Source of the DNA: Escherichia coli | GTDB lineage: Bacteria > Pseudomonadota > Gammaproteobacteria > Enterobacterales > Enterobacteriaceae | DNA length: 64,000 nt | NCBI RefSeq assembly: GCF_045037415.1 | Contig: NZ_CP173438.1 | Strand: one strand, 5' to 3' | Shown here: in pieces, positions 1 to 64,000 of the stretch | How the letters are laid out: every line of letters starts with the position of its first letter | Numbering within the stretch: the first letter of the stretch is position 1 | Position numbers and translations under genes: made by a program | The notes under the pieces: model-generated | The model's input: the letters and a program-made list of their open reading frames with translations, nothing else | What the model was told of the DNA's origin: nothing | Databases searched by the model: none

Positions 1-108
1 ACCAATGGCTGCGTCATGTTCTCTCCCCTGACTGGCTTTACTCAATAGTGGCATGCTATTGCCACCTACGCCTGTCAGAATTAACTTAAGTGTAGATAAA
101 AATTCTGG

Positions 109-1014
109 TCAAATGTTGGTGCGTACCAACGGCAAAAGTTCGTCCATTTTCTTTTCCACTGCCAGCTGTCCGGCCGCAATGGCAGCGTGCGCGCGATGGA
201 AATCAAGCGTAGATATTTGCGGGCAAACAGGTTGAATCAGAATATCGGGCGGATCACCTGCCATGCGGTTCCTTTTAAGGCGGTTCTCCAGCACCTGGAT
301 AGAAGTGGTCATAATCTCTGTTGCCGTTGGCGCTGTCACCGCCCGACGTGTCGTTATGCTGCCTAACCTTTCTTTCAGACGCGCATGCCACGGCAGAGAA
401 TCACCATTCTCGCTATTTTCTTCACTGACATTAAAGGAGAGCAAATCTTGTTGCATCAAATGAGCATCGTGCTGCAGGTCGACCGCTATCACAATATCAG
501 CCCCCAATGCACGCGTGAGGGAAATAGGAATTGGGTTAACTACAGCGCCATCAACCAGCCAGTAGCCGTTATGCGCAACGGGTGCCATTAGTCCTGGAAT
601 ACTGCATGATGCACGAATAGCAAGATGGAGATCGCCTTCAGTAAACCATAATTCACGCCCAGTACTTAAATTGGTGGCAACAGCCGCGAAGCGACGGGAA
701 CAATTTTCGATCTCTGTTTCCGGCATTATTTCGCGATATTGATTGAAGACACGCTCGCCGCGCAGTAACCCACCGCGCTGCCAGGAGAGATCCATCAGGC
801 GTAAAACATCCCAATAACTGAAAGAGGTCACCCAATCTTCCAGCGCAGATAATCGATCGCATGCATAGGCAGCGCCCACCAGCGAACCAATTGAACATCC
901 TGCAACGATATCAATTTCAATACCCACTTTTTTTAGCGCATTAATTACGCCAATATGCGACCAACCTCTTGCCGCGCCAGATCCCAGCGCCAGCCCTATT
1001 TTTATCTTTCTCAT
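109..1014 (-). CDS. rssA: patatin-like phospholipase RssA
   Basis: ORF 109..1053; from internal Met the product reads MRKIKIGLALGSGAARGWSHIGV with a GxSxG patatin motif (GCSIGS); matches E. coli RssA from memory; start set at Met14 of the ORF (301 aa). Confidence 0.85.
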   Translation of the reverse strand: MRKIKIGLALGSGAARGWSHIGVINALKKVGIEIDIVAGCSIGSLVGAAYACDRLSALEDWVTSFSYWDVLRLMDLSWQRGGLLRGERVFNQYREIMPETEIENCSRRFAAVATNLSTGRELWFTEGDLHLAIRASCSIPGLMAPVAHNGYWLVDGAVVNPIPISLTRALGADIVIAVDLQHDAHLMQQDLLSFNVSEENSENGDSLPWHARLKERLGSITTRRAVTAPTATEIMTTSIQVLENRLKRNRMAGDPPDILIQPVCPQISTLDFHRAHAAIAAGQLAVEKKMDELLPLVRTNI

Positions 1015-1126
1015 TATTCCCGCAAGATTCCCCTGGAATGCAATCGTAGCCACATCGCTACTGCTCGGTTAACATAGTGCTACTCAGGCGGTTAATACGC
1101 CGTTATTGTTTCCAGGGAGATTATTT

Positions 1127-1585
1127 GTGTCTCAGCTTTGTCCCTGTGGTAGTGCTGTCGAGTATAGCCTATGTTGCCACCCTTATGTGTCTGGTGAAAA
1201 GGTTGCACCTGATCCAGAACATCTCATGCGTTCGCGTTACTGCGCTTTTGTGATGCAAGACGCAGATTATTTAATAAAGACCTGGCATCCATCTTGTGGA
1301 GCAGCGGCGTTACGTGCCGAATTGATTGCCGGATTTGCGCATACTGAATGGTTGGGATTGACCGTATTTGAACATTGCTGGCAGGACGGCGGCGATATCG
1401 GATTTGTCAGTTTTGTTGCTCGATTTACCGAGGGTGGCAAAACAGGTGCAATAATTGAACGTTCGCGATTTTTGAAAGAAAACGGTCAATGGTACTATAT
1501 TGACGGTACACGTCCGCAGTTTGGCCGCAACGATCCCTGCCCTTGTGGTTCAGGTAAAAAATTTAAAAAGTGCTGCGGCCAATAA
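1127..1585 (+). CDS. ychJ: SEC-C motif protein YchJ (UPF0225)
   Basis: ORF 1106..1585; GTG start at 1127 gives (M)[17 protein letters not shown] metal-binding motifs at both termini (C-terminal [13 protein letters not shown]). Confidence 0.85.
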
Positions 1586-1634
1586 TGGTTGACGGTACGG
1601 TTTAGCAAACACTCTCAACAAGGTTTTTCCAGCA

Positions 1635-2477
1635 ATGCATTCACTCCAACGTAAAGTTCTGCGTACTATTTGTCCGGACCAAAAAGGTCTGATCGCACGT
1701 ATTACCAATATTTGCTACAAGCACGAGTTAAATATCGTGCAGAACAATGAATTTGTAGATCATCGTACCGGGCGCTTTTTTATGCGCACGGAACTGGAAG
1801 GGATTTTTAATGATTCCACCCTGCTGGCAGATCTCGATAGCGCATTGCCAGAAGGCTCCGTGCGTGAGCTGAATCCTGCCGGTCGTCGCCGGATAGTGAT
1901 TCTGGTCACTAAAGAAGCACATTGCCTTGGCGATTTGCTGATGAAAGCCAATTACGGCGGCCTGGATGTCGAAATCGCGGCAGTTATTGGTAACCACGAT
2001 AATTTACGTTCTCTGGTTGAGCGTTTTGATATTCCGTTTGAGCTGGTAAGCCATGAAGGGTTAAGCCGCAACGAGCACGATCAAAAGATGGCGGATGCCA
2101 TTGATGCTTATCAACCTGACTATGTGGTGCTGGCGAAGTATATGCGGGTATTAACGCCGGAATTTGTGGCTCGCTTCCCGAATAAGATCATCAATATTCA
2201 CCATTCCTTCCTGCCAGCGTTTATCGGCGCACGTCCTTATCACCAGGCCTATGAGCGTGGCGTGAAGATTATTGGCGCAACCGCTCACTATGTGAATGAC
2301 AATCTGGACGAAGGTCCAATCATCATGCAGGACGTTATTCATGTCGATCATACCTACACAGCTGAAGATATGATGCGCGCAGGTCGTGACGTCGAGAAAA
2401 ACGTCTTAAGTCGTGCGCTATACAAAGTACTGGCGCAGCGCGTCTTTGTTTACGGTAATCGGACGATTATTCTTTAA
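1635..2477 (+). CDS. purU: formyltetrahydrofolate deformylase
   Basis: 280-aa ORF MHSLQRKVLRTICPDQKGLIARITN (ACT domain) followed by a formyltransferase domain; matches PurU in sequence and position next to tyrT. Confidence 0.9.
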   Translation: MHSLQRKVLRTICPDQKGLIARITNICYKHELNIVQNNEFVDHRTGRFFMRTELEGIFNDSTLLADLDSALPEGSVRELNPAGRRRIVILVTKEAHCLGDLLMKANYGGLDVEIAAVIGNHDNLRSLVERFDIPFELVSHEGLSRNEHDQKMADAIDAYQPDYVVLAKYMRVLTPEFVARFPNKIINIHHSFLPAFIGARPYHQAYERGVKIIGATAHYVNDNLDEGPIIMQDVIHVDHTYTAEDMMRAGRDVEKNVLSRALYKVLAQRVFVYGNRTIIL

Positions 2478-2558
2478 TCGTCAGCCAAAATAACTGGTTA
2501 GCTTTAATCCGTTACGGATGAAAATCACGCAACCAGTTCATTTTTCTCAACGTAACAC

Positions 2559-2586
2559 TTTACAGCGGCGCGTCATTTGATATGAT
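2559..2586 (+). promoter_or_regulatory. tyrT promoter (-35 TTTACA, 16-bp spacer, -10 TATGAT, GC-rich discriminator)
   Basis: TTTACA at 2559-2564 and TATGAT at 2581-2586 followed by GCGCCCC, about 50 bp upstream of the mature tRNA 5' end; this is the classical stringently controlled tyrT promoter. Confidence 0.8.
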
Positions 2587-2636
2587 GCGCCCCGCTTCCC
2601 GATAAGGGAGCAGGCCAGTAAAAAGCATTACCCCGT

Positions 2637-2721
<85 letters not shown>

Positions 2722-2737
2722 TCACTCGATTCCATTA

Positions 2738-3829
2738 TCAAACCTTCGGCTTCTCCCCCATTCGCCGTAAAAACTGCTGCTGTAGCCTCAACAAATCCGC
2801 TAACGTCAACAACTGATAATCCAGACCTTGCTGGCTGGCAATTTGCGCAATAATGCGGCTTAGCGCCGAATAATGGCGATGATGCCAGTGAGGAAACAGA
2901 TGATGGGTAAGGTGCAGATTAATCCCACCCAGCCAGTAGCCAAGCCATGCAGGTTGCGGCGTCCAATCAAAGGTGGTAGCAAAGGTATGCGCCAGTCTGC
3001 CCACGGGCATTTTGCCCTCTTCTGGTGGTAACTGCGTATGTCCCTTCGCCCAGTGCGTTCCAATAATCAACGTCACAAAAATCAATGACGCCAGCAGCTG
3101 GCTGAGCAGATAAGTCAGCAGGATGGTCATAAAACTAAAATCAGACAAAAGCCAGGGAATTATCAGACACAGCGCACAATGCGCCAGTTTCCCGGCTAAG
3201 AAATATCCCCAGCCAGCAAAGCCTCGCAGGGCCAGATGTCGCGTGACCGGCGTAAACCCTGCGCGATCGAGCCAGTCCACTACCCAGATATACCAGGGAA
3301 AGGTGAGCGCGGCGACCAGTGGCCAATAGCGATGTTGCTGGCGCATAAAAGGTCGCCACCGTTGCCACGGCGTCTGGCGAAGAATGCCATTTTCTGCTGT
3401 ATCTGGATCGTAAAATTCAATATTGGTAAAACCGTGATGAAAGCGAACGTGGCGCACCCGCCAGCAGTCCGGATCTAGCCCCATAGGAAAAGCAACCCAC
3501 CGGTTAAGCCGGGCATTGGTCTTTTTACCACGCAAAAACGCATCATGCGAAGCGTCATGCACCACATTGACCGCTAACAACATGGCGCAAAACATCATCG
3601 CGAGATACCACAACAGATACAGTCCCCATTGACGTTGAAATAACGCCAGTAAGTAACAGGAGAAACAAGCAATAATCAACACCGCCATTTTGACGAATGC
3701 CCATCCGTCGGCATACCGATGATCGCCTGATTTCGCCAGATAAACTTTCGTACCGCTTTGCAGTTGTTTCACCAGTTGTGGATCATCGGCAGGAAAAGTG
3801 ATTAACCTGTCGGGATTAAACAGGTTCAT
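2738..3829 (-). CDS. membrane fatty-acid desaturase family protein
   Basis: 363-aa ORF with three histidine boxes (HDASHDAF, HVRFHHGF, HLTHHLFPHWHH) and several hydrophobic segments; last gene of the 7-gene operon. Confidence 0.7.
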   Translation of the reverse strand: MNLFNPDRLITFPADDPQLVKQLQSGTKVYLAKSGDHRYADGWAFVKMAVLIIACFSCYLLALFQRQWGLYLLWYLAMMFCAMLLAVNVVHDASHDAFLRGKKTNARLNRWVAFPMGLDPDCWRVRHVRFHHGFTNIEFYDPDTAENGILRQTPWQRWRPFMRQQHRYWPLVAALTFPWYIWVVDWLDRAGFTPVTRHLALRGFAGWGYFLAGKLAHCALCLIIPWLLSDFSFMTILLTYLLSQLLASLIFVTLIIGTHWAKGHTQLPPEEGKMPVGRLAHTFATTFDWTPQPAWLGYWLGGINLHLTHHLFPHWHHRHYSALSRIIAQIASQQGLDYQLLTLADLLRLQQQFLRRMGEKPKV

Positions 3830-4940
3830 ACTGTTTCCTTAGCGATTTACGTCCTACGCCGATTACAAATAACAGGCAATGGGCCAGCAGAATACCCACT
3901 AATCCCTTCCAGAGCAGAGTACTCCATGAACACATATAGACAATAAAATAGAGCAGTGACAACGTCACAGAGCACCACAAAATCATACCCCAATGCTGCC
4001 CGTCGCTCATGCCCCCCAGCGCAACGGAGCCTGCCGCCAGCAGAACAAATAATACGGCTTGCTCGCTGGTAATAAACTCAATGCCATAGCCATATTGTTG
4101 AATGTAGCCAAGCACCAGCATAAACAGCAGGATCACCCCTGCCCCTACCGCCCATGGAGAACTCTGGTAGCGACCTTCAATCGCTTTGCCAAATGAGCAA
4201 AAGCCCATTAAGCGTAAAAATGGCAGATTACTCTCGCGCATCGGGTTACAGGACAAGCGACTATTTTTTACGCCGTAGCCTACGTCGTATTCCGGCCCGG
4301 CACTATACGAACCGAAAAGTTTATCCCACAACAAAAAGGTGCCACCGTAATTGGTATCGGCATATTGCTTTTGATTCAGATGATGGACGCGATGATGCGA
4401 AGGCGTGATCAGCACTTTTTCCAGCCAGCCCAGTTTCGGCGTTAGTGCGTTATGGTTAAAAAATTGCCAACTATAGTGAATAATAGAAACCGCCAAAAAG
4501 ACCTGTAACGGCACACCAAGCATCGCCAGCAGCATAAAAAACGGGATTGAGGTTAACGAGGAGTACCACGAGTTCCGCACGCCTAATGACAGGTTGTAGT
4601 GTTCCCCCTGATGATGCACCACATGTACCGCCCACAGCGGGCGCATTTCGTGATGCCAGCGATGTAGCCAGTAAAAGCCGAAATCCCACGCCAGGATAGT
4701 AAACAACCACAGCAGGATCACCGGCACATTATCAAACAGTCCAAGGCTGAAGTGATTGACCACCAGGCCATAGCAGAGCACTTCCAGGCAGCGAAATAAC
4801 CACAGCATCATATGACCGGAGTTGATATTAAAAATAACGTCCAGCCAGTCCACTTTTTGCCGCCCGGTGAATTGCAACACGCCCGCTTCGGCTAACACCA
4901 ACAGCACCATCGATATGATGGGGAATAATAAATCACTCAT
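3816..4940 (-). CDS. fatty-acid hydroxylase / sterol desaturase superfamily membrane protein
   Basis: 374-aa ORF with histidine motifs HRWHHEMRPLWAVHVVHH and HHRVHH; overlaps both neighbouring genes. Confidence 0.7.
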   Translation of the reverse strand: MSDLLFPIISMVLLVLAEAGVLQFTGRQKVDWLDVIFNINSGHMMLWLFRCLEVLCYGLVVNHFSLGLFDNVPVILLWLFTILAWDFGFYWLHRWHHEMRPLWAVHVVHHQGEHYNLSLGVRNSWYSSLTSIPFFMLLAMLGVPLQVFLAVSIIHYSWQFFNHNALTPKLGWLEKVLITPSHHRVHHLNQKQYADTNYGGTFLLWDKLFGSYSAGPEYDVGYGVKNSRLSCNPMRESNLPFLRLMGFCSFGKAIEGRYQSSPWAVGAGVILLFMLVLGYIQQYGYGIEFITSEQAVLFVLLAAGSVALGGMSDGQHWGMILWCSVTLSLLYFIVYMCSWSTLLWKGLVGILLAHCLLFVIGVGRKSLRKQYEPV

Positions 4941-5535
4941 ATTGTGTCTTCCTTTTCTCGCATGTTGCGCATATCCAACCGCAAATCGACGCCAGCAACG
5001 CGCCGCCTACTAAATCGATAAATAAATGTCTGCGTAATTGCAGAATCGAAAAGGCGATTGCTATCGCCCAGACCACGCTCATTAGCGTCAGCCAACGGTT
5101 CCCCTTTTTAGCAATCGCCCATACCGCCAACAGCGTTAGCGCGGCGTGTAAGGAGGGAAAACAGTTCTGGCTTGAGTCAATGGCGATCAGCCTGTTGAGT
5201 GCGCCCGCGGATATCCCCATCTGATCAAACGAGGGATAATGCATGGTTGTGGGCCAGAGAAGATAAAATACGCCAGCCACCAGTGCGGAAATTTGCATTG
5301 AACGGGCCAGCCAGCGCAGGTGGCAAAGTGGCGTGGATAAATAACCTAACGGCACAATGAAAAAAAACGAGAGATACAGCCACACAGCGGAGGGGGAAAA
5401 CGCAATCAAATTATCAATTATTGACGGTGTTAATTGATATCCCTCACCTTGCAGGTAGTCGCTAAAGTTGTAGATAACCCCAACAGTTCCCCAGCCCAGC
5501 AGCATCTGTTTCAGGCGTAGCAGTGAATTGCTCAT
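4933..5535 (-). CDS. PAP2-like membrane phosphatase family protein
   Basis: ORF 4933..5697; likely start is the internal ATG at 5535 (MSNSLLRLKQ), which overlaps the upstream stop as ATGA; PAP2-like PSLH and RRHLFID motifs in a polytopic membrane protein. Confidence 0.55.
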   Translation of the reverse strand: MSNSLLRLKQMLLGWGTVGVIYNFSDYLQGEGYQLTPSIIDNLIAFSPSAVWLYLSFFFIVPLGYLSTPLCHLRWLARSMQISALVAGVFYLLWPTTMHYPSFDQMGISAGALNRLIAIDSSQNCFPSLHAALTLLAVWAIAKKGNRWLTLMSVVWAIAIAFSILQLRRHLFIDLVGGALLASICGWICATCEKRKTQYE

Positions 5536-6818
5536 TCCCGCCCCCACTGACGCACAATGCGCCGCCGCTTGGCTGTAAAAGAGACTGGCACAGTTTGCAG
5601 TTCCAGCGACCAAATTAATTGCCCGACAGCGATATCCTGGCGTATAAACAAGGCATTCAACGCCTCCCGGCAATGCTCCAGCATCCACAGCTCGCAATCG
5701 GCGATTAACGTCAATTGTGCTGACCCGGTTTGTAGCAGGCGATAATCGACTGTTAGCGGCAGTGTCATTGCCAGCACACGACTACAGGCATCGGCAAAAA
5801 CGGTCTGAATATCGCCGGATCTTGTTGGTAGTTGCAGTTGGTCATCCTGCCGCCCTTCGATACGCGCAATCGCCATTGTTGCACTGCCACAGGGGCATGG
5901 CTGTTCGCTTGCCACCAGCACATCATCCAGTCGATAACGCACTATCGGCTGTGTGGTGCGGGTAAAGTCTGTGACGATCGGCACGAAACGGTGCTCATCC
6001 AGCCATTGCGGTTCAATGTGAACAAACTCTTCGTTGAGATGTAACGTTCCACACCGGCAGGTGGAAGCGAGAAAGCCTTCTGTCGCCTGATAAATTTCCC
6101 CCACATTGTGGAACACGTTGCGCAGTAATTCCCGATCCTGCGGCTCCAGAACTTCCGCCACCGAAATCACTTTTTTGACCTTTAGCGTCAATTCGCCGGC
6201 CATCACCTCCAGCGCCAGTGCGCGTAATACCTGAGCTGGCGCGACAATAATCGTGGGCGCTCGCTGTTGGAGAAGTTTGAGTTGCGCCTGAAATGGCGCT
6301 AGCAGATCGTAAAAATCGAGACTTAACCAGCGATTATTCACGCTTTGATACAGGTTGTTGTCCGCGCGCAGAAACAGCGCCACCCGCTCTTTGGCAAATA
6401 AATCATCGGGCAACACTTTTGCCAGCACACCGGCGGCCCACATCTGTTGCTCGTGCGGGCTAACAACAAAAAGTCCACGACGCCCGGATGTACCTGATGA
6501 AAGCCCAACGCTGAACTTACCAACGCAGGGTTTGAAATCACGACTCTGCTCACTGCGCATTGCACAATCGAGAAGTTCGTCGCGCTTTAAACCTGCGGTA
6601 TTCATCTCATCGAAGTGCGTCATCATTAACGCTTTATCCATCATTGGCCACTGATTAAAGGGCAACGTCAGATAACGCTGAAACCACGGGCTATGAGATA
6701 AGACATTTTGCCGGAACTGATGCAGCCTTTTTGCCTGCCAGTTTTCCAGTGCCTCGCGATCGGTGAAATGCAGCCTGCGGGTACGGAAGTAGCGCCAGAT
6801 CAACATCAACGGGATCAT
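5532..6818 (-). CDS. adenylate-forming enzyme (PaaK / F390-synthetase-like acyl-CoA ligase)
   Basis: 428-aa ORF with an ANL-type phosphate-binding motif (SSGTSGRRG); size fits the PaaK-like subfamily; ATGA overlap with the upstream gene. Confidence 0.65.
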   Translation of the reverse strand: MIPLMLIWRYFRTRRLHFTDREALENWQAKRLHQFRQNVLSHSPWFQRYLTLPFNQWPMMDKALMMTHFDEMNTAGLKRDELLDCAMRSEQSRDFKPCVGKFSVGLSSGTSGRRGLFVVSPHEQQMWAAGVLAKVLPDDLFAKERVALFLRADNNLYQSVNNRWLSLDFYDLLAPFQAQLKLLQQRAPTIIVAPAQVLRALALEVMAGELTLKVKKVISVAEVLEPQDRELLRNVFHNVGEIYQATEGFLASTCRCGTLHLNEEFVHIEPQWLDEHRFVPIVTDFTRTTQPIVRYRLDDVLVASEQPCPCGSATMAIARIEGRQDDQLQLPTRSGDIQTVFADACSRVLAMTLPLTVDYRLLQTGSAQLTLIADCELWMLEHCREALNALFIRQDIAVGQLIWSLELQTVPVSFTAKRRRIVRQWGRE

Positions 6819-7621
6819 AAATCCCCCTCATGGCACAAACGAATCTCCACCACACCGTTTTGCCAAAGCTGATGGAGTTGCCCAAGCGTGTGGTAGTAGG
6901 CGTGGCTGTCGGACATAACCAGATGCGCCAGTGGTGAAGGCCCTCGCAGCTCCCGGTAGTTAGCTGGCGCCCATGCCGCATCGCCAGCCAGTAAAGTCCA
7001 GCCGTTGTCGGTTAACACAAACGCGCCAATATGTCCGGCAGCATGTCCTGGAAGCGGCACGAGAATAATTTCGCCATTGCTTTCTGGCAGCAAATAGCCG
7101 CACTCAAACGGTGCCAGTTGCGCGGGCAAATTCACCGATGCGAAACTTTCAATAAAGCGCAGTGAGGAGTCAAAATTCTCCGGGATTAGCCCTGGCACAA
7201 AGGCCTGGCGCAGCGCAGTGACACCACGCAGAGTTCTTACTTGCCGCCAGCCTTCACCAGAACAGATGCAGGAAACATCAGGGAAATCACGCAGGCCAGC
7301 AATATGATCAGCGTGAAAATGCGACAGAATAATCGCATCAACATCTTTCGCTGCGAGGCCGGTGGCAGAAAGTTGTCGCACCAGCGCCTGTTGCGGATCG
7401 AAATAAACCGGCGTGACCTGGCGATAAAGACGAAACACACCAGATTGCGTGTAGTGTTCGAACCACGATGAATAGCCTGTGTCCCACAGCCACCGTTTGT
7501 CGCCCACCTCCAGCAGCCAGGCGCGGGCGGGGAATTTGCACACTTTCAGCCCTGCCCCTTTCAGCGCAATACAGCTAATATGGGTACACCAGCCCGTTTC
7601 AAATGCGGTTATTTTTGCCAT
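6815..7621 (-). CDS. metallo-beta-lactamase-fold hydrolase
   Basis: 268-aa ORF with the HxHxDH zinc motif (ILSHFHADHIAG). Confidence 0.7.
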   Translation of the reverse strand: MAKITAFETGWCTHISCIALKGAGLKVCKFPARAWLLEVGDKRWLWDTGYSSWFEHYTQSGVFRLYRQVTPVYFDPQQALVRQLSATGLAAKDVDAIILSHFHADHIAGLRDFPDVSCICSGEGWRQVRTLRGVTALRQAFVPGLIPENFDSSLRFIESFASVNLPAQLAPFECGYLLPESNGEIILVPLPGHAAGHIGAFVLTDNGWTLLAGDAAWAPANYRELRGPSPLAHLVMSDSHAYYHTLGQLHQLWQNGVVEIRLCHEGDL

Positions 7622-8615
7622 GTTCCCTCAGCCATTGTCCCGTGATTGCAATACCTTGTTCCATCGAAAAGCGTGGGCGATATCCCAGCTCTGTAATGGC
7701 CTTTTGCGCACTCAGCGTCATATCGAAACAGAGTGTTCCGGCGCTGTATCGTGTGATAACAGGTTCCTGATTAACGCACTTCCCATACAGTTCCAGGCCA
7801 CGCGCGATCAGAGAAAGCAGCGACCAGGGAACAGCAGCAATGCGGTAACTCAAGCCCAGTTGCTGGTGCAGCAAGGCGTCAAGCATCACCGATAGCTGCT
7901 GCGGCTGGTGATTGCTGATGTTGTAAATACTGCCCGAGCGTAAGCCTTCAACGTTCGTTGCCAGCCGCATGGCATACACCACGTTTTGCACGAACGTGAG
8001 ATCCAATAACGCGTCGCCCCCGCGCGGCAAACGTAAGCAACCGCCGCCCTGTTGCAATTGCTGCATCAGACGAGGAACAATTACCTGGTCATGGGGGCCA
8101 AACAAACCACGGGGACGCAAAAGAATAAATCTCGTGGCAGAATATCGAGAAACAGCGCCAGCAATAACCTGCTCAGCGGCATATTTACTGCTGGCATAAT
8201 GGCTGGAGAATGCTCGCGCAAGATAAGTTTCTGGCAGGTCATAGTGATGTTGAAAATCAAAGTAAACCGCAGGCGTGGAGATATGGATAAACCGGGGAAT
8301 ATTCAGCCTGCCTGCCGCCTGTGCCAGAGTGTGGGTCACTTTGACATTGGCAAGCCAGAACGCCGTTTTGTCGCCCCAGGGCGAGGACTTTGCCGCACAG
8401 TGCCAGACGGCATCGCAGCCGTCCATCAGGCGGGCGCAGTCATCCTCGGTTGCCTCGGTTAAATCGAGAGCCACAAACTGTGCGCCTGCGTTTGTCAGGC
8501 TTCTGCCAACCTCACAATTTCGCCCTGTTGCCACAACCGACTCACCCGATTGCAACAAATATTGCACGGCATTTCGCCCAAGGCCGCTGGTCGCCCCTGT
8601 TACGAGGATCTTCAC
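7599..8615 (-). CDS. NAD(P)-dependent epimerase/dehydratase-family reductase (extended SDR)
   Basis: 338-aa ORF; N-terminal Rossmann motif MKILVTGATSGLGRN and catalytic YxxxK (YASSKYAAE). Confidence 0.75.
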   Translation of the reverse strand: MKILVTGATSGLGRNAVQYLLQSGESVVATGRNCEVGRSLTNAGAQFVALDLTEATEDDCARLMDGCDAVWHCAAKSSPWGDKTAFWLANVKVTHTLAQAAGRLNIPRFIHISTPAVYFDFQHHYDLPETYLARAFSSHYASSKYAAEQVIAGAVSRYSATRFILLRPRGLFGPHDQVIVPRLMQQLQQGGGCLRLPRGGDALLDLTFVQNVVYAMRLATNVEGLRSGSIYNISNHQPQQLSVMLDALLHQQLGLSYRIAAVPWSLLSLIARGLELYGKCVNQEPVITRYSAGTLCFDMTLSAQKAITELGYRPRFSMEQGIAITGQWLREHGKNNRI

Positions 8616-9655
8616 GGTAAAAGCACCATGCCAGCCAGCGTTAGTCCCGCTGCCGTGCCAATCAACATTACAGGTTTATCCGCTGTGAAACGACCGCTAA
8701 TCACTGCTTCATGCAGCGCCGTGGGGATAGAGGCCGCGACCTGATTGCCGTAAAAACGATACACATCGATGAGCGCAGATTCCGGCACTCGCAGCCGTTT
8801 ACGCATATGTTCAAGGGAAAGATGACTGGCCTGATGCGGAACGACCGTGCCGATATCAGACAGTTGCAGGCTGCTTTTTTGCAGCAACCGAGAAAAATAA
8901 TCTTCAATAAGCGAAGAAGCAAAACGAAACAGCGGTTTCCCCTGCATATGAAAAAGAAAGTCGCTATCACTCACACCAGAGCGAGGATTACGCCGCGTAC
9001 CGCCAGCACGAATTTCACACAGTTCGCTGCCTTCGGGATACATTTCGATCAGGCTAGCGATAATCCCGCTGCGCCCATCGCCCCGCTCAACAATCGCGCA
9101 CGCCGCGCCATCACCAAAAATTAATGAAGACTCTTCATGATCCCAGTCGATACCGCGTGAAGCAATATCTGCCGAAACGATGGCAATGCGTCGATATGCT
9201 CCACAGTTTAATAATCCGGCAGCGACTTCAAGAGCGGAAATAAAGCTCACACAGCTACTGTTGATATCAAACCCGGCAACGCCTACGGGCATGGCTGCGG
9301 CTTTAAGAATATGAATTGCGCTACAGGGTAATGCCTGTACGGCAATGGCCGATGCACAAATTAGCAGATCAATATCAGAAGGATTTAAGGCTGCCGCTAC
9401 TAACGCATTATGTAAAGCCTCTGCCGCCAGTTCGGCCTGGCTGGCGTCGTTGCGGGCAAAATAGCGCCAGCAAATACCGGAACGTCGCTCAACATAGCCA
9501 ACTGGCTTATTTAACTGAACATCCAGTTGTTTAGAAGTGATTTGATCAGGGGGTAAGGCGATCCCCGTGGCGATTATTTTTAACGCCGCGGAGATCGTCG
9601 GTTGATTAGGTCGAGCCACGGTCAGTGCTCCTTCACTGCTCCATAGGTGGACCAA
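8612..9655 (-). CDS. FabH-like (KAS III / thiolase-fold) condensing enzyme
   Basis: 347-aa ORF with FabH-like His and Asn regions (VPHQASHLSL, YGNQVAASIP) and a candidate nucleophile Cys (LICASAIAV); first gene of the operon, starting 90 bp downstream of the narI stop. Confidence 0.7.
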   Translation of the reverse strand: MVHLWSSEGALTVARPNQPTISAALKIIATGIALPPDQITSKQLDVQLNKPVGYVERRSGICWRYFARNDASQAELAAEALHNALVAAALNPSDIDLLICASAIAVQALPCSAIHILKAAAMPVGVAGFDINSSCVSFISALEVAAGLLNCGAYRRIAIVSADIASRGIDWDHEESSLIFGDGAACAIVERGDGRSGIIASLIEMYPEGSELCEIRAGGTRRNPRSGVSDSDFLFHMQGKPLFRFASSLIEDYFSRLLQKSSLQLSDIGTVVPHQASHLSLEHMRKRLRVPESALIDVYRFYGNQVAASIPTALHEAVISGRFTADKPVMLIGTAAGLTLAGMVLLP

Positions 9656-9714
9656 TCATATAGATGAAGTACGTTTCCCTACAATCCGAAAAATCGGCAG
9701 TGTGTAACCGCCGA

Positions 9715-9746
9715 TGTTTGGTTTAGATAATGTTTGGTTTAGATAA
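9715..9746. repeat. perfect tandem duplication of a 16-bp unit (TGTTTGGTTTAGATAA x2)
   Basis: Read directly: the unit at 9715-9730 is repeated at 9731-9746, ending immediately before the narI stop codon at 9747. Confidence 0.85.
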
Positions 9747-10424
9747 TTAGTGACGAGCGCGCACCAGCTGATACTTACGCGTCAGATACTCCACCGGGAC
9801 ACTCCAGATGTGTACCAGACGCGAGAACGGGAACAGCAGGAATAACGTCATCCCCAACACCAGGTGCAGACGGAAGATAAACGCCACGCCATCAAGATGT
9901 TGAGAAGCGCCACCGTGGAAGGTCACTACCGACTGCGCCCAGCCAACCAGTTTCATCATCTCGCTACCGTCCATATGCTGAGCAGAGAACGGAATGGTCA
10001 GCAGGCCCAGCGCGCACTGGATAACGAGCAGCGACAGGATCAGGATATCCGCTCCGGTAGTCGTTGCACGCACGCGTGGGCTGAACAGACGGCGTTTCAA
10101 CAACAGCACGCCGCCAATCAGACACAGTACGCCGCTGGCACCACCAGCAAACATCGCCATTTTCTGCTTCACTTCAATCGGCAGCCAGGCTTCATACATC
10201 CAGTGCGGCGTCAGCATACCGAAGAAGTGACCGACAAAAATCCCCAGAATACCGATATGGAACAGGTTCGACGCCAGATTCATCCCTTTGCGATCCAGCA
10301 TCTGGCTGGACGCCGCGCGCCAGGTATACTGCCCGTAGTCATAACGCAGCCAGCTACCAATCAGGAAGACCGCCCCGGCTATGTACGGGTAGATATCAAA
10401 GAAGAACATATTCAGGAATTGCAT
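9747..10424 (-). CDS. narI: respiratory nitrate reductase 1 gamma subunit
   Basis: 225-aa polytopic haem-b membrane protein; last gene of narGHJI. Confidence 0.9.
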
Positions 10425-11134
10425 TAGTGCTGTCCTCCGGTGGTGATATTCAGATATTGCGGCGCGACGGCACCGGCAAAGCGACGCTGATGAGCAGTGA
10501 TTGCTGAATCACCGCAGCCTTTGTCAGCAAAGAATTTAACCTGCTCTTCTTCCCAGACTGCATCCAGCGCCTGCGGCGTATCGTCGCGCGCTTCGTCGGC
10601 AATTTTTTCCGCCACTTTGTCGCTGTCGATTGCGGTATTCGCCAGTTTCAGCAGCAGATCAAACAGCACGGCATAACGGCTTTCACGCTGTTGCAGACGC
10701 GCACTCAGCAATGCCAGAATCGGCGCAATATCTTTCAAACCCTCCACGGCTTCGCTTTGCGGCAGCTGCGCCAGGTACTCCAGATACAGCGGCAGATGGT
10801 CGGGCAATTCGCGGCTGTTTAACTGCAAGCCGTGCTGCTCGTACTGCGCCAGCAGATCCACCATCGCCTGGCCGCGGTCACGGGATTCACCGTGAACATG
10901 TTCAAATAGCAACAGTGACGTGGCGCGGCCACGGTCGAACAGTTCGCTGTACTGCGCCTGGGCATCGAGCGGATCCATCGTCGTTAAATCGCGCAGGAAA
11001 ATGCCCAGCGCATGGGCATCCTCTTTTGGCAGATTTTTCGACGCGGCAATCGCCTCAAACATCTCTTGTTGATGCTGCCATAAGGCAGCATCCGGATATT
11101 CAAGGAGACGCGATACAATCACGAGTTCGATCAT
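10424..11134 (-). CDS. narJ: nitrate reductase 1 assembly chaperone
   Basis: 236-aa ORF coupled to narH and narI by overlapping stop/start codons. Confidence 0.9.
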
Positions 11135-12669
11135 GGGTGCGGCTCCGTTTTGCTGGTTACGTCGATGGCATCGATACGGCGGCTGTTGAACAGATTGAAT
11201 TTGGTATCTGAACCGTGGCAGCCATCACCAAAGGTAAAGCCGCAGCCATTTTTCTCCGGGAAGGCTTCCCGCGCCAGTTCACGATGACTGCTCGGCACCA
11301 CAAAGCGATCTTCGTAGTTGGCAATAGCCAGATAACGATACATCTCCTGTGCCTGGGCTTCGGTCAGACCGACCTCTTCCAGCGCACGGGTATCGACTTT
11401 ACCGTCAACGGTTTCAGCACGTTTGTAATGACGCATCGCCAGCATACGTTTCAGCGCGCGCAGTACCGGTTTGGTATCACCGGCGGTCAGCAGATTCGCC
11501 AGATACTGTACCGGAATACGCAGGCTTTCGACGTCTGGCAGAATGCCGTTGCTGCCCAGTTCACCCGCGTCTGCCGCAGACTGAATCGGCGACAGAGGCG
11601 GCACGTACCAGACCATCGGCAATGTGCGATATTCCGGATGCAGCGGCAGCGCCAGTTTCCATTCCATCGCCATTTTATAAACTGGCGACTGCTGCGCAGC
11701 CTCAATAACGCTCAGCGGAATACCGTCTTTAATCGCCTGCTCGATGACTTTCGGATCGTTCGGATCGAGGAACACATCCAGCTGACGCTGGTAGAGATCT
11801 TTCTCGTTCTCGGTACTTGCCGCACGTTCAATCGCGTCGGCATCGTACAGCAGCACGCCAAGATAACGGATACGACCGACACAGGTTTCTGAACATATTG
11901 TCGGCTGGCCGGCTTCAATACGCGGATAGCAGAAGATGCACTTCTCAGACTTACCGCTCTTCCAGTTGAAGTAGATTTTTTTGTACGGGCATCCGGTGAT
12001 GCACATACGCCAGCCACGGCATTTATCCTGGTCGATCAGGACGATGCCGTCTTCTTCACGCTTGTAAATCGCACCGCTCGGGCAGGTCGCCACACATGCC
12101 GGGTTCAGACAGTGTTCGCACAGGCGCGGCAAATACATCATGAAGGTGTTTTCGAACTGGCTATACATCGCCTTCTGGATGTTGTCGAAGTTCTTGTCTT
12201 TCGCCAGCTTGTCAAACTCACCGCCCAGGTCATCTTCCCAGTTCGGCCCTTTTTCGATTTTCGCCATCCGTTCGCCGGTAATCAGCGAACGCGGACGGGC
12301 AATCGGCTGTGATTTGCTGCCTTCCGGCGCGGTATGCAGGTTCTGATAATCAAAATCAAACGGCTCGTAATAATCGTCGATCCCCGGCAGATGCGGGTTA
12401 GCGAAGATTTTACCCAGCAGCATGGCACGGTTACCCATGCGCGGCTGCAGTTTGCCGTTGATTTTACGGATCCAGCCGCCTTTGTATTTTTCCTGGTTTT
12501 CCCAGTCAGTCGGGAAGCCCTGGCCCGGCTTGGTTTCCACGTTGTTGAACCACGCGTATTCCACGCCTTCACGGCTGGTCCAGACGTTTTTACAGGTCAC
12601 TGAACAGGTGTGGCAGCCGATGCACTTATCGAGATTCAGCACCATGCCGACTTGTGAACGAATTTTCAT
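11131..12669 (-). CDS. narH: respiratory nitrate reductase 1 beta subunit (Fe-S)
   Basis: 512-aa ORF with multiple ferredoxin-type Cys clusters (CIGCHTCSVTC, CEHCLNPACVATCP). Confidence 0.95.
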   Translation of the reverse strand: MKIRSQVGMVLNLDKCIGCHTCSVTCKNVWTSREGVEYAWFNNVETKPGQGFPTDWENQEKYKGGWIRKINGKLQPRMGNRAMLLGKIFANPHLPGIDDYYEPFDFDYQNLHTAPEGSKSQPIARPRSLITGERMAKIEKGPNWEDDLGGEFDKLAKDKNFDNIQKAMYSQFENTFMMYLPRLCEHCLNPACVATCPSGAIYKREEDGIVLIDQDKCRGWRMCITGCPYKKIYFNWKSGKSEKCIFCYPRIEAGQPTICSETCVGRIRYLGVLLYDADAIERAASTENEKDLYQRQLDVFLDPNDPKVIEQAIKDGIPLSVIEAAQQSPVYKMAMEWKLALPLHPEYRTLPMVWYVPPLSPIQSAADAGELGSNGILPDVESLRIPVQYLANLLTAGDTKPVLRALKRMLAMRHYKRAETVDGKVDTRALEEVGLTEAQAQEMYRYLAIANYEDRFVVPSSHRELAREAFPEKNGCGFTFGDGCHGSDTKFNLFNSRRIDAIDVTSKTEPHP

Positions 12670-15600
12670 TTTACGCTCTCCTGTACCTGGTCATTGCCTT
12701 CGCCATCTAACCAGTCAATGTTCTTCATCTTACGCACTACAACAAACTCATCGCGGTTAGAACCTACGGTGCCGTAGTAGTTAAAGCCATATGCCAGATG
12801 GGCATAGCCGCCGATCATATGCGTCGGTTTCGGCGTGATACGGGTGACCGAGTTATGGATACCACCACGCTGTTGGGTAATTTCCGAACCAGGCAGGTTA
12901 ACGATACGTTCCTGCGCGTGGTACATCATGGTCATCCCTGCCGGAACACGCTGGCTGACAACCGCACGGGCAGTCAGTGCACCGTTGCTGTTGAAGACTT
13001 CAATCCAGTCGTTATCGGCGATACCCAGCTCTTTGGCATCGGCTTCACTCAGCCAGACCACCGGACCACCGCGACCTAAAGTCAGCATCAACAGGTTGTC
13101 GCTGTAGGTGGAGTGGATACCCCACTTCTGGTGTGGCGTCAGGAAGTTGAGCGCTTTTTCCGGGTTGCCATTGGATTTCTGGCCCATCACTTCTTTCACC
13201 GAACGGGTGTCGATCGGCGGACGATAAACCAGCAGGCTTTCACCGAAATCACGCATCCATTGGTGATCCTGATACAGCTGCTGACGGCCAGAGAGCGTAC
13301 GCCACGGGATCAGCTCGTGAACGTTGGTGTAACCGGCGTTGTAAGAAACGTGTTCATCTTCAAGGCCAGACCATGTCGGGCTGGAGATGATTTTGCGCGG
13401 CTGTGCCTGAATATCGCGGAAGCGAATCTTCTCGTCTTCTTTATTCAGCGCCAGATGCGTATGGTCACGGCCGGTAAACTCGCTCAGGGCAGCCCAGGCT
13501 TTTACAGCTACCTGACCGTTGGTTTCCGGTGCCAGCGTCAGGATCATCTCTGCCGCATCAATTGCGGTATTGAGCATCGGCTGACCTTTTGCCGGACCTT
13601 CCGCTTTTGTGTAGTTGAGCTTACGCAGCAGATCCATCTCGCTCTGGGTGTTCCAGGCAATCCCTTTACCGCCGTTACCGATTTTCTCCATCAGCGGGCC
13701 GATAGAGGTAAAGCGTTCGTAAGTTGCCGGATAATCGCGCTCTACGACCATAATGTGCGGTGCGGTTTTACCTGGGATCAGGTCGCATTCGCCTTTTTTC
13801 CAGTCTTTCACATCCAGCGGTTGCGCCAGTTCAGCGGCAGAGTCGTGCTGGATAGGCAGCGTGACGATGTCAGTTTCTTTACCCAGATGACCAACGCACA
13901 CTTCGGAGAATTTCTTCGCGATGGCTTTGTAGATTTCCCAGTCGCTTTTCGCTTCCCAGGCCGGATCGACCGCCGCAGACAGCGGGTGAATAAACGGATG
14001 CATATCCGAAGTATTCATGTCGTCTTTTTCGTACCAGGTCGCCGTCGGCAAAATGATGTCGGAATAGAGACAGGTGCTCGACAGACGGAAGTCCAGCGTC
14101 ACCACCAGATCCAGCTTGCCTTCCAGACCGTTGTCCTGCCAGTCCACTTCTTCCGGCTTCACGCCGCCCTGCTGCCCCAGGTCTTTGCCCTGGATACCGT
14201 GCTCCGTCCCCAGCAGGTACTTGAGCATAAACTCATGACCTTTACCGGAAGAACCGAGCAGGTTAGAACGCCAGATGAACAGGTTACGCGGGTGGTTTTT
14301 ACCGTTTTCCGGCTGTTCCGCAGCGAAACGGATAGAACCCTCTTTCAGGGATTTCACCGTATAGTCCACCGGATTCATCCCGGCTTTTTCTGCTTCGCGA
14401 GCGATAGTCAGCGGGTTAGTGCCTAACTGCGGCGCAGACGGCAGCCAGCCCATGCGTTCTGCACGGACGTTAAAGTCGATCAAGTGTCCGGTATAGCGAG
14501 ATTTATCCGCCATCGGCGACAGCAGTTCTTCCGCAGTCACGGTTTCATAACGCCACTGGCTGGAGTGGTTATAGAAATAAGAGGTACTGTTCATGTGACG
14601 CGCCGGACGCTGCCAGTCGAGGGCAAACGCCAGCGGCTGCCAGCCGGTTTGCGGACGCAGTTTTTCCTGACCTACATAGTGCGCCCAGCCGCCCCCGCTC
14701 TGACCGACACAACCGCAGAAAATCAGCATGTTGATCAGACCACGATAGTTCATGTCCAGGTGATACCAGTGGTTCAGCCCTGCGCCGACGATAATCATCG
14801 AACGACCGTGCGTTTTATCAGCGTTATCGGCAAATTCACGGGCGATGCGAATAATCTGGCTGCGAGAAACGCCGGTAATCTGCTCTGCCCAGGCAGGGGT
14901 GTAAGCTTTCACATCGTCATAGCTGGTTGCACAGTTAACGTCGTTCAGGCCACGTTCCAGACCGTAGTTTGCCAGCGTCAGATCATAAACGGTGGTCACC
15001 AGGGCGGTGCTGCCATCAGCCAGTTGCAGGCGTTTCACCGGCAGCTTATGCAGCAGCACGTTTTCCAGTTCCACTTTGTTGAAGTGTTCCGTGCCATCGC
15101 CACCAAAGTACGGGAAGCCCACCTCAGCGATCTCATCCTGGCTACCCAGCAGGCTCAGTTGCAGCTCGGTTTCTTCGCCAGTTTTGCCGTCGCGCTGCTC
15201 AAGATTCCATTTGCCCTTCTCGCCCCAGCGGAAGCCAATAGAACCGTTCGGCGCAACCATTTCACCATTGGTATTAAAGGCGACAGTTTTCCATTCCGGA
15301 TTGTTTTCCTGGCCCAGTGCATCCACCAGATCAGCAGCGCGCAGCATACGACCCGCAGCGTAGTAACCGTCGCGCTCTTCCAGCATCACCAGCATCGGCA
15401 TGTCGGTGTAGCGGCGCACATAGTCGGTGAAATACTGGCTTGGGTTGTCGAGGTGGAATTCACGCAGCATTACGTGACCCATTGCCAGCGCCATTGCCGC
15501 ATCGGTGCCCTGTTTCGGTGCCAGCCACAGATCGCACAGTTTGGCGATTTCAGCGTAGTCTGGTGTGACGGCAACAGTTTTGGTCCCTTTGTAACGCACT

Positions 15601-16409
15601 TCAGTAAAGAAGTGAGCATCCGGGGTACGCGTCTGCGGCACGTTTGAACCCCAGGCGATGATGTAGCTGGAGTTGTACCAGTCAGCAGATTCCGGTACGT
15701 CAGTTTGCTCACCCCAGGTTTGCGGAGACGCAGGAGGCAGGTCGCAGTACCAGTCGTAGAAGCTTAAGCAAGTACCGCCAATCAGCGAGAGATAGCGCGC
15801 ACCCGATGCGTAAGAAACCATCGACATTGCCGGAATTGGCGAGAAGCCAGCGACACGGTCCGGGCCGTAATTTTTGATGGTGTAAACGTTAGATGCGGCG
15901 ATCAGTTCGTTCACTTCCTGCCAGGAAGAACGAACAAAACCACCGCGTCCACGCGCCTGCTTAAAGCTTTTCGCTTTATCGGCGTCTTCAATGATAGAAG
16001 CCCATGCCTCAACCGGATCGCTATGCAGCGCCTTCGCTTCACGCCACATTTTCATCAGGCGTTTGCGCATCATCGGGTATTTCAGGCGGTTAGCGCTGTA
16101 AAGATACCAGGAGTAGCTGGCACCGCGCGGGCAGCCGCGAGGTTCATGGTTTGGCAGGTCCGGGCGAGTACGCGGATAGTCAGTCTGCTGGGTTTCCCAG
16201 GTGACCAGACCGTTTTTGACGTAGATTTTCCAGCTGCAGGAGCCGGTGCAGTTTACCCCGTGGGTAGAGCGGACGATTTTGTCATGCTGCCAACGCTGGC
16301 GATATCCATCCTCCCAGTCACGGTTGGTATTGAGAAGCTGGCCATGCCCATCGGCAAAGGTTTCACCCTTCTGTTTGAAGTAGCGAAACCGGTCCAGGAA
16401 TTTACTCAT
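12666..16409 (-). CDS. narG: respiratory nitrate reductase 1 alpha subunit (molybdoenzyme)
   Basis: 1247-aa ORF starting MSKFLDRFRYFKQKGETFADGHGQ with an N-terminal Cys/His Fe-S motif; canonical NarG. Confidence 0.95.
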   Translation of the reverse strand: MSKFLDRFRYFKQKGETFADGHGQLLNTNRDWEDGYRQRWQHDKIVRSTHGVNCTGSCSWKIYVKNGLVTWETQQTDYPRTRPDLPNHEPRGCPRGASYSWYLYSANRLKYPMMRKRLMKMWREAKALHSDPVEAWASIIEDADKAKSFKQARGRGGFVRSSWQEVNELIAASNVYTIKNYGPDRVAGFSPIPAMSMVSYASGARYLSLIGGTCLSFYDWYCDLPPASPQTWGEQTDVPESADWYNSSYIIAWGSNVPQTRTPDAHFFTEVRYKGTKTVAVTPDYAEIAKLCDLWLAPKQGTDAAMALAMGHVMLREFHLDNPSQYFTDYVRRYTDMPMLVMLEERDGYYAAGRMLRAADLVDALGQENNPEWKTVAFNTNGEMVAPNGSIGFRWGEKGKWNLEQRDGKTGEETELQLSLLGSQDEIAEVGFPYFGGDGTEHFNKVELENVLLHKLPVKRLQLADGSTALVTTVYDLTLANYGLERGLNDVNCATSYDDVKAYTPAWAEQITGVSRSQIIRIAREFADNADKTHGRSMIIVGAGLNHWYHLDMNYRGLINMLIFCGCVGQSGGGWAHYVGQEKLRPQTGWQPLAFALDWQRPARHMNSTSYFYNHSSQWRYETVTAEELLSPMADKSRYTGHLIDFNVRAERMGWLPSAPQLGTNPLTIAREAEKAGMNPVDYTVKSLKEGSIRFAAEQPENGKNHPRNLFIWRSNLLGSSGKGHEFMLKYLLGTEHGIQGKDLGQQGGVKPEEVDWQDNGLEGKLDLVVTLDFRLSSTCLYSDIILPTATWYEKDDMNTSDMHPFIHPLSAAVDPAWEAKSDWEIYKAIAKKFSEVCVGHLGKETDIVTLPIQHDSAAELAQPLDVKDWKKGECDLIPGKTAPHIMVVERDYPATYERFTSIGPLMEKIGNGGKGIAWNTQSEMDLLRKLNYTKAEGPAKGQPMLNTAIDAAEMILTLAPETNGQVAVKAWAALSEFTGRDHTHLALNKEDEKIRFRDIQAQPRKIISSPTWSGLEDEHVSYNAGYTNVHELIPWRTLSGRQQLYQDHQWMRDFGESLLVYRPPIDTRSVKEVMGQKSNGNPEKALNFLTPHQKWGIHSTYSDNLLMLTLGRGGPVVWLSEADAKELGIADNDWIEVFNSNGALTARAVVSQRVPAGMTMMYHAQERIVNLPGSEITQQRGGIHNSVTRITPKPTHMIGGYAHLAYGFNYYGTVGSNRDEFVVVRKMKNIDWLDGEGNDQVQESVK

Positions 16410-16500
16410 CGGTTTTCTCCTGTGGGAGCCTGTCGGCCCTCTGATAAATCGACATTGCTAATGTTTAAGGGCAAGGTAACGCTCTGAAACAGCGTGGGAA

Positions 16501-16514
16501 TTGATAACGATCAA
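16501..16514. promoter_or_regulatory. FNR consensus box (TTGATAACGATCAA) in the narG promoter
   Basis: Perfect TTGAT-N4-ATCAA palindrome centred about 98 bp upstream of the narG ATG, consistent with a class II FNR site at -41.5. Confidence 0.65.
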
Positions 16515-16801
16515 GAGTGATGGGGATGAAAAATAAAGTAAATTCCTGGAATACCCCTTTAGGATAATTAACATTTATAGCATAACAGACTGTAAATTAA
16601 GACGTTTTACACCTGTGGTTATTTAAACCATTAAGATTTTTATGCAGATGGGTATTAAGGAGTATTCCCCATGGGTAACATATTAATGACTCTTAATGAA
16701 ATCCAGCGAAATAAGCCATACAACATTAGTATGTTGTAACTAAATGACGCATAAAAAAAGCGCGACATCATGCCGCGCAAAGGATAATCAAATATTACGA
16801 T

Positions 16802-18193
16802 TTATTTTTTAGAATGCCGACCATATACCGCCCAGGTAATCACCACGCAGGCGATATAGAAAATCAAAAATACTTTCATTGCGCCGACTGGCGAACCCGT
16901 TAATGCCAGCGAGCTACCAAACGCTTTCGGGATAAAGAAGCCACCAATCGCGCCAATCGCAGAGATGAAACCCAGCGCCGCCGCCGTGTCGGTTGCCGCT
17001 TCACGCATCGCACGTTCGTCAGAACCCCCTTCTGCTTTCACGCGATCCATTGTCAGTTTACGGAAGATCACGGAAATCATCTGGAAAGTGGAACCACTAC
17101 CCAGCCCAGCGGTCAGGAACAGCGCAAGGAAGACTGCGAAGAACGCCATGAAGCTTCCGCCCTGTCCGTCAGTCGGTAAGGTCAGGAACAGCAGGCCGCT
17201 GAAAATCGCCATCAGGATAAAGTTCACCAGCGTGACACGAGTTCCGCCCAGACGGTCAGATAATGCACCACCTGCAGAACGCGCCAGCGCACCAATAAAC
17301 GGCCCGAAGAAAGCGTATTGCAGAATCTGAACATCCGGGAACTGCGTTTTTGACAGCATCGCAAAGCCCGCGGAGAAGCCGATGAAGGAGCCGAAGGTTG
17401 CCAGATACAGAAGGCTCATAATCCACAGATGACCCCGTTTGAGTACCGGCAACTGCTCCTTGATGGAGGCTTTCGAGGTAGCAAGATCGTTCATGCCAAA
17501 CCACGCCGCAATGGTGAAGATGGCAAGGAACGGCACCCATATCCAGGACGCATTCGCCAGATACAGCTCAGTCCCATCCGGCTGTTTGACGCCCTGGCTA
17601 CCAAATACTGCGAAAATCGACAGTGATACCACCAGCGGAGCAACCAACTGCATGACGCTGACGCCCATGTTGCCCAGACCACCATTCAGACCCAGCGCGC
17701 CACCCTGCTTCTGTTTCGGAAAGAAGAAGCTGATGTTTGCCATACTGGATGCGAAGTTCGCGCCAGCAAAGCCGCACAGCAGAGAAATGATGATGAAGAC
17801 GCTATAAGGCGTGGAGGTATCCTGCACGGCAAAACCCAGCCAGACGCAAGGAATAATCAGAATACCGGTGCTGAACGCCGTCCAGCGACGACCACCAAAG
17901 ATAGGAACCATAAAGGAGTATGGAACACGTAATAACGCGCCAGAAACCGAAGGCAGCGCAGTCAACATAAATAGCTGATCGGTCGTAAAATTAAAACCGA
18001 CTTTCGGTAAGTTCACCGCAACAGCGCTGAACAACATCCATACGCAAAACGCCAGCAACAGACAGGGAACGGAAATCCACAGGTTGCGGCTGGCAATACG
18101 TTGACCGCGTTGTTGCCAGAACGCAGGATCTTCCGGTCGCCAATCTGTAATGACAGCTCCAGTAGCCCTTTCGGGGGCGGATGAGTGACTCAT
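16802..18193 (-). CDS. narK: nitrate/nitrite transporter (MFS)
   Basis: ORF 16802..18199; start set at the ATG giving MSHSSAPERATGAV; 12-TM MFS protein in the expected position. Confidence 0.9.
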   Translation of the reverse strand: MSHSSAPERATGAVITDWRPEDPAFWQQRGQRIASRNLWISVPCLLLAFCVWMLFSAVAVNLPKVGFNFTTDQLFMLTALPSVSGALLRVPYSFMVPIFGGRRWTAFSTGILIIPCVWLGFAVQDTSTPYSVFIIISLLCGFAGANFASSMANISFFFPKQKQGGALGLNGGLGNMGVSVMQLVAPLVVSLSIFAVFGSQGVKQPDGTELYLANASWIWVPFLAIFTIAAWFGMNDLATSKASIKEQLPVLKRGHLWIMSLLYLATFGSFIGFSAGFAMLSKTQFPDVQILQYAFFGPFIGALARSAGGALSDRLGGTRVTLVNFILMAIFSGLLFLTLPTDGQGGSFMAFFAVFLALFLTAGLGSGSTFQMISVIFRKLTMDRVKAEGGSDERAMREAATDTAAALGFISAIGAIGGFFIPKAFGSSLALTGSPVGAMKVFLIFYIACVVITWAVYGRHSKK

Positions 18194-18252
18194 AGACACC
18201 TCTGATACTCGTTTCGATGTCTGCCACCTTAGTGTCTGTAGCTAAAGGCAAT

Positions 18253-18266
18253 TTGATGTAAATCAA
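18253..18266. promoter_or_regulatory. FNR consensus box (TTGATGTAAATCAA) in the narK promoter
   Basis: Perfect TTGAT-N4-ATCAA about 66 bp upstream of the narK ATG; a second weaker FNR-like site (TTGATATTTATCAT) lies at 18291-18304. Confidence 0.6.
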
Positions 18267-18531
18267 ACGATAAGATAACTTTATCTATCATTGATATTTA
18301 TCATTATCCATAGTGAGTACAGTGATTTCATAAAAATTATGAGATTTTTCACGGTACTGTAAAATCCCTACCCTTACCGATGTAAAGCGACTAACCACAC
18401 GGCAAATAAGGAGTAACTCTTTCCGGGTATGGGTATACTTCAGCCAATAGCCGAGAATACTGCCATTCCAGAATGTATCGTCACATTCATTAAGGTTATT
18501 GCTCATTTAAAGCCTGAAGGAAGAGGTTTAC

Positions 18532-20328
18532 ATGCTTAAACGTTGTCTCTCTCCGCTCACCCTGGTTAATCAGGTTGCGCTTATTGTGTTGCTTTCTACT
18601 GCTATTGGACTGGCAGGGATGGCGGTTTCTGGCTGGCTGGTGCAAGGCGTTCAGGGCAGCGCCCATGCGATCAACAAAGCGGGATCGCTGCGCATGCAAA
18701 GTTACCGTCTGTTGGCAGCAGTGCCATTAAGCGAGAAAGACAAGCCCTTAATTAAAGAGATGGAACAAACAGCATTTAGCGCCGAGTTGACTCGAGCAGC
18801 AGAACGAGACGGGCAACTGGCGCAATTACAGGGTTTACAAGATTACTGGCGTAATGAACTGATCCCTGCACTGATACGTGCACAAAACCGCGAAACGGTG
18901 TCAGCGGATGTCAGCCAGTTTGTTGCCGGGCTTGATCAGCTGGTATCTGGTTTTGATCGCACCACGGAAATGCGCATTGAGACAGTGGTGCTGGTCCATC
19001 GGGTAATGGCGGTATTTATGGCACTTTTACTGGTATTCACTATTATCTGGTTGCGGGCGAGATTGCTACAACCGTGGCGGCAACTGCTGGCAATGGCGAG
19101 TGCCGTCAGCCATCGCGATTTTACCCAACGCGCAAACATCAGCGGGCGCAACGAAATGGCGATGCTTGGAACTGCGTTGAACAATATGTCTGCAGAACTG
19201 GCGGAAAGTTATGCCGTACTTGAGCAGCGGGTTCAGGAGAAAACCGCTGGGCTGGAGCATAAAAATCAGATCCTCTCTTTTTTATGGCAGGCTAACCGCC
19301 GTTTGCATTCCCGCGCCCCGCTGTGTGAACGCCTGTCACCTGTACTCAACGGCTTACAGAATTTAACCCTGCTACGTGATATCGAACTGCGGGTGTATGA
19401 CACTGATGATGAAGAGAATCATCAGGAGTTTACCTGCCAGTCAGATATGACTTGTGATGATAAAGGCTGCCAGCTCTGCCCGCGCGGCGTATTACCCGTT
19501 GGCGATCGCGGCACAACCCTGAAGTGGCGGCTGGCTGACACTCATACGCAGTACGGTATTTTGCTGGCGACCCTGCCGCAGGGGCGTCATCTTAGCCATG
19601 ATCAACAACAACTGGTGGATACCCTGGTTGAACAACTCACCGCCACGCTGGCGCTGGATCGCCATCAGGAACGTCAGCAACAGTTGATCGTGATGGAAGA
19701 GCGTGCCACCATTGCGCGCGAACTGCATGATTCTATTGCCCAATCTCTCTCTTGCATGAAGATGCAGGTGAGTTGCTTACAGATGCAGGGCGATGCGCTG
19801 CCAGAAAGCAGCCGCGAACTGTTAAGTCAGATCCGTAACGAACTGAATGCATCCTGGGTGCAGTTGCGTGAATTGCTCACCACATTCCGTTTGCAGCTCA
19901 CCGAGCCTGGATTACGTCCGGCGCTGGAGGCGAGTTGCGAAGAGTACAGCGCCAAATTTGGCTTCCCGGTGAAGCTGGATTATCAATTGCCGCCTCGTCT
20001 GGTGCCTTCGCATCAGGCAATCCACTTGTTGCAAATTGCCCGTGAGGCATTAAGTAACGCCCTCAAACATTCGCAAGCGAGTGAGGTCGTGGTGACGGTG
20101 GCGCAAAACGATAATCAGGTCAAACTGACCGTCCAGGATAACGGCTGCGGCGTGCCTGAAAATGCCATCCGCAGCAATCACTACGGCATGATAATAATGC
20201 GCGACCGTGCGCAAAGTTTACGAGGCGATTGCCGCGTCCGCCGTCGTGAATCAGGTGGCACCGAAGTGGTGGTCACCTTTATTCCCGAAAAAACTTTCAC
20301 AGACGTCCAAGGAGATACCCATGAGTAA
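18532..20328 (+). CDS. narX: nitrate/nitrite sensor histidine kinase
   Basis: 598-aa ORF with two N-terminal TM segments, a HAMP region, the H-box ([11 protein letters not shown]) and an ATPase domain; stop overlaps the narL start. Confidence 0.95.
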
Positions 20329-20970
20329 TCAGGAACCGGCTACTATCCTGCTGATCGACGATCACCCGATGTTGCGAACTGGCGTAAAACAGCTTATCAG
20401 TATGGCACCAGATATCACTGTGGTTGGCGAAGCGAGTAATGGCGAACAGGGTATTGAACTGGCGGAGTTCTTGATCCCGATCTGATCCTGTTAGATCTCA
20501 ATATGCCCGGCATGAACGGTCTGGAAACGCTGGATAAACTGCGCGAAAAGTCCCTCTCCGGGCGCATTGTGGTATTCAGCGTCTCTAACCATGAAGAAGA
20601 TGTGGTCACCGCACTGAAACGCGGCGCGGATGGCTATCTGTTAAAAGATATGGAACCGGAAGATCTGCTGAAAGCGTTACATCAGGCAGCTGCTGGCGAA
20701 ATGGTATTAAGCGAAGCATTAACGCCTGTTCTGGCCGCCAGCTTGCGCGCTAACCGTGCCACTACTGAGCGCGATGTTAACCAGTTAACCCCACGCGAGC
20801 GCGATATTCTCAAGCTGATTGCCCAGGGTTTGCCGAACAAGATGATTGCCCGCCGCCTGGACATCACCGAAAGCACAGTAAAAGTTCACGTCAAGCACAT
20901 GCTGAAGAAAATGAAGCTAAAGTCTCGCGTGGAAGCTGCGGTATGGGTGCATCAGGAGCGCATTTTCTGA
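20321..20970 (+). pseudogene. narL: nitrate/nitrite response regulator NarL, interrupted by a 1-bp frameshift
   Basis: The ATG at 20321 gives [49 protein letters not shown], then the frame breaks near 20466-20470 (reads GAGTTCTTGAT where TCTCTT is expected from memory of K-12) and hits TGA at 20483; the rest of NarL ([17 protein letters not shown]... to the LuxR HTH) continues in another frame as ORF 20503..20970. Confidence 0.75.
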
Positions 20971-22365
20971 TTACGGTTCCCAGCGCAGTTCGTCGTTTGA
21001 CAATGCGTCGAACGGTTCGACAAGCGTTAGCGTGATCTCATTGGAGGAGACACGCTGCCCCTGGTTATCTTCCACCACTACAGACAATCGCCAGTGATTG
21101 CTCGCCCCTTCCCCGTTCTGCCAGTCAGGCATGATCAGCGTCCAGCCCTCCTCACTGTTGGCTTGTGCGCCCGGCGTCAAACTTAATATCTGCGTATCGC
21201 CCTGCCAAATCAGTTGCCGAATACCGTAACGACTGCGGATTTGTAATTTCAGCGGCACTGTTTCGCCAGGTTTTAGATCCCACGGCGGTGTCGCCAGAAA
21301 CACCGTTAACGTTTTTCGCTGTCGGTACTCAAGAGTCGGAAGATTATTTCGCTGCGGATTGTCATAGCGACTACCACGTAACGACTGACTTTCGACAACC
21401 TCGCCCGCAGAAAGTTGTTTTTTGAGCGGTACACCAAAGCGGTAGTTAAGATTCAGCCCGAGGTTATTTTGATTCTCGCCACTTTCACCCTGTTTATGCT
21501 GGGCCGTCACAGTGACTAAGGGCACAGGGGTGTAATTTAATCCCAGACTCAACGCGACGGGATTGTGATAACCCGTACCAGAGTTAAACAAATCGACACG
21601 ATCACCAAAATACTGTTCTACGCTGACACTGGTATTGAGGTGTTGATAGAACGGCATGCGCATCCGGGCTGTCAGGTCGTACCCGCGCGCCATCCGTTGT
21701 TCCTGCGTGGCAGTCTGTTCATGCCATGCAGCAAACGGCTGATAAAAGTTTGCCGATAGTCGCAAATATTCGCCCCACGCTTCAGCGCCAAAGCCCGCTC
21801 GCTGAAGATTTTCGTCCAGCAAGTTGTCATAAAAAGTGTTATAACCCACCAGCCAGCTGCCGCGCGCCCAGCGTTGCCCAACGCCCACATTGCTCACCAG
21901 CCCATCATCCTGCTGAGTAAGACCAAGCTGGCTCCAGGTGAGATAACGATCATTATCTTGTAACGGCACAAACCAGCTTCCACGACTGCCGGTGAAATGT
22001 CCTTCGTTATCCACTTTGACGTCAACACTGGCATTTCCCCACGGTGATAGCCAGGACTCTACGTGCTGATTAACCTGTTGACTAAGCGCATCGCGGACTT
22101 TTCCCAATGCGAAAGCTTTTGCCTGCTCGCCAGTATCCAGCCCGTTATCATTCATACTGGTTTCGCCGAAATCTTTCACAATTTCAGCAAAGTGTTTTTC
22201 CCCATCATGATGTTCAGGTGCCATGCCTAAATCCGGCAGACCATCATTGCTATTCTCAAAGTGATTTGCCGCTTTTTGCTCGAAGGTAGATTGTGCGTTA
22301 GCTGTACCGCCTGCCGCCAGCAAGAGTAAATAAAACGGAATAATGCGAGGAACGAAACGGCTCAA
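20971..22365 (-). CDS. ychO: invasin/intimin-family outer-membrane protein YchO
   Basis: 464-aa ORF with a signal peptide (LLLLAAGGTANA) and predicted beta-rich body, convergent with narL as in K-12; exact start uncertain. Confidence 0.75.
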   Translation of the reverse strand: MSRFVPRIIPFYLLLLAAGGTANAQSTFEQKAANHFENSNDGLPDLGMAPEHHDGEKHFAEIVKDFGETSMNDNGLDTGEQAKAFALGKVRDALSQQVNQHVESWLSPWGNASVDVKVDNEGHFTGSRGSWFVPLQDNDRYLTWSQLGLTQQDDGLVSNVGVGQRWARGSWLVGYNTFYDNLLDENLQRAGFGAEAWGEYLRLSANFYQPFAAWHEQTATQEQRMARGYDLTARMRMPFYQHLNTSVSVEQYFGDRVDLFNSGTGYHNPVALSLGLNYTPVPLVTVTAQHKQGESGENQNNLGLNLNYRFGVPLKKQLSAGEVVESQSLRGSRYDNPQRNNLPTLEYRQRKTLTVFLATPPWDLKPGETVPLKLQIRSRYGIRQLIWQGDTQILSLTPGAQANSEEGWTLIMPDWQNGEGASNHWRLSVVVEDNQGQRVSSNEITLTLVEPFDALSNDELRWEP

Positions 22366-22374
22366 AACGTCGGT

Positions 22375-22532
<158 letters not shown>

Positions 22533-22549
22533 GAATACAGGAGTAAATA

Positions 22550-22903
22550 ATGCAAAAAATCGTGATCGTTGCCAATGGCGCACCTTACGGGAGCGAATCC
22601 TTGTTTAACAGCTTGCGGCTGGCCATTGCGTTACGAGAGCAGGAGAACAATCTGGATCTGCGTCTGTTCCTGATGTCTGATGCGGTCACAGCCGGGTTGC
22701 GCGGGCAAAAACCAGGGGAAGGCTACAACATTCAGCAAATGCTGGAGATCCTTACCGCTCAGAATGTACCGGTGAAATTGTGCAAAACCTGTACCGACGG
22801 GCGCGGGATTAGTACACTTCCTCTGATTGATGGGGTGGAAATCGGTACTCTTGTTGAACTGGCGCAATGGACGCTGTCAGCCGATAAAGTGCTCACATTT
22901 TAA
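22550..22903 (+). CDS. ychN: DsrE/DsrF-like family protein YchN
   Basis: 117-aa ORF MQKIVIVANGAPYGSESLFNSLRLA. Confidence 0.85.
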   Translation: MQKIVIVANGAPYGSESLFNSLRLAIALREQENNLDLRLFLMSDAVTAGLRGQKPGEGYNIQQMLEILTAQNVPVKLCKTCTDGRGISTLPLIDGVEIGTLVELAQWTLSADKVLTF

Positions 22904-22946
22904 TGTTTGAGGGGGCGTCGGACGCCCCACTATGAGGGAAGTTTAC

Positions 22947-23678
22947 TCAGGCGAATCCCGGCCGTAACACACCATCCGGATAATTCTCCGCCAGCAGTTT
23001 TTTTACCGATACCAGCAAATCATTCAGCCCATCGTCCTGCATTCCCAGTTTGATAAGCTCCTGTTCCAGTGAAAACAGGTATTGTGCATTGGTTCCCAGC
23101 GGACCGCTCGCCGCGGCAATCAACGGCGCTATGACCTGAGCGCGAGTGTCAGATTCATATTCTGGATGTCGCGGGTCCATAATAAACACAATGGCGTTTA
23201 CTGTGCGTCCATCATCAAGATCAAGCTGACACCAGGTTGGCAGATAACAGCCGGTAATCATCTCACGCTTCCACAGCAGGGTTAGTTCCTGCTCCAGCGT
23301 CTCTTCTGGCAGTCGATAGGCGACGCCTGTGGTGCGTCCGCCCTCTTTCAGTGCAAGCATTCGTCCCGGCTGGTGCGCAGTCCCGCGCCCGGCGGTCAGA
23401 CGCAGGCAAAACGCGCGATGCCATCCAACCAGTGTACCGGTGCACGACTCGGTAAACTCCAGTGCCGGATTCCACATCAACGATCCATAACCGAAGATCC
23501 ACACCGGTCCCTCATCAGGTCGACAAGCCAGCGTCGCCGCCAGCGAAGCCGCCCGTTGTTCTGCTGACCATAAGAGTGATTCTTCAATGGCACCAAATGC
23601 CGTTTTACAATCGGCATTCATCAAGAAATCACGCGTTATCACCTTACACCTCCGCCACTGCATACTTCCCTGCGACAA
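22947..23678 (-). CDS. chaC: glutathione-specific gamma-glutamylcyclotransferase ChaC
   Basis: ORF with the ChaC motif VWIFGYGSLMWNP; the true start is probably internal to the 243-aa ORF. Confidence 0.8.
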   Translation of the reverse strand: MSQGSMQWRRCKVITRDFLMNADCKTAFGAIEESLLWSAEQRAASLAATLACRPDEGPVWIFGYGSLMWNPALEFTESCTGTLVGWHRAFCLRLTAGRGTAHQPGRMLALKEGGRTTGVAYRLPEETLEQELTLLWKREMITGCYLPTWCQLDLDDGRTVNAIVFIMDPRHPEYESDTRAQVIAPLIAAASGPLGTNAQYLFSLEQELIKLGMQDDGLNDLLVSVKKLLAENYPDGVLRPGFA

Positions 23679-23790
23679 CTTTTTGGTGTCTTCCGGACAT
23701 TTTTACTGCTCATTTTGAAACCACTAACGGGACAATATGCAATCCACGGACCACTTGCAAGGCAACACCGCACGAATAGCTTTAACTAAG

Positions 23791-24030
23791 CTACCGGTTT
23801 GACGATTTTTTATGCCATTTATCATCATCCCCTTTGGCATATTCATGCTTCACAGCAGCCCAGGCCACTTTATGCGCTGTTTCTTCGCGACTGGCGTCAT
23901 CACGCCGATCTTCTTTATCTTTATATTGATCCCATGCGCTGTTGAACGCTTCTTTATAGATATCCTGGGCATGAGACGGAAGCACGTGCTTTACGCTTTC
24001 CGGCAGATCGCTTTTCGTTTTATACGACAT
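23791..24030 (-). CDS. chaB: cation transport regulator ChaB
   Basis: 79-aa ORF ...YKTKSDLPESVKHVLPSHAQDIYKEAFNSAWDQYKDK, matching ChaB. Confidence 0.85.
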   Translation of the reverse strand: MSYKTKSDLPESVKHVLPSHAQDIYKEAFNSAWDQYKDKEDRRDDASREETAHKVAWAAVKHEYAKGDDDKWHKKSSNR

Positions 24031-24299
24031 CGTTGACTCCTTTTACAAAGTTGAACATTAAGTGTGGTCAACAATATCTACTCTTGCCAAAACATAAGAA
24101 TTTTCATGTCAGACTCTTCTTAAGAAGTGCTAAAACAAACATTGTCTAAACGTATTACTAATTTTTATGCCCAAATGAGTAAAAAACCGACAGCGGGGTA
24201 AAAATTCGTAAAATGTTACCGATATCCAGACAATTTCTGTTATTTTTCCTACCTATTTTTTACATTTTCGATAAATTCATCTGCAAAGGGATAACCATA

Positions 24300-25400
24300 A
24301 TGTCAAATGCTCAAGAGGCGGTAAAAACCCGCCACAAGGAGACTTCGCTTATTTTCCCGGTTCTGGCGCTGGTAGTGCTGTTCCTGTGGGGAAGCAGCCA
24401 GACACTACCAGTGGTCATTGCCATCAATCTTCTTGCGCTTATTGGTATTTTAAGTAGCGCCTTTAGTGTTGTCCGTCATGCGGACGTATTAGCCCATCGC
24501 CTGGGAGAACCTTACGGTTCGCTTATTCTTAGCCTTTCAGTGGTTATTCTTGAAGTCAGTTTGATTTCAGCTTTAATGGCAACCGGCGATGCCGCGCCAA
24601 CGCTAATGCGTGATACGCTCTATTCAATCATTATGATTGTTACAGGTGGGCTGGTTGGCTTTTCATTATTGTTGGGCGGACGTAAGTTTGCCACCCAATA
24701 TATGAATCTGTTTGGTATCAAGCAGTATTTAATTGCGCTGTTCCCCCTGGCGATAATCGTACTGGTATTTCCAATGGCTCTGCCTGCGGCGAATTTTTCA
24801 ACAGGTCAGGCGTTACTGGTAGCATTAATTTCTGCGGCAATGTATGGCGTATTTTTGCTGATCCAGACCAAAACGCATCAAAGTTTGTTTGTCTACGAGC
24901 ACGAAGATGACAGTGATGATGACGACCCGCACCACGGTAAACCGTCTGCCCATAGCAGCCTGTGGCATGCCATCTGGTTGATTGTCCATCTGATTGCCGT
25001 TATTGCAGTCACCAAAATGAACGCCAGCCCGCTGGAGACATTGCTCGACAGCATGAATGCGCCTGTCGCCTTTACTGGCTTCCTGGTGGCTCTGTTGATT
25101 CTGTCGCCGGAAGGTTTAGGTGCGTTAAAAGCAGTGTTGAATAACCAGGTCCAGCGCGCGATGAATCTGTTCTTTGGTTCAGTGTTGGCAACCATTTCGC
25201 TTACCGTACCTGTCGTCACGCTAATTGCCTTTATGACGGGTAACGAATTGCAGTTTGCACTTGGTGCGCCAGAAATGGTGGTGATGGTGGCCTCTTTAGT
25301 ACTGTGCCATATCTCCTTCTCCACCGGACGAACTAACGTGCTCAATGGCGCAGCGCATCTGGCACTGTTTGCCGCCTATTTGATGACGATATTTGCCTGA
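24300..25400 (+). CDS. chaA: Ca2+/H+ (Na+/H+) antiporter ChaA
   Basis: ORF 24213..25400; start set at the ATG at 24300 (MSNAQEAVKTRHKETS); polytopic CaCA-family membrane protein, 366 aa. Confidence 0.85.
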   Translation: MSNAQEAVKTRHKETSLIFPVLALVVLFLWGSSQTLPVVIAINLLALIGILSSAFSVVRHADVLAHRLGEPYGSLILSLSVVILEVSLISALMATGDAAPTLMRDTLYSIIMIVTGGLVGFSLLLGGRKFATQYMNLFGIKQYLIALFPLAIIVLVFPMALPAANFSTGQALLVALISAAMYGVFLLIQTKTHQSLFVYEHEDDSDDDDPHHGKPSAHSSLWHAIWLIVHLIAVIAVTKMNASPLETLLDSMNAPVAFTGFLVALLILSPEGLGALKAVLNNQVQRAMNLFFGSVLATISLTVPVVTLIAFMTGNELQFALGAPEMVVMVASLVLCHISFSTGRTNVLNGAAHLALFAAYLMTIFA

Positions 25401-25804
25401 CAGTTATATCTCCTCCGATGACGGAAATCGGGGGAGATAATATAAATTCCTGCTTATTATATTTCTTCATACTAGCTGGACAGGTTGTTAATCAGAATTG
25501 CAAGCCTGTACCACAACCTGCACGAAATGACTGCAACAGCTGTTGAAAAACCGGAATGTACTCTTTATTGCAAACATTTCAGGGATGAAGTGAAGATGAA
25601 TTGCGACGTAGTATCCACACCAAGCCGGCGTTATCCGGTGAGGCGCAATGTTGCGGGGGCTTTATCCCTGGTGGCATTGGTTGCTGGAAAGAGAAAACCC
25701 CCGCACGTTGAGAGGTACAACCTGACAACAGAACGGGGGCTAATCTTGAACCAGAACAATTCAAGAATAGCCGCAAAATGTTGTCATTACAACAAGGCGG
25801 CTAT

Positions 25805-25912
25805 ATGACGCTCGCGCAGTTTGCCATGATTTTCTGGCACAACCTGGCGGCACCGATCCTGGCGGGGATTATTACCGCAGTGATTGTCAGCTGGTGGCGT
25901 AACCGGAAGTAA
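25805..25912 (+). CDS. ldr: type I toxin Ldr (small membrane peptide)
   Basis: 35-codon ORF, below the ORF-track cutoff, read by eye: MTLAQFAMIFWHNLAAPILAGIITAVIVSWWRNRK; the Ldr family lies between chaA and kdsA in K-12; the cognate Rdl antisense RNA is expected just upstream on the minus strand but was not delimited. Confidence 0.8.
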   Translation: MTLAQFAMIFWHNLAAPILAGIITAVIVSWWRNRK

Positions 25913-26060
25913 GGTGAAAACGGGCGTCAGGCTGCCGTGATGGCAATATGCGCCCGAAACCGGCCGCAGGGGTAACAGCCTGCGGCCTTTTTTGTATCCG
26001 GCACCCATGAAAAAAGTCTTAACGCAGAACGCTAAGACTTTATTTTTCAGGCAAAAAAGA

Positions 26061-26924
<864 letters not shown>

Positions 26925-26950
26925 TTAATCTTGAGTAAAATGTCGATTAA

Positions 26951-27760
26951 TTAATGCAGCACAATATGTTTATGCGCGATGTTATTTATTTGCGCACGGA
27001 TCATTTCGCTGATCGGGTCTTCCGGACACTGTTCAACGAAATAACTTAAATCGTTCAACGCAACGTGTTCGCAATCCAGTTGCGCATAAATCAACCCGCG
27101 ATCGCGAATTTCATAGGGATCTTCCGGGTTGAATTGTAATAAAGCTTCGCTGGTGCGTAACGCCAGCTCCATCTGATTTTCTTCCATCAACGAAGCTTTG
27201 AGTGTATCCAGCAATTTGCGGATTACCTCAATGTTATCAGCTTCATCAAGGTCTTCATAAAACAGTTCCGCCGACGGGCTGATATTTCCCTTTAACCACA
27301 CATCCAGCATATGTTCGCTTAACGATTCACCGTTAAAAGGATTAATCAGCCAAATTTCGCCATCCGGACATTCAATGCGCAATATCAGCTGCGTAGGGAA
27401 AATCACCGGCAGCAGCGGCAAATCGAGACGATTCGCGACCCATAATAAAACCGCACCTAATGATACCGCACTGCCCTGTCGATTCTTTAACACCTGGTCC
27501 AGCCATAATGCATCGGAAAGACGATAAACGCCGCGTGAGGCTTTAAATCCCCAGTCGCCGTAAAACAGCGCGATCAGTTTTTCCAACTGCTCTTCTAAAG
27601 GCAGAAGCTGGCTAATTTCTTCCTTCGCCAGACTAACGAGACGCTCCAGTTCGTCGTAAACATCTTGCGAGGGAAAATCGCGGCGGATTGCTTCGCAAGC
27701 CAGGATCATGCCTTCGCACAATGGCGCTTTATTAAATTCGAAATCAGCTAACGATCTCAT
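26951..27760 (-). CDS. sirB1: SirB1 (YchA), transglutaminase-like/TPR protein
   Basis: 269-aa ORF in the conserved kdsA-sirB1-sirB2-prmC-prfA-hemA arrangement. Confidence 0.8.
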   Translation of the reverse strand: MRSLADFEFNKAPLCEGMILACEAIRRDFPSQDVYDELERLVSLAKEEISQLLPLEEQLEKLIALFYGDWGFKASRGVYRLSDALWLDQVLKNRQGSAVSLGAVLLWVANRLDLPLLPVIFPTQLILRIECPDGEIWLINPFNGESLSEHMLDVWLKGNISPSAELFYEDLDEADNIEVIRKLLDTLKASLMEENQMELALRTSEALLQFNPEDPYEIRDRGLIYAQLDCEHVALNDLSYFVEQCPEDPISEMIRAQINNIAHKHIVLH

Positions 27761-27763
27761 GAC

Positions 27764-28156
27764 TTACCCCAGTAACGGTACTTTTGTGGTGGCGAGTTTA
27801 ATGATGATGTACAGCACCACCAACGCCAGCGGGAAGGCAATAATGCGCGCCTGCTGACTGTGCATCCGACGATAATCGAGTGCAATAAAACCCAAAACGA
27901 TATAAATGATAACTCCAAACAGCTTTTCAGTCAGCCACTGTGCCTGCCCGGAAAATGGCTGGATGTGCGCTTTAGCCATCAACGCAATGCCGCTTAACAA
28001 TAACAGCGTATCGACAACCGGCGGCACAATGCGCGTCCAGCGAGCAAATGCCTGTGGATGCTTCTGATAACGTAGCCAGAAACGTAAGGTCAATAGCCCA
28101 ACAGAAAGCGCGATACTAATGAGATGAACGCTAAGCAACGTAGAAAAACTTGTCAT
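27764..28156 (-). CDS. sirB2: SirB2 (YchQ) inner-membrane protein
   Basis: 130-aa hydrophobic ORF directly downstream of prmC. Confidence 0.8.
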   Translation of the reverse strand: MTSFSTLLSVHLISIALSVGLLTLRFWLRYQKHPQAFARWTRIVPPVVDTLLLLSGIALMAKAHIQPFSGQAQWLTEKLFGVIIYIVLGFIALDYRRMHSQQARIIAFPLALVVLYIIIKLATTKVPLLG

Positions 28157-28986
28157 TGATAATAGCGGCCGAGCGTTACGCGCTCGTTATCCCCATAGTC
28201 ACGGCAGGTTTCGACGTCATGATACCCCGCGAGGATAAATGCCTGTCGCACCGCTTCACCCTGCTGCCAGCCATGCTCCAGAAGCAGAAAGCCGCCGGAT
28301 ACCAGCGCGTTACGCGACTGTTCGATGATATGCACGATGTCTGCCATTCCACTGTCTGCCGCAACCAGCGCAGTGAGCGGCTCAAAGCGGACATCGCCTT
28401 GTTGAAGATGTGGGTCCTGCTCGTCAATATACGGCGGATTGCTGACAATCATCGCAAACTGCTGCCCGGCTAGCGCGCTAAACCAGTCGCTTTGCAGAAT
28501 GTGGATATTTTTGATAGCCAGATGCTGGGCATTACGTTGTGCCAGGGCGACAGCATCGGGCATACGATCTACAGCGATAATTTCGCAGTCCGGGCGCTCG
28601 CTGGCAAGCGCAAGCGCAATCGCCCCGGTACCCGTTCCGAGATCGAGAATACGGCAAGGTTGTTCAGGCAACCGCGCCAGTGCCTGCTCCACCAGACACT
28701 CCGTATCCGGGCGCGGAATTAAGGTCGCTGGCGAAACAAATAACGGCAACGACCAGAATTCTCGCACCCCGGTTAAATGAGCAATGGGTTCACCATCGCG
28801 ACGACGCGTCAGTAGCGCATCAAGTTGCTGACATTGTTCGTCAGTCAGCTGCGTTTCACCAAAGGCGAGAATAAAAGTACGCCCTTTGCCGGTAACATGC
28901 TCCAGCAGGATTTCAGCATCACGCCGCGGGCTTTCGCTCGCCTGAAGTTGGCTTATTGCTTCACGTAACCAGTGTTGATATTCCAT
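28153..28986 (-). CDS. prmC: release-factor glutamine N5-methyltransferase PrmC (HemK)
   Basis: 277-aa ORF with SAM motif ILDLGTGTGAIALALA and the NPPY catalytic motif (VSNPPYIDE); coupled to prfA. Confidence 0.95.
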   Translation of the reverse strand: MEYQHWLREAISQLQASESPRRDAEILLEHVTGKGRTFILAFGETQLTDEQCQQLDALLTRRRDGEPIAHLTGVREFWSLPLFVSPATLIPRPDTECLVEQALARLPEQPCRILDLGTGTGAIALALASERPDCEIIAVDRMPDAVALAQRNAQHLAIKNIHILQSDWFSALAGQQFAMIVSNPPYIDEQDPHLQQGDVRFEPLTALVAADSGMADIVHIIEQSRNALVSGGFLLLEHGWQQGEAVRQAFILAGYHDVETCRDYGDNERVTLGRYYQ

Positions 28987-30068
28987 TATTCCTGCTCGGA
29001 CAACGCCGCCAGTTGGTCGGCCTGATGTTCCTGGATAATCGGTTCAATCAGCATATCCAGCTTACCTTCCATCACTTCATCCAGGCGGTAGAGCGTCAGG
29101 TTGATGCGGTGATCGGTAACGCGCCCCTGCGGGAAGTTGTAAGTACGGTTACGGTCGCTGCGATCGCCACTCCCCAGCAGGTTACGACGGGTAGACGCTT
29201 CGGCCTGTTGCCGTTTTGCCATTTCAGCAGCGTGGATGCGAGCACCGAGTACAGAAAGTGCTTTAGCTTTGTTTTTATGTTGTGAACGTTCGTCCTGACA
29301 TTCAACAACAATCCCGGTCGGCAAGTGAGTAATACGAATTGCCGAATCGGTGGTGTTAACGTGCTGACCACCCGCCCCTGACGAGCGGAAAGTATCTATG
29401 CGCAAATCTGCTGGGTTGATGTCCGGCAGTTCTGCATCAGGCAGTTCTGGCATTACCGCAACGGTACAAGCAGAAGTATGAATACGACCCTGCGATTCCG
29501 TAGCAGGAACACGCTGCACGCGATGACCGCCAGATTCGAATTTCAAACGACCATATACACCATCACCGCTAATTTTGGCGATGATCTCTTTATAACCACC
29601 ATGTTCACCCTCGCTGGCGCTCATGATTTCTACACGCCAGCGGCGGGCTTCGGCGTAACGGCTGTACATACGGAACAGATCGCCAGCGAACAGCGCCGCT
29701 TCGTCGCCGCCGGTTCCGGCACGGACTTCGAGGAAGGCGTTACGTTCGTCATCAGGATCTTTTGGTAGTAACAGAACCTGTAATTGCTGTTCCAGTTGCT
29801 CGCTTTTTTCTTTAGCTTCGCGCAGTTCATCCTGCGCCATCTCACGCATTTCAGGATCGTCAAGCATCATCTGTGCGGTTTCGATATCTTCCTGAACCTG
29901 TTGCCAGTCGGTAAAACAGCGCGAAACATCACTTAACTGCGCATATTCGCGTGATAATGCGCGAAAACGTTCCTGGTCGGCGATAGTTTGCGCGTCACCC
30001 AGCAACGCCTGAACTTCTTCATGGCGTTCATGCAGGGCTTCCAGTTTGGCAACGATAGAAGGCTTCAT
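28986..30068 (-). CDS. prfA: peptide chain release factor 1
   Basis: 360-aa ORF with the GGQ motif ([15 protein letters not shown]) and RF-1 PxT-type recognition region. Confidence 0.95.
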
Positions 30069-30109
30069 AGGCGTAAATGCACCCTGTAAAAAAAGAAAAT
30101 GATGTACTG

Positions 30110-31366
30110 CTACTCCAGCCCGAGGCTGTCGCGCAGAATATTCAGGCGTTCGTTATCCCCGTCACGGGCGGCCTGTTGAAGTGATTTTGTTGGCGCATGG
30201 ATCAAGCGGTTAGTCAGTTTCCATGCCAGATCCTGCATAATGGCTTGTGCGTCGCCGCCCTGCTCAAGGGCCGCTAACGCTTTGGCGGTTAACTCATCGC
30301 GAACGTGCTCTGCCTGGCTGCGATACTCGCGAATAGTTTCGCTGGCGCTTTGTGCACGCAGCCACGCCATAAATTCGCTGGTTTCCTGAGCGACAATAGT
30401 TTCCGCCTCAACCGCTGCGGCTTTACGCTGCGCCAGGTTGTGCGAAATGATGCTTTGCAGATCGTCCACGCTATAAAGATAAGCATTCGCCAGTTTGCCA
30501 ACTTCCGGCTCAACATCGCGCGGAACAGCAATATCCACCAACAGCATTGGTTGGTTGCGACGGCTTTTTAATGCGCGCTCCACCATGCCTTTCCCGATAA
30601 TCGGTAACGGGCTGGCGGTGGAACTGATGATGATATCGGCTTCGCGCAGACGTTCGTCGATATCACTCAGGGCAATAATTTCCGCGCCGACTTCATCTGC
30701 CAGAATTTGGGCACGTTCGCGAGTGCGGTTGGCGATAATCATCTTCTGTACTTTGTGTTCGCGCAGATGACGCGCCACCAGCTCGATGGTTTCGCCCGCA
30801 CCCACCAGCAGTACTGTCACCGTAGAGAGCGATTCAAAGATCTGCCGCGCCAGCGTACAAGCCGCAAAAGCGACAGACACAGCACTGGCACCGATATCTG
30901 TTTCAGTGCGAACGCGTTTCGCCACAGAGAAAGATTTCTGAAACATGCGTTCTAGTTCGCTGGCCTTCATATGACCTTTTTGCGAATCGGCAAACGCTTT
31001 TTTAACCTGACCGAGGATCTGCGGCTCGCCAAGGACGAGAGAATCAAGCCCACTGGCAACGCGCATTAAATGACTGACCGCATCGTTATCCTGATGCCAG
31101 TAGAGGCTATTACGCAGATCGTCTTCGTTGAGATTATGGTAATCACACAACCAGCGAATGAGCGCCTCTTGCAGGTCATCCCGTTCTTCAACGCTGAGAT
31201 AAAGTTCTGTGCGGTTACACGTCGACAGCACCACGCCGCCCTGCACCATCGGCTGCGCGAGCAGACTGTCAAGCGCCTGATCGAGCTTATCCGGCGAAAA
31301 CGATACACGTTCTCGCAGCGATACAGGTGCCGTTTTATGGTTGATACCGAGTGCTAAAAGGGTCAT
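30110..31366 (-). CDS. hemA: glutamyl-tRNA reductase
   Basis: ORF 30110..31564; start set at the internal ATG at 31366 ([21 protein letters not shown]), giving 418 aa. Confidence 0.9.
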
Positions 31367-31510
31367 GTCTGCGGGAAATAATACCAACGTTGATAGGGTT
31401 AGTCTGCTTGCATCATACAGGATGCGTAAGATCAATAAAAGAGAGCGCCCCCTTTTGGAGTAATTGCCGAAAGCCGTTAGATTCTGGCAATTAAGACAAC
31501 GTGAACATAG

Positions 31511-32202
<692 letters not shown>

Positions 32203-32203
<1 letters not shown>

Positions 32204-33054
32204 TGCGGACACAGTGGCCCTCTCCGGCAAAACTTAATCTGTTTTTATACATTACCGGTCAGCGTGCGGATGGTTACCACACGCTGCAAACGCTGTTTCA
32301 GTTTCTTGATTACGGCGACATCATCAGCATTGAGCTTCGTGACGATGGGGATATTCGTCTGTTAACGCCCGTTGAAGGCGTGGAACATGAAGATAACCTG
32401 ATCGTTCGCGCAGCGCGGTTGTTGATGAAAACTGCGGCAGACAGCGGGCGTCTTTCGACGGGAAGCGGTGCGAATATCAGCATTGACAAGCGTTTGCCGA
32501 TGGGCGGCGGTCTCGGCGGTGGTTCATCCAATGCCGCGACGGTTCTGGTGGCGTTAAATCATCTCTGGCAATGCGGACTAAGCATGGATGAGCTGGCGGA
32601 AATGGGGCTGACGCTGGGCGCAGATGTTCCTGTCTTTGTTCGTGGTCATGCCGCGTTTGCCGAAGGCGTTGGTGAAATACTAACGCCGGTGGATCCGCCA
32701 GAGAAGTGGTATCTGGTGGCGCACCCTGGTGTAAGTATTCCGACACCGGTGATTTTTAAAGATCCTGAACTCCCGCGCAATACGCCAAAAAGGTCAATAG
32801 AAACGTTGCTAAAATGTGAATTCAGCAATGATTGCGAGGTTATCGCAAGAAAACGTTTTCGCGAGGTTGATGCGGTGCTTTCCTGGCTGTTAGAATACGC
32901 CCCGTCGCGCCTGACTGGGACAGGGGCCTGTGTCTTTGCTGAATTTGATACAGAGTCTGAAGCCCGCCAGGTGCTAGAGCAAGCCCCGGAATGGCTCAAT
33001 GGCTTTGTGGCGAAAGGCGTTAATCTTTCCCCATTGCACAGAGCCATGCTTTAA
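32203..33054 (+). CDS. ispE: 4-diphosphocytidyl-2-C-methyl-D-erythritol kinase
   Basis: 283-aa GHMP-kinase ORF (motif [14 protein letters not shown]). Confidence 0.95.
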
Positions 33055-33078
33055 GCCGGGCAAGCTGAGTTTCGGTGA

Positions 33079-34152
<1,074 letters not shown>

Positions 34153-34170
34153 TCGAACCCGGCTCAAAGA

Positions 34171-34192
34171 CCCGCTGCGGCGGGTTTTTTTG
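34171..34192 (+). terminator. rho-independent terminator downstream of prs
   Basis: GC-rich hairpin CCCGCTGCGGCGGG followed by a T7 run. Confidence 0.8.
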
Positions 34193-34276
34193 TCTGTAAT
34201 ATCCATTTGTATGACCTATGCCTCCTTCACCTGCCATTTAGTTGACAGATGATGCGCTCACGGATGAAACATTATT

Positions 34277-35956
34277 GTGAACAAAATATTTTCCTCACAT
34301 GTGATGCCTTTCCGCGCTCTGATCGACGCTTGCTGGAAAGAAAAATATACTGCCGCACGGTTTACCCGTGACCTGATTGCCGGGATAACCGTCGGGATTA
34401 TTGCTATCCCGCTGGCGATGGCGTTGGCTATTGGTAGTGGTGTGGCACCCCAGTACGGTTTATATACCGCAGCTGTTGCGGGGATTGTCATTGCTCTGAC
34501 GGGAGGGTCACGCTTTAGCGTTTCCGGTCCGACTGCGGCATTTGTGGTAATTCTCTATCCCGTTTCGCAACAGTTTGGACTGGCAGGACTGCTGGTTGCG
34601 ACCTTGCTGTCGGGGATCTTTTTGATTCTGATGGGGCTGGCACGCTTTGGTCGCCTGATTGAGTATATTCCGGTTTCCGTCACCTTAGGTTTCACCTCGG
34701 GTATCGGGATCACCATCGGTACCATGCAGATTAAAGATTTTCTCGGTCTGCAAATGGCCCATGTCCCGGAACATTATCTACAAAAAGTCGGCGCATTATT
34801 TATGGCGCTGCCGACCATTAATGTGGGTGATGCAGCCATTGGCATTGTGACGCTTGGCATTCTGGTTTTCTGGCCGCGTCTGGGCATACGTTTACCCGGC
34901 CACCTTCCGGCCTTGCTGGCTGGTTGCGCGGTGATGGGGATTGTTAACCTGCTCGGCGGACATGTTGCTACCATCGGTTCGCAATTCCACTACGTCCTGG
35001 CCGATGGTTCTCAGGGTAACGGTATTCCGCAACTGCTGCCGCAACTGGTGCTGCCGTGGGATCTGCCTAATTCAGAATTCACGCTAACCTGGGATTCTAT
35101 TCGCACACTGCTGCCTGCGGCATTCTCAATGGCAATGCTCGGCGCAATCGAATCTCTGCTCTGCGCCGTGGTGCTGGATGGTATGACCGGGACGAAACAC
35201 AAGGCGAACAGCGAACTGGTTGGACAGGGACTGGGGAATATTATCGCTCCGTTCTTTGGTGGCATTACCGCTACAGCTGCCATCGCGCGTTCTGCCGCTA
35301 ACGTCCGTGCCGGGGCAACTTCCCCTATCTCGGCGGTGATCCACTCTATTCTGGTTATTCTTGCCCTGCTGGTACTGGCACCGCTGCTCTCCTGGCTGCC
35401 ACTTTCCGCCATGGCAGCCCTGCTGTTGATGGTGGCGTGGAACATGAGTGAAGCGCACAAAGTGGTCGACTTGCTGCGTCATGCACCGAAAGATGACATC
35501 ATCGTCATGCTGCTGTGCATGTCGCTGACCGTGCTGTTCGATATGGTTATTGCCATCAGCGTGGGGATCGTGCTGGCATCGCTGCTGTTTATGCGTCGTA
35601 TCGCACGTATGACTCGCCTGGCACCGGTAGTCGTAGACGTTCCAGACGATGTCCTGGTTCTGCGCGTTATTGGCCCGCTGTTTTTTGCTGCCGCTGAAGG
35701 CTTATTCACGGACCTGGAGTCACGTCTTGAAGGCAAACGGATTGTGATTCTGAAGTGGGATGCCGTTCCGGTACTTGATGCTGGTGGTCTTGATGCGTTC
35801 CAGCGTTTTGTGAAGCGTCTGCCCGAAGGATGTGAACTGCGCGTGTGCAACCTGGAATTCCAGCCACTGCGCACTATGGCTCGCGCAGGCATTCAACCGA
35901 TCCCGGGACGCCTCGCATTCTTCCCGAATCGTCGCGCGGCGATGGCGGATTTATAA
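34277..35956 (+). CDS. dauA: C4-dicarboxylic acid transporter DauA (SulP family, STAS domain)
   Basis: 559-aa polytopic ORF with a C-terminal STAS-like domain. Confidence 0.9.
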
Positions 35957-36010
35957 GTACGAGATTGACCAGTCAGCGCAAACTGACTGGTCAGCAAACT
36001 GCATTATTTG

Positions 36011-36289
36011 TTAGCTATGACGGCGATTATCGCTACGGCGGCAACGTTTGTCATAGTGGCGAACCCACCAGTAACGGTCGCACACCTGTTCATGCCCGCC
36101 AACACGGGCACCCGCCAGCCAGAGAATCGCACCGACGAAAATACTTAGCACAGCACCATGTGCGAAATACTGGGGCATATTAAACTGTGGTAACTGGTTG
36201 AGGATTGAATACCCCACGCCGACCACCATTACCACCAGACCCAACCCCATGAGCACGTTACCGAGTAACGAAGCGTTTTTGCGTTTCAT
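36011..36289 (-). CDS. ychH: small inner-membrane protein YchH
   Basis: 92-aa ORF with two hydrophobic segments, convergent with dauA. Confidence 0.8.
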   Translation of the reverse strand: MKRKNASLLGNVLMGLGLVVMVVGVGYSILNQLPQFNMPQYFAHGAVLSIFVGAILWLAGARVGGHEQVCDRYWWVRHYDKRCRRSDNRRHS

Positions 36290-36566
36290 ATGTCACCTCC
36301 GGAACTTTCTGGGTTGTAACAGGGAATACCCCTCTTCCTTATGTGTAAAGTATAGACAACACCCTGTGGGTTATGTGCGGGTGTGATCACAATTACAACC
36401 CTTATTTCAACAAAACTTTACAAATAAACGCCTGAACACCTTGACTTTCTAATAGTCCACTTAGGCAATAATTGCATTATCTGCATTTGATACGCAGTTT
36501 TTTGTCAAGCGGGGCCGCAACCAGTAAACTACGCGCCAGTTATGTACACACTCAGGACAAAAAAAC

Positions 36567-37151
36567 GTGACGATTAAATTGATTGTCGGCCTGGCGAACC
36601 CCGGTGCTGAATACGCCGCAACGCGACATAATGCTGGTGCCTGGTTCGTTGACTTACTGGCAGAGCGATTGCGCGCTCCGCTGCGCGAAGAGGCTAAATT
36701 CTTTGGTTATACTTCGCGAGTCACCCTTGGAGGCGAAGATGTCCGCCTGTTAGTCCCGACTACATTTATGAATCTCAGCGGCAAAGCCGTTGCGGCGATG
36801 GCCAGTTTTTTCCGCATTAATCCGGACGAAATTCTGGTGGCCCACGACGAACTGGATCTGCCTCCTGGCGTCGCCAAATTTAAGTTGGGTAGCGGTCATG
36901 GTGGTCACAATGGACTGAAAGACATCATCAGTAAATTGGGTAATAACCCTAACTTTCACCGTTTACGCATCGGAATCGGTCATCCGGGCGATAAAAATAA
37001 AGTTGTCGGTTTTGTGTTAGGCAAACCGCCTGTTAGTGAACAGAAGTTAATTGATGAAGCCATCGACGAAGCGGCGCGTTGTACTGAAATGTGGTTTACA
37101 GATGGCTTGACCAAAGCAACGAACCGATTGCACGCCTTTAAAGCGCAATAA
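36567..37151 (+). CDS. pth: peptidyl-tRNA hydrolase
   Basis: 194-aa [38 protein letters not shown]. Confidence 0.95.
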
Positions 37152-37267
37152 GTCGTTGTCTGCGGCATTTTTGCCGAGTGCCGTGTATAATAGGCAAAGT
37201 TATTTCCATTTCTGCAATCTGTTAGCAATAACAGGTTGATTATTAAGATATTAAGGTGATTTAAATC

Positions 37268-38359
37268 ATGGGATTCAAATGCGGTATCGTCGGTTTGCCC
37301 AACGTCGGGAAATCTACCCTGTTCAACGCGCTGACCAAAGCCGGTATTGAAGCGGCCAACTTTCCATTCTGCACCATTGAGCCGAACACTGGCGTCGTAC
37401 CAATGCCTGACCCTCGCCTGGATCAACTGGCTGAAATCGTAAAACCGCAGCGTACACTTCCCACGACCATGGAATTTGTCGATATCGCCGGTCTGGTAAA
37501 AGGCGCATCGAAAGGCGAAGGTCTGGGTAACCAGTTCCTGACCAACATCCGTGAAACCGAAGCGATCGGTCACGTTGTTCGCTGCTTTGAAAATGACAAC
37601 ATCATTCACGTTTCCGGCAAAGTTAACCCGGCGGATGATATTGAAGTTATCAACACCGAACTGGCGCTGGCGGATCTCGACACCTGTGAACGTGCGATTC
37701 ATCGCGTACAGAAGAAAGCCAAAGGTGGCGATAAAGACGCGAAAGCCGAGCTGGCGGTACTGGAAAAATGCCTGCCCCAGCTGGAAAACGCAGGTATGCT
37801 GCGCGCGCTGGATTTAAGCGCTGAAGAGAAAGCGGCTGTTCGTTACCTGAGCTTCCTGACGCTAAAACCAACAATGTACATCGCCAACGTCAACGAAGAC
37901 GGTTTTGAAAACAACCCGTATCTTGACCAGGTGCGTGAAATCGCAGCGAAAGAAGGTTCTGTTGTAGTTCCGGTTTGTGCTGCTGTTGAAGCAGACATTG
38001 CCGAACTGGACGACGAAGAGCGTGACGAGTTTATGCAGGAGCTTGGGCTGGAAGAGCCGGGCCTGAACCGTGTGATCCGTGCCGGTTATAAGCTGCTGAA
38101 CCTGCAAACTTACTTCACCGCTGGGGTGAAAGAAGTGCGTGCATGGACCATTCCGGTTGGTGCAACCGCGCCGCAGGCAGCGGGCAAAATCCATACTGAT
38201 TTTGAAAAAGGCTTTATCCGTGCACAAACCATCTCGTTTGAAGATTTCATCACTTACAAAGGTGAACAAGGCGCGAAAGAAGCAGGCAAAATGCGTGCAG
38301 AAGGCAAAGATTACATCGTTAAAGATGGCGATGTGATGAACTTCCTGTTCAACGTCTAA
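37268..38359 (+). CDS. ychF: ribosome-binding ATPase YchF (Obg-family)
   Basis: 363-aa [43 protein letters not shown] (G1 motif). Confidence 0.95.
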
Positions 38360-38418
38360 ATTAAATCTGCTGTCTCATGAGGTTTCACTGAATCTCATAA
38401 GAACCGTAAAACTCTATA

Positions 38419-38445
38419 AAATCCACGCAATTGCGTGGATTTTTC
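38419..38445 (+). terminator. rho-independent terminator of ychF
   Basis: Perfect hairpin ATCCACGCAATTGCGTGGAT followed by TTTT. Confidence 0.8.
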
Positions 38446-38490
38446 ATTTCGCAATGTCTCAATTCATCTCATAACAACGCTGTCAAAAAT

Positions 38491-38541
38491 GAGTACATGG
38501 ATGAGTACAACATTCTTCCATCTTCATTTTAAGTGAGTACA
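38491..38541 (+). repeat. three direct copies of GAGTACA (ATGAGTACA / GTGAGTACA) upstream of the integrase gene
   Basis: Copies at 38491-38497, 38503-38509 and 38535-38541; candidate arm-type integrase-binding sites. Confidence 0.5.
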
Positions 38542-38573
38542 ATAACGGTATAATAAATAAACAAGGCCCCGTT

Positions 38574-39749
38574 ATGCTCACTGATACGCAATGCCGCACT
38601 GCTAAGCCGAAAGAAAAACTCTATCGACTTAATGATTTCAATGGTCTCTACCTCGAAGTGAAACCCAATGGTAAAAAGGCATGGCGCTATCGGTTTAAAC
38701 TCAACGGTAAATCCAGCATGTTTGCGCTGGGTGAGTACCCGACGGTAAAACTTGCCGAAGCTCGCGAGAAATGCGAGCAAGCGCGTAAGCAAGTCGCAGA
38801 TGGAGTTAGCCCAACACAGGCTCGTCAGTTAGATAAGATCCGCAAGGTCAACGACGCATCCAACACCTTTGAGCTAATCGCTAAAGAATGGTTGCAGATG
38901 AAAGACTGGGCCGGAATTACCAAAACGCGGCGACTGGATATGCTTGAACGTGTGGTTTTTCCCGCCATCGGTAAGCTCCCTGTCAGAGAGATCACTCCAC
39001 ACCATATACTTAAAATTCTTCAGGAAACCGCTAAACGAGGAGCACCAACAGTTGCCGCTGAAGCCCGTCGCACCATTTCATCAGTTTTTGAGTTGGCAGT
39101 CGCGACGCTTAGAGCTGATAGCGATCCCGTATGGCCTGTGCGCAAGGCCCTTCCGGCTAATAAGACACAGCACAAACAGGCACTAAATCCCCAACAAATC
39201 GGAAAGTTACTAAGCTGTTTTGACAATAGTCGTGGCTCGTATCAGGTTAACTATTGCATGTGGCTTATGTGGTGGACATTGGCGCGTCCTGCAGAAGCCA
39301 CCGAAGCAGAATGGACAGAATTCAATCTTGATAACGCCCTATGGACTATTCCGGCAGCGCGAATGAAAGCCCGCAGAGAACACGTTATTCCCCTACCCTT
39401 CCAAGCTGTCAAAATGCTCAGAACACTACAGGGATTAACCGGGCATCGGCAGCACCTTTTCCCGGGCAGAGACAATCCGCTAGGTCCAATGACATCGCAC
39501 TCACTGCGCCAGCTACTTAAAAGCCTCGGCTGGAGTGGTACATATAGCCCACATGCAACCCGGACCACAGGAAGTACCCGTTTAAACGAGTTGGGCTATC
39601 GACCTGATGCTATTGAGGCCCAACTTGCGCACGCTGATACCAACAATGTTCGTCGCACATACAACCATGCAACTTATCTTGATGAGCGTAAAGTGATGAT
39701 GCAGGAATGGGCTGATATGTTGGACAAATGGGTAGCAGGATTCAAGTAG
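38574..39749 (+). CDS. int: P4-type tyrosine integrase
   Basis: 391-aa ORF; N-terminus MLTDTQCRTAKPKEKLYRLNDFNGLYLEVKPNGKKAWRYRFKLNGK is the typical P4-family arm-binding domain; C-terminal catalytic motifs (HSLRQ, HATRTTGSTRLNELGY); first gene after ychF. Confidence 0.9.
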   Translation: MLTDTQCRTAKPKEKLYRLNDFNGLYLEVKPNGKKAWRYRFKLNGKSSMFALGEYPTVKLAEAREKCEQARKQVADGVSPTQARQLDKIRKVNDASNTFELIAKEWLQMKDWAGITKTRRLDMLERVVFPAIGKLPVREITPHHILKILQETAKRGAPTVAAEARRTISSVFELAVATLRADSDPVWPVRKALPANKTQHKQALNPQQIGKLLSCFDNSRGSYQVNYCMWLMWWTLARPAEATEAEWTEFNLDNALWTIPAARMKARREHVIPLPFQAVKMLRTLQGLTGHRQHLFPGRDNPLGPMTSHSLRQLLKSLGWSGTYSPHATRTTGSTRLNELGYRPDAIEAQLAHADTNNVRRTYNHATYLDERKVMMQEWADMLDKWVAGFK

Positions 39750-39859
39750 AACTTGCTGCACAAAGTGAACCACGAGGATAGAACTTATTCCTCAAGGTTC
39801 TGGAGTGCCCCCAAGCCCGTAGACAAATCTGCCCTATAGTTTGAGCATAGGAGGAGTCT

Positions 39860-40144
39860 ATGGGCACACCACGATTTACCCCAGAGTTTAAGGAAGAAGC
39901 TGTCCGTCAGGTCACTGAACGGGGCTATTCCGTTGCCGATGTTTCTGAACGCCTCGGCGTATCGGCTCACAGCCTTTATAAGTGGGTCCGGTCAGTCAGA
40001 CCGGATAACAGCGGGCATCAGGCGCAGGATTTACTGGATGCGCGGACGGAGATTCTCAGGCTTAAAGCGCAGCTTAAACGTACTGAGGAAGAACGGGATA
40101 TTCTGAAAAAGGCAGCGCGGTACTTTGCAAGGGAGCCCGACTGA
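39860..40144 (+). CDS. IS3-family transposase OrfA (HTH)
   Basis: 94-aa ORF MGTPRFTPEFKEEAVRQVTERGYSVADVSERLGVSAHSLYKWV; an A-rich slippery-like sequence near its 3' end fits an orfAB -1 frameshift. Confidence 0.85.
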   Translation: MGTPRFTPEFKEEAVRQVTERGYSVADVSERLGVSAHSLYKWVRSVRPDNSGHQAQDLLDARTEILRLKAQLKRTEEERDILKKAARYFAREPD

Positions 40145-40191
40145 AGTACCGCTTCATCAACGATCACCGTGAAATCTGGTCGATCGTAACA

Positions 40192-40546
40192 ATGTGTCGG
40201 GTTCTGAAGGTCGCCCGTGCGGGATTTTACGTCTGGCTTCATCGCCCTGTTTCTGCCGGAGAAAAGGATAATCAGCGGTTGCTGGAGCTCATCCGCGATG
40301 CTTATGCACTGAGCGGCGGAGTCTACGGTTATCGCAGGGTTCACGGCGATCTTCGTGAAATCGGTGAAGTATGCAGCAGAAACCGTGTTGCCAGAATCAT
40401 GAAGCGGAACAGGATACAGGCCGTACATGGCTATAAGGTCCCGCGTGGCGTCAGGGGAAGGCCGTCACTGATAGCTCCTAATCGCGTACAGAGGGAATTT
40501 ACGATGGTAAAACCCAACCAGGTGTGGGTGACTGATATTACCTACA
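40192..40546 (+). pseudogene. IS3-family transposase OrfB, 5' exon (interrupted by the group II intron)
   Basis: Reading frame through ...KPNQVWVTDITY ends at the intron 5' boundary at 40547; the last residues of the 139-aa ORF in the track are intron-encoded. Confidence 0.75.
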
Positions 40547-42815
40547 GTGTGCCCGGAGTTCAGGGCGGGCATGGATGCTTAAATGAACCGCGAGTCTGTC
40601 TGGAATATTGAGCCGGTAACTCACGATGAGAAACCCAACAATCCCACCGGGTGTGACGGTGGAGAACCTGAGCGGCAGTGACCTGCGGCATGCCCGCAGG
40701 GTGATGTAACCCGCTGACAACGGGGATTGAGGCGAGATCACTAAGCCGAGATGATCCTCAAGGTTAAGTACTGAAAGGCTGAAGAACATGAACCCGTTAA
40801 TCCGCCTCTGTGGGTTGAAAACGTCACCACGGCCTACGTGATCTGACAGGCCGTGCAGGAGGAACTGGCAGTGATACGTAAGCACTGCCGGTCGAAGGTG
40901 TTTTGACATGTATGCGAAACACCGGGGCAGCAGCGTCTATCACGCTTGCGTTGCTGACTTCTGCCAACTTGCGGCAAGCAAGGATAAAGAGTGCGACGGG
41001 CAGCCTCCTCAGTATGCCTGAGTCCAGGCAGGTAAACCGGGGAAGGTCAGCGACGGATGTTAAGGGGGCATGGCTCCGATGACGCGCTGGCTGGCGGAGC
41101 TTCCGTAGTAGTCCGCGATGGGGAAAGCCCATTACATGGCGAAGGGAAGCAGTTTGAATGTGTTTGCGACGTGAATTAACTGACCTAACGAGGTGAAGAC
41201 CTTTGATAATCAGCGAAATGCAACGCAAGCTTGCCACATGGGCAGTCACCGATCCGTCCCTACGGATTCAACGGCTGCTGCGTCTGATAACACAACCAGA
41301 ATGGCTGGCTGAAGCGGCGCGGATCACGCTTTCATCAAAGGGGGCCCATACCCCCGGCGTTGATGGCGTGAACAAAACAATGCTACAGGCCAGACTGGCT
41401 GTTGAGCTGCAAATCCTCAGGGATGAATTACTCTCAGGCCACTACCAGCCCTTGCCCGCCAGACGGGTTTACATCCCTAAAAGCAACGGCAAACTGCGAC
41501 CACTGGGTATCCCCGCGTTGCGGGATCGTATTGTTCAGCGGGCCATGCTGATGGCGATGGAGCCGATATGGGAGAGTGATTTTCATACGCTCTCATATGG
41601 CTTCCGGCCTGAGCGCAGTGTCCACCACGCGATCCGCACGGTGAAATTACAGCTCACAGACTGTGGTGAAACCCGGGGACGCTGGGTGATTGAAGGCGAC
41701 CTGTCCAGTTACTTCGACACCGTACATCATCGACTGCTGATGAAGGCTGTACGCCGCAGGATCAGTGACGCACGTTTCATGACTCTGCTGTGGAAAACCA
41801 TCAAGGCGGGACATATCGATGTCGGTCTCTTTCGGGCGGCCAGTGAAGGTGTGCCACAGGGCGGTGTTATATCGCCGCTATTATCGAACATCATGCTGAA
41901 TGAGTTCGATCAATACCTGCATGAGCGCTACCTGAGCGGGAAAGCCAGAAAAGATCGGTGGTACTGGAATAACAGTATCCAACGGGGCCGAAGTACGGCG
42001 GTCAGAGAAAACTGGCAGTGGAAACCCGCGGTGGCGTACTGCCGCTATGCCGATGATTTTGTCCTCATCGTCAAAGGCACCAAAGCACAGGCGGAAGCCA
42101 TCAGGGAGGAGTGTCGGGGTGTGCTCGAAGGCAGTCTGAAACTCAGGCTGAACATGGATAAGACTAAAATCACCCATGTTAATGACGGCTTTATCTTTCT
42201 GGGGCACAGGATCATTCGCAAACGCAGTCGTTATGGCGAGATGCGAGTGGTTCAACGATCCCGCAGGAGAAAGCCAGAAACTTCGCCGCATCGCTGACAG
42301 CACTGTTATCAGGCAACTACAGTGAAAGCAAAGTCGATATGGCTGAACAACTCAACCGAAAACTGAAAGGCTGGGCCATGTTCTATCAGTTCGTTGATTT
42401 TAAGGCCAAAGTCTTCAGTTATATCGACCGTGTCGTGTTCTGGAAGCTGGCTCACTGGCTGGCCCGCAAATACCGTACAGGTATCGCTTCCCTGATGAGG
42501 TGGTGGTGTAAATCACCGAAACCGGGTCAGAGCAAAACGTGGGTTTTATTTGGTAAAACCAATCACGGCAAGCTCAGCGGCGAAATACTGTACCGGTTGG
42601 TGGGGCAAGGCAAGAAGCTGTTCCGCTGGCGGCTACCCGAAGGTAATCCCTATCTGAGGACGGAGACCAGAAACACGTATACATCGCGCTTTACAGAAGT
42701 GGCAATGGCGTTCGCCAGCATTTAAATGGAGAGCCGGATGCGCTGAAAGGTGCACGTCCGGTTCGGGGAGGAGAGGCAGGGAAATAGTCCGACTACGCCC
42801 TGCCTCTTACTCTAC
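40547..42815 (+). mobile_element. group II intron (2269 bp) inserted in IS3-family orfB
   Basis: Starts GTGTG (GUGYG-like) and ends ...CTAC (AY); removing 40547-42815 restores a continuous OrfB reading ...VTDITYIRTWQGWLYLAVVIDLF...; encodes an RT/maturase. Confidence 0.8.
41203..42725 (+). pseudogene. group II intron-encoded reverse transcriptase/maturase, frameshifted between the RT and X domains
   Basis: RT-domain ORF 41203..42297 (motifs RPLGIPALRDRIVQ, YADDFVLIV) and maturase-domain ORF 42339..42725 (LNRKLKGWAMFY) are in different frames; the X-domain frame stays open upstream through ...STIPQEKARNFAASL, placing the shift near 42250-42260. Confidence 0.75.
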
Positions 42816-43264
42816 TCCGCACCTGGCAGGGTTGGCTGTATCTGGCGGTGGTTATCGATCTTTTTGCCCGTAATGTGGTGGGCTGGTCGATGAAACCAAC
42901 GCTGTCGCGCGAGCTGGCACTGGATGCGCTGCTGATGGCAGTCTGGCGGCGTAAGCCTGCAGAAAACGTCATAGTGCACAGCGATCAGGGCAGTCAGTAT
43001 GGCAGTGATGACTGGCAGCGGTTCTGCAGGGCCAACAATCTGGCGCCGAGTATGAGCCGTCGTGGCAACTGCTGGGATAATGCGGTGGCAGAATCGTTCT
43101 TCAGTTCACTGAAAAAAGAGCGCATCAGAAAGCGGATATATAAAACCCGGGACATGGCCCGGGCGGATATCTTCGATTACATTGAAGTGTTCTACAACCG
43201 GACCCGGCGCCACAGTCATCTGGGTGGCGTCAGCCCGGAGGCCTTCGAAAAGGCCTCACCGTGA
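42816..43264 (+). pseudogene. IS3-family transposase OrfB, 3' exon (DDE catalytic core)
   Basis: ORF ...LYLAVVIDLFARNVVGWSMKP...HSDQGSQYGS...WDNAVAESFF is the typical IS3 OrfB C-terminal region. Confidence 0.8.
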
Positions 43265-43870
43265 GGACAGAAACTGTCTACCGGAATGTGGTCACTCCAC
43301 TTGAGTCGTCTTGCTGTACTCCTTTGGCCAATCCATTTAGCTCTCCAACGTGATGTTTTCAACGGTAACAAAAGTAACAATATAACATGCAGTCATTTCA
43401 ACGATCTCAGTGTTACCACCCATTTTGAGCAATCATATCAAAGTAACAAAAGGGGAATATTGTGTGGTTCATCGCTGAAAGCAGGCTAAGATCACCTGCC
43501 GGCTATGCATATCATGAAAGTGCTAAATGTCCCGTCTTGTTTATCAACCGAGATAAGCTGTAATTGACTGAGTGGCTCCCCTTAATGCTTTTTCTCAATC
43601 AACAGATATGGATGGGACCAGTCAGTGACCTCTTTATATGAAAAAAACCCATCGTGCTCCAGTGCGCAAACGCCCTTATGACTGGCAACGTAATCGTAAA
43701 CAGCCCGGCTTTCCAGTCCCTGTAACATGTGCGAAAGCAGCTTTCGGCGCATCACATCTGACTTCCTGCGTTTACTGTCAACAACGGGTAATAAAGTGAT
43801 CCACTAACCGTCACCACCAACGGTTTAATATTGATCCACCTTGTTTACTCAGGATTAGCTTCAGGTATAA

Positions 43871-44177
<307 letters not shown>

Positions 44178-44339
44178 CTATGAAGTGGATAGCTGTAGCA
44201 GCAGGTCCGCTGTTGTGAAGCGAACCTTGATGCCTGCCCGTAGCGGCGGACGCCCATGGCACAGGTGCCGCAGGCGAGCATGCGTTCAACGGAGAGTCGG
44301 GTCCATTAGCTGATGCTGTCAGCGTATTTTTCGAGGAAT

Positions 44340-44543
44340 TTATGTAAGAAGCGTCAAAATGAAAGCGCCAACTAATAATGACAGAATTAATAAAATACCA
44401 GTAAGCGCGTATGCTATACCTTTTCCAATCTCGTTTTTTATGGTACGTCCAATTGAATAAAGGATTAAAGATACCGATAGCAAAACTATCAAAATAAAAC
44501 CATACACTAACGCTGCAAGTGGGCCTGGGTTACTCATAATCAT
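44340..44543 (-). CDS. hypothetical small membrane protein
   Basis: 67-aa ORF with two hydrophobic helices; coding status uncertain. Confidence 0.3.
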   Translation of the reverse strand: MIMSNPGPLAALVYGFILIVLLSVSLILYSIGRTIKNEIGKGIAYALTGILLILSLLVGAFILTLLT

Positions 44544-45019
44544 CCTTTATGTTTGAAAATATTCTTATTAATACTATGCTGCTTCCTGTCTGATTCTTTT
44601 GGTAGTAATGCTGATGGGAATTTGCAATCACATCTCTCCATGTGTACATATCAGTAGAGAAAATACCTGAAAGTGGTCTCCAGAGGGGCCGCATAATGGG
44701 TCAACATGGTAAATCTTTACCAAGTTTTGATGCTCCGGAAACGCTTAAGGGCCGTAAAATAGAATGGGAATACGAAAATCTCACCCACGGCAACAAGGCA
44801 TACAACGGATACGTGACGGCCATTCTTAACTGAAATGAAGATAGCGATAATCAGGATGGCTAAAATAAAAAACGCAGGTATCAAAATCATTCCCATGACT
44901 CACGCCCCAGTGAAGTAACATATTATTCACAAATAGATTATTTCCCCGCCTCAGCTTAAACGCCTCTGTTGTAACAGTTTATCAACACCGTGAACTATGC
45001 AACTGTGCTTTTTTATGGC

Positions 45020-46415
45020 TTACGCCGCACCGTCCTTTTTAACTTCTCGCCAGATTCGCCATGCCATAAACGCCAGAACGGCAACGCCAAGTATTAACGC
45101 CCCCCACACCAGCAGCGTTTTCCACTGACTTTGTTGTTCGGCTGCCGACGTCGCCGTTAGTCGCAATTCACCGCCGAGAGTTACGCTCTCCTGCGGTATA
45201 GCCCACGGCAGATTATCTATCTCCTGCGTTTTACGCAGCGACGCAGGGATCAACATATCGAGTCCAACATCGGCCTTTTTCGCCGCCCGGTTTCCCCACG
45301 CCAGCATGTAAGGACCTTTGCCTTGCGTGTTAAAAACCAGTTGATAACTGTCGCGCGCACCGCTCAATGCTGGCAATGCCTCCGGCAATCGCGCATTAAT
45401 TGTACGTATTCGAACAGCCTCAACTAACTGGCCAGGAAGACGAATATCTTCTGAACGCTTCCCGTCCAGGCGATACAACACCGTTTTTGTCAGTGACTGC
45501 CAGGGTTCTTTTTCGCCGCTGCGCCAGACCAGTTCCACCGGTAAAACGCCTTCATTTTCCAGATCGATCCGCAACGATGTCAGGGGCTGCGGCTGTGTCC
45601 ATCGCCAGACGGCTTCATCATCCGACACCTTATCCGCCCGAGCGCCAATCACAATACGTTCGGACTCCGGCTCATTACTGTCAGCAATAGCGCTCACGCT
45701 GTTTAACGTCAGTGCCGGGCTTTGCGAGTTGAGGATCACCAGCAGGTAGCGATTTCCTTCAAGTGACAATGTCAGGTTGGTGCTGATGGCGTCCATTTTC
45801 AGACGATCGCTATCCCGCGTCAGATCCATTAACGGCGCATCTTCCTGCACGGGTCGCCAGTAGCGTAAATCACGGCTGACATAAACCGAGGCTTTCCCCT
45901 GCCAGTTGCCCGTCGGCGTCCCCCAGTTCAGACGCAATTGCGTCAGTGAAAGAGAGTCTTTCCTCTCTTCCGGCAACGTCAGTAAATAGCTCTGCCCGAG
46001 CGCAGTGACATCATCGCTTTGCAAATGAATTTCAATACCGTTTTTTGAACGTAAAACAACAGCATCCCCACTACGTTGACCCTCATCACGCGGCGGAACC
46101 GGCGACATATCAAGCGGGAAAAGACGCAGAGCCACTGTCTCTGGCGTAACGGTCTGGGTTTTCTGCGCCACCAGCGCAAACGGCACCATATCCCCCAGAT
46201 GGTTAAAAACCCGCACATCGCGCAAATCCGGCCATGCAGTGCTCTGATACACCACCTGCGGCAGCGAAATGCGATACCAGGGCGAATGCCCCCGTGGTTT
46301 CCAGCGCGACGCCTGTTGCGTAGTCCGTTGGCGCTTCCTTCACTTCATCGCTGCTGACCGCCGCGCCCGCAGTACTCAGTAGCACGCTGCATAACACCGC
46401 TTTCATCCATTTCAT
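45020..46415 (-). pseudogene. secreted/membrane-anchored protein (DUF3999-like partner of the upstream membrane protein), frameshifted in a G5 run
   Basis: Signal-peptide start MKWMKAVLCSVLLSTAGAA at 46415 overlaps the upstream stop (ATGA); the frame shifts near a G5 run (about 46286-46297) into the 411-aa ORF 45020..46255, which ends with a C-terminal TM helix. Confidence 0.55.
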
Positions 46416-56482: not shown

Positions 56483-56905
56483 TTAGCTTTCCCAGAGAAC
56501 GGTAATGGTGTAGATGTTCATGCCGTGATACTGAATAAAGTTGGATTGCCAGAGTTCAAACAGCTCCCTTCCGGCGTTAACAGGCAGGTCACCAACATAA
56601 GCAAGAAAGACATATTGCTGACTCCAGCTGATATCAATTTCCTTTTCAAGTTCGGGGTATACCGTCCCCATATAACTGAAGTCGGTAATGTAATCAAAAT
56701 ACCATTCATCATTGCGTGAAATAATCCGTATTTCGACAGGATGGTAACCACCCTTTTCAGCGCTGTAACTCAGGTCTTTAAATAACAGACTGACGGCTGT
56801 AATTTTGGCTTTATGCGGCGGTGGATTTCCCGCTTCATTTAATATGATATTTATTAATTCCTGATCGACGGGCATAGCTAGCCCTTCCTGATGGACAATA
56901 TTCAT
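56483..56905 (-). CDS. hypothetical protein
   Basis: 140-aa ORF immediately upstream of the C39-like peptidase gene, same strand; no recognisable motif. Confidence 0.45.
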   Translation of the reverse strand: MNIVHQEGLAMPVDQELINIILNEAGNPPPHKAKITAVSLLFKDLSYSAEKGGYHPVEIRIISRNDEWYFDYITDFSYMGTVYPELEKEIDISWSQQYVFLAYVGDLPVNAGRELFELWQSNFIQYHGMNIYTITVLWES

Positions 56906-57229
56906 CAGTGATTTTCCTGTTCAATATATTCTGATAAGACGTTATGTCTGCACCAGCACAGGTGGGGTTTAATCACCTAATAAATGGTAAGTGCATGACA
57001 ACGTACTGACTGGGTAAAATATAGTTCACCAGCAATATTATTATATCAAAAATATACTTTTTATGCAAATAGTAACAAAGAGAAACTAATATGTGGTTCA
57101 GCAATGAAATAACTGGCAATAGGTTTTTATTCATTATTAAGTGATGGCATACTTTCCATTCTGCCATGTCAGACAGGTCAGGATTCCGGGGTGGTTCCTT
57201 CTGTCTGGCATGGCGGAAAACTGACGCTA

Positions 57230-57739
57230 TCACACCTTCCCGTTCAGCTTTTCAAAGAGGCGCTTACGCTCATCTTCGGGCAGCTTCATGATTTGTACCG
57301 CCAGTTCAGAAACATTGGGCACCTGAGACATCAGATCGTCCTTTACCAGCCTGAGGGCCTGCTCCATCAGTTGCGCCCGCGAAGCTGGCGACATATTGCG
57401 ATACAGCTGCACCCAGAGGCTTAGCTGGCGATCACTGTCGTTGAGAGTAAACGCTTCGCCCTTAGCCCTGTTTCTCTCATCATCAAGCGACATTGTGGCT
57501 GCGCTAATATGGTAAACCACACCTTTCCCGGCAGTCCTTTTACGACGTATTTCCGGGTGCAGGGATGCCAGCTTTTCCAAGCGCATCCTGGCGCCACGCG
57601 CAGTGCCCGGCATCCCCTCAATATGAGTGAATTCCTCTGCTGTCAGCCAGTCTTTAGCCTCTTCAACAGAAGCTTCAGGATGAGTAGGTATAGCCGAAAC
57701 TGTTCTCTTACTGCTCATATAAATTTCACCAGATATCAA
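57230..57739 (-). CDS. phage Mu c-repressor-like DNA-binding protein
   Basis: 169-aa ORF with EGMPGTARGARMRL and C-terminal LPEDERKRLFEKLNG, resembling Mu repressor c (AADGMPGSVAGV...LPEEKRKEILSKYG from memory); divergent from a Ner-like gene as in Mu. Confidence 0.6.
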   Translation of the reverse strand: MISGEIYMSSKRTVSAIPTHPEASVEEAKDWLTAEEFTHIEGMPGTARGARMRLEKLASLHPEIRRKRTAGKGVVYHISAATMSLDDERNRAKGEAFTLNDSDRQLSLWVQLYRNMSPASRAQLMEQALRLVKDDLMSQVPNVSELAVQIMKLPEDERKRLFEKLNGKV

Positions 57740-57839
57740 TGCGTTAATATGAAAACCAATAAATAGATACCAAAAGAACTTGAAAGGTATCTTTTATTCG
57801 CATTTAATATCCATGTACTGATTCCATGGAGTTAATACT

Positions 57840-58109
57840 GTGCGTAACTCAACAGCATCGCAGAAAAAGCAAATCAAAGGAAGTTCAGGGAACTGGCATC
57901 GTGCCGATATTGTGGCAGCACTTCACAAGCGAGGGTTAACGCTGGCGTTACTGTCACGCAGTCACGGCCTTGCGCCACGGACATTAAATAACGCCTTAGA
58001 GCGTCATTATCCCAGAGCTGAGCGCATTATTGCCGGGGCTCTGGATACGACACCGGAAACATTATGGCCGGAAAGGTATGCCCTTAAAAATGGACCTAAT
58101 AGCAGGTAA
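57840..58109 (+). CDS. Ner/Nlp-family DNA-binding regulator
   Basis: 89-aa ORF with WHRADIVAALHKRGLTLALLSRSHGLAPRTLNNALERHYPRAERIIAGALDTTPETLWPERY, near-collinear with phage Mu Ner (WHRADVIAGLKKRKLSLSALSRQFGYAPTTLANALERHWPKGEQIIANALETKPEVIWPSRY from memory). Confidence 0.85.
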   Translation: MRNSTASQKKQIKGSSGNWHRADIVAALHKRGLTLALLSRSHGLAPRTLNNALERHYPRAERIIAGALDTTPETLWPERYALKNGPNSR

Positions 58110-58120
58110 AGGATGCAACC

Positions 58121-58648
58121 ATGGCAACCACCATCACTGAAATAACGGAATGCTTTGAGTATTTTTTCAGTTCTCTTTATCGCAGGGAGTTCGTCAAAAC
58201 CCTGCGTCTGAACGAATGTAGCGAGCGGGAATTACTGCCTCTGGTACGTTGCTATTTGCTGGGTTGGTTTGCAGATAACGTCTCACCGGAAGTAAAAAGC
58301 AAACTGCCAGGAACTGTATCCGGGCACGGTTACATTGATTTTGTCATTGACGATGTGGCCGTTGAGTTTGCAGTACGTAAACCAACTGCGGCACGTTCCA
58401 ATGTCTCTGCGACCGTCAACAGTACAGAAGTAAAGAAATTGATGAAACATGACGGCAAAGCCTTGCTTGTGCTGTTTGATTTCTCTGACACACCCTATTC
58501 AGAAGAACAGATTGAATCCTTCCGCAACTGGCCCTCTCTTGGTCGAGGGAATCATCGCAAGTCTGCATTCAACGTCGTTTATTTCTTTGTGGAAAAACGC
58601 AGACCGCTGGCACTGGGGAAAATCACCAAAAACATCCGTATCACTTAA
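58121..58648 (+). CDS. hypothetical protein (possible PD-(D/E)xK-like fold)
   Basis: 175-aa ORF immediately after the ner-like gene; GYIDFVIDDVAVEFAVRK is weakly nuclease-like; assignment is speculative. Confidence 0.4.
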   Translation: MATTITEITECFEYFFSSLYRREFVKTLRLNECSERELLPLVRCYLLGWFADNVSPEVKSKLPGTVSGHGYIDFVIDDVAVEFAVRKPTAARSNVSATVNSTEVKKLMKHDGKALLVLFDFSDTPYSEEQIESFRNWPSLGRGNHRKSAFNVVYFFVEKRRPLALGKITKNIRIT

Positions 58649-58662
58649 CAGGGAATTAATTA

Positions 58663-59022
58663 ATGAACAGAAAACTGTTGGCCTTATTCATGGCAGCCAT
58701 AACGCTACCAGTCGCAGCAGCGCAGTACGTAAAACCCGGAGCGGTTCTAACCCTGCATCCGGGACAGAATAACGCTGAATTCAACATTAATGCCTCAACG
58801 GGGGATGGTTCGGGCGTATGCAATATGGAGGGGACAGCACAGCAAATAGCTGCCGGAGAAAGTCAGAAGCGTCGCTGGGTCTGGAATGACAATGCCAGCG
58901 AGTGTGTTGCAGTAATTAGTGAACTGACAAACGGTAAGGCCAGCATTATGACACGTGGTTGCGAGGGATACTGCGGGGCTTCTGCGGCAGGCGCAATGGA
59001 TGGTCTATTTAATAAGAAATAA
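58663..59022 (+). CDS. hypothetical secreted Cys-containing protein
   Basis: 119-aa ORF with signal peptide MNRKLLALFMAAITLPVAAAQ and four Cys. Confidence 0.5.
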   Translation: MNRKLLALFMAAITLPVAAAQYVKPGAVLTLHPGQNNAEFNINASTGDGSGVCNMEGTAQQIAAGESQKRRWVWNDNASECVAVISELTNGKASIMTRGCEGYCGASAAGAMDGLFNKK

Positions 59023-59052
59023 AAGTATCATTAATTTACGAAGGAACTACAG

Positions 59053-59388
59053 ATGAAAAGAGCAATACTTCTGGTATTAATTGCTGCTGGTTTGCTGGCT
59101 GGCTGCGGCGAGAAAACGCCAAAATGTAGTAGTGATGATGCAAAAAATCTGGTCGGGGATATTGCAAGAAAGACAATCGAGAAAGGGATGAAACTGGATA
59201 AGGATGTGCGTATTTCTGTAGAAAATGTCAGAACAATTAGCCATGAATCAGATCTGGATGTTTATCAGTGCGCTGCTGATTTAACGTTTACAAAACCAGA
59301 TTTGCAAAATTCTCTACCAATCACCTACCGGATTCAGAAAACTGATGAGGGTAAAGGTCCGTTTTATATAAACGTAACAGGTTTATAA
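59053..59388 (+). CDS. hypothetical lipoprotein
   Basis: 111-aa ORF with lipobox MKRAILLVLIAAGLLAGCGEK. Confidence 0.55.
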   Translation: MKRAILLVLIAAGLLAGCGEKTPKCSSDDAKNLVGDIARKTIEKGMKLDKDVRISVENVRTISHESDLDVYQCAADLTFTKPDLQNSLPITYRIQKTDEGKGPFYINVTGL

Positions 59389-59454
59389 TCACTGAATAAC
59401 ATCCGGGTTCCTTTTGGGTGAAATAATTCATGTTTTATTCCAAAAGGAAACCCT

Positions 59455-59700
59455 ATGAAAAAGATCATCATATTTACCATTATAGCTATTATCACATTTA
59501 GTTGGCTCGTTACACACAATACAACTGAGTCCGAAAAAATCCCTCCTGCTAATACTCCCTTTATTATTAAGTCTAACGTACCTGGCATGTGCAAGGTCAG
59601 CGCCATCACAACCTCTACAGATACCAAACAGAATATACCTGTCGTAGCGTGCAAAATCAGCATTACGACCGCAATCACTTCCAGTACTACCAGTTACTGA
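59455..59700 (+). CDS. hypothetical small secreted/membrane protein
   Basis: 81-aa ORF with N-terminal hydrophobic signal/anchor and a Ser/Thr-rich tail. Confidence 0.4.
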   Translation: MKKIIIFTIIAIITFSWLVTHNTTESEKIPPANTPFIIKSNVPGMCKVSAITTSTDTKQNIPVVACKISITTAITSSTTSY

Positions 59701-60267
59701 TCACTGTGTTTACTTTACCGACAGACTGGGATACAAAAACGTCAAACACCTTCTCAATCAGTCTTATACCGTAAGCAATGCCGGGTGTGTCGGGCTCTGA
59801 GGGTTGATTAATTCCACAGGCATATGAAGACTAAATCCTACCATCCCCATACCTGCTGAGCCGCTCCGTTGAACATCTTTATCGCCTTGCTGTGGGTGCC
59901 AATCACGGCTATCCCCGCCCGTCTTGTAGGTTGGGGCTCACCAAATACGATGCCACTGGGAAGCTCTTTCAGTGTCACGTAATGCCATTTATAGCCCAGA
60001 TATGACCTGCTACTGAGCTAACTACATTGATTTGCCTAAATCCTGGGGCCTCTAAAGCGTCAGCGCCGCGCAGCAGTATAGGCAAGCCACTTTTAACGGG
60101 TTTTATCCGGCTCCCTGAGGCTGCTTTCAGAAAAGGCGTGTAATCGGATAACTACAGCAACCTAGGGAAGTATGTGCTTGTAGAATGAATGCAGTGGTAA
60201 TCAAGACTACCGCTTTTACAAACCCCACCAATCGTATAACTGCGATTTGATGGCTACCCATCCTAAG

Positions 60268-62154
60268 TTACTTCATTAAAATAGCACTATTTTTTGAGGG
60301 CAGCGGGATAAGGGCTCTGCGCTCTCCATCCATTGCATGTTCACCCGCAAACCATTCGTAATGAACTTTATTCATGATTGATACCGGCGGTTCTTTATTC
60401 TCTATAACTATGATTTGTAAGGTATCAGGCAATTGGGTCAGTGAATGCCAGAAGCCTTCCTCAATACCAGCCGATATGGGTTCATCGAAGCCCGATACCG
60501 TAGCAGCGGCTTTCTTCTTATAACTTGTCAGCGGTGAATCAATCACGACTAGCCCAGGATGCGGGTATCCTTTTTTAATACAATATTTTAGTAATCCAAT
60601 GATGAAAGCTGAATAAAGAATGGCACGAACACCTTTACCGTGAGACTGCCGAGGTTGTCCATCAACAATGATGTCATACTCTTTTTCATTAAATGAAACG
60701 TCAGGCTCGGCACCCCATTTCCAGTCTTTTAAAACAGTTTCAATTTCTCTACAAAGTTCGGCCAGCGTACGGGTAGATAATCCCTCCCATTCGAGCCGTG
60801 GTTGACTGCTCTTTTCCAGCAGTATTTCTATATCCTTTTGATGTTTTAGTAACTCAAACCATCTCTGTCGATCATTCAACTCAGAGTCTCTTTCAGCTCG
60901 CTGCTCAATAGCTAAATCTAGGCTTTCTTTGGAAAGTGTAAGAAGAGGCTCAAAAGTATATTTGATCTGGTTCTTCATTCCATCCAAGCTTTCTTTTGAC
61001 TTATATCTGTCTATATTCAGAGCTTCTTTTCTTCGGTCAAGATCACTCATCGCTTTTTGCAGGCCTGCAAGGTATCCATGAATTTTTGCAGCTTCAGCTA
61101 AAGAAGAACGTCGGACTTCATTACTGTTCATTAATTTTTTAGCGTTCTCACTGTGTGGATGTAGTAAATTTTGTCCACAAAGGGAACAAGGAACTTCCTG
61201 AAGTGAAGTGAAATAGTGAGAACCTTCGGAAATAAAATCCAACCGCTTCAGGTCGGAATGGTAACGTTCTTCTAATAGGCTATATCTCGATTGAATTTCA
61301 GATACTCCCATTAACTGAGATTCTATTTTTAACGTTAACGCTGTCTCCATTTTTATTCCCTCGAGCAAGTCAGAAATAGCGGCTGCAGCCCTCTCAACTT
61401 CATCAATTGCTTGTGCAATCAATTGATCTGATAAATCATCTGCTGAGCTCGTTAATGGAAACTTGGGCGAACAAATTGAGAAACGTTCATCAAGTGGTCG
61501 AATCAAATCCTGGATGAATTCAAGCTTCGCCATCAACCTCGCTTTTACAATTTCAGGCTTTTCCTCTACGGTAACACCACCATCATCGTGCCCGGTAAGG
61601 ATGTATGAAAACATGCGTTTTCGAGCAGTGTCGTCATAACCGGAACGTCCCGTTACTGGCGAGTATTCGTCGATAATGGATACTTCATCTACCAAAAATA
61701 TAGGAGCGAGCGTTCGAATCGAGAAACGTTGCGTTTCGCCACGAGCATTCTTGCGAAGCTTCGCCTCTTTGATCCCCGCAAAAGGGAAAAGTATGGACGT
61801 CACATCTGGCCCCTTACTCGTTCCTTTACGCACAGGAGCAATTATTTTACCTTCTCCATGGATGTCTTGAATAGCGACATCATGTGCCTCTAATTTCCCC
61901 CCCTCAAGACCGCGCTTGAGCGTTAACACCCCCCCTTCATCATTTTCGAATTCAACATAAAGATGGGTGTAATCGGTGGCCTCTTTAAGCTTTTTTTTGA
62001 GTTTTTCGGCACCAAGAATGTAGTCAAGACAACTCACAAGGTAACTTTTCCCAGTATCAGATTCCCCTGCTAGAATATTCGCACCCTTATAGAAATCAAC
62101 ATAAGCGTCTTGAACGCTGTTTCCGCGCAATAGTATTTTTCTTATACGAAGCAT
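60268..62154 (-). CDS. Rad50/SMC-like ABC ATPase with coiled coil and central CxxC hook (LmuB/DdmC-like)
   Basis: ORF 60268..62175; start set at the ATG at 62154 (MLRIRKILLRG); N-terminal Walker A GESDTGKSYL, long helical middle with CSLCGQ near the midpoint, C-terminal Walker B/D-loop (GLVVIDSPLTSY); start lies 1 nt after the upstream gene's stop. Confidence 0.75.
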   Translation of the reverse strand: MLRIRKILLRGNSVQDAYVDFYKGANILAGESDTGKSYLVSCLDYILGAEKLKKKLKEATDYTHLYVEFENDEGGVLTLKRGLEGGKLEAHDVAIQDIHGEGKIIAPVRKGTSKGPDVTSILFPFAGIKEAKLRKNARGETQRFSIRTLAPIFLVDEVSIIDEYSPVTGRSGYDDTARKRMFSYILTGHDDGGVTVEEKPEIVKARLMAKLEFIQDLIRPLDERFSICSPKFPLTSSADDLSDQLIAQAIDEVERAAAAISDLLEGIKMETALTLKIESQLMGVSEIQSRYSLLEERYHSDLKRLDFISEGSHYFTSLQEVPCSLCGQNLLHPHSENAKKLMNSNEVRRSSLAEAAKIHGYLAGLQKAMSDLDRRKEALNIDRYKSKESLDGMKNQIKYTFEPLLTLSKESLDLAIEQRAERDSELNDRQRWFELLKHQKDIEILLEKSSQPRLEWEGLSTRTLAELCREIETVLKDWKWGAEPDVSFNEKEYDIIVDGQPRQSHGKGVRAILYSAFIIGLLKYCIKKGYPHPGLVVIDSPLTSYKKKAAATVSGFDEPISAGIEEGFWHSLTQLPDTLQIIVIENKEPPVSIMNKVHYEWFAGEHAMDGERRALIPLPSKNSAILMK

Positions 62155-62155
62155 G

Positions 62156-62671
62156 TTATAAATCCAGTAGATCAATTGCGGTCAATCGGTCGAATTCAGA
62201 ACCCCATTGCCCCACATTCTGAGATATATATGAAGCAAGTTCTTCATCCGTATATTCATAGAATTGCTTTGTGACCCAAGAGGCACGTTCTGCGAGCTCT
62301 TTTGAATACTGTGACATCAAAAGCCGCACAAACCTTCCTGTTAAATTGGTAGCCTGATACAAAATACCTTCGGCAGCAAAGACAACCTTAATCAATTCTC
62401 TTGATAGCATTAAATGCAGCCCTGCCTGAATTGCGCTTCGCTTAACAAGAAGCTCTGCTCCCCGGTGAGGAACTGCTGGATGAAGGCTTTTAGGCCCCCT
62501 AGGTACGTCACTGGTATGCACAAGAAGATAGTCATACGAAACTATCCTTTGTAGGTCCATTGCTACATTGTCCGCTGCATCCAATATGAACAGAGCACGA
62601 AATCCATACTCCAGCGGAGTGTTAAAAGGTCTCTGCTCAAAGTTTCCTTCAAATACTTGCATTTCGCTCAT
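62156..62671 (-). CDS. small middle-component protein (LmuC/DdmB-like)
   Basis: ORF 62156..62683 opens with a non-ATG codon; the ATG at 62671 (MSEMQVFEG) overlaps the upstream stop as ATGA; about 171 aa, no recognisable catalytic motif. Confidence 0.6.
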   Translation of the reverse strand: MSEMQVFEGNFEQRPFNTPLEYGFRALFILDAADNVAMDLQRIVSYDYLLVHTSDVPRGPKSLHPAVPHRGAELLVKRSAIQAGLHLMLSRELIKVVFAAEGILYQATNLTGRFVRLLMSQYSKELAERASWVTKQFYEYTDEELASYISQNVGQWGSEFDRLTAIDLLDL

Positions 62672-63807
62672 GGATTGCACCAATTAATCAAGTTTGTATT
62701 GGCTAGTTGGTGGCATATACCTTCACGATCCTTATTCGTTACGTGAATGGCAAGTGGGTGCGCACCAAGTTGCAGGGTCTGAGCGGCCTTGACGGTATTT
62801 TTTAACCGAAGGAGTGGAGTCCCTGTCAGGTCAGAGGTGTAGTGATACAGACCATCATCAAACTCTACAAGTAAAGAATTAAAGAATTCTTGATTCGCCA
62901 TTTGGTCCCTAGCGAGTTCCTTTAGCCCTTCCGAGCAATAAAAAGTTATTCGGGACCGTTCAAAGAGTTTTACATGGCTGATACTTGATTGAAAATCAAC
63001 TAAATCTCGCACGTTGGTTTTGATATCAGCGCTGATAACTGAAAAGAGTTGTTCAATATATACAGTTTCAATGGGAGCCACAGATGATGGGGGCCTAGTT
63101 GGTGGATCCCGCTCAATTAATGGTGCGCCAAAGACCATAAGATGAAAAGAGGTTTTACTGTGTTCGGCAAGTATCTCAATAGGCTGTTTTGCATGAAAAA
63201 TACTAAAATCAAACTCTTTAATATATTTTTCAAGTTCAGGCGTCAGGTCAACACTATGTTTCGATGTAATTTGCTTTGAAAAAGTTGCCCACTCGGATAG
63301 CATTTTCTCTTTGAGTTTAGTTGGATCATCTAGGAGGTCTTGGAATGGCGATGTTACCCCTTTATGTGTAACAAAATGGTATTGTGTAGGTACTGTGTAG
63401 TCCTTGATGAAAGTATAATAGATAACTTTTGCAACTTCGATGCCTGCCTTAGGAAGGCCTAAATTCGCATCATAATGTTTGCATTGATATAAGTGCCATC
63501 TTCGAGGAACAGCATCAGATGGATCAAGCCATACAACAATATCTCTGCCTTTATCTCCTGCCCCGCCACGTTGTTGTACTTCGTTGACATATTGCTGACC
63601 AGCTAAGTATTCAGAGGCCCATTCGAGTGTAAACCTTTCAAATTCGGCGGCGCTAAACTGTGCCAGACGATCCAAGGGGGCTATTGGAAGCCCTACACCT
63701 AACCCAAGCAGCCGAGCGTTCGCACCCGGCCACGTTGTAGGAGCAGAAAGCGCGCCAAGCGTCGAACTTGAATTTTGTTTCATCTTCTCTACCACCACAA
63801 CCTCCAT
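62668..63807 (-). CDS. putative effector with N-terminal PD-(D/E)xK-like (Cap4/DUF4297-like) nuclease motif (LmuA/DdmA-like)
   Basis: 379-aa ORF; GDKGRDIVVWLDPSD...WHLYQCKHY fits a D...(E/Q)xK nuclease core; first gene of a 3-gene coupled operon; alternative start at the ATG at 63783. Confidence 0.6.
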   Translation of the reverse strand: MEVVVVEKMKQNSSSTLGALSAPTTWPGANARLLGLGVGLPIAPLDRLAQFSAAEFERFTLEWASEYLAGQQYVNEVQQRGGAGDKGRDIVVWLDPSDAVPRRWHLYQCKHYDANLGLPKAGIEVAKVIYYTFIKDYTVPTQYHFVTHKGVTSPFQDLLDDPTKLKEKMLSEWATFSKQITSKHSVDLTPELEKYIKEFDFSIFHAKQPIEILAEHSKTSFHLMVFGAPLIERDPPTRPPSSVAPIETVYIEQLFSVISADIKTNVRDLVDFQSSISHVKLFERSRITFYCSEGLKELARDQMANQEFFNSLLVEFDDGLYHYTSDLTGTPLLRLKNTVKAAQTLQLGAHPLAIHVTNKDREGICHQLANTNLINWCNP

Positions 63808-64000
63808 GGAGAAGTGATATTAAATCTTTAGTCTTTTAAAATTTTACAAAATCTAACACAGTGCGCCAGGAAAGTAATTGACTAAGGTTCCCCACACACA
63901 AGAGCAAATCTTAACCTTGCTACGGGACATAACTACTTCCGCCCCACCGGCTACCCAGTCATCGACAGTTTGGCAGCTCACTCCACTGTGCCGAGCATAA

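Follow-up and report, generated by a model that had tools for sequence, protein, structure and literature searches.

A conserved seven-gene operon between narI and tyrT in some Escherichia coli lineages, with an unusual membrane lipid as its probable product

Several described systems resemble, at the level of enzyme classes, the locus reported here, which lies in a 64,000-nucleotide stretch of the Escherichia coli sequence NZ_CP173438.1 (the window). OleABCD and this locus share the combination of a condensing enzyme of the thiolase fold, a reductase of the 3-beta-HSD type, an adenylating enzyme that depends on ATP, and a hydrolase. The PqsABCDE operon likewise brings together an activating enzyme of the CoA-ligase type, a condensing enzyme resembling FabH, and a hydrolase with the MBL fold. 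Among proteins of solved structure, those closest in sequence to the KAS III enzyme of the locus are MxnB (myxopyronin) and CorB (corallopyronin). Its membrane enzymes are reminiscent of sphingolipid tailoring: the PAP2 protein is of the PAP2_3 type, has an H-H-D triad, lacks motif C1, and folds most like IPC synthase, Aur1, and SMSr; the hydroxylase and desaturase share superfamilies with the Sur2/Scs7 hydroxylases and the Des1 desaturase; and an alternative tail, tail B, includes an enzyme of GT21, the glucosylceramide synthase family. Sequence similarity to the eukaryotic sphingolipid enzymes is at the superfamily level only.

The differences are as follows. Unlike OleABCD, the operon lacks OleB, uses a PaaK/F390-like adenylating enzyme, has an SDR scoring far under the OleD cutoff and a KAS III without the catalytic glutamate of OleA, and its core is always trailed by head-group-adding membrane enzymes. 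In contrast to MxnB and CorB, its KAS III stands without a PKS/NRPS assembly line or a carrier protein, in wholly different genomic surroundings. Compared with PqsABCDE, PqsB/C and any anthranilate link are missing, an SDR is present, and the MBL protein is nearest to AiiA-type lactonases, not to PqsE. Finally, the operon encodes neither a serine palmitoyltransferase nor any other PLP enzyme nor a ceramide synthase, so that a ceramide-like acceptor, if there is one, would need a Claisen-condensation route. The resemblance to olefin, resorcinol/pyrone, and alkylquinolone pathways put forward in a first-pass annotation of this DNA thus holds for enzyme classes and fails for family membership; assignment to the Ole, Pqs, resorcinol/pyrone, or canonical sphingolipid systems was rejected, since the defining features are missing.

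A further precedent lies downstream of the xanthan gum operon of Xanthomonas, where gumO encodes a KAS III, gumP encodes a metal-dependent hydrolase, and chd2 lies beside both; the papers describing these genes state that no role in xanthan synthesis has been demonstrated (PMC2585010, PMC5554336). The UniRef name of the E. coli MBL protein is "GumP-like," and gumO/chd2/gumP apparently correspond to this core (KAS III, SDR to judge by the name of chd2, and MBL). Matched by descriptions and names, they offer a naming precedent and not a functional one.

Architecture and gene calls

The minus strand from 2738 to 9655 holds seven codirectional ORFs with no gap between neighbors (Table 1), and the RefSeq annotation of an identical E. 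coli genome has these seven genes as well. Overlaps at all six junctions (4, 23, 4, 4, 8, and 14 nt) indicate a single translationally coupled operon and rule out chance ORFs. The operon is intact, translationally coupled, and under purifying selection. ORF calls, RefSeq, and profile searches bear out the number of genes, their order, and the enzyme families given by the first-pass annotation, which had also correctly described a lipid/polyketide-like biosynthetic operon absent from K-12. The profile cutoffs used are the curated NCBIfam values, which only the TIGR02304 match clears, the other families falling far below. The three tail proteins (genes 5 to 7) are polytopic; those of the core (genes 1 to 4) appear to be soluble. 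Neither the ORF calls nor the RefSeq annotation includes an exporter, regulator, or receptor gene in the E. coli operon.

RefSeq, all orthologs, and a Shine-Dalgarno sequence kept in Escherichia and Enterobacter point to GTG 9619 as the true KAS III start, and TTG 9655 was rejected; TTG 5697 was also rejected as the PAP2 start and replaced by ATG 5535. With the corrected KAS III start, the distance from the narI stop codon is 127 nt rather than the roughly 90 bp first reported. On the left side, where K-12 homology breaks at 2722, tyrT is convergent with the operon, the tRNA 3' end lying 16 nt from the desaturase stop.

Table 1. Features of the narI-tyrT interval, in window coordinates
Feature	Position	Strand	Basis or remark
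tRNA-Tyr (tyrT)	2637..2721	+	ARAGORN and Rfam; left edge of K-12 homology
Gene 7, FA_desaturase-family di-iron membrane enzyme, 363 aa	2738..3829	-	Pfam PF00487
Gene 6, fatty-acid-hydroxylase-superfamily di-iron membrane enzyme, 374 aa	3816..4940	-	Pfam PF04116
Gene 5, PAP2_3 polytopic membrane protein, Aur1/SMS-like, 200 aa, ATG 5535	4933..5535	-	Pfam PF14378
Gene 4, PaaK-like adenylate-forming enzyme ("F390 synthetase-related"), 428 aa	5532..6818	-	TIGR02304
Gene 3, MBL-fold hydrolase, AiiA-type lactonase clade, 268 aa	6815..7621	-	Sequence and fold
Gene 2, extended SDR/3-beta-HSD-type reductase, 338 aa	7599..8615	-	NCBIfam OleD models
Gene 1, FabH-like KAS III condensing enzyme, 335 aa, GTG start	8612..9619	-	NCBIfam PRK07204, 332 bits
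Shine-Dalgarno GAAGGAG	9628..9634	-	Sequence; 8 nt upstream of GTG 9619
Candidate sigma-70 promoter, TTGTAG (9684-9679), 18-nt spacer, TATGAT (9660-9655)	9655..9684	-	Sequence reading
Hairpin, 9-bp stem, 5-nt loop, with U4 run	9689..9715	-	Sequence and fold; 32 nt past narI stop
narI, last gene of narGHJI	9747..10424	-	Stop codon is right edge of K-12 homology

Core enzymes, tails, and ancestry

The catalytic residues of the four core enzymes are conserved across 79 to 88 orthologs. The KAS III triad Cys123/His262/Asn292, conserved in 79 orthologs, aligns with that of E. coli FabH (28% identity), and Leu97 falls at the position of FabH Phe87, where OleA- and PpyS-type chain-joining enzymes carry a catalytic Glu. 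With a FabH-type Cys-His-Asn triad and Leu for Glu, simple elongation is as likely as chain joining. MxnB (4v2p; E = 3e-49) and CorB (4yuc; E = 8e-45) are its best solved relatives by a small margin over true FabHs (E = 1e-42). Across 79 orthologs, the SDR retains TGxxGxxG and Ser113/Tyr140/Lys144; its top NCBIfam matches are two OleD 2-alkyl-3-oxoalkanoate reductase models (152 and 146 bits; cutoff, 580). The MBL protein conserves HxHxDH (101 to 106), H193, D214, and H264, as well as an N-terminal C12-x-H14-xx-C17 motif. Lactonases are its best family matches in profile searches, and the top 50 PDB matches found by Foldseek with its AF2 model (pLDDT 91.6) are mostly AHL/pyridoxo-lactonases and MPH-type relatives (TM about 0.75). 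The adenylating enzyme reaches 748 bits against TIGR02304 (cutoff, 252) and conserves the P-loop SSGTSG, YQATEG, GRxDD, and Lys417, together with a Cys254/His260/Cys308/Cys310 set; its matches to PDB sequences are weak and are to PaaK-type ligases.

Among the tail enzymes, PAP2 carries motifs C2 (PSLH130) and C3 (R169-H170-xxx-D174), C1 being absent from the tail alignment of orthologs. Its AF2 model (pLDDT 94.7) retrieves IPC synthase (9vj4), Aur1-Kei1 (9ivc), and SMSr (8ijq) as the top three Foldseek matches, ahead of the phosphatases LpxE, LPP1, and PgpB, although the fold match is moderate (TM 0.5 to 0.6); some source annotations name the protein "inositol phosphorylceramide synthase." In the hydroxylase, the tail alignment shows no variation in the His boxes H93xxHH97, H106xxHH110, and H183xxHH187, the top NCBIfam match is OlsE (67 bits), and eight overlapping hydrophobic 19-residue windows and an extra C-terminal 4-TM region are found. 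The desaturase, named "acyl-CoA desaturase" in source annotations, matches PF00487 (E = 2e-23), as do 27 of 27 members, with invariant His boxes H91DxxH95, H127xxxHH132, and H306xxHH310. Both di-iron families require O2.

The order KAS III-SDR-MBL-F390 is collinear in almost all of the approximately 80 species examined, from Gamma- and Betaproteobacteria to Paenibacillus, Brevibacillus, and Saccharibacteria, and it recurs in metagenomic relatives at 40 to 45% identity. Natural (Rosetta stone) fusions join MBL to F390, PAP2 to F390, and SDR to MBL and F390, the last being a single 1,033-aa ORF of a Massilia MAG, as called in this analysis. Comparison of these loci shows the four-gene core to be a fixed cassette of many bacterial lineages. 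Two modular tails follow it, singly or together: tail A (PAP2-FAH-DES) and tail B (SDR2-GT21-X186-GT1, X186 being an unknown protein), whose SDR2 is also OleD-like. In the loci examined, PAP2 or glycosyltransferases always trail the core; Dyella (Xanthomonadales) has the full core with PAP2 and the hydroxylase. In some relatives, the core is accompanied by an ATP-grasp ligase, an NRPS module, or a LysE-type exporter; a membrane lipid agrees less well with such additions than would a smaller product that is exported and conjugated to an amino acid.

A comparison of E. coli genomes, suggested in the first-pass annotation, found the cluster in 673 of 5,426 complete genomes, all or none, with pandemic ST131 and probiotic Nissle 1917 among the carriers. 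The narI-purU interval of E. fergusonii and E. albertii holds the same seven genes at the same locus, and Enterobacter has an 11-gene version between narI and purU. Compared with E. fergusonii and E. albertii, the dS of the cluster equals that of the narI/purU flanks, and dN/dS is 0.07 to 0.2; the GC content is host-like. K-12-type strains have 177 unrelated bp in place of the cluster, and the K-12 interval reads only narI-ychS-rttR/tpr-tyrV-tyrT-purU, in line with the earlier statement that it holds ychS, tpr, and the tandem tyrT/tyrV. The shared locus, the host-like GC content, and the flank-like dS indicate that the cluster is ancestral and was lost by K-12-type strains, contrary to the insertion between tRNA-Tyr and narI initially proposed; by these comparisons, it is vertically inherited, old, and widely conserved. 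Since Nissle 1917 has tyrT, tyrV, RtT, and the cluster, the cluster did not replace tyrV/tpr.

Proposed lipid pathway and its rivals

The operon probably builds an unusual membrane lipid in some E. coli lineages. We tentatively read it, with slightly less confidence than doubt, as a functional, vertically inherited operon for an uncharacterized specialized lipid, made through core and tail reactions that we each infer from family resemblance. KAS III would form a new C-C bond by Claisen condensation of acyl-CoA/ACP thioesters from primary metabolism, either elongating a chain or joining two, as MxnB and CorB do. The OleD-like SDR would then reduce the beta-keto group to a beta-hydroxyl, the lactonase-type MBL would release or open the intermediate (ester, lactone, or thioester) to give a free acid, and the PaaK/F390-like enzyme would activate this acid again, as an acyl-adenylate to be passed on at the membrane. 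In the E. coli tail, the PAP2 of Aur1/SMS type may put or exchange a phospho-head group on a lipid hydroxyl, and the two O2-dependent di-iron enzymes would hydroxylate and desaturate the chain(s); in other species, where glycosyltransferases replace or supplement this tail, the same core product would end up as a glycolipid. For E. coli, we predict an inner-membrane phospholipid that is hydroxylated and unsaturated, possibly has two chains (ceramide-like), and is made under aerobic or microaerobic conditions. Because genes for an acyl carrier protein, an acyltransferase, and a carboxylate reductase are all absent from the operon, the link from the adenylate to the PAP2 acceptor is not accounted for. 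A literature search found no characterization of the cluster or its product.

The OleD models as the two best SDR matches, the OleD-like SDR2 of tail B, the four-enzyme analogy, the lactone-hydrolyzing clade of the MBL protein, and the two-chain joiners nearest to KAS III would also suit an Ole-like head-to-head pathway. The OleA step would then fall to KAS III and the OleD step to the SDR, the adenylating enzyme would serve as a beta-lactone synthetase like OleC, and MBL would stand in for OleB; the outcome would be a beta-lactone, a long-chain olefin, or a 2-alkyl-3-hydroxy acid, later modified by the hydroxylase and desaturase. We consider this unlikely: the SDR score lies far from the OleD cutoff (152 versus 580 bits), the alpha/beta-hydrolase OleB is absent, the adenylating enzyme is PaaK/F390-type rather than OleC-type, Leu97 stands at the place of the catalytic Glu of OleA, and an olefin would have no hydroxyl for the PAP2 or glycosyltransferases always found downstream of the core. 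Improbable too is a small molecule of the diffusible-signal or antibiotic type (pyrone, dihydropyranone, alkylquinolone-like, or lactone), with MBL serving as a lactonase for processing or self-resistance and the membrane enzymes carrying out tailoring. Pyrone-forming MxnB and CorB are nearest to KAS III, quorum-quenching lactonases are nearest to MBL, the trio of ligase, KAS III, and MBL recalls PqsA/D/E, and some relatives add the ligase, NRPS module, or exporter mentioned above; yet genes for an exporter, a regulator, or a receptor are absent from the E. coli operon, three of its seven proteins are polytopic lipid-modifying membrane enzymes, the alternative tail is made of lipid-type glycosyltransferases, the nearest PAP2 folds are ceramide phosphotransferases, and PqsE is not the nearest relative of MBL. 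At the other extreme, the enzymes might modify ordinary fatty acids or phospholipids without a new lipid class, for example making aerobic unsaturated or hydroxylated chains primed by an alternative FabH. The FabH-like KAS III with its full decarboxylative triad, the frequent use of acyl-lipids by desaturase and hydroxylase families, and the "acyl-CoA desaturase" label agree with this, but it leaves unexplained the invariant coupling of SDR, lactonase-type MBL, and adenylating enzyme, fusions included, the tail swap for glycosyltransferases, and the Aur1/SMS-like PAP2, which makes it very unlikely.

Promoter, terminator, and the nar operon

The hairpin downstream of narI, likely the nar operon terminator to judge by its stem and U-run, is also present in Nissle and E. 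fergusonii. At its place, Enterobacter, Superficieibacter, and Citrobacter gillenii have stronger canonical terminators, with a strong GC stem and then T8, and a terminator-like hairpin occurs in the narI-cluster spacer of every nar-adjacent genome. The blocks GATTGT, CTATGATT, and AGTGAAGGAGCACTG, upstream of the operon, are common to Escherichia and Enterobacter cloacae with differing spacers, and they are -35-, -10-, and SD-like. The operon may thus have its own weak candidate promoter just 3' of the nar terminator, an element of our favored reading that shares its tentative standing; a consensus promoter scan did not call this candidate because its -35 element matches at only 3 of 6 positions.

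The first-pass annotation had suggested possible read-through from nar into the operon, and a nitrate respiration accessory, cotranscribed with narGHJI under FNR/NarL control and remodeling membrane lipids in anaerobic nitrate growth, would accord with its position on the same strand 127 nt downstream of narI, with the adjacency of narI and KAS III in 13 of the loci compared (Escherichia, Enterobacter, Superficieibacter, Citrobacter gillenii, and Serratia), and with the short U-run of the E. coli hairpin, which could allow some read-through. Against this stand the hairpins of every nar-adjacent genome, reinforced by T8 in three genera, and the clusters of Yersinia, Pectobacterium, Pseudomonas, betaproteobacteria, and Firmicutes, which lie away from nar; indeed, the cluster does not adjoin nar in most cluster-bearing species. 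Moreover, the hydroxylase and desaturase families need O2, whereas narG is induced anaerobically. We therefore regard such an accessory role as highly improbable. Together, the terminator hairpin, the conserved promoter-like footprint, and the O2-dependent enzymes make read-through from nar unlikely as a designed feature, and partial read-through is possible in E. coli.

The operon and its relation to nar

The seven overlapping minus-strand genes that the first-pass annotation placed between tRNA-Tyr and narI form a genuine operon. RefSeq annotates the same seven genes, and all six junctions overlap (by 4, 23, 4, 4, 8, and 14 nt), indicating a single translationally coupled operon rather than a chance run of ORFs. 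Many complete genomes from ST131-type strains match positions 2500-9900 at 100% identity. In order of transcription, the operon encodes a β-ketoacyl synthase III-like protein (KAS III), an extended short-chain reductase (SDR), a metallo-β-lactamase-fold protein (MBL), and an adenylating enzyme, which together we call the core, followed by a PAP2-like protein, a hydroxylase, and a desaturase, the membrane tail. A simple hydropathy scan suggests that all four core proteins are soluble and all three tail proteins polytopic. Mechanical ORF calls over-extend the starts of KAS III and PAP2. The KAS III start used here (335 aa) agrees with RefSeq and with every orthologue and is preceded at 8 nt by a GAAGGAG Shine-Dalgarno sequence, while PAP2 starts at an ATG (200 aa); the gap between the narI stop and KAS III is thus 127 nt. 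Rfam searched over 1-12000 returned the tRNA and no other structured RNA, and PADLOC gave no meaningful match to anti-phage defense.

Coordinates of the features discussed (positions in the window unless another locus is named)
Feature	Position	Strand	Remark
narI	9747-10424	-	cluster flank
tRNA-Tyr, single copy	2637-2721	+	other cluster flank, then purU
Seven-gene operon	2738-9655	-	extent of the seven ORFs
KAS III start	9619	-	GTG
PAP2 start	5535	-	ATG
16-bp tandem duplication	9715-9746	-	directly after the narI stop
Hydroxylase extra region	3816-4190	-	residues about 250-374
tyrT repeats, window	2637-2737		one tRNA-Tyr, zero RtT
tyrT repeats, Nissle 1917 (locus L007)	1099-1485		two tRNA-Tyr, one RtT
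tyrT repeats, K-12 (locus L004)	2067-2623		two tRNAs, about three rtT repeats
tyrT repeats, AST20 (locus L091)	6185-7102		two tRNAs, four RtT
ychS, K-12 (locus L004)	1710-1985		within rtT repeat units
narI-KAS III spacer, E. albertii (locus L006)	6937-7200		265 nt
Operon, Haemophilus sputorum (locus L072)	4938-11302		ATP-grasp gene within the core
Operon, Brevibacillus (locus L090)	417-5801		ATP-grasp gene within the core

The proximity of the operon to narI had suggested that it may be read through from the nar operon. A hairpin of 9 bp followed by a U4 run lies 3' of narI and is kept in Nissle 1917 and E. fergusonii; Enterobacter, Superficieibacter, and Citrobacter gillenii share the adjacency and carry strong terminators, with a GC stem and a T8 run, at the same position. 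Blocks of the spacer are also kept between Escherichia and Enterobacter cloacae, namely, a -35-like GATTGT, a -10 TATGAT, and the Shine-Dalgarno sequence. The hairpin and the candidate promoter were read by hand and then checked by folding and cross-species comparison; a consensus scan missed the former because its U-run lies partly within the stem and the latter because its -35 element matches at 3/6 positions only. Finally, the families of the two membrane enzymes encoded by genes 6 and 7 need O2. The terminator hairpin, the conserved promoter-like blocks, and these two O2-requiring enzymes all speak against read-through from nar as the designed control, although partial read-through may occur in E. 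coli. Among the 80 loci of our tblastn matrix, adjacency to narI was seen in five Enterobacterales genera and nowhere else, and retained synteny explains it best.

In the window, a perfect 16-bp tandem duplication (TTATCTAAACCAAACA, two copies), single-copy in Nissle 1917 and E. fergusonii, ends on the base that opens the stem of the terminator-like hairpin. The E. albertii spacer is expanded by long, strongly folding palindromic (REP-like) elements and keeps the terminal ~90 nt, which include a hairpin remnant and the promoter-like blocks.

A widespread core with variable tails

A scan of one genome per species gave 80 loci, whose gene content was read from a tblastn matrix. The order KAS III-SDR-MBL-adenylating enzyme is collinear in almost all of them, across Enterobacterales, Pseudomonas, Burkholderiales, Neisseriales, Pasteurellaceae, Orbales, one Xanthomonadales genome, Paenibacillus, Brevibacillus, and a Saccharibacteria MAG; in the MAG, KAS III comes after the adenylating gene and not at the head. 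Hundreds of protein clusters from Proteobacteria and Firmicutes share the core, with Yersinia pestis, Serratia, Pectobacterium, P. syringae, and bee-gut symbionts among its carriers, and metagenomic relatives at 40-45% identity hold at least the MBL-adenylating pair, with all four genes in one case. Depending on the genome, the core is accompanied by the PAP2-hydroxylase-desaturase tail (with or without a second desaturase), by an alternative tail made of an OleD-like SDR, a GT21 glycosyltransferase, an unknown protein of ~190 aa, and a GT1 glycosyltransferase, by both, or by neither. Less often, the locus also has an ATP-grasp ligase, placed within the core or behind it, an NRPS C-A-T module, a GT4 lipid glycosyltransferase, or a LysE exporter. 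Natural fusions join MBL to the adenylating enzyme and PAP2 to the adenylating enzyme, and in a Massilia MAG our own ORF call gives a single 1033-aa ORF across SDR, MBL, and adenylating enzyme; such fusions link these enzymes functionally.

In Haemophilus sputorum and Brevibacillus, the ATP-grasp gene sits within the four-gene core; it matches NCBIfam PRK06849 and is annotated as "hypothetical protein." In H. sputorum, it is accompanied by a second unknown gene (376 aa), and lptD lies immediately ahead of the operon.

Across 79-88 orthologues, the four core enzymes keep their catalytic residues. KAS III is FabH-like (332 bits on PRK07204), with 28% identity to E. coli FabH and an aligned Cys/His/Asn triad. 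All FabH models score under their cut-offs (332 versus 402, 210 versus 249, and 193 versus 292), suggesting a subfamily paralogous to the housekeeping FabH. Among solved structures, the chain-joining ketosynthases MxnB and CorB come closest to KAS III, with true FabHs only slightly behind. The enzyme may either join two chains or elongate one. For the SDR, two OleD models rank top; it scores 152 and 146 bits on them, far short of the cut-off (580). The MBL has a complete dinuclear site (HxHxDH...H...D...H) with every metal ligand conserved. Its predicted model (pLDDT 91.6) is nearest in Foldseek to AiiA, AhlX, GcL, and 4-pyridoxolactonase, and AiiA-type lactonases and MPH-type relatives dominate its best 50 PDB matches. 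Lactonase models reach at most 56 bits, all far under their cut-offs, and the protein is best described as a predicted hydrolase with an AiiA-type lactonase-clade fold. The adenylating enzyme matches TIGR02304 ("F390 synthetase-related") over its full length, at 748.5 bits against a curated cut-off of 251.9, and it conserves the P-loop, YQATEG, GRxDD, and C-terminal Lys motifs, so it can be assigned to this family by score and motifs. It additionally carries a conserved Cys/His/Cys/Cys set, and its family comprises 503 representative clusters at E<=1e-30.

In the tail, PAP2 matches Pfam PAP2_3 with the C2 and C3 motifs only, PSLH130 and R169-H170-xxx-D174 being invariant; the C1 motif KxxxxxxRP was not found in the protein. 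Its predicted model (pLDDT 94.7; Foldseek top three 9vj4, 9ivc, and 8ijq) is nearest to inositol phosphorylceramide (IPC) synthase, Aur1-Kei1, and human SMSr, with lipid phosphatases ranking behind. By the H-H-D triad of its C2 and C3 motifs, the missing C1 motif, and its fold, PAP2 thus groups with the phosphotransferases of the Aur1/IPC-synthase and sphingomyelin-synthase (SMS) type, as a putative transferase. Genes 6 and 7 encode an FA_hydroxylase-family and an FA_desaturase-family protein, respectively, both di-iron membrane enzymes whose His boxes are invariant. A sequence search of solved structures returned nothing for these two enzymes and one marginal match, LpxE, for PAP2. The C-terminal third of the hydroxylase forms a conserved extra region of ~120 residues, outside the best family match OlsE (residues 71-215) and devoid of any family assignment; it contains four hydrophobic segments, with F273, Y279, and W322 invariant and H354 nearly so.

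Relation to known pathways and a candidate product

From family resemblance and gene context, a possible sequence of events can be drawn. KAS III would perform a Claisen condensation on acyl thioesters, the SDR would reduce the β-keto group, the MBL would hydrolyze an ester, lactone, or thioester, and the adenylating enzyme would re-activate the resulting acid. The membrane tail would then add a phospho-head group via the Aur1/SMS-like PAP2, followed by O2-dependent hydroxylation and desaturation.

The interpretation of the first-pass annotation is partly right. The lipid-type pathway holds in its general sense, whereas membership of the olefin (Ole) and alkylquinolone (Pqs) systems, to which it saw a resemblance, fails on defining features, as does that of the canonical sphingolipid route. 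In OleABCD, the condensation is non-decarboxylative and is performed by an OleA-type thiolase to which the partner subunit supplies a catalytic Glu. In the published structures, the Glu that serves as the base in OleA and PpyS (Glu117 in OleA) sits at the position of FabH Phe87. KAS III instead has Leu97 aligned with this Phe, and no conserved Glu occurs near that position in 79 orthologues. Moreover, the OleB α/β-hydrolase is not among the seven proteins, the hydrolase here having an MBL fold, and in place of the ANL-type β-lactone synthetase OleC the operon encodes a TIGR02304/PaaK-like enzyme. PqsABCDE relies on a PqsBC heterodimer, whereas the cluster has one KAS III gene; its ligase is not PqsA-like (anthranilate-CoA ligase), and neither PqsE-type thioesterases nor glyoxalase II appear among the best 50 PDB matches of the MBL. 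As for canonical sphingolipid synthesis, neither a PLP-dependent serine palmitoyltransferase nor a ceramide synthase turned up, across about 80 loci, within the operon or up to 10 kb away, as judged from a matrix of 12 chosen proteins and from the Pfam lists of nine loci. Nonetheless, the tail enzymes, including the GT21 found elsewhere, have counterparts in sphingolipid tailoring, and this analogy suggests a ceramide-like hydroxy-lipid as the acceptor. A more specific proposal, which we consider improbable, is that the core provides a PLP-independent Claisen route to a ceramide-like two-chain hydroxy lipid, which would receive its head group from PAP2 or, in other species, from GT21 and undergo Sur2-/Des1-like hydroxylation and desaturation. 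If true, E. coli ST131, CFT073, and Nissle 1917 would make an unrecognized class of sphingolipid-mimicking membrane lipids, shared with Yersinia, Serratia, P. syringae, Burkholderiales, and some Firmicutes.

A full-text literature search found no paper on the cluster, and the literature available to it gives the core without a product; gumO/gumP alone offered a naming precedent. UniRef names the MBL "GumP-like," and the core seems to correspond to Xanthomonas gumO (KAS III), chd2, and gumP (hydrolase), for which the papers on these genes state that a part in xanthan synthesis is not demonstrated (PMC2585010, PMC5554336). The paper on the P. syringae Pbo cluster was checked, and that cluster is unrelated. 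The operon is a real, ancient, functional, and uncharacterized lipid-type pathway in clinically important E. coli. Identification of its product would add a lipid or lipid-derived molecule, requiring O2-dependent desaturation and hydroxylation, to the E. coli repertoire and would assign a function to TIGR02304.

Origin and polymorphism in E. coli

Homology with K-12 ends exactly at the 3' end of the tRNA (2722) and at the narI stop (9747), and K-12 has 177 bp of unrelated sequence in place of roughly 7 kb; tblastx and blastn of this spacer against the cluster gave chance matches only. Such an interval could be taken for a recent tRNA-linked island, and the first-pass annotation described the operon as inserted. 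The narI-purU interval of E. fergusonii and E. albertii, however, holds the same seven genes, and source records list cluster genes for E. marmotae and further Escherichia clades. Relative to the two sister species, the cluster has a dS in line with narI and purU, its GC content (0.48-0.55) is host-like and similar to that of the flanks, and no integrase occurs among its annotated genes. We therefore reject the island; the cluster is ancestral. All seven genes show a dN/dS of 0.07-0.2 against both species. Enterobacter cloacae has an 11-gene version between narI and purU, and parsimony favors a cluster already present in an enterobacterial ancestor, from which four genes were lost in Escherichia, the remainder being lost in most E. 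coli.

The cluster is present, all or none, in 673 of 5426 complete E. coli genomes, while 4739 have the K-12-type empty site. The intact operon occurs in ST131-type strains, in the CFT073/Nissle 1917 (ST73) lineage, and in E. albertii. Its absence from K-12 and from ~87% of complete E. coli genomes means that the lipid biochemistry of laboratory E. coli never covered it. The distribution could be read as that of a B2-specific marker, yet strain AST20, whose NarI, PurU, and RssA are identical to ST131 or Nissle proteins, has the empty site. This reading is therefore rejected, and the presence/absence polymorphism also exists within an ST131/Nissle-type flanking-protein background. Once its product is identified, the operon would also serve as a presence/absence marker that may bear on host interaction.

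Two genomes carry what look like natural disrupted alleles that could act as knock-outs. In FXCREC145 (NZ_CM135823.1), an IS30-like ISApl1 transposase is annotated within the cluster, and the feature list lacks the sterol-desaturase name; in strain S7 (NZ_CP107128.1), ~70% of the cluster is left and the desaturase end is gone. Together with the polymorphism in the B2-type-flank lineage, this insertion and this truncation make the operon directly testable. Two of 674 places matching the cluster interior sit on plasmid-classed records.

Nissle 1917 has tyrT, tyrV, and RtT together with all seven genes, so the cluster does not stand in for tyrV/tpr; in the ST131 allele there was simply a collapse of the tRNA/rtT repeats, whose number varies between the strains compared in the table. 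K-12 ychS lies in tandem rtT repeat units that contain tRNA-Tyr 3'-end copies. It is not a cluster remnant and seems to have arisen from the repeats rather than to be a gene. In the window, the tRNA and the desaturase gene converge, with 16 nt between the tRNA 3' end and the desaturase stop; the tyrT trailer transcript is therefore expected to enter the desaturase gene in antisense orientation.

Follow-up and report, generated by a model that had tools for sequence, protein, structure and literature searches.

A one-base frameshift in narL of an ST131 Escherichia coli assembly as a probable long-read error at a GTCTC motif

Nanopore assemblies are documented to retain errors close to methylated positions, no more than a few bases away, and not every copy of the motif concerned is affected; XY-repeat 'heteropolymers' of the TCTC-like kind are a further place for such errors (PMC12392509; also PMC11170131). 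The ST131 strain EC958 carries Eco31I, and the M2 methyltransferase is predicted to give GGT(m5C)TC (PMC4659465). Natural loss of narL is likewise seen in public collections. The 155-aa fragment running from Met62 to the end of NarL is called in 280 index blocks, and at the ten places inspected among its carriers the lesion was an 80-bp deletion between 9-bp GAACTGGCG repeats in three backgrounds (L004, L007 and L012), a larger deletion (L005), an AT duplication (L006), a stop-creating substitution (L008, L010, L011 and L013) or the insertion of a Mu-like prophage (L009). Real narL knockouts occur at low frequency, and none of those inspected has the peculiar properties of the deletion of C149 described here. 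When the literature was searched for narL frameshifts reported in E. coli, nothing relevant was found, the one match concerning K. pneumoniae. The present case lies in the window, the 64,000-nucleotide stretch of contig NZ_CP173438.1 that was analysed. We consider it likely that the frameshift is a long-read sequencing or consensus error at GTCTC and not a true loss of the gene.

The narL frame and its neighbourhood

The window belongs to the ST131 lineage. The sequence around narL, taken over 25 kb, agrees with that of EC958, JJ1886 and numerous further ST131 genomes (25,001 bases in the records against 25,000 in the query), and positions 1-40546 show zero mismatches to EC958, the gap in narL being the sole gap. 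narX (18532..20328, plus strand) is intact and equal to EC958 narX. The preliminary description had called narX, narK and narGHJI intact, and all are ordinary ST131 sequence, control regions included, identical to the annotated genes of EC958. The FNR boxes that it had noted are also there, as TTGAT-N4-ATCAA sequences at 16501 on the narG side and at 18253 and 18291 on the narK side. Elsewhere the window differs from EC958 by a group II intron, by T8 versus T9 at 50448 (an EC958-specific difference) and by a SNP at 57321. No homopolymer errors were found across the 64-kb window by comparison with EC958 or AH20E044, and there are no indels beyond those described here. A low-quality, indel-rich region was therefore ruled out, as the whole 64 kb departs from these two genomes only at the sites given in this account.

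narL occupies 20321-20970 on the plus strand, with its start ATG at 20321 overlapping the end of narX. It matches the annotated narL of ST131 genomes (WP_000070491.1) at 650 of 651 nt in the same gene order, lying directly 3' of and overlapping narX, adjoining ychO and divergent from narK-narGHJI. Alignment with the intact annotated ST131 gene showed that one C is absent between 20468 and 20469; this is nt 149 of narL, in codon 50, and its absence turns GAGTCTCTTGAT into GAGT-TCTTGAT. Alignments to O25b:H4, EC958 and AH20E044 give the plus-strand context as GGAGT[C]TCTTGATCCCGATCTGATCC, with the lost base in brackets, so that the central C of GT[C]TC is gone; in the motif comparison the site was entered as GGAGT[C]TCTTGATCCCG. 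The deletion-bearing sequence within 20440-20500 is GAGTTCTTGAT. DNA folds of the wild-type and mutant sequences showed that an inverted repeat, GAACT-GGCGG-AGTTC (20456..20470, plus strand), becomes perfect only once the C is deleted.

A continuous frame holding both the receiver domain with Asp59 and the GerE/LuxR helix-turn-helix is not found: the frame breaks after codon 49, and Asp59 and the helix-turn-helix both lie in the +1 frame. On translation, the 5' part (20321..20485, plus strand) runs from the ATG to a premature TGA at 20483-20485 and encodes a 54-aa stub that reads MSNQ...GIELAE, then FLIPI and stop, and from which the phospho-acceptor Asp59 is absent. The 3' part (20469..20970, plus strand) continues in the +1 frame through the remaining receiver domain and the helix-turn-helix to ...HQERIF and a stop at 20968-20970. 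Its earliest start is the ATG at 20503 (Met62), which sits 17 nt past the premature stop with no Shine-Dalgarno sequence and would open a 155-aa product; in a public collection this piece bears PF00072 and PF00196. The preliminary description had reported narL as split by a 1-bp deletion, with GIELAE giving way to FLIPI and a stop and with the Asp and the LuxR helix-turn-helix moved to the +1 frame, and translation and alignment reproduce the break exactly. The K-12 sequence that it gave was also right, as the intact annotated ST131 narL has the extra C.

A twin deletion in ltrA

The group II intron, of about 2.26 kb (40547..42806, plus strand, boundaries approximate to a few bases), is inserted in the transposase gene of the IS3-family element ISEc24. 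The insertion is missing in EC958 and found at that site in nine RefSeq genomes, among which AH20E044 is the best match. The intron's reverse transcriptase/maturase gene ltrA (41218..42725, plus strand) is split by a twin of the narL deletion: between 42251 and 42252 on the plus strand the central C of a GGT[C]TC (Eco31I) site is lost, in the context GAGTGGT[C]TCAACGATCCCG. This leaves a 128-aa fragment and one of 359-364 aa, the length of the latter varying with the start codon chosen; ltrA of AH20E044 is intact at 503 aa. Comparison with AH20E044, the nearest relative, over 43 kb leaves the window with just three private differences, namely the deletions of C in narL and ltrA and the SNP at 57321. 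The last, an A in the window and a C in all 510 island-carrying genomes, changes a hypothetical protein (G133V, missense), and a GTCTC on the minus strand is 3 nt away. The narL deletion and this SNP do not occur in complete RefSeq genomes, and the ltrA deletion occurs in seven RefSeq records. Real ST131 micro-evolution consists mostly of sparse SNPs. The three private changes of the 64-kb window, with two non-homopolymer frameshifts among them, do not look like such micro-evolution but like a spectrum of errors.

Both deletions in the window remove the central C of GTCTC. Once repaired, the window holds 47 GTCTC and 11 GATCCCG sites, and the two motifs combine only at the two deleted sites. 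The contexts of the deletions are more alike than chance, as judged by anchored similarity against random positions (P ~0.005). The other GTCTC sites, 45 of the 47, are untouched.

The seven RefSeq records with the ltrA deletion come from the chromosome and plasmids of one clone (E07, E08, E12 and E14) and from one plasmid of strain 98215. A truncated ltrA product is recorded in one further assembly only, GCA_052953235.1, whose 5.02-Mb contig indicates a long-read assembly, and not in the many short-read assemblies; a look-up of the ATG-start 359-aa product gave no record. GCA_052953235.1 and E08 share the locus, the intron variant and two real SNPs. At their common GGTCTC, E08 and the window lose the C (GGT-TC), GCA_052953235.1 loses the T (GGTC-C) and AH20E044 is intact, so that closely related assemblies disagree at this site. 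A further GGT[C]TC site, corresponding to window position 41826, has likewise lost its central C in E08 but is intact in GCA_052953235.1, AH20E044 and the window, and the sole other difference between E08 and GCA_052953235.1 in 5 kb is an A6/A7 homopolymer. The same change at the same motif is thereby found twice in the window, at narL and at ltrA, and twice within the ltrA of E08. Because sister assemblies disagree at one motif, losing the C in one and the T in another, the ltrA site is miscalled, and the differences at GTCTC between these assemblies are miscalls rather than mutations. A widespread real allele of the intron is not supported, in view of the same inconsistency in the lost base and of the small number of carriers, mostly one clone plus one long-read assembly.

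Distribution of the narL deletion

An 81-bp probe spanning the narL deletion had no 100% match in the 5,421 complete genomes of E. coli in RefSeq that contain narL. These include more than 500 ST131 genomes, the nearest relatives of the window among them, and the adjacent variant lacking a T is also absent from complete RefSeq genomes, which rules out a common allele or a lineage marker. Comparison with other isolates, which the preliminary description had proposed as a check, thus finds the deletion in none of these relatives. The pattern is not that of an inherited lesion, shared by relatives and not by unrelated lineages; the deletion appears instead on two unrelated SNP backgrounds.

The 54-aa stub is unique to this deletion and is called in three public read-set assemblies. 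One of them, L015 (SRR31598863), is 100% identical to window positions 15968-25663 (9.7 kb), deletion included, and is probably the same isolate or clone as the window. L014 (SRR31599326), with a run accession 463 away from that of L015, differs from the window by 315 SNPs with no gaps. It equals many phylogroup A/B1-type genomes bar the narL gap (15,343 versus 15,344 bases), so that the deletion is the sole private change over 15.3 kb in this unrelated lineage. Apart from the deletion, the L014 and L015 contigs show no errors over their 10-15 kb. The third, L016 (SRR15989154), spans just 1.5 kb; its contig comes closest to E. coli C and ATCC 8739 and has three private lesions, a change of T6 to T5 in narX, the narL deletion and an adjacent T>C; at 2 per kb this density is read noise. 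That it arose several times by independent real mutation is unlikely, as the site has neither a repeat nor a templating copy and the loss of the C does no more than perfect a 5-bp inverted repeat. Transfer of the deletion by recombination is also unlikely, as lineage-specific SNPs flank it 50 bp upstream and 90 bp downstream. A literature search for the run and assembly accessions gave no citing paper.

Origin of the deletion and its meaning

The preliminary description had left two readings side by side, a real loss of NarL and a sequencing error. The second is favoured and the first disfavoured by the twin in ltrA, the inconsistent ltrA calls, the recurrence in an unrelated lineage and in a noisy contig, and the absence from complete genomes. 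A nanopore-type basecaller or polisher would drop the central C of GTCTC, a sequence of the TCTC 'heteropolymer' type, and in ST131 the dropped C would be the predicted 5-methylcytosine of Eco31I sites, GGT(m5C)TC. The same error would then have arisen twice in the 64-kb window, at narL and at ltrA, and in the isolate narL would be intact, with NarX-NarL controlling narGHJI and narK as normal. We infer a long-read origin for the source assembly and for the three read sets that match it, as well as a miscall caused by methylation together with sequence context. A sequencing error accounts for all of the observations, and at the narL site no repeat or templating copy makes a natural hotspot.

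Several points nevertheless count against an error. The loss of the C, or of the adjacent T, is seen in none of the 5,421 complete genomes, although many are nanopore-based, and the error must therefore be non-deterministic, at most an occasional miscall. The ltrA site fits the predicted GGT(m5C)TC, the Eco31I locus itself falling outside the window. At narL the sequence is AGTCTC, which departs from the canonical Eco31I site, and only one of the three backgrounds is ST131; m5C methylation thus cannot be the general cause there. In addition, the error-free contigs of L014 and L015 would fit short reads too, and public assemblies hold many kinds of real narL lesion.

Some simpler causes were considered and set aside. 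Methylation of GTCTC alone is insufficient, given the many intact sites in the window. Homopolymer slippage does not apply, since it is a lone C that is lost from GTCTCTT. Proximity to Dam GATC or GATCCCG sites was weakened as a cause by the second GT[C]TC deletion of E08, which has no GATC nearby, and by one GTCTC-N4-GATC site of the window that is intact. An AlwI-type enzyme cuts at GGATC N4/N5; type IIS cleavage of the opposite strand was rejected because the deleted base lies at N5 in narL but at N6 in ltrA, and the lack of efficient end joining in E. coli also counts against it.

A real and private loss of function, in which a true 1-bp deletion reduces narL to the 54-aa stub without Asp59 and leaves at most a little NarL(62-216) through re-initiation at ATG 20503, appears unlikely. 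The deletion is unambiguous in the window and recurs in L015, identical over its whole match; natural narL disruptions of many kinds are known (80-bp deletion, nonsense, AT duplication, Mu-like prophage), and the ltrA deletion could stem from gene conversion by another intron copy. Such a knockout nonetheless leaves unexplained both the identical sole change in an unrelated lineage with its noisy third companion and the twin GT[C]TC deletion with the private SNP next to GTCTC. It also has to contend with the lack of any carrier among the complete genomes, ST131 included, and with surrounding nar genes that show no further decay.

Far less probable is a real recurrent hotspot, at which the central C of GTCTC would be lost repeatedly in vivo and narL knocked out convergently in several lineages, through template switching in the quasi-palindrome GAACT-GGCGG-AGT(C)TC or through a process linked to Eco31I-type methylation or restriction. 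The same deletion in three SNP backgrounds, the 5-bp inverted repeat that it perfects and the GT[C]TC losses at three different sites across assemblies are consistent with such a hotspot, as is the identity of the lost C with the predicted m5C of Eco31I sites. The stem, however, is just 5 bp and the ltrA site has no quasi-palindrome, so that the quasi-palindrome is a weak rival only; no nearby copy of the mutant sequence that could act as template was found in the window. Damage to m5C, by textbook knowledge, yields C-to-T changes and not deletions. A real, site-specific loss of the Eco31I-methylated C that hit intron copies and also, independently in three or more lineages of E. coli, narL is very improbable. 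The loss of C in one sister assembly and of T in another at a single site fits miscalling better than mutation, and both the intact majority of GTCTC sites and the zero carriers in complete genomes stand against a hotspot. Engineering of the same frameshift into several strains of one project by short-oligonucleotide recombineering can practically be dismissed: it would suit two lineages with neighbouring run accessions, a deletion that is their only change and flanking SNPs spaced widely enough for a short oligo, but the third carrier comes from an unrelated and much earlier accession, the ltrA twin and the private SNP go unexplained, knockouts are normally full gene deletions, and the accessions are uncited in the literature searched.

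With a sequencing error as the preferred reading, the frameshift in narL is most likely no true biological feature, and its biological interest is low unless the deletion is confirmed. Nitrate-induced respiratory nitrate reductase is a trait linked to growth in the inflamed gut; if the deletion is an artefact, a frameshifted narL here is no sign that this ST131 isolate has lost nitrate regulation. GT[C]TC sites (Eco31I in ST131) would then merit watching for false frameshifts in long-read E. coli assemblies, above all in multicopy elements beyond the reach of short-read polishing. If the deletion is real, nitrate induction of narGHJI, narK and fdnG would be lost together with nitrate repression of frd and dms, as follows from established knowledge, and the isolate would carry an ordinary knockout, private to it, of a regulator that is already well understood. 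Interest in such a case would be modest, and of all the readings only a hotspot, itself unlikely, would be notable. The preliminary description had supposed that nitrate induction of narGHJI and narK would then depend on NarP cross-talk. NarL activates the narG promoter, where NarP is of no real use as an activator, and in a true narL null the nitrate induction of narG would mostly disappear instead of passing to NarP. As NarP is no substitute for NarL at narG, the cross-talk scenario is doubtful even were the mutation real.

Among known systems, natural narL loss alleles resemble the present lesion in lying within the first 61 codons, in the receiver domain, and in leaving the 155-aa Met62-to-end ORF. 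They differ in showing an evident mechanism or type (repeat deletion, stop substitution, prophage or duplication), whereas the lesion in the window is a loss of 1 bp outside any repeat, which recurs identically in unrelated backgrounds and is matched by the twin in ltrA. As at the quasi-palindrome frameshift hotspots of E. coli, the deletion turns an imperfect GAACT...AGTCTC into a perfect GAACT...AGTTC. Known hotspots of this kind have stems much longer than the 5 bp found here, and the twin in ltrA has no such repeat. There is also a likeness to nanopore-only consensus errors (PMC12392509, PMC11170131, PMC6591954), which are private single-base changes at or near methylated motifs, here the predicted Eco31I GGT(m5C)TC plus a Dam GATC 4-5 nt downstream. 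As in those errors, a subset of the motif occurrences is hit, TCTC belongs to the 'heteropolymer' class, sister assemblies disagree, and the errors persist in multicopy elements such as the intron. The published methylation-linked errors are mostly substitutions (C>T, G>A) whereas those here are deletions, and at narL the motif reads AGTCTC, where the canonical form is GGTCTC.

Additional narL lesions in public assemblies

Public assemblies inspected for a narL fragment running from Met62 to the end of the gene (155 aa) carried lesions of several kinds. In three of them (loci L004, L007 and L012), which differed in SNP background, 80 bp had been deleted between two copies of the 9-bp direct repeat GAACTGGCG, located in the window at 20376-20384 and 20456-20464, and part of the NarL receiver domain was lost as a result. 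One carrier of this deletion was a 5.03-Mb NCBI contig (GCA_014901755.1). The 80-bp deletion is plausibly a true recurrent narL knockout.

At locus L009 (SRR27217294) the Met62-to-end fragment was adjoined, upstream of position 3001, by Mu-like prophage genes including GemA, Mor and DUF3164; here narL is disrupted by insertion of a transposable phage. Locus L006 (ERR11473168) carried an AT duplication at narL nt 157, within a Dam site (TTGAT[AT]CCCG), which left a stub of 55 aa. The duplication was 8 nt 3' of the site at which the window lacks a single C (20468/20469), and both sites were in the same GATC-rich stretch of narL.

Gene content of the surrounding region

The interval between narI and tRNA-Tyr was occupied by a seven-gene cluster on the minus strand (about 2740-9620), corresponding to 1403700-1410581 of the ST131 reference EC958. 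It encoded KAS III-like, epimerase, MBL hydrolase and F390-synthetase-related proteins together with a PAP2 phosphatase, a sterol desaturase-like protein and a fatty-acid desaturase, and is a putative cluster of lipid-modification type. When window positions 8001-33000 were compared with the ST131 genome NZ_LS999560.1, the match was split into two pieces spanning approximately 777 additional bases, suggesting that this strain has an IS insertion somewhere in its nar-cha region.

The right end of the window lay in a genomic island, whose minus-strand genes at about 60270-63780 corresponded to EC958 1351803-1355318, where they were annotated as 'ABC-three component system'. Shortly past the window end came a reverse transcriptase of the retron Ec67 family, and the setting looks like that of a defence island.

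Single-nucleotide differences and GTCTC motifs

A group II intron (40547-42806) was inserted in an IS3-family ISEc24 transposase gene; it was absent from EC958 and common to nine RefSeq ST131-type genomes. Its ltrA gene (41218-42725) was broken in two by a 1-bp deletion (42251/42252) at a GGTCTC (Eco31I) site, where other long-read assemblies contained miscalls of differing kinds. The A at 57321 was private to the window, with C in all 510 genomes having this island, and produced G133V in a hypothetical protein. This position was 3 nt from a minus-strand GTCTC, and the change may add a third error to the class found at or beside this motif.

At 50448 the window and its nearest relative, AH20E044, had T8 compared to T9 in EC958. 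Because the annotation of this region gave a pair of overlapping hypothetical ORFs in EC958 but a single 1,146-nt CDS in AH20E044, it may be the EC958 reference that is frameshifted or in error at this homopolymer.

Follow-up and report, generated by a model that had tools for sequence, protein, structure and literature searches.

Ldr peptides are single-pass inner-membrane proteins; when they are overproduced, ATP synthesis is blocked and the cell stops growing or dies (PMC4147584, PMC12643268). Their toxicity and the repression of ldr translation by the antisense RNA Rdl have been published (PMC4147584), LdrA has been described as an inner-membrane toxin that blocks ATP synthesis (PMC12643268), and toxicity on overproduction is documented for both LdrD/RdlD and LdrA of Escherichia coli K-12 (PMC4147584, PMC12643268). 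A coupling of ldr to a leader ORF, named 'ldrX', has been proposed as a hypothesis by analogy to mok/hok/sok (PMC4147584). Lineage-specific duplications and losses of Ldr genes, with differences in number between strains, were reported in 2010, and Ldr/Fst counts vary from 2 to 10 per genome across enterobacteria (PMC2887945).

The experimentally characterised founding member of the family, ldrD/rdlD (LDR-D), is located between bcsG and yhjV in K-12. A preceding sequence-only reading of the DNA studied here had stated that K-12 carries three tandem copies at a further site, and ldrA/rdlA, ldrB/rdlB and ldrC/rdlC are indeed found between kdsA and chaA, in the order ldrC, ldrB, ldrA from chaA to kdsA. 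The K-12 units are 475 bp long, 96-98% identical and joined by a 60-bp spacer. Both the family and this tandem layout in K-12 are published (PMC4147584, PMC2887945).

Several other families share parts of this organization. In hok/mok/sok, as in LDR, the small membrane toxin is preceded by a long structured leader, and the antisense RNA binds upstream of the toxin ribosome-binding site (RBS), but the toxin belongs to an unrelated family. The ibs/sib and zor/orz systems resemble LDR in that toxin and antisense modules are repeated in one intergenic region, with strain differences in copy number (PMC2887945, PMC11264685), although their toxins and RNAs are different. Copy numbers have been surveyed in a comparable way for zor/orz and tisB, and antitoxin-only loci are common for zor/orz (PMC11264685), whereas the LDR locus described here has both toxin and antitoxin.

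A single LDR module between chaA and kdsA

We analyzed a 64,000-nucleotide stretch of the E. coli contig NZ_CP173438.1, referred to below as the window. The locus is flanked on the left by chaA, encoding the Na+/K+:H+ antiporter (24300-25400, plus strand; Pfam Na_Ca_ex; annotated as chaA by RefSeq in the identical regions of EC958 and SK1144), and on the right by kdsA (26061-26915, minus strand; Pfam DAHP_synth_1, E 1.2e-71; RefSeq annotation of identical genomes). The gap from the chaA stop (25400, plus) to the kdsA stop (26061, minus) covers 25401-26060, i.e., 660 bp, and contains a sole LDR unit of 475 bp (25521-25995, plus strand), which blastn places at 96.2-97.9% identity to each of the three K-12 units. 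The sequence-only reading had noted one 35-codon Ldr-type ORF in this interval, at 25805-25912, and Pfam Ldr_toxin, Rfam rdlD and the copy searches all support that count. That reading would have been overturned by additional ldr copies, so we searched the entire 64 kb for a second ldr or rdl in four ways, and none was found. A 35-nt ldr pattern with 3 mismatches allowed matched the whole window once against 0 expected, Rfam gave a single rdlD match over all 64 kb, and blastn of the 475-bp unit against the window recovered one copy and no second. Finally, in tblastn searches of the window with LdrA-, LdrB- and LdrD-type peptides the next best hit had an E value of ~0.02, which is noise. The single-copy Ldr observation far exceeds chance.

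The toxin gene ldr (25805-25912, plus strand) encodes 35 amino acids plus a stop, and its product is MTLAQFAMIFWHNLAAPILAGIITAVIVSWWRNRK. All 35 residues align to positions 1-35 of Pfam PF13940 Ldr_toxin (E 5.5e-23, 81 bits against a cut-off of 27), and the peptide shows the hydrophobic character, conserved Trp and basic C-terminus of the family. The same protein, WP_001531632.1, is found in EC958 and SK1144, and RefSeq already annotates it as an Ldr family toxin for ldr in ST131. It is 94% identical to K-12 LdrA (33/35 residues), with N13 and V26 in place of D13 and A26. Downstream, a 9-bp GC-rich stem followed by TTTTTT (25962-25995, plus strand; fold of -23.6 kcal/mol) was identified by a terminator scan as the ldr intrinsic terminator and forms the right end of the repeat unit.

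On the opposite strand, the unit carries the antisense antitoxin RNA Rdl (66 nt; 25692-25757, minus strand), which matches Rfam RF01813 rdlD from model position 1 to 66 of 66 with 86.3 bits (gathering threshold 50). Rdl is complementary to the ldr 5' UTR from 48 to 113 nt upstream of the ldr AUG, so that the RBS and the AUG are not covered, and the cis-encoded ~66-nt antisense RNA opposite the 5' UTR that characterizes the LDR family is thus present. Its predicted fold (-26.7 kcal/mol, z -4.6) consists of a terminator hairpin and a free 5' tail, and the terminator scan also found the terminator-like stem at 25716-25697 with a T-run that ends Rdl.

Both promoters were assigned by inspection. 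The sequence-only reading had proposed to look for the Rdl promoter on the minus strand within about 25600-25800, and we located a candidate there, at 25764-25792, upstream of the Rfam-defined 5' end at 25757, with a -35 element TTGTAA (25792-25787), a 17-nt spacer and a -10 element TATTCT (25769-25764), and a predicted transcription start at 25757. Its hexamers have 8/12 matches and are both kept across 12 aligned units from two genera. For the ldr mRNA, a weak match reading TTGCAA, 18 nt, GAAGAT (25568-25597, plus strand) is a candidate promoter, with a putative transcription start near 25605 that is suggested by the sequence and by where between-genus conservation begins; conservation of LDR units between genera turns tight from ~25606, where the sequence reads ACGTAG. 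A sigma-70 scan of 25380-26080 requiring at least 9/12 matches gave no promoter for ldr or Rdl, in keeping with both inspected candidates falling below that threshold. Each transcript thus has its own terminator and a sub-threshold promoter candidate.

Taken together, these parts suggest how the module might work. A long-leader mRNA, from about 25605 to 25995, would encode the 35-aa inner-membrane toxin Ldr, while Rdl (66 nt) would be transcribed from the other strand by a promoter of its own. Rdl would base-pair to a leader segment far upstream of the ldr RBS and the toxin would stay untranslated, the block probably acting via a leader ORF or via refolding of the leader. The N13/V26 Ldr of the window is a predicted toxin that Rdl would repress, the published demonstrations being those for LdrD/RdlD and LdrA of K-12.

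Two leader ORFs are candidates for such a role. The first (25648-25725, plus strand; 25 aa, from the ORF list) has a strong Shine-Dalgarno sequence, GAGGCGCAATG, and its 3' end lies within the Rdl target. The start codon and Shine-Dalgarno sequence are kept in 12/12 units compared, Pseudocitrobacter included, but the peptide is frameshifted in K-12 ldrC. The second, found by a scripted ORF search (25746-25808, plus strand; TTG start, 20 aa), begins within the Rdl target and ends in a TGA that shares bases with the ldr ATG (ATGA). A 1-nt indel disrupts this frame in 5/10 Escherichia units, and Pseudocitrobacter lacks the frame, which is thus not conserved. As peptides, neither candidate is conserved across all units. 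In this respect LDR departs from hok/mok/sok: the ORF whose stop overlaps the toxin start is not conserved from unit to unit, and leader-ORF regulation of ldr is hypothetical.

A separate observation concerns the sense strand of the leader, where Rfam RF01794 'sok antitoxin (CssrC)' aligns over its full length (1-157) at 25655-25807 and stops precisely at the ldr AUG. With only 31.4 bits against a gathering threshold of 59, the match was set aside as evidence; a leader architecture common to both systems or a mixture of seed sequences within that Rfam family may account for it.

Two further hairpins lie outside the repeat. Directly after the chaA stop, a 13-bp hairpin (25407-25439, plus strand; fold of 25398-25460, -21.2 kcal/mol, z -3.7) is a probable chaA 3' end structure; it has no T-run after it and its function as a terminator is presumptive. 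On the other side, a hairpin with TTTTTT (26005-26051, minus strand; fold of 26000-26062 on the minus strand, -20 kcal/mol, z -4.4) is the kdsA terminator.

A solitary copy might also be a decaying remnant that has lost its toxin-antitoxin function. Decay does happen at this site, as the ldr of Pseudocitrobacter vendiensis has an in-frame stop (W30*), and the ldr promoter match in the window is weak. However, the ldr ORF is intact and full-length on the Pfam model, Rdl matches its Rfam model from 1 to 66 with the stems kept, the terminators are intact and the sequence is invariant across ST131, which together make a remnant very unlikely.

Relationship to the K-12 array and copy number across E. 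coli

The chaA-kdsA intergenic region measures 1,729 bp in K-12 versus 660 bp in the window, and the difference of 1,069 bp corresponds to two units of 534-535 bp. Alignment to the K-12 region, which the sequence-only reading had named as one way to check its claim, showed that the window is short by exactly two ~535-bp units, with clean junctions and no scar; neither the K-12 60-bp inter-unit spacer nor a remnant of it is present in the window. The layout runs from a chaA flank as found at K-12 ldrC, through one unit, to a kdsA flank as found at K-12 ldrA. The locus is therefore not a tandem array of the ldrABC type, which comprises at least two ~535-bp units and the 60-bp spacer; having at least two tandem units defines such an array, not membership in the toxin-antitoxin family.

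The nearest relative of the window unit is the kdsA-proximal ldrA/rdlA of K-12 (LDR-A), with which it shares the locus and the right junction, and to which it is 97.9% identical, the closest of the K-12 units. The two have an identical gene layout (long 5' UTR, antisense Rdl and terminator) and the same variants in the Rdl 5' tail and loop (GAACCA-GAACAATTC, GGTA-C). Unlike K-12 ldrA, however, the window unit is solitary, abuts the chaA flank without a 60-bp spacer and encodes a toxin with D13N and A26V. The K-12 ldrD/rdlD module at bcsG-yhjV belongs to the same family and has the same architecture, and the Rfam rdlD model aligns in full length to the window. All 35 residues of LdrD align with the window Ldr, but with 54% peptide and ~81% DNA identity, and the locus and the subgroup are different.

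When the LDR units were aligned, their differences clustered in the single-stranded 5' tail of Rdl (25741-25759), which occurs in three variants: GAACCA-GAACAA, GAAACC-AGACAC and GAACCATCAACAA. Pairing with the cognate mRNA is expected to begin in this tail, and the variation there hints at copy-specific recognition, as has been described for Sib/Ibs.

A second tandem-copy difference from K-12 lies within the same window, beside the LDR locus: tRNA-Tyr(GUA) is represented by one gene (2637-2721, plus strand), compared with the tandem tyrT-tyrV of K-12, which has a 294-bp period. No tandem repeat was detected within positions 1500-4500 of the window. Elsewhere in the window, we observed a group II intron (41203-42815, plus strand; Rfam Intron_gpII at 42729-42815, 64.9 bits) whose encoded protein is split into a reverse transcriptase ORF (41203-42297, RVT_1) and a maturase-domain ORF (42339-42725, GIIM), adjoined by an IS3-type HTH_21 ORF (40192-40611).

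To place the single copy in the population, we surveyed 5,426 complete E. coli genomes with a query in which the repeat is flanked by unique sequence on either side and which is covered in one piece only if the locus is single-copy. One copy at chaA-kdsA was found in 1,331/5,426 genomes (24.5%), while 4,066/5,426 (74.9%) had two to seven copies, as judged by at least one K-12-type spacer; the two classes together account for 99.5% of the sample. In the multi-copy class, 1-6 inter-unit spacers, equivalent to 2-7 copies, were counted, with a median of two spacers or three copies. The full-coverage matches that we sampled were all genuine single copies, two of them with an IS insertion. We also noted IS200C, ISApl1 and IS1A inserted in or beside LDR units at both LDR loci in several strains, and ~29 LDR matches that are plasmid-borne.

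The 16 kb around the locus agree with O25b:H4-ST131 genomes such as EC958, JJ1886 and JJ1887 in every base but one, which is missing in narL, and identity reaches at least 99% in 566-598 records. The missing base lies at window position 20468-20469 when compared with EC958 and other ST131 genomes (GGAGTCTCTTG -> GGAGTTCTTG), and its loss splits the gene of the nitrate response regulator into ORFs 20207-20485 and 20503-20970. This 1-bp deletion is absent from all 5,426 complete E. coli genomes (best match 99.5% over 200 bp); it represents either an inactivating mutation private to this genome or an error of sequencing.

Short-read assemblies can collapse tandem repeats of ~535 bp, and the narL deletion unique to the window could be a sequencing error, both of which would be in line with the single copy being an artefact of assembly. 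However, hundreds of independently finished ST131 genomes, among them EC958, JJ1886 and JJ1887, have this single-copy structure with 100% identity over 860-1,260 bp, and collapse during assembly can therefore be practically discounted. The single copy is a fixed allele of ST131 and not an event peculiar to this genome.

The sequence-only reading had attributed the single copy to recombination between long direct repeats. Its copy-number variation is upheld, as copy number changes in whole-unit steps from one to seven among the 5,426 genomes, a pattern that fits unequal homologous recombination between the repeats; the mechanism itself is what we infer, from sequence comparison. Direct observation covers the parts of the module and their intactness, the difference of exactly two units, and how often each copy state occurs in the population. 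Overall, we consider it highly probable (roughly 0.88) that the window carries one complete LDR module as one allele of a recombining locus built from ~535-bp units, and that this allele is the fixed state of ST131.

Ancestry of the single-copy allele

A separate issue is whether ST131 once had more copies and lost them or never had more than one. We tentatively favor the single copy of ST131 as a secondary collapse of an older array over a never-duplicated ancestor, on the basis of the sequence comparisons below. Under the other scenario, which is possible but which we hold to be less probable, ST131 kept an ancestral copy that was never duplicated, and arrays of the K-12 type are later amplifications, possibly spread by recombination. 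Phylogroup B2 is usually seen as an early-branching phylogroup of E. coli, which would agree with such retention. So would the order chaA, one ldr, kdsA in both Pseudocitrobacter faecalis and P. vendiensis, members of an outgroup genus, and the single copy of the divergent Escherichia lineage E69. Against it stands Escherichia sp. E1V33, a strain of a cryptic clade outside E. coli with a chaA of 89.6% identity. This strain carries an array of two copies, and the right half of its spacer is 94% identical to the K-12 inter-unit spacer; as E1V33 and K-12 have this part of the spacer in common, arrays predate the diversification of E. coli.

The spacer offers a second line of evidence against retention of a never-duplicated copy. 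It is ~50% identical to the left flank of the first copy, a score that was reached by 21/2,000 shuffles, and this weak but non-random resemblance points to a very old duplication, after which the 475-bp core would have been kept similar by conversion or selection. As to its origin, we found no match for the K-12 inter-unit spacer at LdrD loci or elsewhere, beyond this weak similarity to the first-copy left flank.

Strain DLL7555 argues in the same direction, since its chaA and kdsA flanks are 99.3-99.4% identical to those of ST131 while its single unit is only 93.3% identical, indicating that units turn over even among close relatives. Its single LDR unit resembles the second copy of the cryptic-clade E1V33, and the comparison suggests an allele replacement confined to the repeat in this strain.

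In the ST131 unit, first-, middle- and last-copy alleles are mixed, with ldrC-, ldrB- and ldrA-type alleles all found in the left 80 bp of the window unit, and we counted this mixture toward collapse. A pattern of first-copy alleles on the left and last-copy alleles on the right was also considered as a decisive test of collapse and was rejected, as the pattern alternates when the unit is compared with 20AR0192 and E1V33. The comparison with K-12 looked suggestive, with last-copy alleles at each of the nine rightmost diagnostic sites, but six of these sites belong to a single linked cluster and others are private changes of ldrC. Outgroups were sought by scanning species-representative genomes with an exact 22-base rdl pattern, which gave 9 loci and did not recover Salmonella, E. 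fergusonii, Shigella or Citrobacter, so that the ancestral state rests on few taxa.

The second LDR locus and implications for the family

At bcsG-yhjV, LdrD-type genes occur as a tandem triplet with a period of 483 bp in the ST131 strain U13A, whereas K-12 has one (ldrD/rdlD). The total is four ldr genes in both, made up of one at chaA-kdsA and three at bcsG-yhjV in ST131 and of three and one in K-12, and the species median is also 4 LDR matches per genome. These reciprocal counts could be read as selection acting on how many Ldr/Rdl modules a genome carries in all, a loss at one locus being offset by a gain at the other, as opposed to independent neutral turnover. We regard selection on dosage as unlikely; the LDR totals of sampled genomes range from 2 to 6 in the single-copy and multi-copy classes alike, which argues against strict compensation.

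Altogether, the locus is a real, intact and already known type I toxin-antitoxin module, and its copy-number polymorphism is common and documented in kind. As a textbook module annotated by RefSeq in ST131, it carries little weight beyond bookkeeping. Three points nevertheless bear on how the family is viewed: in ST131 copy number at the second LDR locus departs from K-12 in the direction opposite to that at chaA-kdsA; the variation among units is concentrated in the 5' tail of Rdl, which is expected to set cognate recognition; and, as a quarter of complete E. coli genomes are single-copy here, the three-copy array of K-12 is a poor reference state.

Follow-up and report, generated by a model that had tools for sequence, protein, structure and literature searches.

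The 28-kb island that lies downstream of ychF in Escherichia coli ST131 is, with high confidence, a mobile defence island that used an integrase of its own to enter the final 12 bases of that gene. Site-specific entry at these 12 bp is established, because direct repeats, natural empty sites and family-wide fidelity to the site all point to the same position. The sequence analysed here (the window, 64,000 nucleotides) is part of an E. coli ST131-type chromosome and is 100% identical to strain 21AR0807. The island extends from 38360 to the equivalent of about 66687 (28.3 kb), with its left 25.6 kb in the window and its right end 2.7 kb past it, in agreement with an earlier note on this sequence, which had placed the right boundary outside. 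It consists of a conserved backbone between two variable bays of defence or other cargo. The GC content is mosaic across the island (41-61%) against about 51% in the core.

Attachment site and empty site

The ychF gene occupies 37268-38359, with its stop codon TAA at 38357-38359, and its end forms the left attachment core:

38348-38359, plus strand: attL core TTCAACGTCTAA, the final three ychF codons (F-N-V) with the stop
equivalent of 66676-66687, outside the window: attR core, the second copy of TTCAACGTCTAA, followed by B2-type flank

The recurrence of the 12-bp ychF end at the far junction is the downstream repeat for which the earlier note had proposed to search; the chance expectation for this 12-mer is 0.01 in 64 kb. 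That note had taken the ychF 3' region as the integration site, and the target stands, although the crossover falls inside the reading frame rather than merely downstream of it. An intact integrase at one end, a core repeat at both junctions and a natural empty site are the properties of a genomic island moved by a tyrosine recombinase, and all three are present here. The virtual empty site (580 bp), in which a single core copy links the two flanks, has 100% identical counterparts in many B2 genomes, and 691-692 genomes have the site uninterrupted.

The only tRNA gene of the window is a tRNA-Tyr at 2637. Neither junction has a tRNA or tmRNA gene, the target being the end of a protein-coding gene; the claim that a tRNA target is absent thus holds for both junctions, but has to be qualified by a 45-nt thrW fragment, a fossil tRNA target, inside the right end of the island. 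As the earlier note stated, ycgV adjoins ychF in K-12, where it is placed between ychF and dhaR. The B2-type and K-12-type flanks are wholly different from the ychF stop to the dhaR stop. The B2-type attB shares with attP only the 12-bp core, compared with about 100 bp for the K-12-type attB, a difference that may mark the B2 site as a secondary one.

This complete divergence of the flanks, together with the many IS elements present, could also be read as the mark of a mere recombination hotspot between ychF and dhaR, in which the 12-bp repeat is incidental or a target duplication left by transposition. We regard this as hardly credible, since TTCAACGTCTAA is found at the ends of six or more independent islands from five genera; besides the ST131 island, these include the islands of AR_0128, FDAARGOS_497, Phytobacter, K. 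michiganensis and S. diarizonae, the last three being small complete islands with cores at both ends. Furthermore, the junctions are base-exact against natural empty sites, the integrase, arm repeats and terminator keep a fixed spacing across genera, and the duplication of a single, invariant 12-bp sequence does not bear the signature of a transposon. The shared 12-mer, the fixed spacing and the exact junctions effectively refute the hotspot or target-duplication reading. The anatomy of these attachment sites is apparently undescribed in the literature searched.

Integrase, arm repeats and the replacement ychF terminator

The segment that follows the attL core contains these elements:

38368-38443, plus strand: island-borne replacement ychF 3' UTR (fold z = -5.8)
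38368-38408, plus strand: hairpin 1 of the replacement 3' UTR, with some compensatory changes
38418-38443, plus strand: intrinsic-terminator hairpin AAAUCCACGCAAUUGCGUGGAUUU, then U-rich sequence
38490-38497, 38502-38509 and 38534-38541, plus strand: three direct TGAGTACA repeats, candidate arm-type sites of the P' arm
38574-39749, plus strand: ychF-specific P4-type tyrosine integrase, 391 aa (Pfam Arm-DNA-bind_3, Phage_int_M and Phage_integrase; PHROG integrase)

The gap between ychF and the integrase gene is 214 bp and the domain architecture is P4-type, so that the earlier description of a P4-type integrase within 215 bp of ychF, preceded by three direct repeats, was accurate. It had also let the core gene order end at ychF and its terminator; ychF does end at 38359, but the terminator is a replacement brought by the island. 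The replacement segment and the native K-12-type ychF flank share 88% identity, and both hairpins are kept in 26 island and native sequences.

The TGAGTACA repeat occurs in five copies on both strands of the window against 1.4 expected, and two further copies, near the right end of the island, precede the attR core at -78 and -66. P-arm repeats at -78 and -66 are present in five islands. The three TGAGTACA repeats upstream of int hold their positions in most of about 30 loci that were aligned across genera. The integrase of Dechloromonas is 59% identical, and there CCGGGTAC-type repeats stand in place of TGAGTACA, a change of the arm repeats together with the integrase.

From what is known of this family of proteins, we infer that the recombinase is the P4-type integrase of the island itself. 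Its N-terminal arm-binding domain would bind the TGAGTACA repeats, three between the core and int and two within the right end of the island, at 66 and 78 bp from it, and its catalytic domain would carry out strand exchange within the 12-bp core. Integration is predicted to regenerate an intact and terminated ychF, because attP carries the ychF stop region together with the homologous two-hairpin 3' UTR and terminator. Excision would require the AlpA-family protein encoded at 53451-53648.

Distribution and present mobility

A survey of integrases with 52% or more identity to that of the island covered 55 loci, and in 50 of these, nearly all from different Enterobacterales species, ychF lies immediately upstream, with the integrase about 215 bp downstream. 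This integrase family is specific for the ychF 3' end and, together with the direct repeat and the empty site, the survey supports the earlier proposal of an accessory island with a P4-type integrase that uses the ychF 3' region, not a tRNA. Differently loaded islands in other E. coli are flanked by the same core, by a replacement terminator for ychF and by arm repeats whose positions are fixed, and these features recur downstream of ychF in the 50 loci. In a second E. coli island type, the integrase is 88% identical at the nucleotide level and the same core is present at both ends, in a ycgV-positive background of K-12 type. The int gene is 93.8% identical (nt) to that of Raoultella, compared with 82.9% for ychF, and 88.1% identical to that of E. 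coli AR_0128, compared with 98.4% for ychF; judged from these sequence comparisons, the integrase gene travels between genera.

Among 5426 complete E. coli genomes, only about 512 carry the ST131-type island itself, a distribution that defeats the alternative of conserved core content without att repeats. All of these copies are at least 99% identical and share one B2-type background, and the island looks clonally inherited in ST131 now. It is quite possible, though we lean against it, that the island has become an immobile fossil of ST131, in which one ancestral integration was followed by vertical inheritance or homologous recombination through the flanks and the integrase and att sites are no longer used. 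The uniformity of the copies and of their context fits such a history, as do the heavy IS and intron decay of this copy, the frameshift in its DUF3999 gene and, in strain EC958, the splitting of the polymerase-like gene of the backbone into two ORFs. Viral and metagenome contigs yielded no excised circle, attP junction or tandem form, which is also compatible with immobility, yet assemblies would rarely capture a rare circle. On the other hand, this copy retains intact genes for the integrase, AlpA and the second recombinase, as well as both cores and the full set of five arm repeats, and the fossil reading concerns present activity only, the integrative origin being undisputed.

Conserved backbone and cargo bays

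The backbone set comprises a polymerase-like ORF, two orphans, AlpA, a second recombinase, RadC, a DUF2787 protein and a c/Ner-like switch, and its synteny is retained in AR_0128, FDAARGOS_497, Salmonella/Citrobacter and Y. similis:

50066-51463, minus strand: backbone ORF, 465 aa, family-A (Pol I-like) polymerase fold
52040-53449, minus strand: two backbone orphans, 284 aa and 155 aa
53451-53648, minus strand: AlpA-family excisionase/regulator, candidate recombination directionality factor (PHROG excisionase families)
53859-54485, plus strand: backbone orphan, 208 aa, divergent from alpA, 84% identical in Superficieibacter
54472-55416, minus strand: second tyrosine recombinase, XerC/D-like, 314 aa, without arm-binding domain
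55448-56905, minus strand: RadC/JAB protein (55448-55918), 179-aa orphan and DUF2787 protein
57230-57739, minus strand: Mu c-repressor-like regulator
57840-58109, plus strand: Ner/SfsB-like regulator, divergent from the former
58121-59388, plus strand: three small backbone ORFs of 175, 119 and 111 aa, kept in other variants

The 284-aa orphan has an invariant C-x5-C-x4-CPxC zinc ribbon, and a fold search with the two orphans at 52040-53449 returned just generic ferredoxin-like matches. The Salmonella/Citrobacter homologue of AlpA matches Pfam Phage_AlpA. The 111-aa ORF resembles a lipoprotein.

In the ST131 copy, one bay holds IS debris and DUF2339/DUF3999 genes and the other a Lamassu system and a type I-C retron, the latter beyond the window:

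39860-43265, plus strand: ISEc24 (IS3 family), split by a group II intron (about 40546-42806)
41218-42726, plus strand: ltrA of the group II intron (Rfam Intron_gpII match at 42729-42815)
43887-44345, minus strand: IS21 IstB remnant (43887-44138) and IS91 fragment
45020-49111, minus strand: high-GC cargo, DUF3999 (frameshifted) and DUF2339 membrane protein
49207-49888, minus strand: IS30-family transposase remnant (transposase 49207-49818)
60268-63807, minus strand: Lamassu defence system (LmuA 62668-63807, LmuC 62156-62683, LmuB 60268-62175)

The accessory content listed in the earlier note (an IS3 element with a group II intron, IS21, IS30, a second recombinase, AlpA, RadC, a Mu-like switch and a defence cassette) could all be located. 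The three Lamassu genes are contiguous on the minus strand and match PADLOC models for LmuA (1e-105), LmuC (4e-57) and LmuB (3e-176); RefSeq labels their products as ABC-three-component system proteins. The DUF3999/DUF2339 cargo matched no defence model. In EC958, ISEc24 is intact and lacks the intron.

Relation to known islands

The interval between ychF and ycgV has been listed as hotspot #22 for defence islands in E. coli, where islands that carry defence genes were reported from 99 of 1231 genomes (8%) (Hochhauser, Millman and Sorek, PLoS Genet 2023, PMC10121019, S1 Table), and corresponds to the same chromosomal position as the ST131 island. The definition of its flanks relies on ycgV, which B2 strains such as ST131 do not have, and the accessible text of that paper gives no att site, integrase specificity or backbone for the hotspot. 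EC958 has the island with the same protein accessions (EC958_RS06845-06975), and the ST131 island is probably ROD1 of this strain, which was described as a region of more than 10 kb with integrase genes and unclear function, common to SE15 (Totsika et al., 2011, PMC3203889). That report names neither an att site nor a target gene for ROD1, and the named islands of later EC958 papers do not include the island.

Islands with P4/SXT-type integrases are also found at the ends of other protein-coding genes, such as SXT/R391 in prfC, SGI1 in trmE, MGIs in yicC, and the guaA and dusA islands. Like these islands, the ychF island combines a tyrosine integrase that has an arm-binding domain with a candidate directionality factor of the AlpA or Xis type, a short core in a conserved housekeeping gene and an attP that carries the gene end and would restore the gene. 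It differs in its ychF target, in a core of just 12 bp that includes the stop codon, in an attP with a homologue of the 3' UTR and terminator, and in that no conjugation or mobilisation genes were found. Relaxase and type IV secretion genes were absent by PHROG, NCBIfam and RefSeq annotation, which sets the island apart from ICEs and IMEs, and no packaging signal was identified.

Similarity to pipolins (Mateo-Caceres et al., NAR 2024, PMC11551731) in layout and in the kinds of genes present is seen in the bimodular arrangement of a conserved core and exchangeable defence cargo, the SXT/P4-type integrase at the attachment site, the second tyrosine recombinase beside the excisionase, the DUF2787 protein and the self-encoded polymerase-like gene beside the excisionase module. 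The DUF2787 proteins of the island and of a leuZ pipolin-type island share 53% identity, and no other protein of the ychF island matched the leuZ island at E < 1e-3. Unlike pipolins, the island lacks piPolB, its polymerase-like protein having a family-A rather than a family-B fold, and it targets ychF instead of the tRNA-Leu used by enterobacterial pipolins. Pipolins that do target ychF are Gram-positive and use serine recombinases, and the possibility of islands that resemble pipolins but have no piPolB has been mentioned (PMC11551731).

Integrase-only islands with unclear mobilisation were noted by Hochhauser et al. (PMC10121019), who suggested that these may be uncharacterised satellites. 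By extension, the ychF island could be a phage satellite, whether P4-like, PICI-like or of a new type, that is excised on helper infection and packaged in helper capsids. It shares with P4-like satellites and PICIs a P4-type integrase, an AlpA-family regulator and defence genes in cargo bays, as in P4 hotspots, such cargo being typical of satellites, and its c/Ner-like switch would also fit. Nevertheless, we find this improbable: when 20 island proteins were searched against PHROG, neither a psu, delta, sid, alpha primase-helicase, pri-rep, terS or capsid-size redirection hallmark nor a capsid or packaging homologue turned up, the closest phage integrase is 40% identical, and the exact attP junction was unmatched in IMG/VR.

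A polymerase-like backbone protein

Returning to the reading of a mobile defence island with its own integrase, the 465-aa product of the ORF at 50066-51463 has the palm and fingers fold of Pol I-type enzymes. Its invariant residues D262, R300/K304/Y312/G315 and H442-D443 have the order and spacing that would be expected of candidate motifs A (Asp), B (R-x3-K-x7-Y-G) and C (H-D-E). When sequence profiles were compared with PolA of E. coli, the result was not significant, Pfam DNA_pol_A and all other profile libraries searched gave no match, and the protein was not recognised in a PDB sequence search. RefSeq gives this ORF just 381 aa and calls it hypothetical. We found no account of the ORF in the literature searched, where it is apparently undescribed.

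A tentative and rather doubtful extension is that the ychF islands are integrative defence elements, widespread as a family in Enterobacterales, which once excised replicate by means of this compact, extremely divergent family-A polymerase. If true, the protein would be the family-A counterpart of piPolB in pipolins and would offer a concrete handle on the persistence and spread of 'integrase-only' defence islands.

Implications

As the locus is already a catalogued defence hotspot, the basic finding is ordinary; what is added is a base-precise attachment site within a universally conserved gene, with clear arm-site architecture, and one integrase family that holds the ychF target across Enterobacterales, and apparently in one betaproteobacterium too, while crossing genera. 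The ychF element family is easy to delimit automatically, and its integrase could offer a portable, gene-preserving integration system. For the pandemic ST131 lineage, the island is a fixed accessory feature that carries two anti-phage systems. The more interesting lead is the backbone polymerase-fold protein, unknown to the profile libraries searched and encoded beside the excisionase and the second recombinase. If it replicates the excised island, it bears on the maintenance and mobilisation of integrase-only defence islands.

Layout of the island

The region is 100% identical to the chromosome of E. coli 21AR0807 across the 4-kb segment tested, and window positions equal those of that record minus 2,749,931. 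Core genes run from narK through pth to ychF, which ends at 38359, and the following features lie beyond it.

Features downstream of ychF (window positions)
38490, 38502 and 38534: three TGAGTACA repeats between ychF and the integrase gene
38574-39749: integrase ORF, 391 aa, 214 bp past ychF, with Arm-DNA-bind_3, Phage_int_M and Phage_integrase domains
40546 to ~42806: group II intron interrupting ISEc24, with ltrA at 41218-42726
45020-49111: DUF3999 (frameshifted) and DUF2339 pair
50066-51463: backbone ORF, 465 aa (381 aa and hypothetical in RefSeq)
52040-52894, minus strand: orphan ORF, 284 aa, conserved beside alpA

The domain set of the integrase is the P4-type architecture. The earlier note had placed this gene within 215 bp of ychF behind three repeats, which agrees with the positions found, and the accessory elements that it named (an IS3-family element with a group II intron, IS21 and IS30 sequences, a second recombinase, AlpA, RadC, a Mu-like switch and a defence cassette) were all located by annotation and profile searches. 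The ISEc24 copy is interrupted by the intron, remnants of IS21, IS91 and IS30 are present, and a Mu c-like gene faces a Ner/SfsB-like gene. The backbone genes in the window include an AlpA-family gene, a second XerC/D-like recombinase, RadC and DUF2787, and the defence cassette was assigned by PADLOC to Lamassu (LmuA/B/C). Counting both strands of the 64-kb window, the TGAGTACA octamer is present at only five sites, where 1.4 would be expected. The lone tRNA that ARAGORN reports in the window is tRNA-Tyr at 2637, and a search for tRNA and tmRNA genes at both island junctions found none, in keeping with what had been noticed at the left one.

Two further observations concern the cargo. The DUF3999/DUF2339 pair has a GC content of 54-61%, much higher than in either the host core or the remainder of the island, and known defence models give no match to it; it appears to be foreign cargo of a high-GC donor, with IS remnants on its flanks. 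In EC958, the ST131 reference strain, the same IS copy is uninterrupted and keeps its programmed frameshift, and in other genomes of the island type the match ends exactly at the intron insertion point; entry of the intron into ISEc24 looks like a recent event within the lineage.

Boundaries and empty site

In the source genome the accessory DNA goes on past the window with a type I-C (Ec67-family) retron RT-Toprim gene and ends ahead of a 177-bp ORF and dhaR. There the last 12 nt of ychF, TTCAACGTCTAA, recur (position 7608 of L002, the source-genome DNA covering the right boundary; window-equivalent 66676-66687), and the DNA after them is identical to that found next to ychF in B2 strains lacking the island, CFSAN067215 among them. 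The second core copy and the B2 flank thus delimit an island of 28.3 kb (38360-66687), whose right boundary had rightly been expected beyond the window.

A virtual empty site of 580 bp, consisting of the left flank, one core and the right flank, is found at 100% identity in many genomes and is uninterrupted in 691. In genomes with the island, the match to it starts precisely with the core's first base. The predicted attP junction reads …AAATTACAA-TTCAACGTCTAA-ATTAAATCTG… and the predicted attB junction …CTTCCTG-TTCAACGTCTAA-TTCCGCTAAT…. As judged from these aligned genomes, the insertion was exact, with a 12-bp duplication. An ordinary target-site duplication or a plain insertion hotspot was ruled out, given that the same 12-mer and exact junctions occur in several genera.

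Anatomy of the attachment site

Alignment and folding indicate that the order of elements at attL is kept across about 30 genera.

Elements of attL, in order from the core
1: core, TT(C/T)AACGTCTAA
2: hairpin 1, with some compensatory changes
3: terminator hairpin CCACGCAATTGCGTGG followed by a T-run, nearly invariant
4: two (T/G)GAGTACA repeats, 12 bp apart, at +143 and +155 from the core
5: third repeat, at +187 from the core
6: int start codon

Five independent islands share a pair of TGAGTA(C/T)N repeats at the right end, at positions -78 and -66 relative to the core. The ychF-proximal terminator was overlooked by a simple terminator scan and clearly revealed by folding, and for the conserved hairpin 1 a 3'-UTR RNA or a protein-binding site may be considered as candidate roles. 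The two-hairpin segment of the island is homologous (88%) to the native K-12-type ychF 3' flank and also to native attR flanks in Phytobacter and Salmonella, whereas the B2-type site has the 12-bp core alone in common with attP. Since attP thus carries the stop region together with a copy of the ychF 3' UTR, integration would rebuild a complete, terminated ychF.

The betaproteobacterium Dechloromonas sp. H13 (L041, 9800-10000) has ychF, the 12-bp core without any change and an integrase that shares 59% identity with that of ST131. Four to five CCGGGTAC-type repeats replace the enterobacterial repeats at the corresponding positions, and because they co-vary with the diverged integrase, we consider the repeats candidate arm-type integrase sites; the co-variation supports this role, with binding itself inferred.

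K-12-type and B2-type E. coli differ wholly between the base that follows the ychF stop codon and the dhaR stop (38360-38450 compared with the loci L003, 9161-9250, and L004, from 9161). The two-hairpin 3' UTR of the islands is present in the K-12-type flank, as in the native Phytobacter and Salmonella flanks. In B2 strains ycgV is missing, and an unrelated segment of 410 bp, containing a 58-codon ORF, occupies the place. Inside the right end, by the P-arm repeats, lies a 45-nt minus-strand fragment of thrW (tRNA-Thr; tRNA positions 28-72, 95.6% identical) at ~7475-7520 of L002, which is window-equivalent ~66543-66588 and outside the window. This fragment was missed by an Rfam E-value scan of the right end and confirmed by blastn to annotated thrW; it is kept in at least three island variants, including the comparison loci L006 (~12750-12800) and L017 (~14390-14431). 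In FDAARGOS_497, an integrase pseudogene fragment adjoins the right end. Together, the thrW and integrase fragments look like a fossil attachment end, left by a thrW-integrating element and now fused with the backbone.

Distribution and target fidelity

The DNA downstream of ychF was assigned to four classes in 5426 complete E. coli genomes.

Census of the DNA downstream of ychF
Island itself, integrase region at least 99% identical: 512 genomes (510 with the right-end segment too)
Diverged integrase region, megablast identity about 80-95%: 115 genomes
K-12-type ychF terminator of 91 bp only: about 4090 genomes
B2-type site, empty: about 692 genomes

In strain AR_0128, of the diverged-integrase class, ychF and ycgV are separated by an island of 32.7 kb with the same 12-mer at both ends, attR being followed by the native K-12-type flank; its backbone is as in the ST131 island and its cargo is different, comprising DarTG, a KAP NTPase and RADAR. 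The island of FDAARGOS_497, a strain of B2 background, holds yet another, third set of cargo, and the core again marks its right end.

When the integrase protein was scanned against one genome per species, 55 loci with an integrase at least 52% identical were retrieved, and ychF lies directly upstream in 50 of them, the exceptions being contig edges or possible tandem copies. The genera at ychF loci include Raoultella, Kluyvera, Pectobacterium, Kosakonia, Yersinia, Serratia, Pantoea, Hafnia, Providencia and Salmonella, as well as Dechloromonas. Integrase homologues of 32-46% identity do not adjoin ychF. Compact complete islands with both cores occur in Phytobacter (4.7 kb), K. michiganensis (2.3 kb) and S. 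diarizonae (7.5 kb). The earlier note had presumed that the integrase uses the ychF 3' region, and the paired cores, the empty site and these loci bear this out; on the compared sequences, target fidelity holds family-wide.

Between ST131 and Raoultella, the integrase genes share 93.8% nucleotide identity and the ychF genes 82.9%, and within a pair of E. coli strains the values are 88.1% and 98.4%. Integrase identity being out of step with that of ychF, we conclude that the element moves between genera.

Other arrangements were also seen. One contig of Kosakonia sp. S29 (L045 and L032) carries two integrase copies, a pseudogene adjacent to ychF and a second copy ~52 kb downstream, and in K. 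cowanii (L033) the integrase is 7 kb away from ychF; tandem or nested insertion of islands at one site may account for these cases. Many draft contigs, from several genera (L011, L012, L014, L015, L016 and L018), stop 0.2-2 kb past int, which suggests that int in such islands is often followed by a repeat, probably an IS like those in ST131 and AR_0128.

Proposed mechanism and mobility

In the ST131 copy, int, alpA, both cores and the putative arm repeats are intact in sequence. By analogy with P4- and lambda-type systems, the N-terminal domain of the integrase (residues 1-85) would bind the arm repeats, strand exchange would occur inside the 12-bp core and the AlpA-family protein would act as the directionality factor. 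The attP junction of an excised circle had no exact match in IMG/VR and JGI metagenome contigs. PHROG and profile searches of the island proteins gave no relaxase, packaging or satellite hallmark genes; a prophage or satellite was rejected on the lack of hallmark genes among the PHROGs and a nearest phage integrase of 40% identity. The about 512 near-identical copies share one background, which fits clonal inheritance in ST131.

A backbone protein with a polymerase fold

The 465-aa backbone ORF has homologues of 455-470 aa, every one annotated as hypothetical, and gave zero matches in Pfam, NCBIfam, PHROGs, PADLOC and PDB sequences. A tie to polymerases at the sequence level was rejected: a PDB profile search returned 0 matches, Pfam gave nothing for the ORF or for 22 distant relatives scanned, and hhalign against E. 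coli PolA was not significant. The relationship was detected by fold comparison only. The alignment contains, in order, the invariant residues D262; R300, K304, Y312 and G315; and H442-D443, whose order and spacing would correspond to Pol I motifs A, B and C.

Among 1.84 billion representative proteins, a search yielded 68 matches at E up to 0.001, which include a single close cluster of full length and a few dozen remote relatives, roughly 340-900 aa long. In the islands of ST131, FDAARGOS_497, Salmonella/Citrobacter and Y. similis, the gene has the orphan and AlpA genes as neighbours, relatives of ~25% identity hold the same relative position in five other genera, and it is missing from the AR_0128 island. 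Replicase of the excised element, primase or RNA polymerase, and cargo are candidate roles.

The neighbouring 284-aa orphan has an invariant C-x5-C-x4-CPxC zinc ribbon, and its fold search gave generic ferredoxin-like matches only. Its AR_0128 homologue (L005, 35461-36333; 22% identical) has a 'WMPHLHLLMP' HUH-like motif where the ST131 protein reads 'WVPQLCLFLP'.

Relation to known elements

In Hochhauser et al. (2023; PMC10121019), ychF/ycgV is hotspot #22 and 99 of 1231 genomes have it occupied; the authors call the mobilisation of integrase-only islands unclear. EC958 has the island (1,348.9-1,374.9 kb) with identical protein accessions, and ROD1 of this strain is described by Totsika et al. 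(2011; PMC3203889) as containing integrase genes, unclear in function and shared with SE15; the ychF island is probably this ROD1. Among later EC958 papers, one has a list of major mobile elements without the island, and the EC958 genome paper mentions none of ychF, dhaR, retron or group II intron. As far as searched, the literature describes no ychF-specific tyrosine integrase in Enterobacterales and holds no paper joining ychF, an integrase and ST131 or Enterobacterales islands.

The ychF-integrating elements reported in the literature searched are pneumococcal prophages and Gram-positive pipolins, the latter with serine recombinases (PMC11551731). Like enterobacterial pipolins, the island has an integrase at the site, a second recombinase and an excisionase, DUF2787 and exchangeable defence cargo, and piPolB-less pipolin-like islands have been mooted as possible (Mateo-Caceres et al., PMC11551731). 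Unlike pipolins, it has no PolB, and DUF2787 (53% identical) is the only detectable protein in common with a leuZ pipolin-type island; membership among the pipolins was rejected on these two points.

The observation of a mosaic island downstream of ychF and its interpretation both hold; as an element the island is of an ordinary kind, and both it and its hotspot were already known. Undescribed as far as searched are the attachment site in ychF at base precision, an integrase family that spans genera, and the backbone gene with the polymerase fold, a by-product that may possibly outweigh the main finding.

Follow-up and report, generated by a model that had tools for sequence, protein, structure and literature searches.

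A class A group II intron, E.c.I4, in ISEc24 of Escherichia coli and a probable consensus error in its reading frame

Introduction

Is the group II intron that splits an insertion sequence in this Escherichia coli genome truly broken, or is the break a fault of the deposited sequence? The stretch analyzed here, 64,000 nt long and hereafter called the window, carries an IS3-family transposase gene interrupted by an intron whose reverse transcriptase (RT) and maturase parts lie in different reading frames. The initial annotation inferred from this that the intron may have lost autonomous mobility and splicing support, and that the insertion sequence would be silenced with it. E.c.I4 has been known from IS3-family elements in the literature since 2002–2012; it homes where IS3-family transposase genes code for the conserved D-x-T-Y, and the hosts published in 2012 are IS629, IS911, ISEc16, and ISEc31. 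Its published class is A, which is described as being without an En domain.

Results

The host element is a copy of ISEc24 (Table 1). Its terminal inverted repeats are imperfect, with about 20 of 25 bases matching, and they begin with TG and end with CA as is usual for the IS3 family. The transposase is likewise of the IS3 type, in that −1 frameshifting is predicted to yield a DDE (rve) enzyme fused from OrfA and OrfB (OrfAB); the fusion rebuilt without the intron has 378 aa and scores 427.9 bits on the NCBIfam model NF033516, IS3 family transposase (cut-off 160), with rve at 6.2e-30. The left flank of the element reads TTC and the right flank CTT, with no 3-bp direct repeat. The target-site duplication of 3–4 bp is missing, which is compatible with later rearrangement of the island and does not decide whether the element belongs to the IS3 family. 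Because the Pfam rve core covers OrfAB residues 218–315, the insertion point falls within the DDE catalytic core.

Table 1. Features of the intron-split ISEc24 element, in window coordinates
Feature	Position	Strand	Basis or remark
ISEc24 (IS3 family), split by the intron	39801..43299	+	1230 bp once the intron is removed; identical copies carry this name in RefSeq
Left terminal inverted repeat (TGGAGTG...GTAGACA)	39801..39826	+	left end aligned to the reverse-complemented right end
orfA, 94 aa, HTH_Tnp_1	39860..40144	+	ORF list; Pfam 1.7e-17
−1 frameshift site of orfA/orfB, AAAAAG	40106–40111	+	identical intron-free copy annotated "programmed frameshift"
orfB 5′ exon	40111..40546	+	ends after base 1 of the codon after OrfAB Tyr229 (...VWVTDITY/I...)
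Group II intron E.c.I4 (class A)	40547..42815	+	2269 nt here (intact copies, 2270 nt); oriented as the transposase gene
Candidate EBS1 (UGUGGGU)	40809..40815	+	proposed from pairing with the last 7 nt of the ISEc24 5′ exon (ACCUACA)
IEP residues 1–345, RT domain, YADD active site	41218..42251	+	frame runs on to the stop at 42297, adding 14 aberrant residues
Eco31I site A (GGTCTC), intact in the window	41824..41829	+	in other assemblies the inner C (41827) is lost, reads as T, or follows an extra T
Site B, GGT[C]TC, with the missing C	42251..42252	+	Eco31I site destroyed in the window
IEP residues 346–502, X/maturase and C-terminal extension	42252..42725	+	not in the RT frame in the sequence as given
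Eco31I site C (GAGACC), intact in the window	42663..42668	+	G 42665, which pairs with the methylated C, is lost from two plasmid assemblies
Ribozyme domain V (AGC triad, GAAA loop, 2-nt bulge)	42731..42764	+	Rfam alignment and fold
Ribozyme domain VI, bulged A 42809 as candidate branch point	42767..42813	+	RNA fold
orfB 3′ exon: remaining rve core, rve_2/rve_3, stop codon	42816..43264	+	alignment and Pfam
Right terminal inverted repeat (ends ...CACTCCA)	43274..43299	+	same end-to-end alignment

The anatomy first proposed for the locus, an IS3-family element split at 40546/42816 by a 2269-nt insert, is right to the base. Excising 40547–42815 restores the orfB frame (...GTG ACT GAT ATT ACC TAC A/TC CGC ACC TGG..., VTDITY/IRTWQGWLYLAVV), and the insert starts with GTGTG (40547–40551) and ends with AC (42814–42815), matching the GUGYG/AY consensus of group II introns. 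The joined exons (1230 bp) are 100% identical, with 0 mismatches, to the uninterrupted ISEc24 at the ychF–integrase locus of ST131 strain 5392, which RefSeq annotates as an intact transposase with programmed frameshift. The window copy shares with this intact annotated copy its locus, its exon sequence, and its HTH and rve domains, and it differs in being interrupted and in having no visible flanking 3-bp direct repeat. Since the empty allele matches the joined exons, the intron boundaries are fixed independently. The same IS copy at the same locus is filled in 9 genomes and empty in many, with a precise junction, and this pair of alleles at the ychF island points to recent retrohoming in an ST131 sublineage.

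The 3′ end of the insert is predicted to fold as a group II ribozyme. A check of domains V and VI had been proposed for this intron, and the Rfam model RF00029 matches 42729–42815 over its full length (64.9 bits, gathering threshold 40, E = 1.7e-10), ending exactly at the proposed 3′ splice site. The RNA fold of 42725–42815 has a free energy of −48.2 kcal/mol (z = −4.9), and in the predicted structure the 34-nt helix of domain V is followed by a domain VI with a bulged A, the arrangement expected of group II introns. A permissive Rfam search of 40400–42900 returned only the domain V/VI hits, with no match to the D1–D4 models of group II introns. The candidate EBS1 would also pair, via G-U wobble, with the exon ends of IS911 (ACCUAUA) and IS629 (ACUUACG). 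We did not assign an EBS2 because no site in the search pairs with all three host exons (ISEc24, IS911, and IS629).

By its sequence, the intron is E.c.I4 (= S.f.I1), a bacterial class A group II intron of Escherichia and Shigella. It is 99.78% identical over 2270 nt to E.c.I4-2b of E24377A (NC_009801 4848623–4850893; coordinates from Table S4 of PMC3522654, where the criterion is at least 90% nucleotide identity to a named copy). It is also 99.8–100% identical to thousands of annotated copies, so chance resemblance is excluded, and apart from one gap it is identical to the copies in ~2,700 records. E.c.I4 is present in ~2,300 of 5,426 complete E. coli genomes (~43%), at a median of 2 places in those that carry it. 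The comparison with known E. coli group II introns and their IS homing sites, which the initial annotation had suggested, places the intron in the IS3-family transposase site of E.c.I4; in ISEc24, IS911/ISEc52, and IS629, it sits after base 1 of the codon following D-x-T-Y.

Next, we consider the intron-encoded protein (IEP). The ORF list bears out that RT and maturase use different frames, the RT part running from the ATG at 41218 to a stop at 42297 and the maturase part ending at 42725, and the shift, previously placed near 42250 in a context without a homopolymer, is located by alignment to intact copies as one C missing between 42251 and 42252 (GTGGT[C]TCAACG). With this C restored, RT and X/maturase lie in a single ORF instead of the two frames of the sequence as given, and the product is the 502-aa protein WP_001189123.1, which scores 341 bits on TIGR04416 (cut-off 300) and contains RVT_1 at residues 86–332 (2.2e-34) and GIIM at residues 356–421 (1.3e-10). 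Pfam finds only these two domains in the IEP and no endonuclease domain. We attribute the split of RT and maturase across two frames to sequence error. Programmed ribosomal frameshifting at 42251, expressing the IEP as a regulated feature of the intron, would also produce a two-frame arrangement, but ~2,700 records show the standard E.c.I4 ORF as one unbroken frame of 502 aa and a slippery sequence is absent at 42251, and we give this idea almost no credence.

A second possibility is that the deletion is real and recent. It is present in the sequence as given, and the RT would then be truncated before the thumb and maturase (X) with loss of the GIIM domain, the intron would have lost its own splicing and mobility, and ISEc24 would be dead unless an IEP were supplied in trans. 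The 64-kb window holds no second copy of the intron, and the literature describes E.c.I4 copies of full length whose ORFs are disrupted, in SMS-3-5 and S. flexneri 2457T; both points speak for a real deletion. Even so, loss of splicing would not follow automatically, because the IEP could come in trans from other E.c.I4 copies. The sister genomes argue against a real deletion, as all 9 genomes with the same insertion retain the C and encode an intact IEP of 502 aa; the corresponding span is 6002 bp in 9/9 of them vs 6001 in the window. Seven records do match the deletion exactly, and none of the 9 same-insertion genomes is among them. Direct sister evidence comes from AH20E044, the closest relative, where this C is the only difference from the window across 38500–44500. 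A point against the artifact reading is E18, which has the C at this locus although it belongs to the same project as E07, E08, E12, and E14.

Over the full 64 kb, the window differs from AH20E044 by 1 SNP and two 1-bp deletions, besides an IS1B that AH20E044 has and the window lacks. In each deletion the lost base is the C of GT[C]TC(N2-3)GATCCCG, a motif found exactly twice in the 64 kb, and all three private differences of the window lie at most 5 nt from GTCTC/GAGAC; such positions make up 1.05% of the window. The second deletion truncates NarL after ~49 residues, and it occurs in 0 of the 5,421 complete genomes that match that stretch, with narL intact in all of them. The same deletion is seen in three Logan read-assemblies, one of them on a ~2% divergent background with SNPs on both sides of the deletion (49 nt upstream, 91 nt downstream), and another with a T6→T5 homopolymer error nearby. 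A private deletion of the same kind at the same rare motif that breaks a core gene, and its identical recurrence on divergent haplotypes, both argue against a real loss of the C in the intron. The narL site is GAGTCTC, where A replaces the first G of the Eco31I site, and because this is not a full Eco31I site, Eco31I methylation is not the sole cause of both deletions.

The intron holds three GGTCTC/GAGACC sites, and these are altered in the assemblies of E08, E14, 98215, and GCA_052953235.1, variously by a deletion, a C→T change, or an extra T in front. At its ISEc52 locus, GCA_052953235.1 has lost the neighboring T of site B and has five homopolymer deletions within 7 kb; a frameshifted 364-aa product led to this assembly, whose 1-bp loss at site B differs from that in the window. 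The form of the error differs among near-clonal isolates (E07/E08 vs E12) and between chromosome and plasmid, and the altered loci of these four assemblies are of normal length in hundreds of other genomes. In the ST131 strain EC958, the Eco31I methyltransferases produce GGT-m5C-TC/GAG-m6A-CC (Forde 2015, PMC4659465). Methylation at GGTCTC has been detected in E. coli nanopore data, and methylation is known to cause systematic nanopore errors. The varied errors elsewhere fall on the same base pair of all three sites, that of the predicted ST131 m5C, which further counts against a real deletion in the window, and we regard a real and recent loss of the C as unlikely.

Changes at GGT[C]TC could also be real and driven by methylation, through m5C hotspots or selected escape from Eco31I, and would then be eroding E.c.I4 in ST131-type strains. 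All affected intron positions are indeed the predicted m5C:G pair, and the C→T change at site A of the 98215 plasmid is the expected product of m5C deamination. Deamination gives transitions, however, not 1-bp deletions, a T insertion, or loss of a neighboring T; the forms vary among near-clonal isolates, whose assemblies have nearby homopolymer errors; the narL site is not an Eco31I site; and a strain that methylates its own sites gains nothing by losing them. We consider this explanation highly improbable. That the missing C is real and that, with the other Eco31I-site changes, mutation or selection on methylated sites repeatedly inactivates the intron in ST131-type E. coli is very unlikely; if true, it would leave non-autonomous E.c.I4 copies dependent on a trans-acting maturase.

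The pattern instead resembles methylation-linked consensus errors of long-read (nanopore) assemblies, in that one base pair of one motif is affected, the form varies (deletion, C→T, insertion), and the errors recur across unrelated assemblies and loci and co-occur with homopolymer errors. It departs from the Eco31I recognition sequence of ST131 at the narL site, with its A for the first G. A rule that every GGTCTC is miscalled was rejected, as a 48-kb unique stretch of E08 has 47 unaffected GTCTC sites, 9 of them GGTCTC, and the window itself has seven further GGTCTC sites without a fault. Because so many GTCTC/GGTCTC sites are intact, the miscall effect is context-dependent and not deterministic.

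Discussion

Our preferred reading is that the window very probably contains an ordinary and probably intact E.c.I4, in which the frameshift is a consensus artifact and the missing base is likely to be present in the real DNA. The suggestion that the intron had lost its autonomy and splicing support, silencing the IS, is not supported, given the intact sisters, the only other indel against the nearest relative, and the errors at Eco31I sites elsewhere. Faulty consensus or basecalling would have dropped the inner cytosine from an Eco31I site that is methylated in ST131-type strains, with the sequencing platform and an Eco31I system in the source strain both presumed.

As we picture it, the class A intron E.c.I4 retrohomed into the ISEc24 transposase gene. 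It would recognize DNA coding for W-x-x-D-x-T-Y at the start of the DDE core and insert in the sense strand, one base past the Tyr codon. An orfAB transcript in the cell would carry the intron, whose ribozyme would be folded by the 502-aa RT/maturase; splicing would restore the transposase frame and release an RNP that could enter further IS3-family copies.

The locus is a clean example of how false pseudogenes (ltrA and narL here) can arise at GTCTC/GGTCTC sites in some assemblies, which matters when "decaying" mobile elements or inactivated regulators are counted in long-read genomes. Its anatomy is that of an ordinary, already known element and biologically matters little. The copy in the window is like E.c.I4 elsewhere in its 502-aa IEP (with the C restored), its lack of an endonuclease domain, its homing position, and its sense orientation; it differs in that the deposited sequence is one base short and in that its host, ISEc24, is outside the 2012 list. 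We found no papers linking ISEc24 with group II introns, and ISEc24 can be added to the hosts of E.c.I4.

An assignment of the intron to E.c.I2, with IS629 as its host, was rejected, as E.c.I2 targets Rhs-associated IS elements in the literature and E.c.I4 is the IS3-family intron, and sequence identity confirmed the latter. The ykfC/eyeA region of the CP4-6 prophage of E. coli K-12 holds the 5′ part of this intron (1764 nt at 99.6% identity) at the homologous insertion site in IS911A, and ykfC is its truncated RT ORF. Unlike the full-length copy in the window, that of K-12 is genuinely cut short by IS5A and has neither the X domain nor domains V/VI.

A group II intron of the E.c.I4 type interrupts ISEc24

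The initial annotation described an IS3-family orfB interrupted by an insert, and its boundaries are exact because the joined exons are 100% identical to an intron-free ISEc24 present at the same locus in ST131 strain 5392, downstream of ychF and a P4-type integrase. In RefSeq, the product name given to identical copies is 'IS3-like element ISEc24 family transposase', and OrfAB, reconstructed as 378 aa, matches NCBIfam NF033516 at 427.9 bits (cut-off 160), with HTH_Tnp_1, HTH_21 and rve domains. The orfB frame is broken after ...VWVTDITY (Tyr229), within the rve core (residues 218-315).

Several features mark the insert as a group II intron. Its ends are those expected from the first reading, GUGUG at the 5′ end and AC at the 3′ end, and Rfam RF00029 matches it full length at 64.9 bits (gathering score 40), stopping at the last intron base. 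Folding into domains V and VI, which had been proposed as a check, was found: in the RNA fold, domain V has a GAAA loop and a 2-nt bulge, and domain VI has one bulged A, at 42809. Once one C is restored, the open reading frame of the intron-encoded protein (IEP) is 502 aa long and, at 341 bits, exceeds the cut-off of 300 for TIGR04416 'group II intron reverse transcriptase/maturase', with RVT_1 at residues 86-332 and GIIM at 356-421; no endonuclease domain was found in this C-restored protein. E.c.I4 belongs to class A, which is among the classes without that domain.

Comparison with known E. coli introns and their IS homing sites identifies the element as E.c.I4. It is 99.78% identical to the region listed as E.c.I4-2b at NC_009801 4848623-4850893 (Leclercq and Cordaux 2012, PMC3522654), which encodes the same protein, WP_001189123.1. 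E.c.I4 targets specific positions in the IS3-like transposases of IS629, IS911, ISEc16 and ISEc31 (PMC3522654). The element was already known in IS3-family hosts, and ISEc24 is a minor extension of the host list. At the loci we fetched in ISEc24, IS911/ISEc52 and IS629, the intron sits after base 1 of the codon following D-x-T-Y, and a 7-nt candidate EBS1, UGUGGGU, can pair with all three host exon ends when G-U wobble is permitted. The intron matches 2,346 of 5,426 complete E. coli genomes and 1,833 plasmid records, with a median of two intron-holding places per carrying genome. Whereas the window copy is full length in ISEc24, that of K-12 MG1655 is a 1764-nt remnant in IS911A, ykfC. Upstream of ykfC lies the annotated sRNA eyeA (b4690; K-12 272580-272654), whose homologous stretch falls inside domain I; this sRNA is a fragment of the group II intron ribozyme.

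Because the intron is in the orfB sense strand, the orfAB transcript would contain it. Going by what is established for group II introns, the IEP would bind its own intron RNA and promote splicing, restoring the transposase frame, and the RNP would reverse-splice into the homologous DNA site of further IS3-family copies. Two alleles of a single locus, one filled and one empty, form the apparent footprint of such a reverse-splicing event in an ST131 sublineage. A second E.c.I4 copy was sought in the 64-kb window and none was found.

The frameshift in the IEP is probably a sequence artefact

The RT and maturase parts had been placed in different frames near 42250, and in the sequence as given they are: relative to intact copies, one C is missing (GTGGT[C]TCAACGATCCCG, brackets marking the missing base), so that the product keeps 345 native residues, ends in 14 aberrant ones and has no X domain. 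A real deletion would deprive this copy of maturase and RT function and make it dependent on an E.c.I4 copy elsewhere acting in trans. The decay that the initial annotation suggested most likely reflects an error in the sequence. From six lines of evidence weighed with their caveats, we consider the missing C very probably an artefact and a real 1-bp deletion improbable, although some full-length E.c.I4 copies do have genuinely disrupted ORFs (PMC3522654). All nine complete genomes with the same ISEc24::E.c.I4 insertion retain the C, spanning 6002 bp versus 6001 in the window, and none of the nine is among the exact matches to the deleted form. The missing C is the sole difference from AH20E044, the closest relative, over 38500-44500.

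Over 64 kb, leaving aside an IS1B found only in AH20E044 (at window 58292-58300, its target duplication marked by a 9-bp overlap of two alignments), the window differs from AH20E044 at three positions: the intron deletion, SNP 57321 and a 1-bp deletion in narL. The last (GAGT[C]TCTTGATCCCG) has the same local sequence as the intron deletion; the motif TCTC(N2-3)GATCCCG occurs exactly twice in 64 kb and has lost its C both times. It cuts short NarL, a core response regulator, and is present in 0/5,421 complete genomes matching the stretch. Three Logan read-assemblies encode the truncated NarL N-terminus. The first contig matches the window at 100% identity for 9.7 kb; the second, of the same accession series, has 264 differences in 13.3 kb, the deletion being flanked by SNPs 49 nt upstream and 91 nt downstream; the third has yet another background, with a T6->T5 homopolymer error close by. 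Since this core-gene frameshift is identical on unrelated haplotypes and in no finished genome, these data point to a systematic error, which argues against a real deletion in the intron. SNP 57321 (A in the window, C in 510/510 genomes holding the stretch) lies in a hypothetical island gene, 4 nt upstream of a GAGAC, and the zones reaching 5 nt to either side of GTCTC/GAGAC make up just 1.05% of the window. Either a motif-associated error, which would be the third, or a genuine private SNP could account for this difference.

Also against a real deletion, other assemblies show variable alterations at exactly the inner C:G pair of the intron's three Eco31I sites (GGTCTC/GAGACC). The E08 chromosome has deletions at sites A and B; two plasmids have deletions at B and C, together with an added T (E14) or C->T (98215) at A; and GCA_052953235.1 loses the neighbouring T at B and also shows five homopolymer deletions within 7 kb. 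The ISEc52::E.c.I4 locus, covered in 779 genomes, is 3551 bp in E08 versus the normal 3553 bp, the length kept by all listed relatives that are not in the E07/E08/E12 group. Elsewhere in E08 (NZ_CM143900.1, about 854,607; L012 34608), a G8->G6 homopolymer shortens the N-acetylneuraminate epimerase gene relative to AVS0750, which fits a residual long-read consensus error of that assembly series.

ST131 strain EC958 has the Eco31I system, with M2.EcoMI predicted to give GGT-m5C-TC and M1.EcoMI giving GAG-m6A-CC at 100% of sites (Forde et al. 2015, PMC4659465), so the 'deleted' base would be a modified C adjoining a modified A on the opposite strand. In E. coli, GGTCTC methylation shows up in nanopore data, and systematic nanopore errors have been documented to arise from methylation. 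Some observations weaken the artefact reading: the narL site, AGTCTC, is not an Eco31I site; E18, from the same project as assemblies E07-E14, is intact at the locus of the window's intron; and most GTCTC and GGTCTC sites are intact in both E08 and the window; the error at such sites is context-dependent.

Surroundings of the element

The integrase directly downstream of ychF heads a genomic island holding ISEc24, IS91 and ATP-binding-protein pseudogenes, DUF3999/DUF2339 genes, a second integrase and radC, with no tRNA gene at the ychF-integrase junction. By the annotation of AH20E044, nearly identical there, the stretch at about 60268-63783 encodes an 'ABC-three component system' of candidate defense genes, and just past the window end comes a gene for a retron Ec67-family RT/endonuclease. 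The rdlD-type RNA and tRNA-Tyr belong to the usual core genome of the chaA-kdsA and purU regions.

Features of the window discussed in the text
Feature	Position	Strand	Remarks
tRNA-Tyr	2637-2718	+	
narL	about 20321-20970	+	split into 54-aa and 155-aa ORFs by deletion 20468/20469
rdlD-type antitoxin RNA	25692-25757	-	86.3 bits; adjoins Ldr toxin gene
P4-type tyrosine integrase	38574-39749		
ISEc24 (IS3 family)	39801-43299		imperfect terminal inverted repeats (TGGAGTG...GTAGACA)
orfA	39860-40144		
-1 frameshift site AAAAAG	40106-40111		gives access to orfB
Insert in orfB	40547-42815		2269 bp
Candidate EBS1	40809-40815		
eyeA homologous stretch	40936-41010		
Eco31I site A	41824-41829		
Eco31I site B	42249-42253		as given
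Missing C in IEP	42251/42252		
Eco31I site C	42663-42668		
RF00029 match	42729-42815		
'ABC-three component system'	about 60268-63783	-	candidate defense genes

What the first reader, a model, noticed from the sequence alone, without database searches (positions are those of the whole stretch)
57230..58109. Phage Mu c/ner-like divergent switch with no Mu transposase
Seen in sequence: a minus-strand gene for a Mu repressor-c-like protein and a plus-strand gene for a protein near-collinear with Mu Ner face each other across a 100-bp gap (57740-57839). Established knowledge: in Mu this divergent pair is the lysis/lysogeny switch and is followed by transposase genes A and B. Here the ner side instead leads into a 175-aa unknown protein, three small secreted or lipoproteins and then the ABC-ATPase cassette; the c side leads into the 140-aa / C39-like peptidase / RadC-like / recombinase genes. 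Inference: a Mu-type bistable switch has been co-opted to control island excision and accessory cargo, possibly including the defence cassette.
Basis: partly seen in the sequence, partly recalled or inferred. Interest (0 to 1): 0.6.

Follow-up and report, generated by a model that had tools for sequence, protein, structure and literature searches.

The report
Mu-type c/Ner switch on island
A regulatory cassette clearly related to the repressor/Ner control region of phage Mu sits, with no transposase, inside a conserved and so far undescribed family of Enterobacterales genomic islands, where it heads an operon for a small nuclease-like protein and exported proteins, not the recombinase or the defence genes.

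Summary
A minus-strand gene is a remote, near full-length homologue of Mu repressor c. It most likely starts at ATG 57718 (162 aa), not 57739. It faces a plus-strand Ner homologue (62% identical to Mu Ner). The region between them is collinear with Mu's: an IHF-consensus site next to c, then a conserved promoter-like TTGAAA-N17-TTTAAT bracketed by a dyad, then a second dyad over the ner ribosome-binding site.

No MuA or MuB occurs in the window, in the complete island (ychF to dhaR), or within 10 kb in 24 related loci. All of those loci keep the same divergent pair in the same backbone.

- c-like ends in a strong hairpin and looks monocistronic.
- The recombinase and AlpA lie behind other promoter regions.
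- The ABC cassette is on the opposite strand, and cargo varies between loci.

The constant output is ner, then p175 (restriction-endonuclease-like fold, dN/dS near 0), then exported proteins. In 86 E. coli genomes the whole c/ner cassette is replaced, exactly between the DUF2787 and p175 start codons, by a single XRE repressor. It therefore behaves as an exchangeable immunity cassette. I rate it a new variant of a known kind, of moderate interest. What the induced operon does is unknown.

The parts
57230..57718 (-). c-like gene (162 aa from ATG 57718; the TTG at 57739 is unlikely to be the start). Remote, near full-length homologue of Mu repressor c, with an N-terminal Mu-type winged HTH and a helical C-terminal part.
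   Evidence: hhalign against the Repc family: probability 94.7%, E 5.6e-8. phrog_310 and phrog_7148 hits. tblastn to MuA N-termini. BLASTP to a Salmonella Mu-like repressor. dN/dS 0.05-0.11. Conserved start.
57140..57235 (-). Stable hairpin immediately 3' of the c-like stop (inverted-repeat arms 57159-57176 and 57201-57218). Probable terminator or 3' stabiliser, which would make c-like monocistronic.
   Evidence: Inverted repeat of 18 nt, 89% complementary. RNA fold -39.8 kcal/mol, z -6.1. Kept with compensatory changes in L012-L015. No Rfam family.
57734..57746 (+). IHF-consensus site TATCAATGCGTTA (WATCAANNNNTTR), 16 nt upstream of the c-like start.
   Evidence: One of only 2 matches in 64 kb. 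A perfect match in 13 of 15 distinct related loci and a one-base mismatch in 2. Mu has TATCAACGCGTTA at the same place and orientation.
57765..57792 (.). Dyad AGATACC-N14-GGTATCT bracketing the -35 hexamer. Candidate operator.
   Evidence: Unique in the window, with 0 expected from shuffles. A dyad at the same place but with a different sequence occurs in most other subfamilies (clear arms of 7-10 pairs in 10 of the 13 anchored loci, weak or absent in L018, L021 and L023).
57780..57808 (+). Putative ner promoter: -35 TTGAAA (57780-85), 17-nt spacer, -10 TTTAAT (57803-08).
   Evidence: Read from the sequence. Both hexamers and the 73-75 bp distance from the IHF site are conserved in 13 loci. 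It aligns with Mu Pe. The strict consensus scanner did not report it. No transcription start data.
57810..57830 (+). Dyad or hairpin TCCATG-N9-CATGGA covering part of the ner Shine-Dalgarno sequence (GGAG 57828-31). Candidate Ner operator or 5'-UTR hairpin.
   Evidence: Arms change in a compensating way between loci: CATG/CATG, CCGG/CCGG, CAGG/CCTG, CACTG/CAGTG. Fold energies are weak and not better than shuffles. The loop carries GTACTAAGT in some loci, resembling the CTAAGT of the Mu Ner site region.
57840..58109 (+). ner-like gene (89 aa, GTG start, conserved 17-aa N-terminal extension).
   Evidence: Pfam HTH_35, E 1.8e-26. 62% identity to Mu Ner. Present and divergent from c-like in all 24 related loci. 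dN/dS 0.07-0.13.
58121..58648 (+). p175, first gene after ner (11-nt gap). Small protein with a PD-(D/E)xK restriction-endonuclease-like fold. The most conserved gene of the module.
58663..59388 (+). p119 (signal peptide) and p111 (lipoprotein signal), the distal genes of the ner operon.
   Evidence: Translations. Conserved in the long-form subfamily. In the mutS-side islands, non-homologous proteins that also carry signal peptides replace them.
56907..58121 (.). The exchangeable regulatory cassette: promoter region of the DUF2787 operon, hairpin, c-like, control region and ner.
   Evidence: Homology with E. coli 1428 (L033) stops exactly at the DUF2787 start (56906) and resumes at the p175 start (58122). 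L033 has a single XRE/HTH_3 repressor there, while every other backbone protein is 88-99% identical.
57040..57069 (-). Promoter-like site TTTGCA-N18-(TG)TATAAT upstream of DUF2787-p179-RadC-recombinase.
   Evidence: Consensus scan, 10 of 12 matches with an extended -10. Not tested experimentally.
54472..56905 (-). Backbone genes on the c side: DUF2787 (56483-56905), p179 (55902-56441), RadC (55448-55918) and an Xer-like tyrosine recombinase (54472-55416).
   Evidence: NCBIfam and PHROG hits. Conserved synteny in 20 or more loci. The DNA block 54479-59420 is shared at 92% with other genera.

Best explanation
This is a Mu-derived early-control cassette (c, IHF site, early promoter, Ner site, ner). 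It has become the exchangeable immunity/regulatory cassette of a conserved, non-transposing integrative island backbone of Enterobacterales.

Proposed working, by analogy with Mu:
- The c-like protein is made from its own monocistronic gene. Helped by an IHF-induced bend next to its gene, it binds operator DNA over the ner promoter and keeps the rightward operon off.
- When c-like is lost or inactivated, the operon ner-p175-exported proteins is transcribed.
- Ner, as the first product, then binds the dyad at the transcript start. This limits its own operon and shuts c synthesis, giving two alternative states.

The regulated output is therefore a small nuclease-fold protein plus envelope proteins. 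It is not a transposase, not the recombinase or AlpA, and not the neighbouring defence cassette.

Shown here: homology of both proteins, collinearity of the control region with Mu, conservation, purifying selection, absence of A and B, and cassette exchange.

Inferred only: who binds which dyad, bistability, the inducing signal, and what p175 and the exported proteins do.
For: - Ner is 62% identical to Mu Ner, with Pfam HTH_35 E 1.8e-26.
- c-like is homologous to Repc over nearly its full length: hhalign 94.7%, E 5.6e-8. Supporting hits.
- A real Mu-like prophage shows c<>ner-A-B as a positive control.
- The control region is collinear with Mu's. It has an IHF-consensus site at the same position and orientation, one of 2 in 64 kb. 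The site sits 33 bp from the -35 hexamer here against 35 bp in Mu. The geometry is fixed at 73-75 bp in 13 loci.
- A unique dyad lies over the -35 and spacer, and subfamily-specific dyads sit at the same place.
- The pair is divergent and adjacent in all 24 related loci from about 12 genera, always in the same backbone.
- dN/dS is 0.05-0.13 for both regulators and about 0 for p175.
- No MuA or MuB anywhere, and the island is bounded by core genes ychF and dhaR.
- The cassette is swapped cleanly for an XRE repressor in 86 E. coli genomes, with breakpoints at the DUF2787 and p175 start codons.
- c-like is followed by a strong conserved hairpin.
- Precedent for a Ner-like repressor as the first gene of the operon it represses on a non-Mu element: Acr1 of IncA/C plasmids (PMC4207636).
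Against: - There are no expression, binding or transcription-start data.
- The strict sigma-70 scan found no promoter in the gap. The promoter for c-like was not located.
- c-like has no Pfam PF02316 hit and no PDB sequence hit. Its AF2 model is mediocre (pLDDT 69) and recovered only generic winged-helix regulators at non-significant scores.
- The c-like DNA-binding region is almost invariant across subfamilies, while the dyads over the promoter differ. The dyads may therefore belong to Ner or to something else.
- The ner 5' hairpin is not more stable than shuffled sequence.
- Distant p175 homologues occur without Ner, so the Ner-p175 link is specific to this island family.
Confidence: 0.6

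Rival explanations
1. Controller-protein logic. Ner-like acts like the C protein of an R-M system, or like an antitoxin-type autoregulator. It is co-transcribed with a potentially toxic restriction-endonuclease-like protein (p175) and sets its dose. c-like is an extra safety repressor. The unit would then be an addiction or abortive-infection module, not a life-cycle switch.
For: - The p175 fold matches BamHI, BglII, BstYI and OkrAI. From my own knowledge, BamHI and BglII are C-protein-controlled systems.
- ner and p175 are 11 nt apart in one operon.
- p175 is under extreme purifying selection.
- In the swapped version an XRE repressor sits directly upstream of p175.
- A distant homologue travels as a two-gene insert.
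Against: - There is no methyltransferase next to p175 in any locus.
- There are no PADLOC hits.
- The control region as a whole is Mu-like, including a second regulator and an IHF site. C-protein systems do not have these.
- Nuclease activity and toxicity are untested.
Confidence: 0.15
2. One reading: the switch governs island excision or transfer and the accessory and defence cargo.
For: - The cassette lies between the two backbone operons.
- The swapped segment includes the promoter region of the DUF2787-RadC-recombinase operon, so the regulators could also act leftward.
- A 13-mer in that promoter's spacer resembles the ner-promoter half-site (2 mismatches).
Against: - A hairpin and a separate promoter-like site lie after c-like.
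- The dyad is unique in the window.
- The half-site resemblance is not seen in other subfamilies.
- AlpA has its own divergent control region.
- The ABC cassette is on the opposite strand, and cargo differs between loci.
Confidence: 0.1
3. Immunity decoy. The island keeps Mu-type regulators to repress the early promoter of incoming Mu-like transposable phages, giving superinfection immunity as a defence function. Its own operon is a side issue.
For: - Ner is 62% identical to Mu Ner.
- Some subfamilies carry a CTAAGT motif like the one in the Mu Ner-site region.
- The island carries defence cargo.
Against: - c-like is only about 20-27% identical to Repc.
- The Mu CTTTTYAGTA operator repeats are not reproduced here.
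- The tight conservation of the cassette's own promoter geometry and of the ner-p175 operon argues for a cis function.
Confidence: 0.08
4. Decaying remnant of a Mu-like prophage that happens to lie in the island.
For: Homology to Mu c/ner, and no other Mu genes.
Against: - Both ORFs are intact, with dN/dS 0.05-0.13.
- The neighbours are identical in 24 loci across genera.
- No Mu left-end sequence follows c.
- No A/B fragments are present.
- The control-region geometry is conserved.
Confidence: 0.02

Closest known systems
Phage Mu early control region (repressor c / Repc, IHF site, Pe, Ner site, ner)
   Same: - Divergent c and ner genes.
- Ner is 62% identical to Mu Ner.
- c is homologous to Repc over nearly its full length at profile level.
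- An IHF-consensus site sits at the same position and orientation next to c.
- The spacing from that site to the early-promoter -35 is similar.
- ner is the first gene of the rightward operon.

   Different: - No transposase A, no B, and no Mu ends.
- ner is followed by a nuclease-fold protein and exported proteins.
- The gap is 121 bp, against 170 bp in Mu.
- Mu's CTTTTYAGTA operator repeats are not reproduced.
- c-like fails Pfam PF02316.
- The host element is an integrase-type island.
Acr1, the Ner-like repressor of IncA/C conjugative plasmids (PMC4207636)
   Same: - A Ner-family protein on a non-Mu mobile element.
- It is the first gene of the operon whose promoter it represses.
   Different: - Acr1 works with an H-NS-like Acr2, not with a Mu-type c repressor.
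- Its operon encodes the AcaCD activator of conjugation.
- No c-like partner or IHF/Mu-like layout has been described for it.
C-protein-controlled type II restriction-modification systems (BamHI and BglII type; from my own knowledge)
   Same: A small HTH regulator is transcribed just ahead of a restriction-endonuclease-fold gene. p175's best structural matches are BamHI-family enzymes.
   Different: - There is no methyltransferase.
- The regulator belongs to the Ner family, not the C-protein (XRE) family.
- A second, divergent repressor is present.
Gammaproteobacterial pipolins and 'piPolB-less pipolin-like islands' (PMC11551731)
   Same: - An island backbone with a DUF2787 gene, a P4/SXT-type integrase, and a second small tyrosine recombinase near an AlpA-type excisionase.
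- A conserved core with exchangeable defence cargo.

   Different: - No piPolB gene in the island.
- No WYL gene was detected.
- The paper does not mention Ner or Mu-type regulators.
- Relatedness of the backbone proteins to pipolin proteins was not tested here.
CI/Cro-type immunity modules of lambdoid phages and ICEs, and their mosaic exchange (from my own knowledge)
   Same: A divergent repressor pair at the junction of two operons. In sister islands the whole cassette is replaced by an unrelated XRE repressor, with sharp breakpoints.
   Different: The protein families differ (Mu-type winged HTH and Ner). An IHF site is involved. No SOS-type autocleavage domain is present in c-like.

Membership tests
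Ner family (Pfam PF13693 HTH_35; Mu Ner, SfsB/Nlp) | Significant match to the family profile and to Mu Ner | tested here: met
   Pfam E 1.8e-26. 62% identity to Mu Ner over 63 aa. NCBIfam SfsB model, E 1.5e-19, below its equivalog cut-off.
Mu-type repressor (Repc; N-terminal HTH Mu-type domain, Pfam PF02316) | Match to the PF02316 domain profile | tested here: not met
   No Pfam hit even at E <= 10. All true Repc relatives carry PF02316.
Mu-type repressor (Repc; N-terminal HTH Mu-type domain, Pfam PF02316) | Homology to Repc detectable by profile-profile comparison and by hits to MuA N-termini | tested here: met
   hhalign 94.7%, E 5.6e-8, 127 columns. phrog_310, E 1e-7. tblastn 42-44% to Mu-type transposase N-termini. 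BLASTP to a Salmonella Mu-like repressor, E 4e-5.
Mu-type repressor (Repc; N-terminal HTH Mu-type domain, Pfam PF02316) | Winged-helix fold of the DNA-binding domain matching solved MuR or MuA I-alpha structures | tested here: inconclusive
Mu-type lysis/lysogeny switch | Divergent c and ner with operators over the early promoter and an IHF site between c and that promoter | tested here: met
   The divergent pair is present in 24 of 24 loci. The IHF consensus lies at the Mu-equivalent place. Dyads lie over the -35 and spacer. Protein binding itself is not testable here.
Mu-type lysis/lysogeny switch | Mutual repression and bistability; repressor inactivation as the trigger | not testable with these tools
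   Needs reporter fusions, EMSA and single-cell expression.
Mu-like transposable prophage | DDE transposase A and ATPase B downstream of ner; Mu ends | tested here: not met
   tblastn with MuA and MuB finds nothing in the window, in the complete island L001, or in 24 loci. There is no similarity to the Mu left end after c. The island is bounded by ychF and dhaR.
C-protein-controlled R-M system | Cognate methyltransferase next to the endonuclease gene | tested here: not met
   No methyltransferase is adjacent to p175 in the window, L001, L003-L011 or L033.
Pipolin | Primer-independent PolB gene (hallmark) | tested here: not met
   No polymerase is annotated in the island of L001. The only ORF of about 900 aa inside the island part of the window (46412-49111) corresponds to the gene RefSeq annotates as DUF2339. 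Homology of the backbone proteins to pipolin core proteins was not tested.
Known anti-phage defence systems (PADLOC) | Profile match of c-like, Ner-like, p175 or neighbouring proteins | tested here: not met
   0 families for all ten backbone proteins.

The most novel reading that the evidence does not exclude
The backbone is an undescribed family of inducible integrative elements (satellite-like or abortive-infection islands), present in about 12% of complete E. coli genomes. Its exchangeable immunity cassette, here of Mu type, senses a phage or stress signal by loss of the c-like repressor. It then fires a nuclease plus envelope-protein operon that kills or hijacks the invader or the cell. 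This would be a phage-style lysis/lysogeny switch rewired as the trigger of a defence or parasitic programme.
Probability: 0.15. Interest if true: 0.75.

Novelty: new variant of a known kind. Interest (0 to 1): 0.5.

Why it matters
- It shows that the Mu early-control module (repressor, IHF site, early promoter, Ner) can work as a portable cassette detached from transposition. Sister islands swap it for an unrelated XRE repressor.
- It marks the regulatory centre of a conserved island backbone found in 635 of 5426 complete E. coli genomes and in many other Enterobacterales. That backbone carries varied defence cargo, and I found no description of it in the searched literature.
- It points to a very strongly conserved, uncharacterised nuclease-fold protein (p175) as the main regulated product. 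This gives a concrete, cheap experimental entry: delete c-like, then watch p175 expression, growth, phage sensitivity and excision.

Tried and rejected
- Pfam, NCBIfam and PADLOC on c-like gave nothing.
- A PDB sequence profile search with the c-like family gave nothing meaningful.
- I considered an RNA hairpin sequestering the ner Shine-Dalgarno sequence. The arms covary, but the energies are no better than shuffles and alternative folds compete, so this is left open.
- I searched for att direct repeats at the island ends and found none convincing.
- I looked for Mu left-end remnants after c and found none.
- I looked for a shared operator half-site in the promoter of the DUF2787 operon. The window has one suggestive match, but other subfamilies are at background level.
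- The motif ATYAAWGCG as a repeated operator is not enriched.
- The c-like family is absent from IMG/VR viral contigs.
- Rfam gave nothing for the hairpin.
- Literature searches for Ner or Mu-repressor genes on islands, for the RefSeq accessions and for DUF2787 returned only the pipolin paper and the IncA/C Acr1 work.
- The contexts of distant p175 homologues were mostly short contigs and not informative.
Full report
**Where the window comes from.** The region is 100% identical to chromosomal DNA of hundreds of E. coli genomes. In a complete genome (L001) it lies in an island between the core genes ychF and dhaR. The island holds, in order:
- a P4-type integrase next to ychF;
- IS debris and DUF2339/DUF3999 genes;
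- a block of hypothetical genes, an AlpA-type regulator, an Xer-like tyrosine recombinase, RadC and DUF2787;
- the two genes of the finding, followed by three hypothetical genes;
- an 'ABC-three component system' on the opposite strand and an Ec67-type retron reverse transcriptase.

**The observation.** Both ORFs are present.

The plus-strand 89-aa protein is a clear Ner-family member:
- Pfam HTH_35, E 1.8e-26;
- phrog_769, E 1e-29;
- 62% identity to Mu Ner over 63 residues.

For the minus-strand protein, single-sequence evidence is weak:
- no Pfam hit;
- 27% identity over 51 residues to Mu Repc;
- nothing in a PDB sequence search.

Family-level evidence is good:
- An alignment of 18 family members compared with an alignment of 12 Repc relatives (all carrying PF02316) gives hhalign probability 94.7%, E 5.6e-8. 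It covers 127 columns, spanning residues 16-152 of the island protein and 8-174 of Repc.
- Residues 27-98 hit the PHROG of MuA-type transposases, E 1e-7.
- Residues 24-84 are 42-44% identical to the N-termini of plasmid Mu-type transposases.
- The protein aligns over 157 residues with the repressor of a genuine Salmonella Mu-like prophage. The gene order there is c<>ner-A-B-kil...gam.
- UniRef labels several homologues 'HTH Mu-type domain-containing'.

So 'Mu c-like' is right, as a remote homologue. The conserved start is ATG 57718 (162 aa), not the TTG at 57739, so the gap is 121 bp.

**The control region is itself Mu-like.** Reading from c towards ner:
- An exact IHF-consensus site, TATCAATGCGTTA, lies at 57734-57746. 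The window holds only two matches to WATCAANNNNTTR. Mu has TATCAACGCGTTA at the same distance from the c start and in the same orientation.
- That Mu has an IHF site in its operator region affecting Pe is stated in PMC3820752. That this sequence is that site is my inference from the consensus and from recalled literature.
- 33 bp further on is TTGAAA-N17-TTTAAT (57780-57808). It aligns with Mu Pe (TTTACA-N17-TATCTT, 35 bp from the IHF site).
- A perfect 7-bp dyad, AGATACC-N14-GGTATCT (57765-57792), brackets the -35. It is unique in the window, with none expected by chance.
- A second dyad, TCCATG-N9-CATGGA (57810-57830), covers the presumed transcript start and part of the ner ribosome-binding site.

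Across 13 distinct related loci the distance from the IHF site to the -10 is 73-75 bp, and both hexamers are conserved. The dyad over the -35 keeps its place in most subfamilies (clear arms of 7-10 pairs in 10 of the 13 loci) but changes sequence between them. The arms of the second dyad change in a compensating way.

I could not decide whether that second element is a Ner operator or an RNA hairpin. Fold energies are no better than shuffles. In some subfamilies the loop carries GTACTAAGT, like the CTAAGT of the Mu Ner-site region.

One caveat applies to operator assignment. The c-like DNA-binding region is almost invariant while the promoter dyads vary, so assigning operators to proteins needs experiments.

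**No transposase, and not a prophage end.** tblastn with MuA and MuB finds nothing in the window, in the complete island, or within 10 kb of the pair in 24 related loci. No Mu left-end sequence follows c. The c-like family does not occur in IMG/VR viral contigs.

**Comparative picture.** The c-like family comprises 139 proteins, all from Enterobacterales. There is a long form (about 162 aa) and a more common short form (126 aa) that lacks the last helices. I examined 24 loci: nine from exact-protein look-ups and fifteen from a scan of species-representative genomes, among them Mangrovibacter, Citrobacter, Cedecea, Serratia, Pectobacterium, Klebsiella, Buttiauxella, Hafnia, Sodalis and Lelliottia.

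- In every locus the Ner gene is divergent from and adjacent to c-like.
- The neighbours are the same: exported proteins, p175 and Ner on one side; c-like, DUF2787/p179/RadC (order varies), the Xer-like recombinase, AlpA and p284/p465 relatives on the other.
- The 5-kb block 54479-59420 is shared at 92% DNA identity with other genera.
- dN/dS against two relatives is 0.05-0.13 for c-like and Ner and 0-0.009 for p175. These are working genes.
- In E. coli, 635 of 5426 complete genomes carry some version.

**An exchangeable cassette.** In 86 of those E. coli genomes only p175 matches. In one of them (L033) all backbone proteins are 88-99% identical to the window's, but c-like and Ner are missing. 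DNA homology stops exactly at the DUF2787 start codon (56906) and resumes at the p175 start codon (58122). In between, L033 has a single 124-aa XRE/HTH_3 repressor (RstR/DicA-like), divergent from p175. This is the mosaic behaviour of a phage immunity region. It shows that the cassette's job is to control the flanking backbone operons, p175 first of all.

**What is and is not under its control.**
- c-like is followed at once by an 18-nt-armed hairpin (-39.8 kcal/mol, z -6.1). The hairpin is conserved with compensating changes.
- A good promoter-like site then precedes DUF2787. c-like therefore looks monocistronic, as in Mu.
- The recombinase is the last gene of that separate leftward unit.
- AlpA and the genes after it start from another divergent region shared with p208 (53649-53858).
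- The ABC cassette is on the minus strand, convergent with the ner operon.
- The cargo beside the module differs from locus to locus: type I R-M, an Avs4-like protein, LysR plus hydrolase.

**The output operon.** ner is followed 11 nt later by p175.
- p175 has no hit in Pfam, NCBIfam, PHROGs or PADLOC.
- It has about 108 representative relatives.
- Its AlphaFold model is very confident (pLDDT 96.8).
- Conserved acidic residues and a lysine (E35, E57, D73, E82, E103, K106, D120) fit an active site. Activity is inferred, not shown.

After p175 come a signal-peptide protein and a lipoprotein. In the mutS-side islands these are replaced by non-homologous proteins that also carry signal peptides. 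No methyltransferase is nearby. Distant p175 homologues occur without Ner, one as a two-gene insert between sdhA and sdhB.

**Most likely mechanism (confidence about 0.6).** This is a Mu-type two-repressor switch.
- c-like, with IHF, holds the rightward promoter off.
- On loss of c-like, ner-p175-exported proteins are expressed.
- Ner then feeds back on its own promoter and on c.

The trigger and the biological role of the induced operon are unknown.

**Comparison with what is known.**
- The nearest relative is the Mu control region itself. The element fails membership of 'Mu-like prophage' because it has no A, no B and no ends.
- A Ner-like repressor on a non-Mu element is already known: Acr1 of IncA/C plasmids (PMC4207636).
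- The backbone shares DUF2787, two tyrosine recombinases and an excisionase with gammaproteobacterial pipolins. The pipolin paper mentions piPolB-less pipolin-like islands (PMC11551731). There is no piPolB here, and I did not test protein-level relatedness.
- I found no paper describing a Mu c/Ner pair on such islands.

**Verdict.** I rate it a new variant of a known kind, with interest 0.5.

Noticed in passing
window 58121-58648: p175 is an unannotated protein with a confidently predicted BamHI-like PD-(D/E)xK fold and near-zero dN/dS. It is more conserved than any other gene of the island backbone, and no methyltransferase lies nearby.
   Followed up: partly
L033 8206-9000 (E. coli 1428) versus window 56907-58121: In 86 E. 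coli genomes the whole c/ner cassette is replaced by a single XRE/HTH_3 repressor, with breakpoints exactly at the DUF2787 and p175 start codons. There the cargo beside the module is a 1727-aa Avs4-like protein.
   Followed up: yes
window 57140-57235 (minus strand): A very stable hairpin (-39.8 kcal/mol, z -6.1) lies right after the c-like stop codon. It has no U-tract and no Rfam match, and is conserved with compensatory changes in related genera.
   Followed up: partly
window 43582-43775: An orphan 3' fragment of a different allele of the p465-type gene, 87-94% identical to the gene end in L008-L010, L013 and L014. It lies 6.3 kb from the intact p465 gene, which suggests that the DUF2339/DUF3999 cargo entered by recombination at that gene end.
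   Followed up: partly
L003-L011 (mutS-side islands) versus window: The same backbone module lies in the opposite orientation relative to the P4-type integrase in islands next to mutS compared with the ychF island. The mutS versions also carry CbtA/CbeA toxin-antitoxin genes on the c side.
   Followed up: no
L027-L029 (uncultured bacterium, sdh operon): A distant p175 homologue, together with a 121-aa gene that has a weak Cas2-like hit, is inserted between sdhA and sdhB. This looks like a small selfish two-gene insert.
   Followed up: no
window 53649-53858: A second divergent control region lies between p208 (+) and AlpA-p171-p284-p465 (-). All except AlpA have no family assignment, and they may be the excision or replication module of the element.
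   Followed up: no
It is probably not a gene.
   Followed up: partly
window 57049-57061 (minus strand): AAAAGTATATTTT, in the spacer of the promoter-like site upstream of DUF2787, resembles the half-site AAAGGTATCTTTT in the ner promoter spacer. No equivalent was found in other subfamilies.
   Followed up: partly
window 60268-63807 and beyond the window end: A three-gene 'ABC-three component system' lies on the minus strand. In complete genomes an Ec67-type retron reverse transcriptase follows just outside the window. This is defence cargo at the dhaR end of the island.
   Followed up: no
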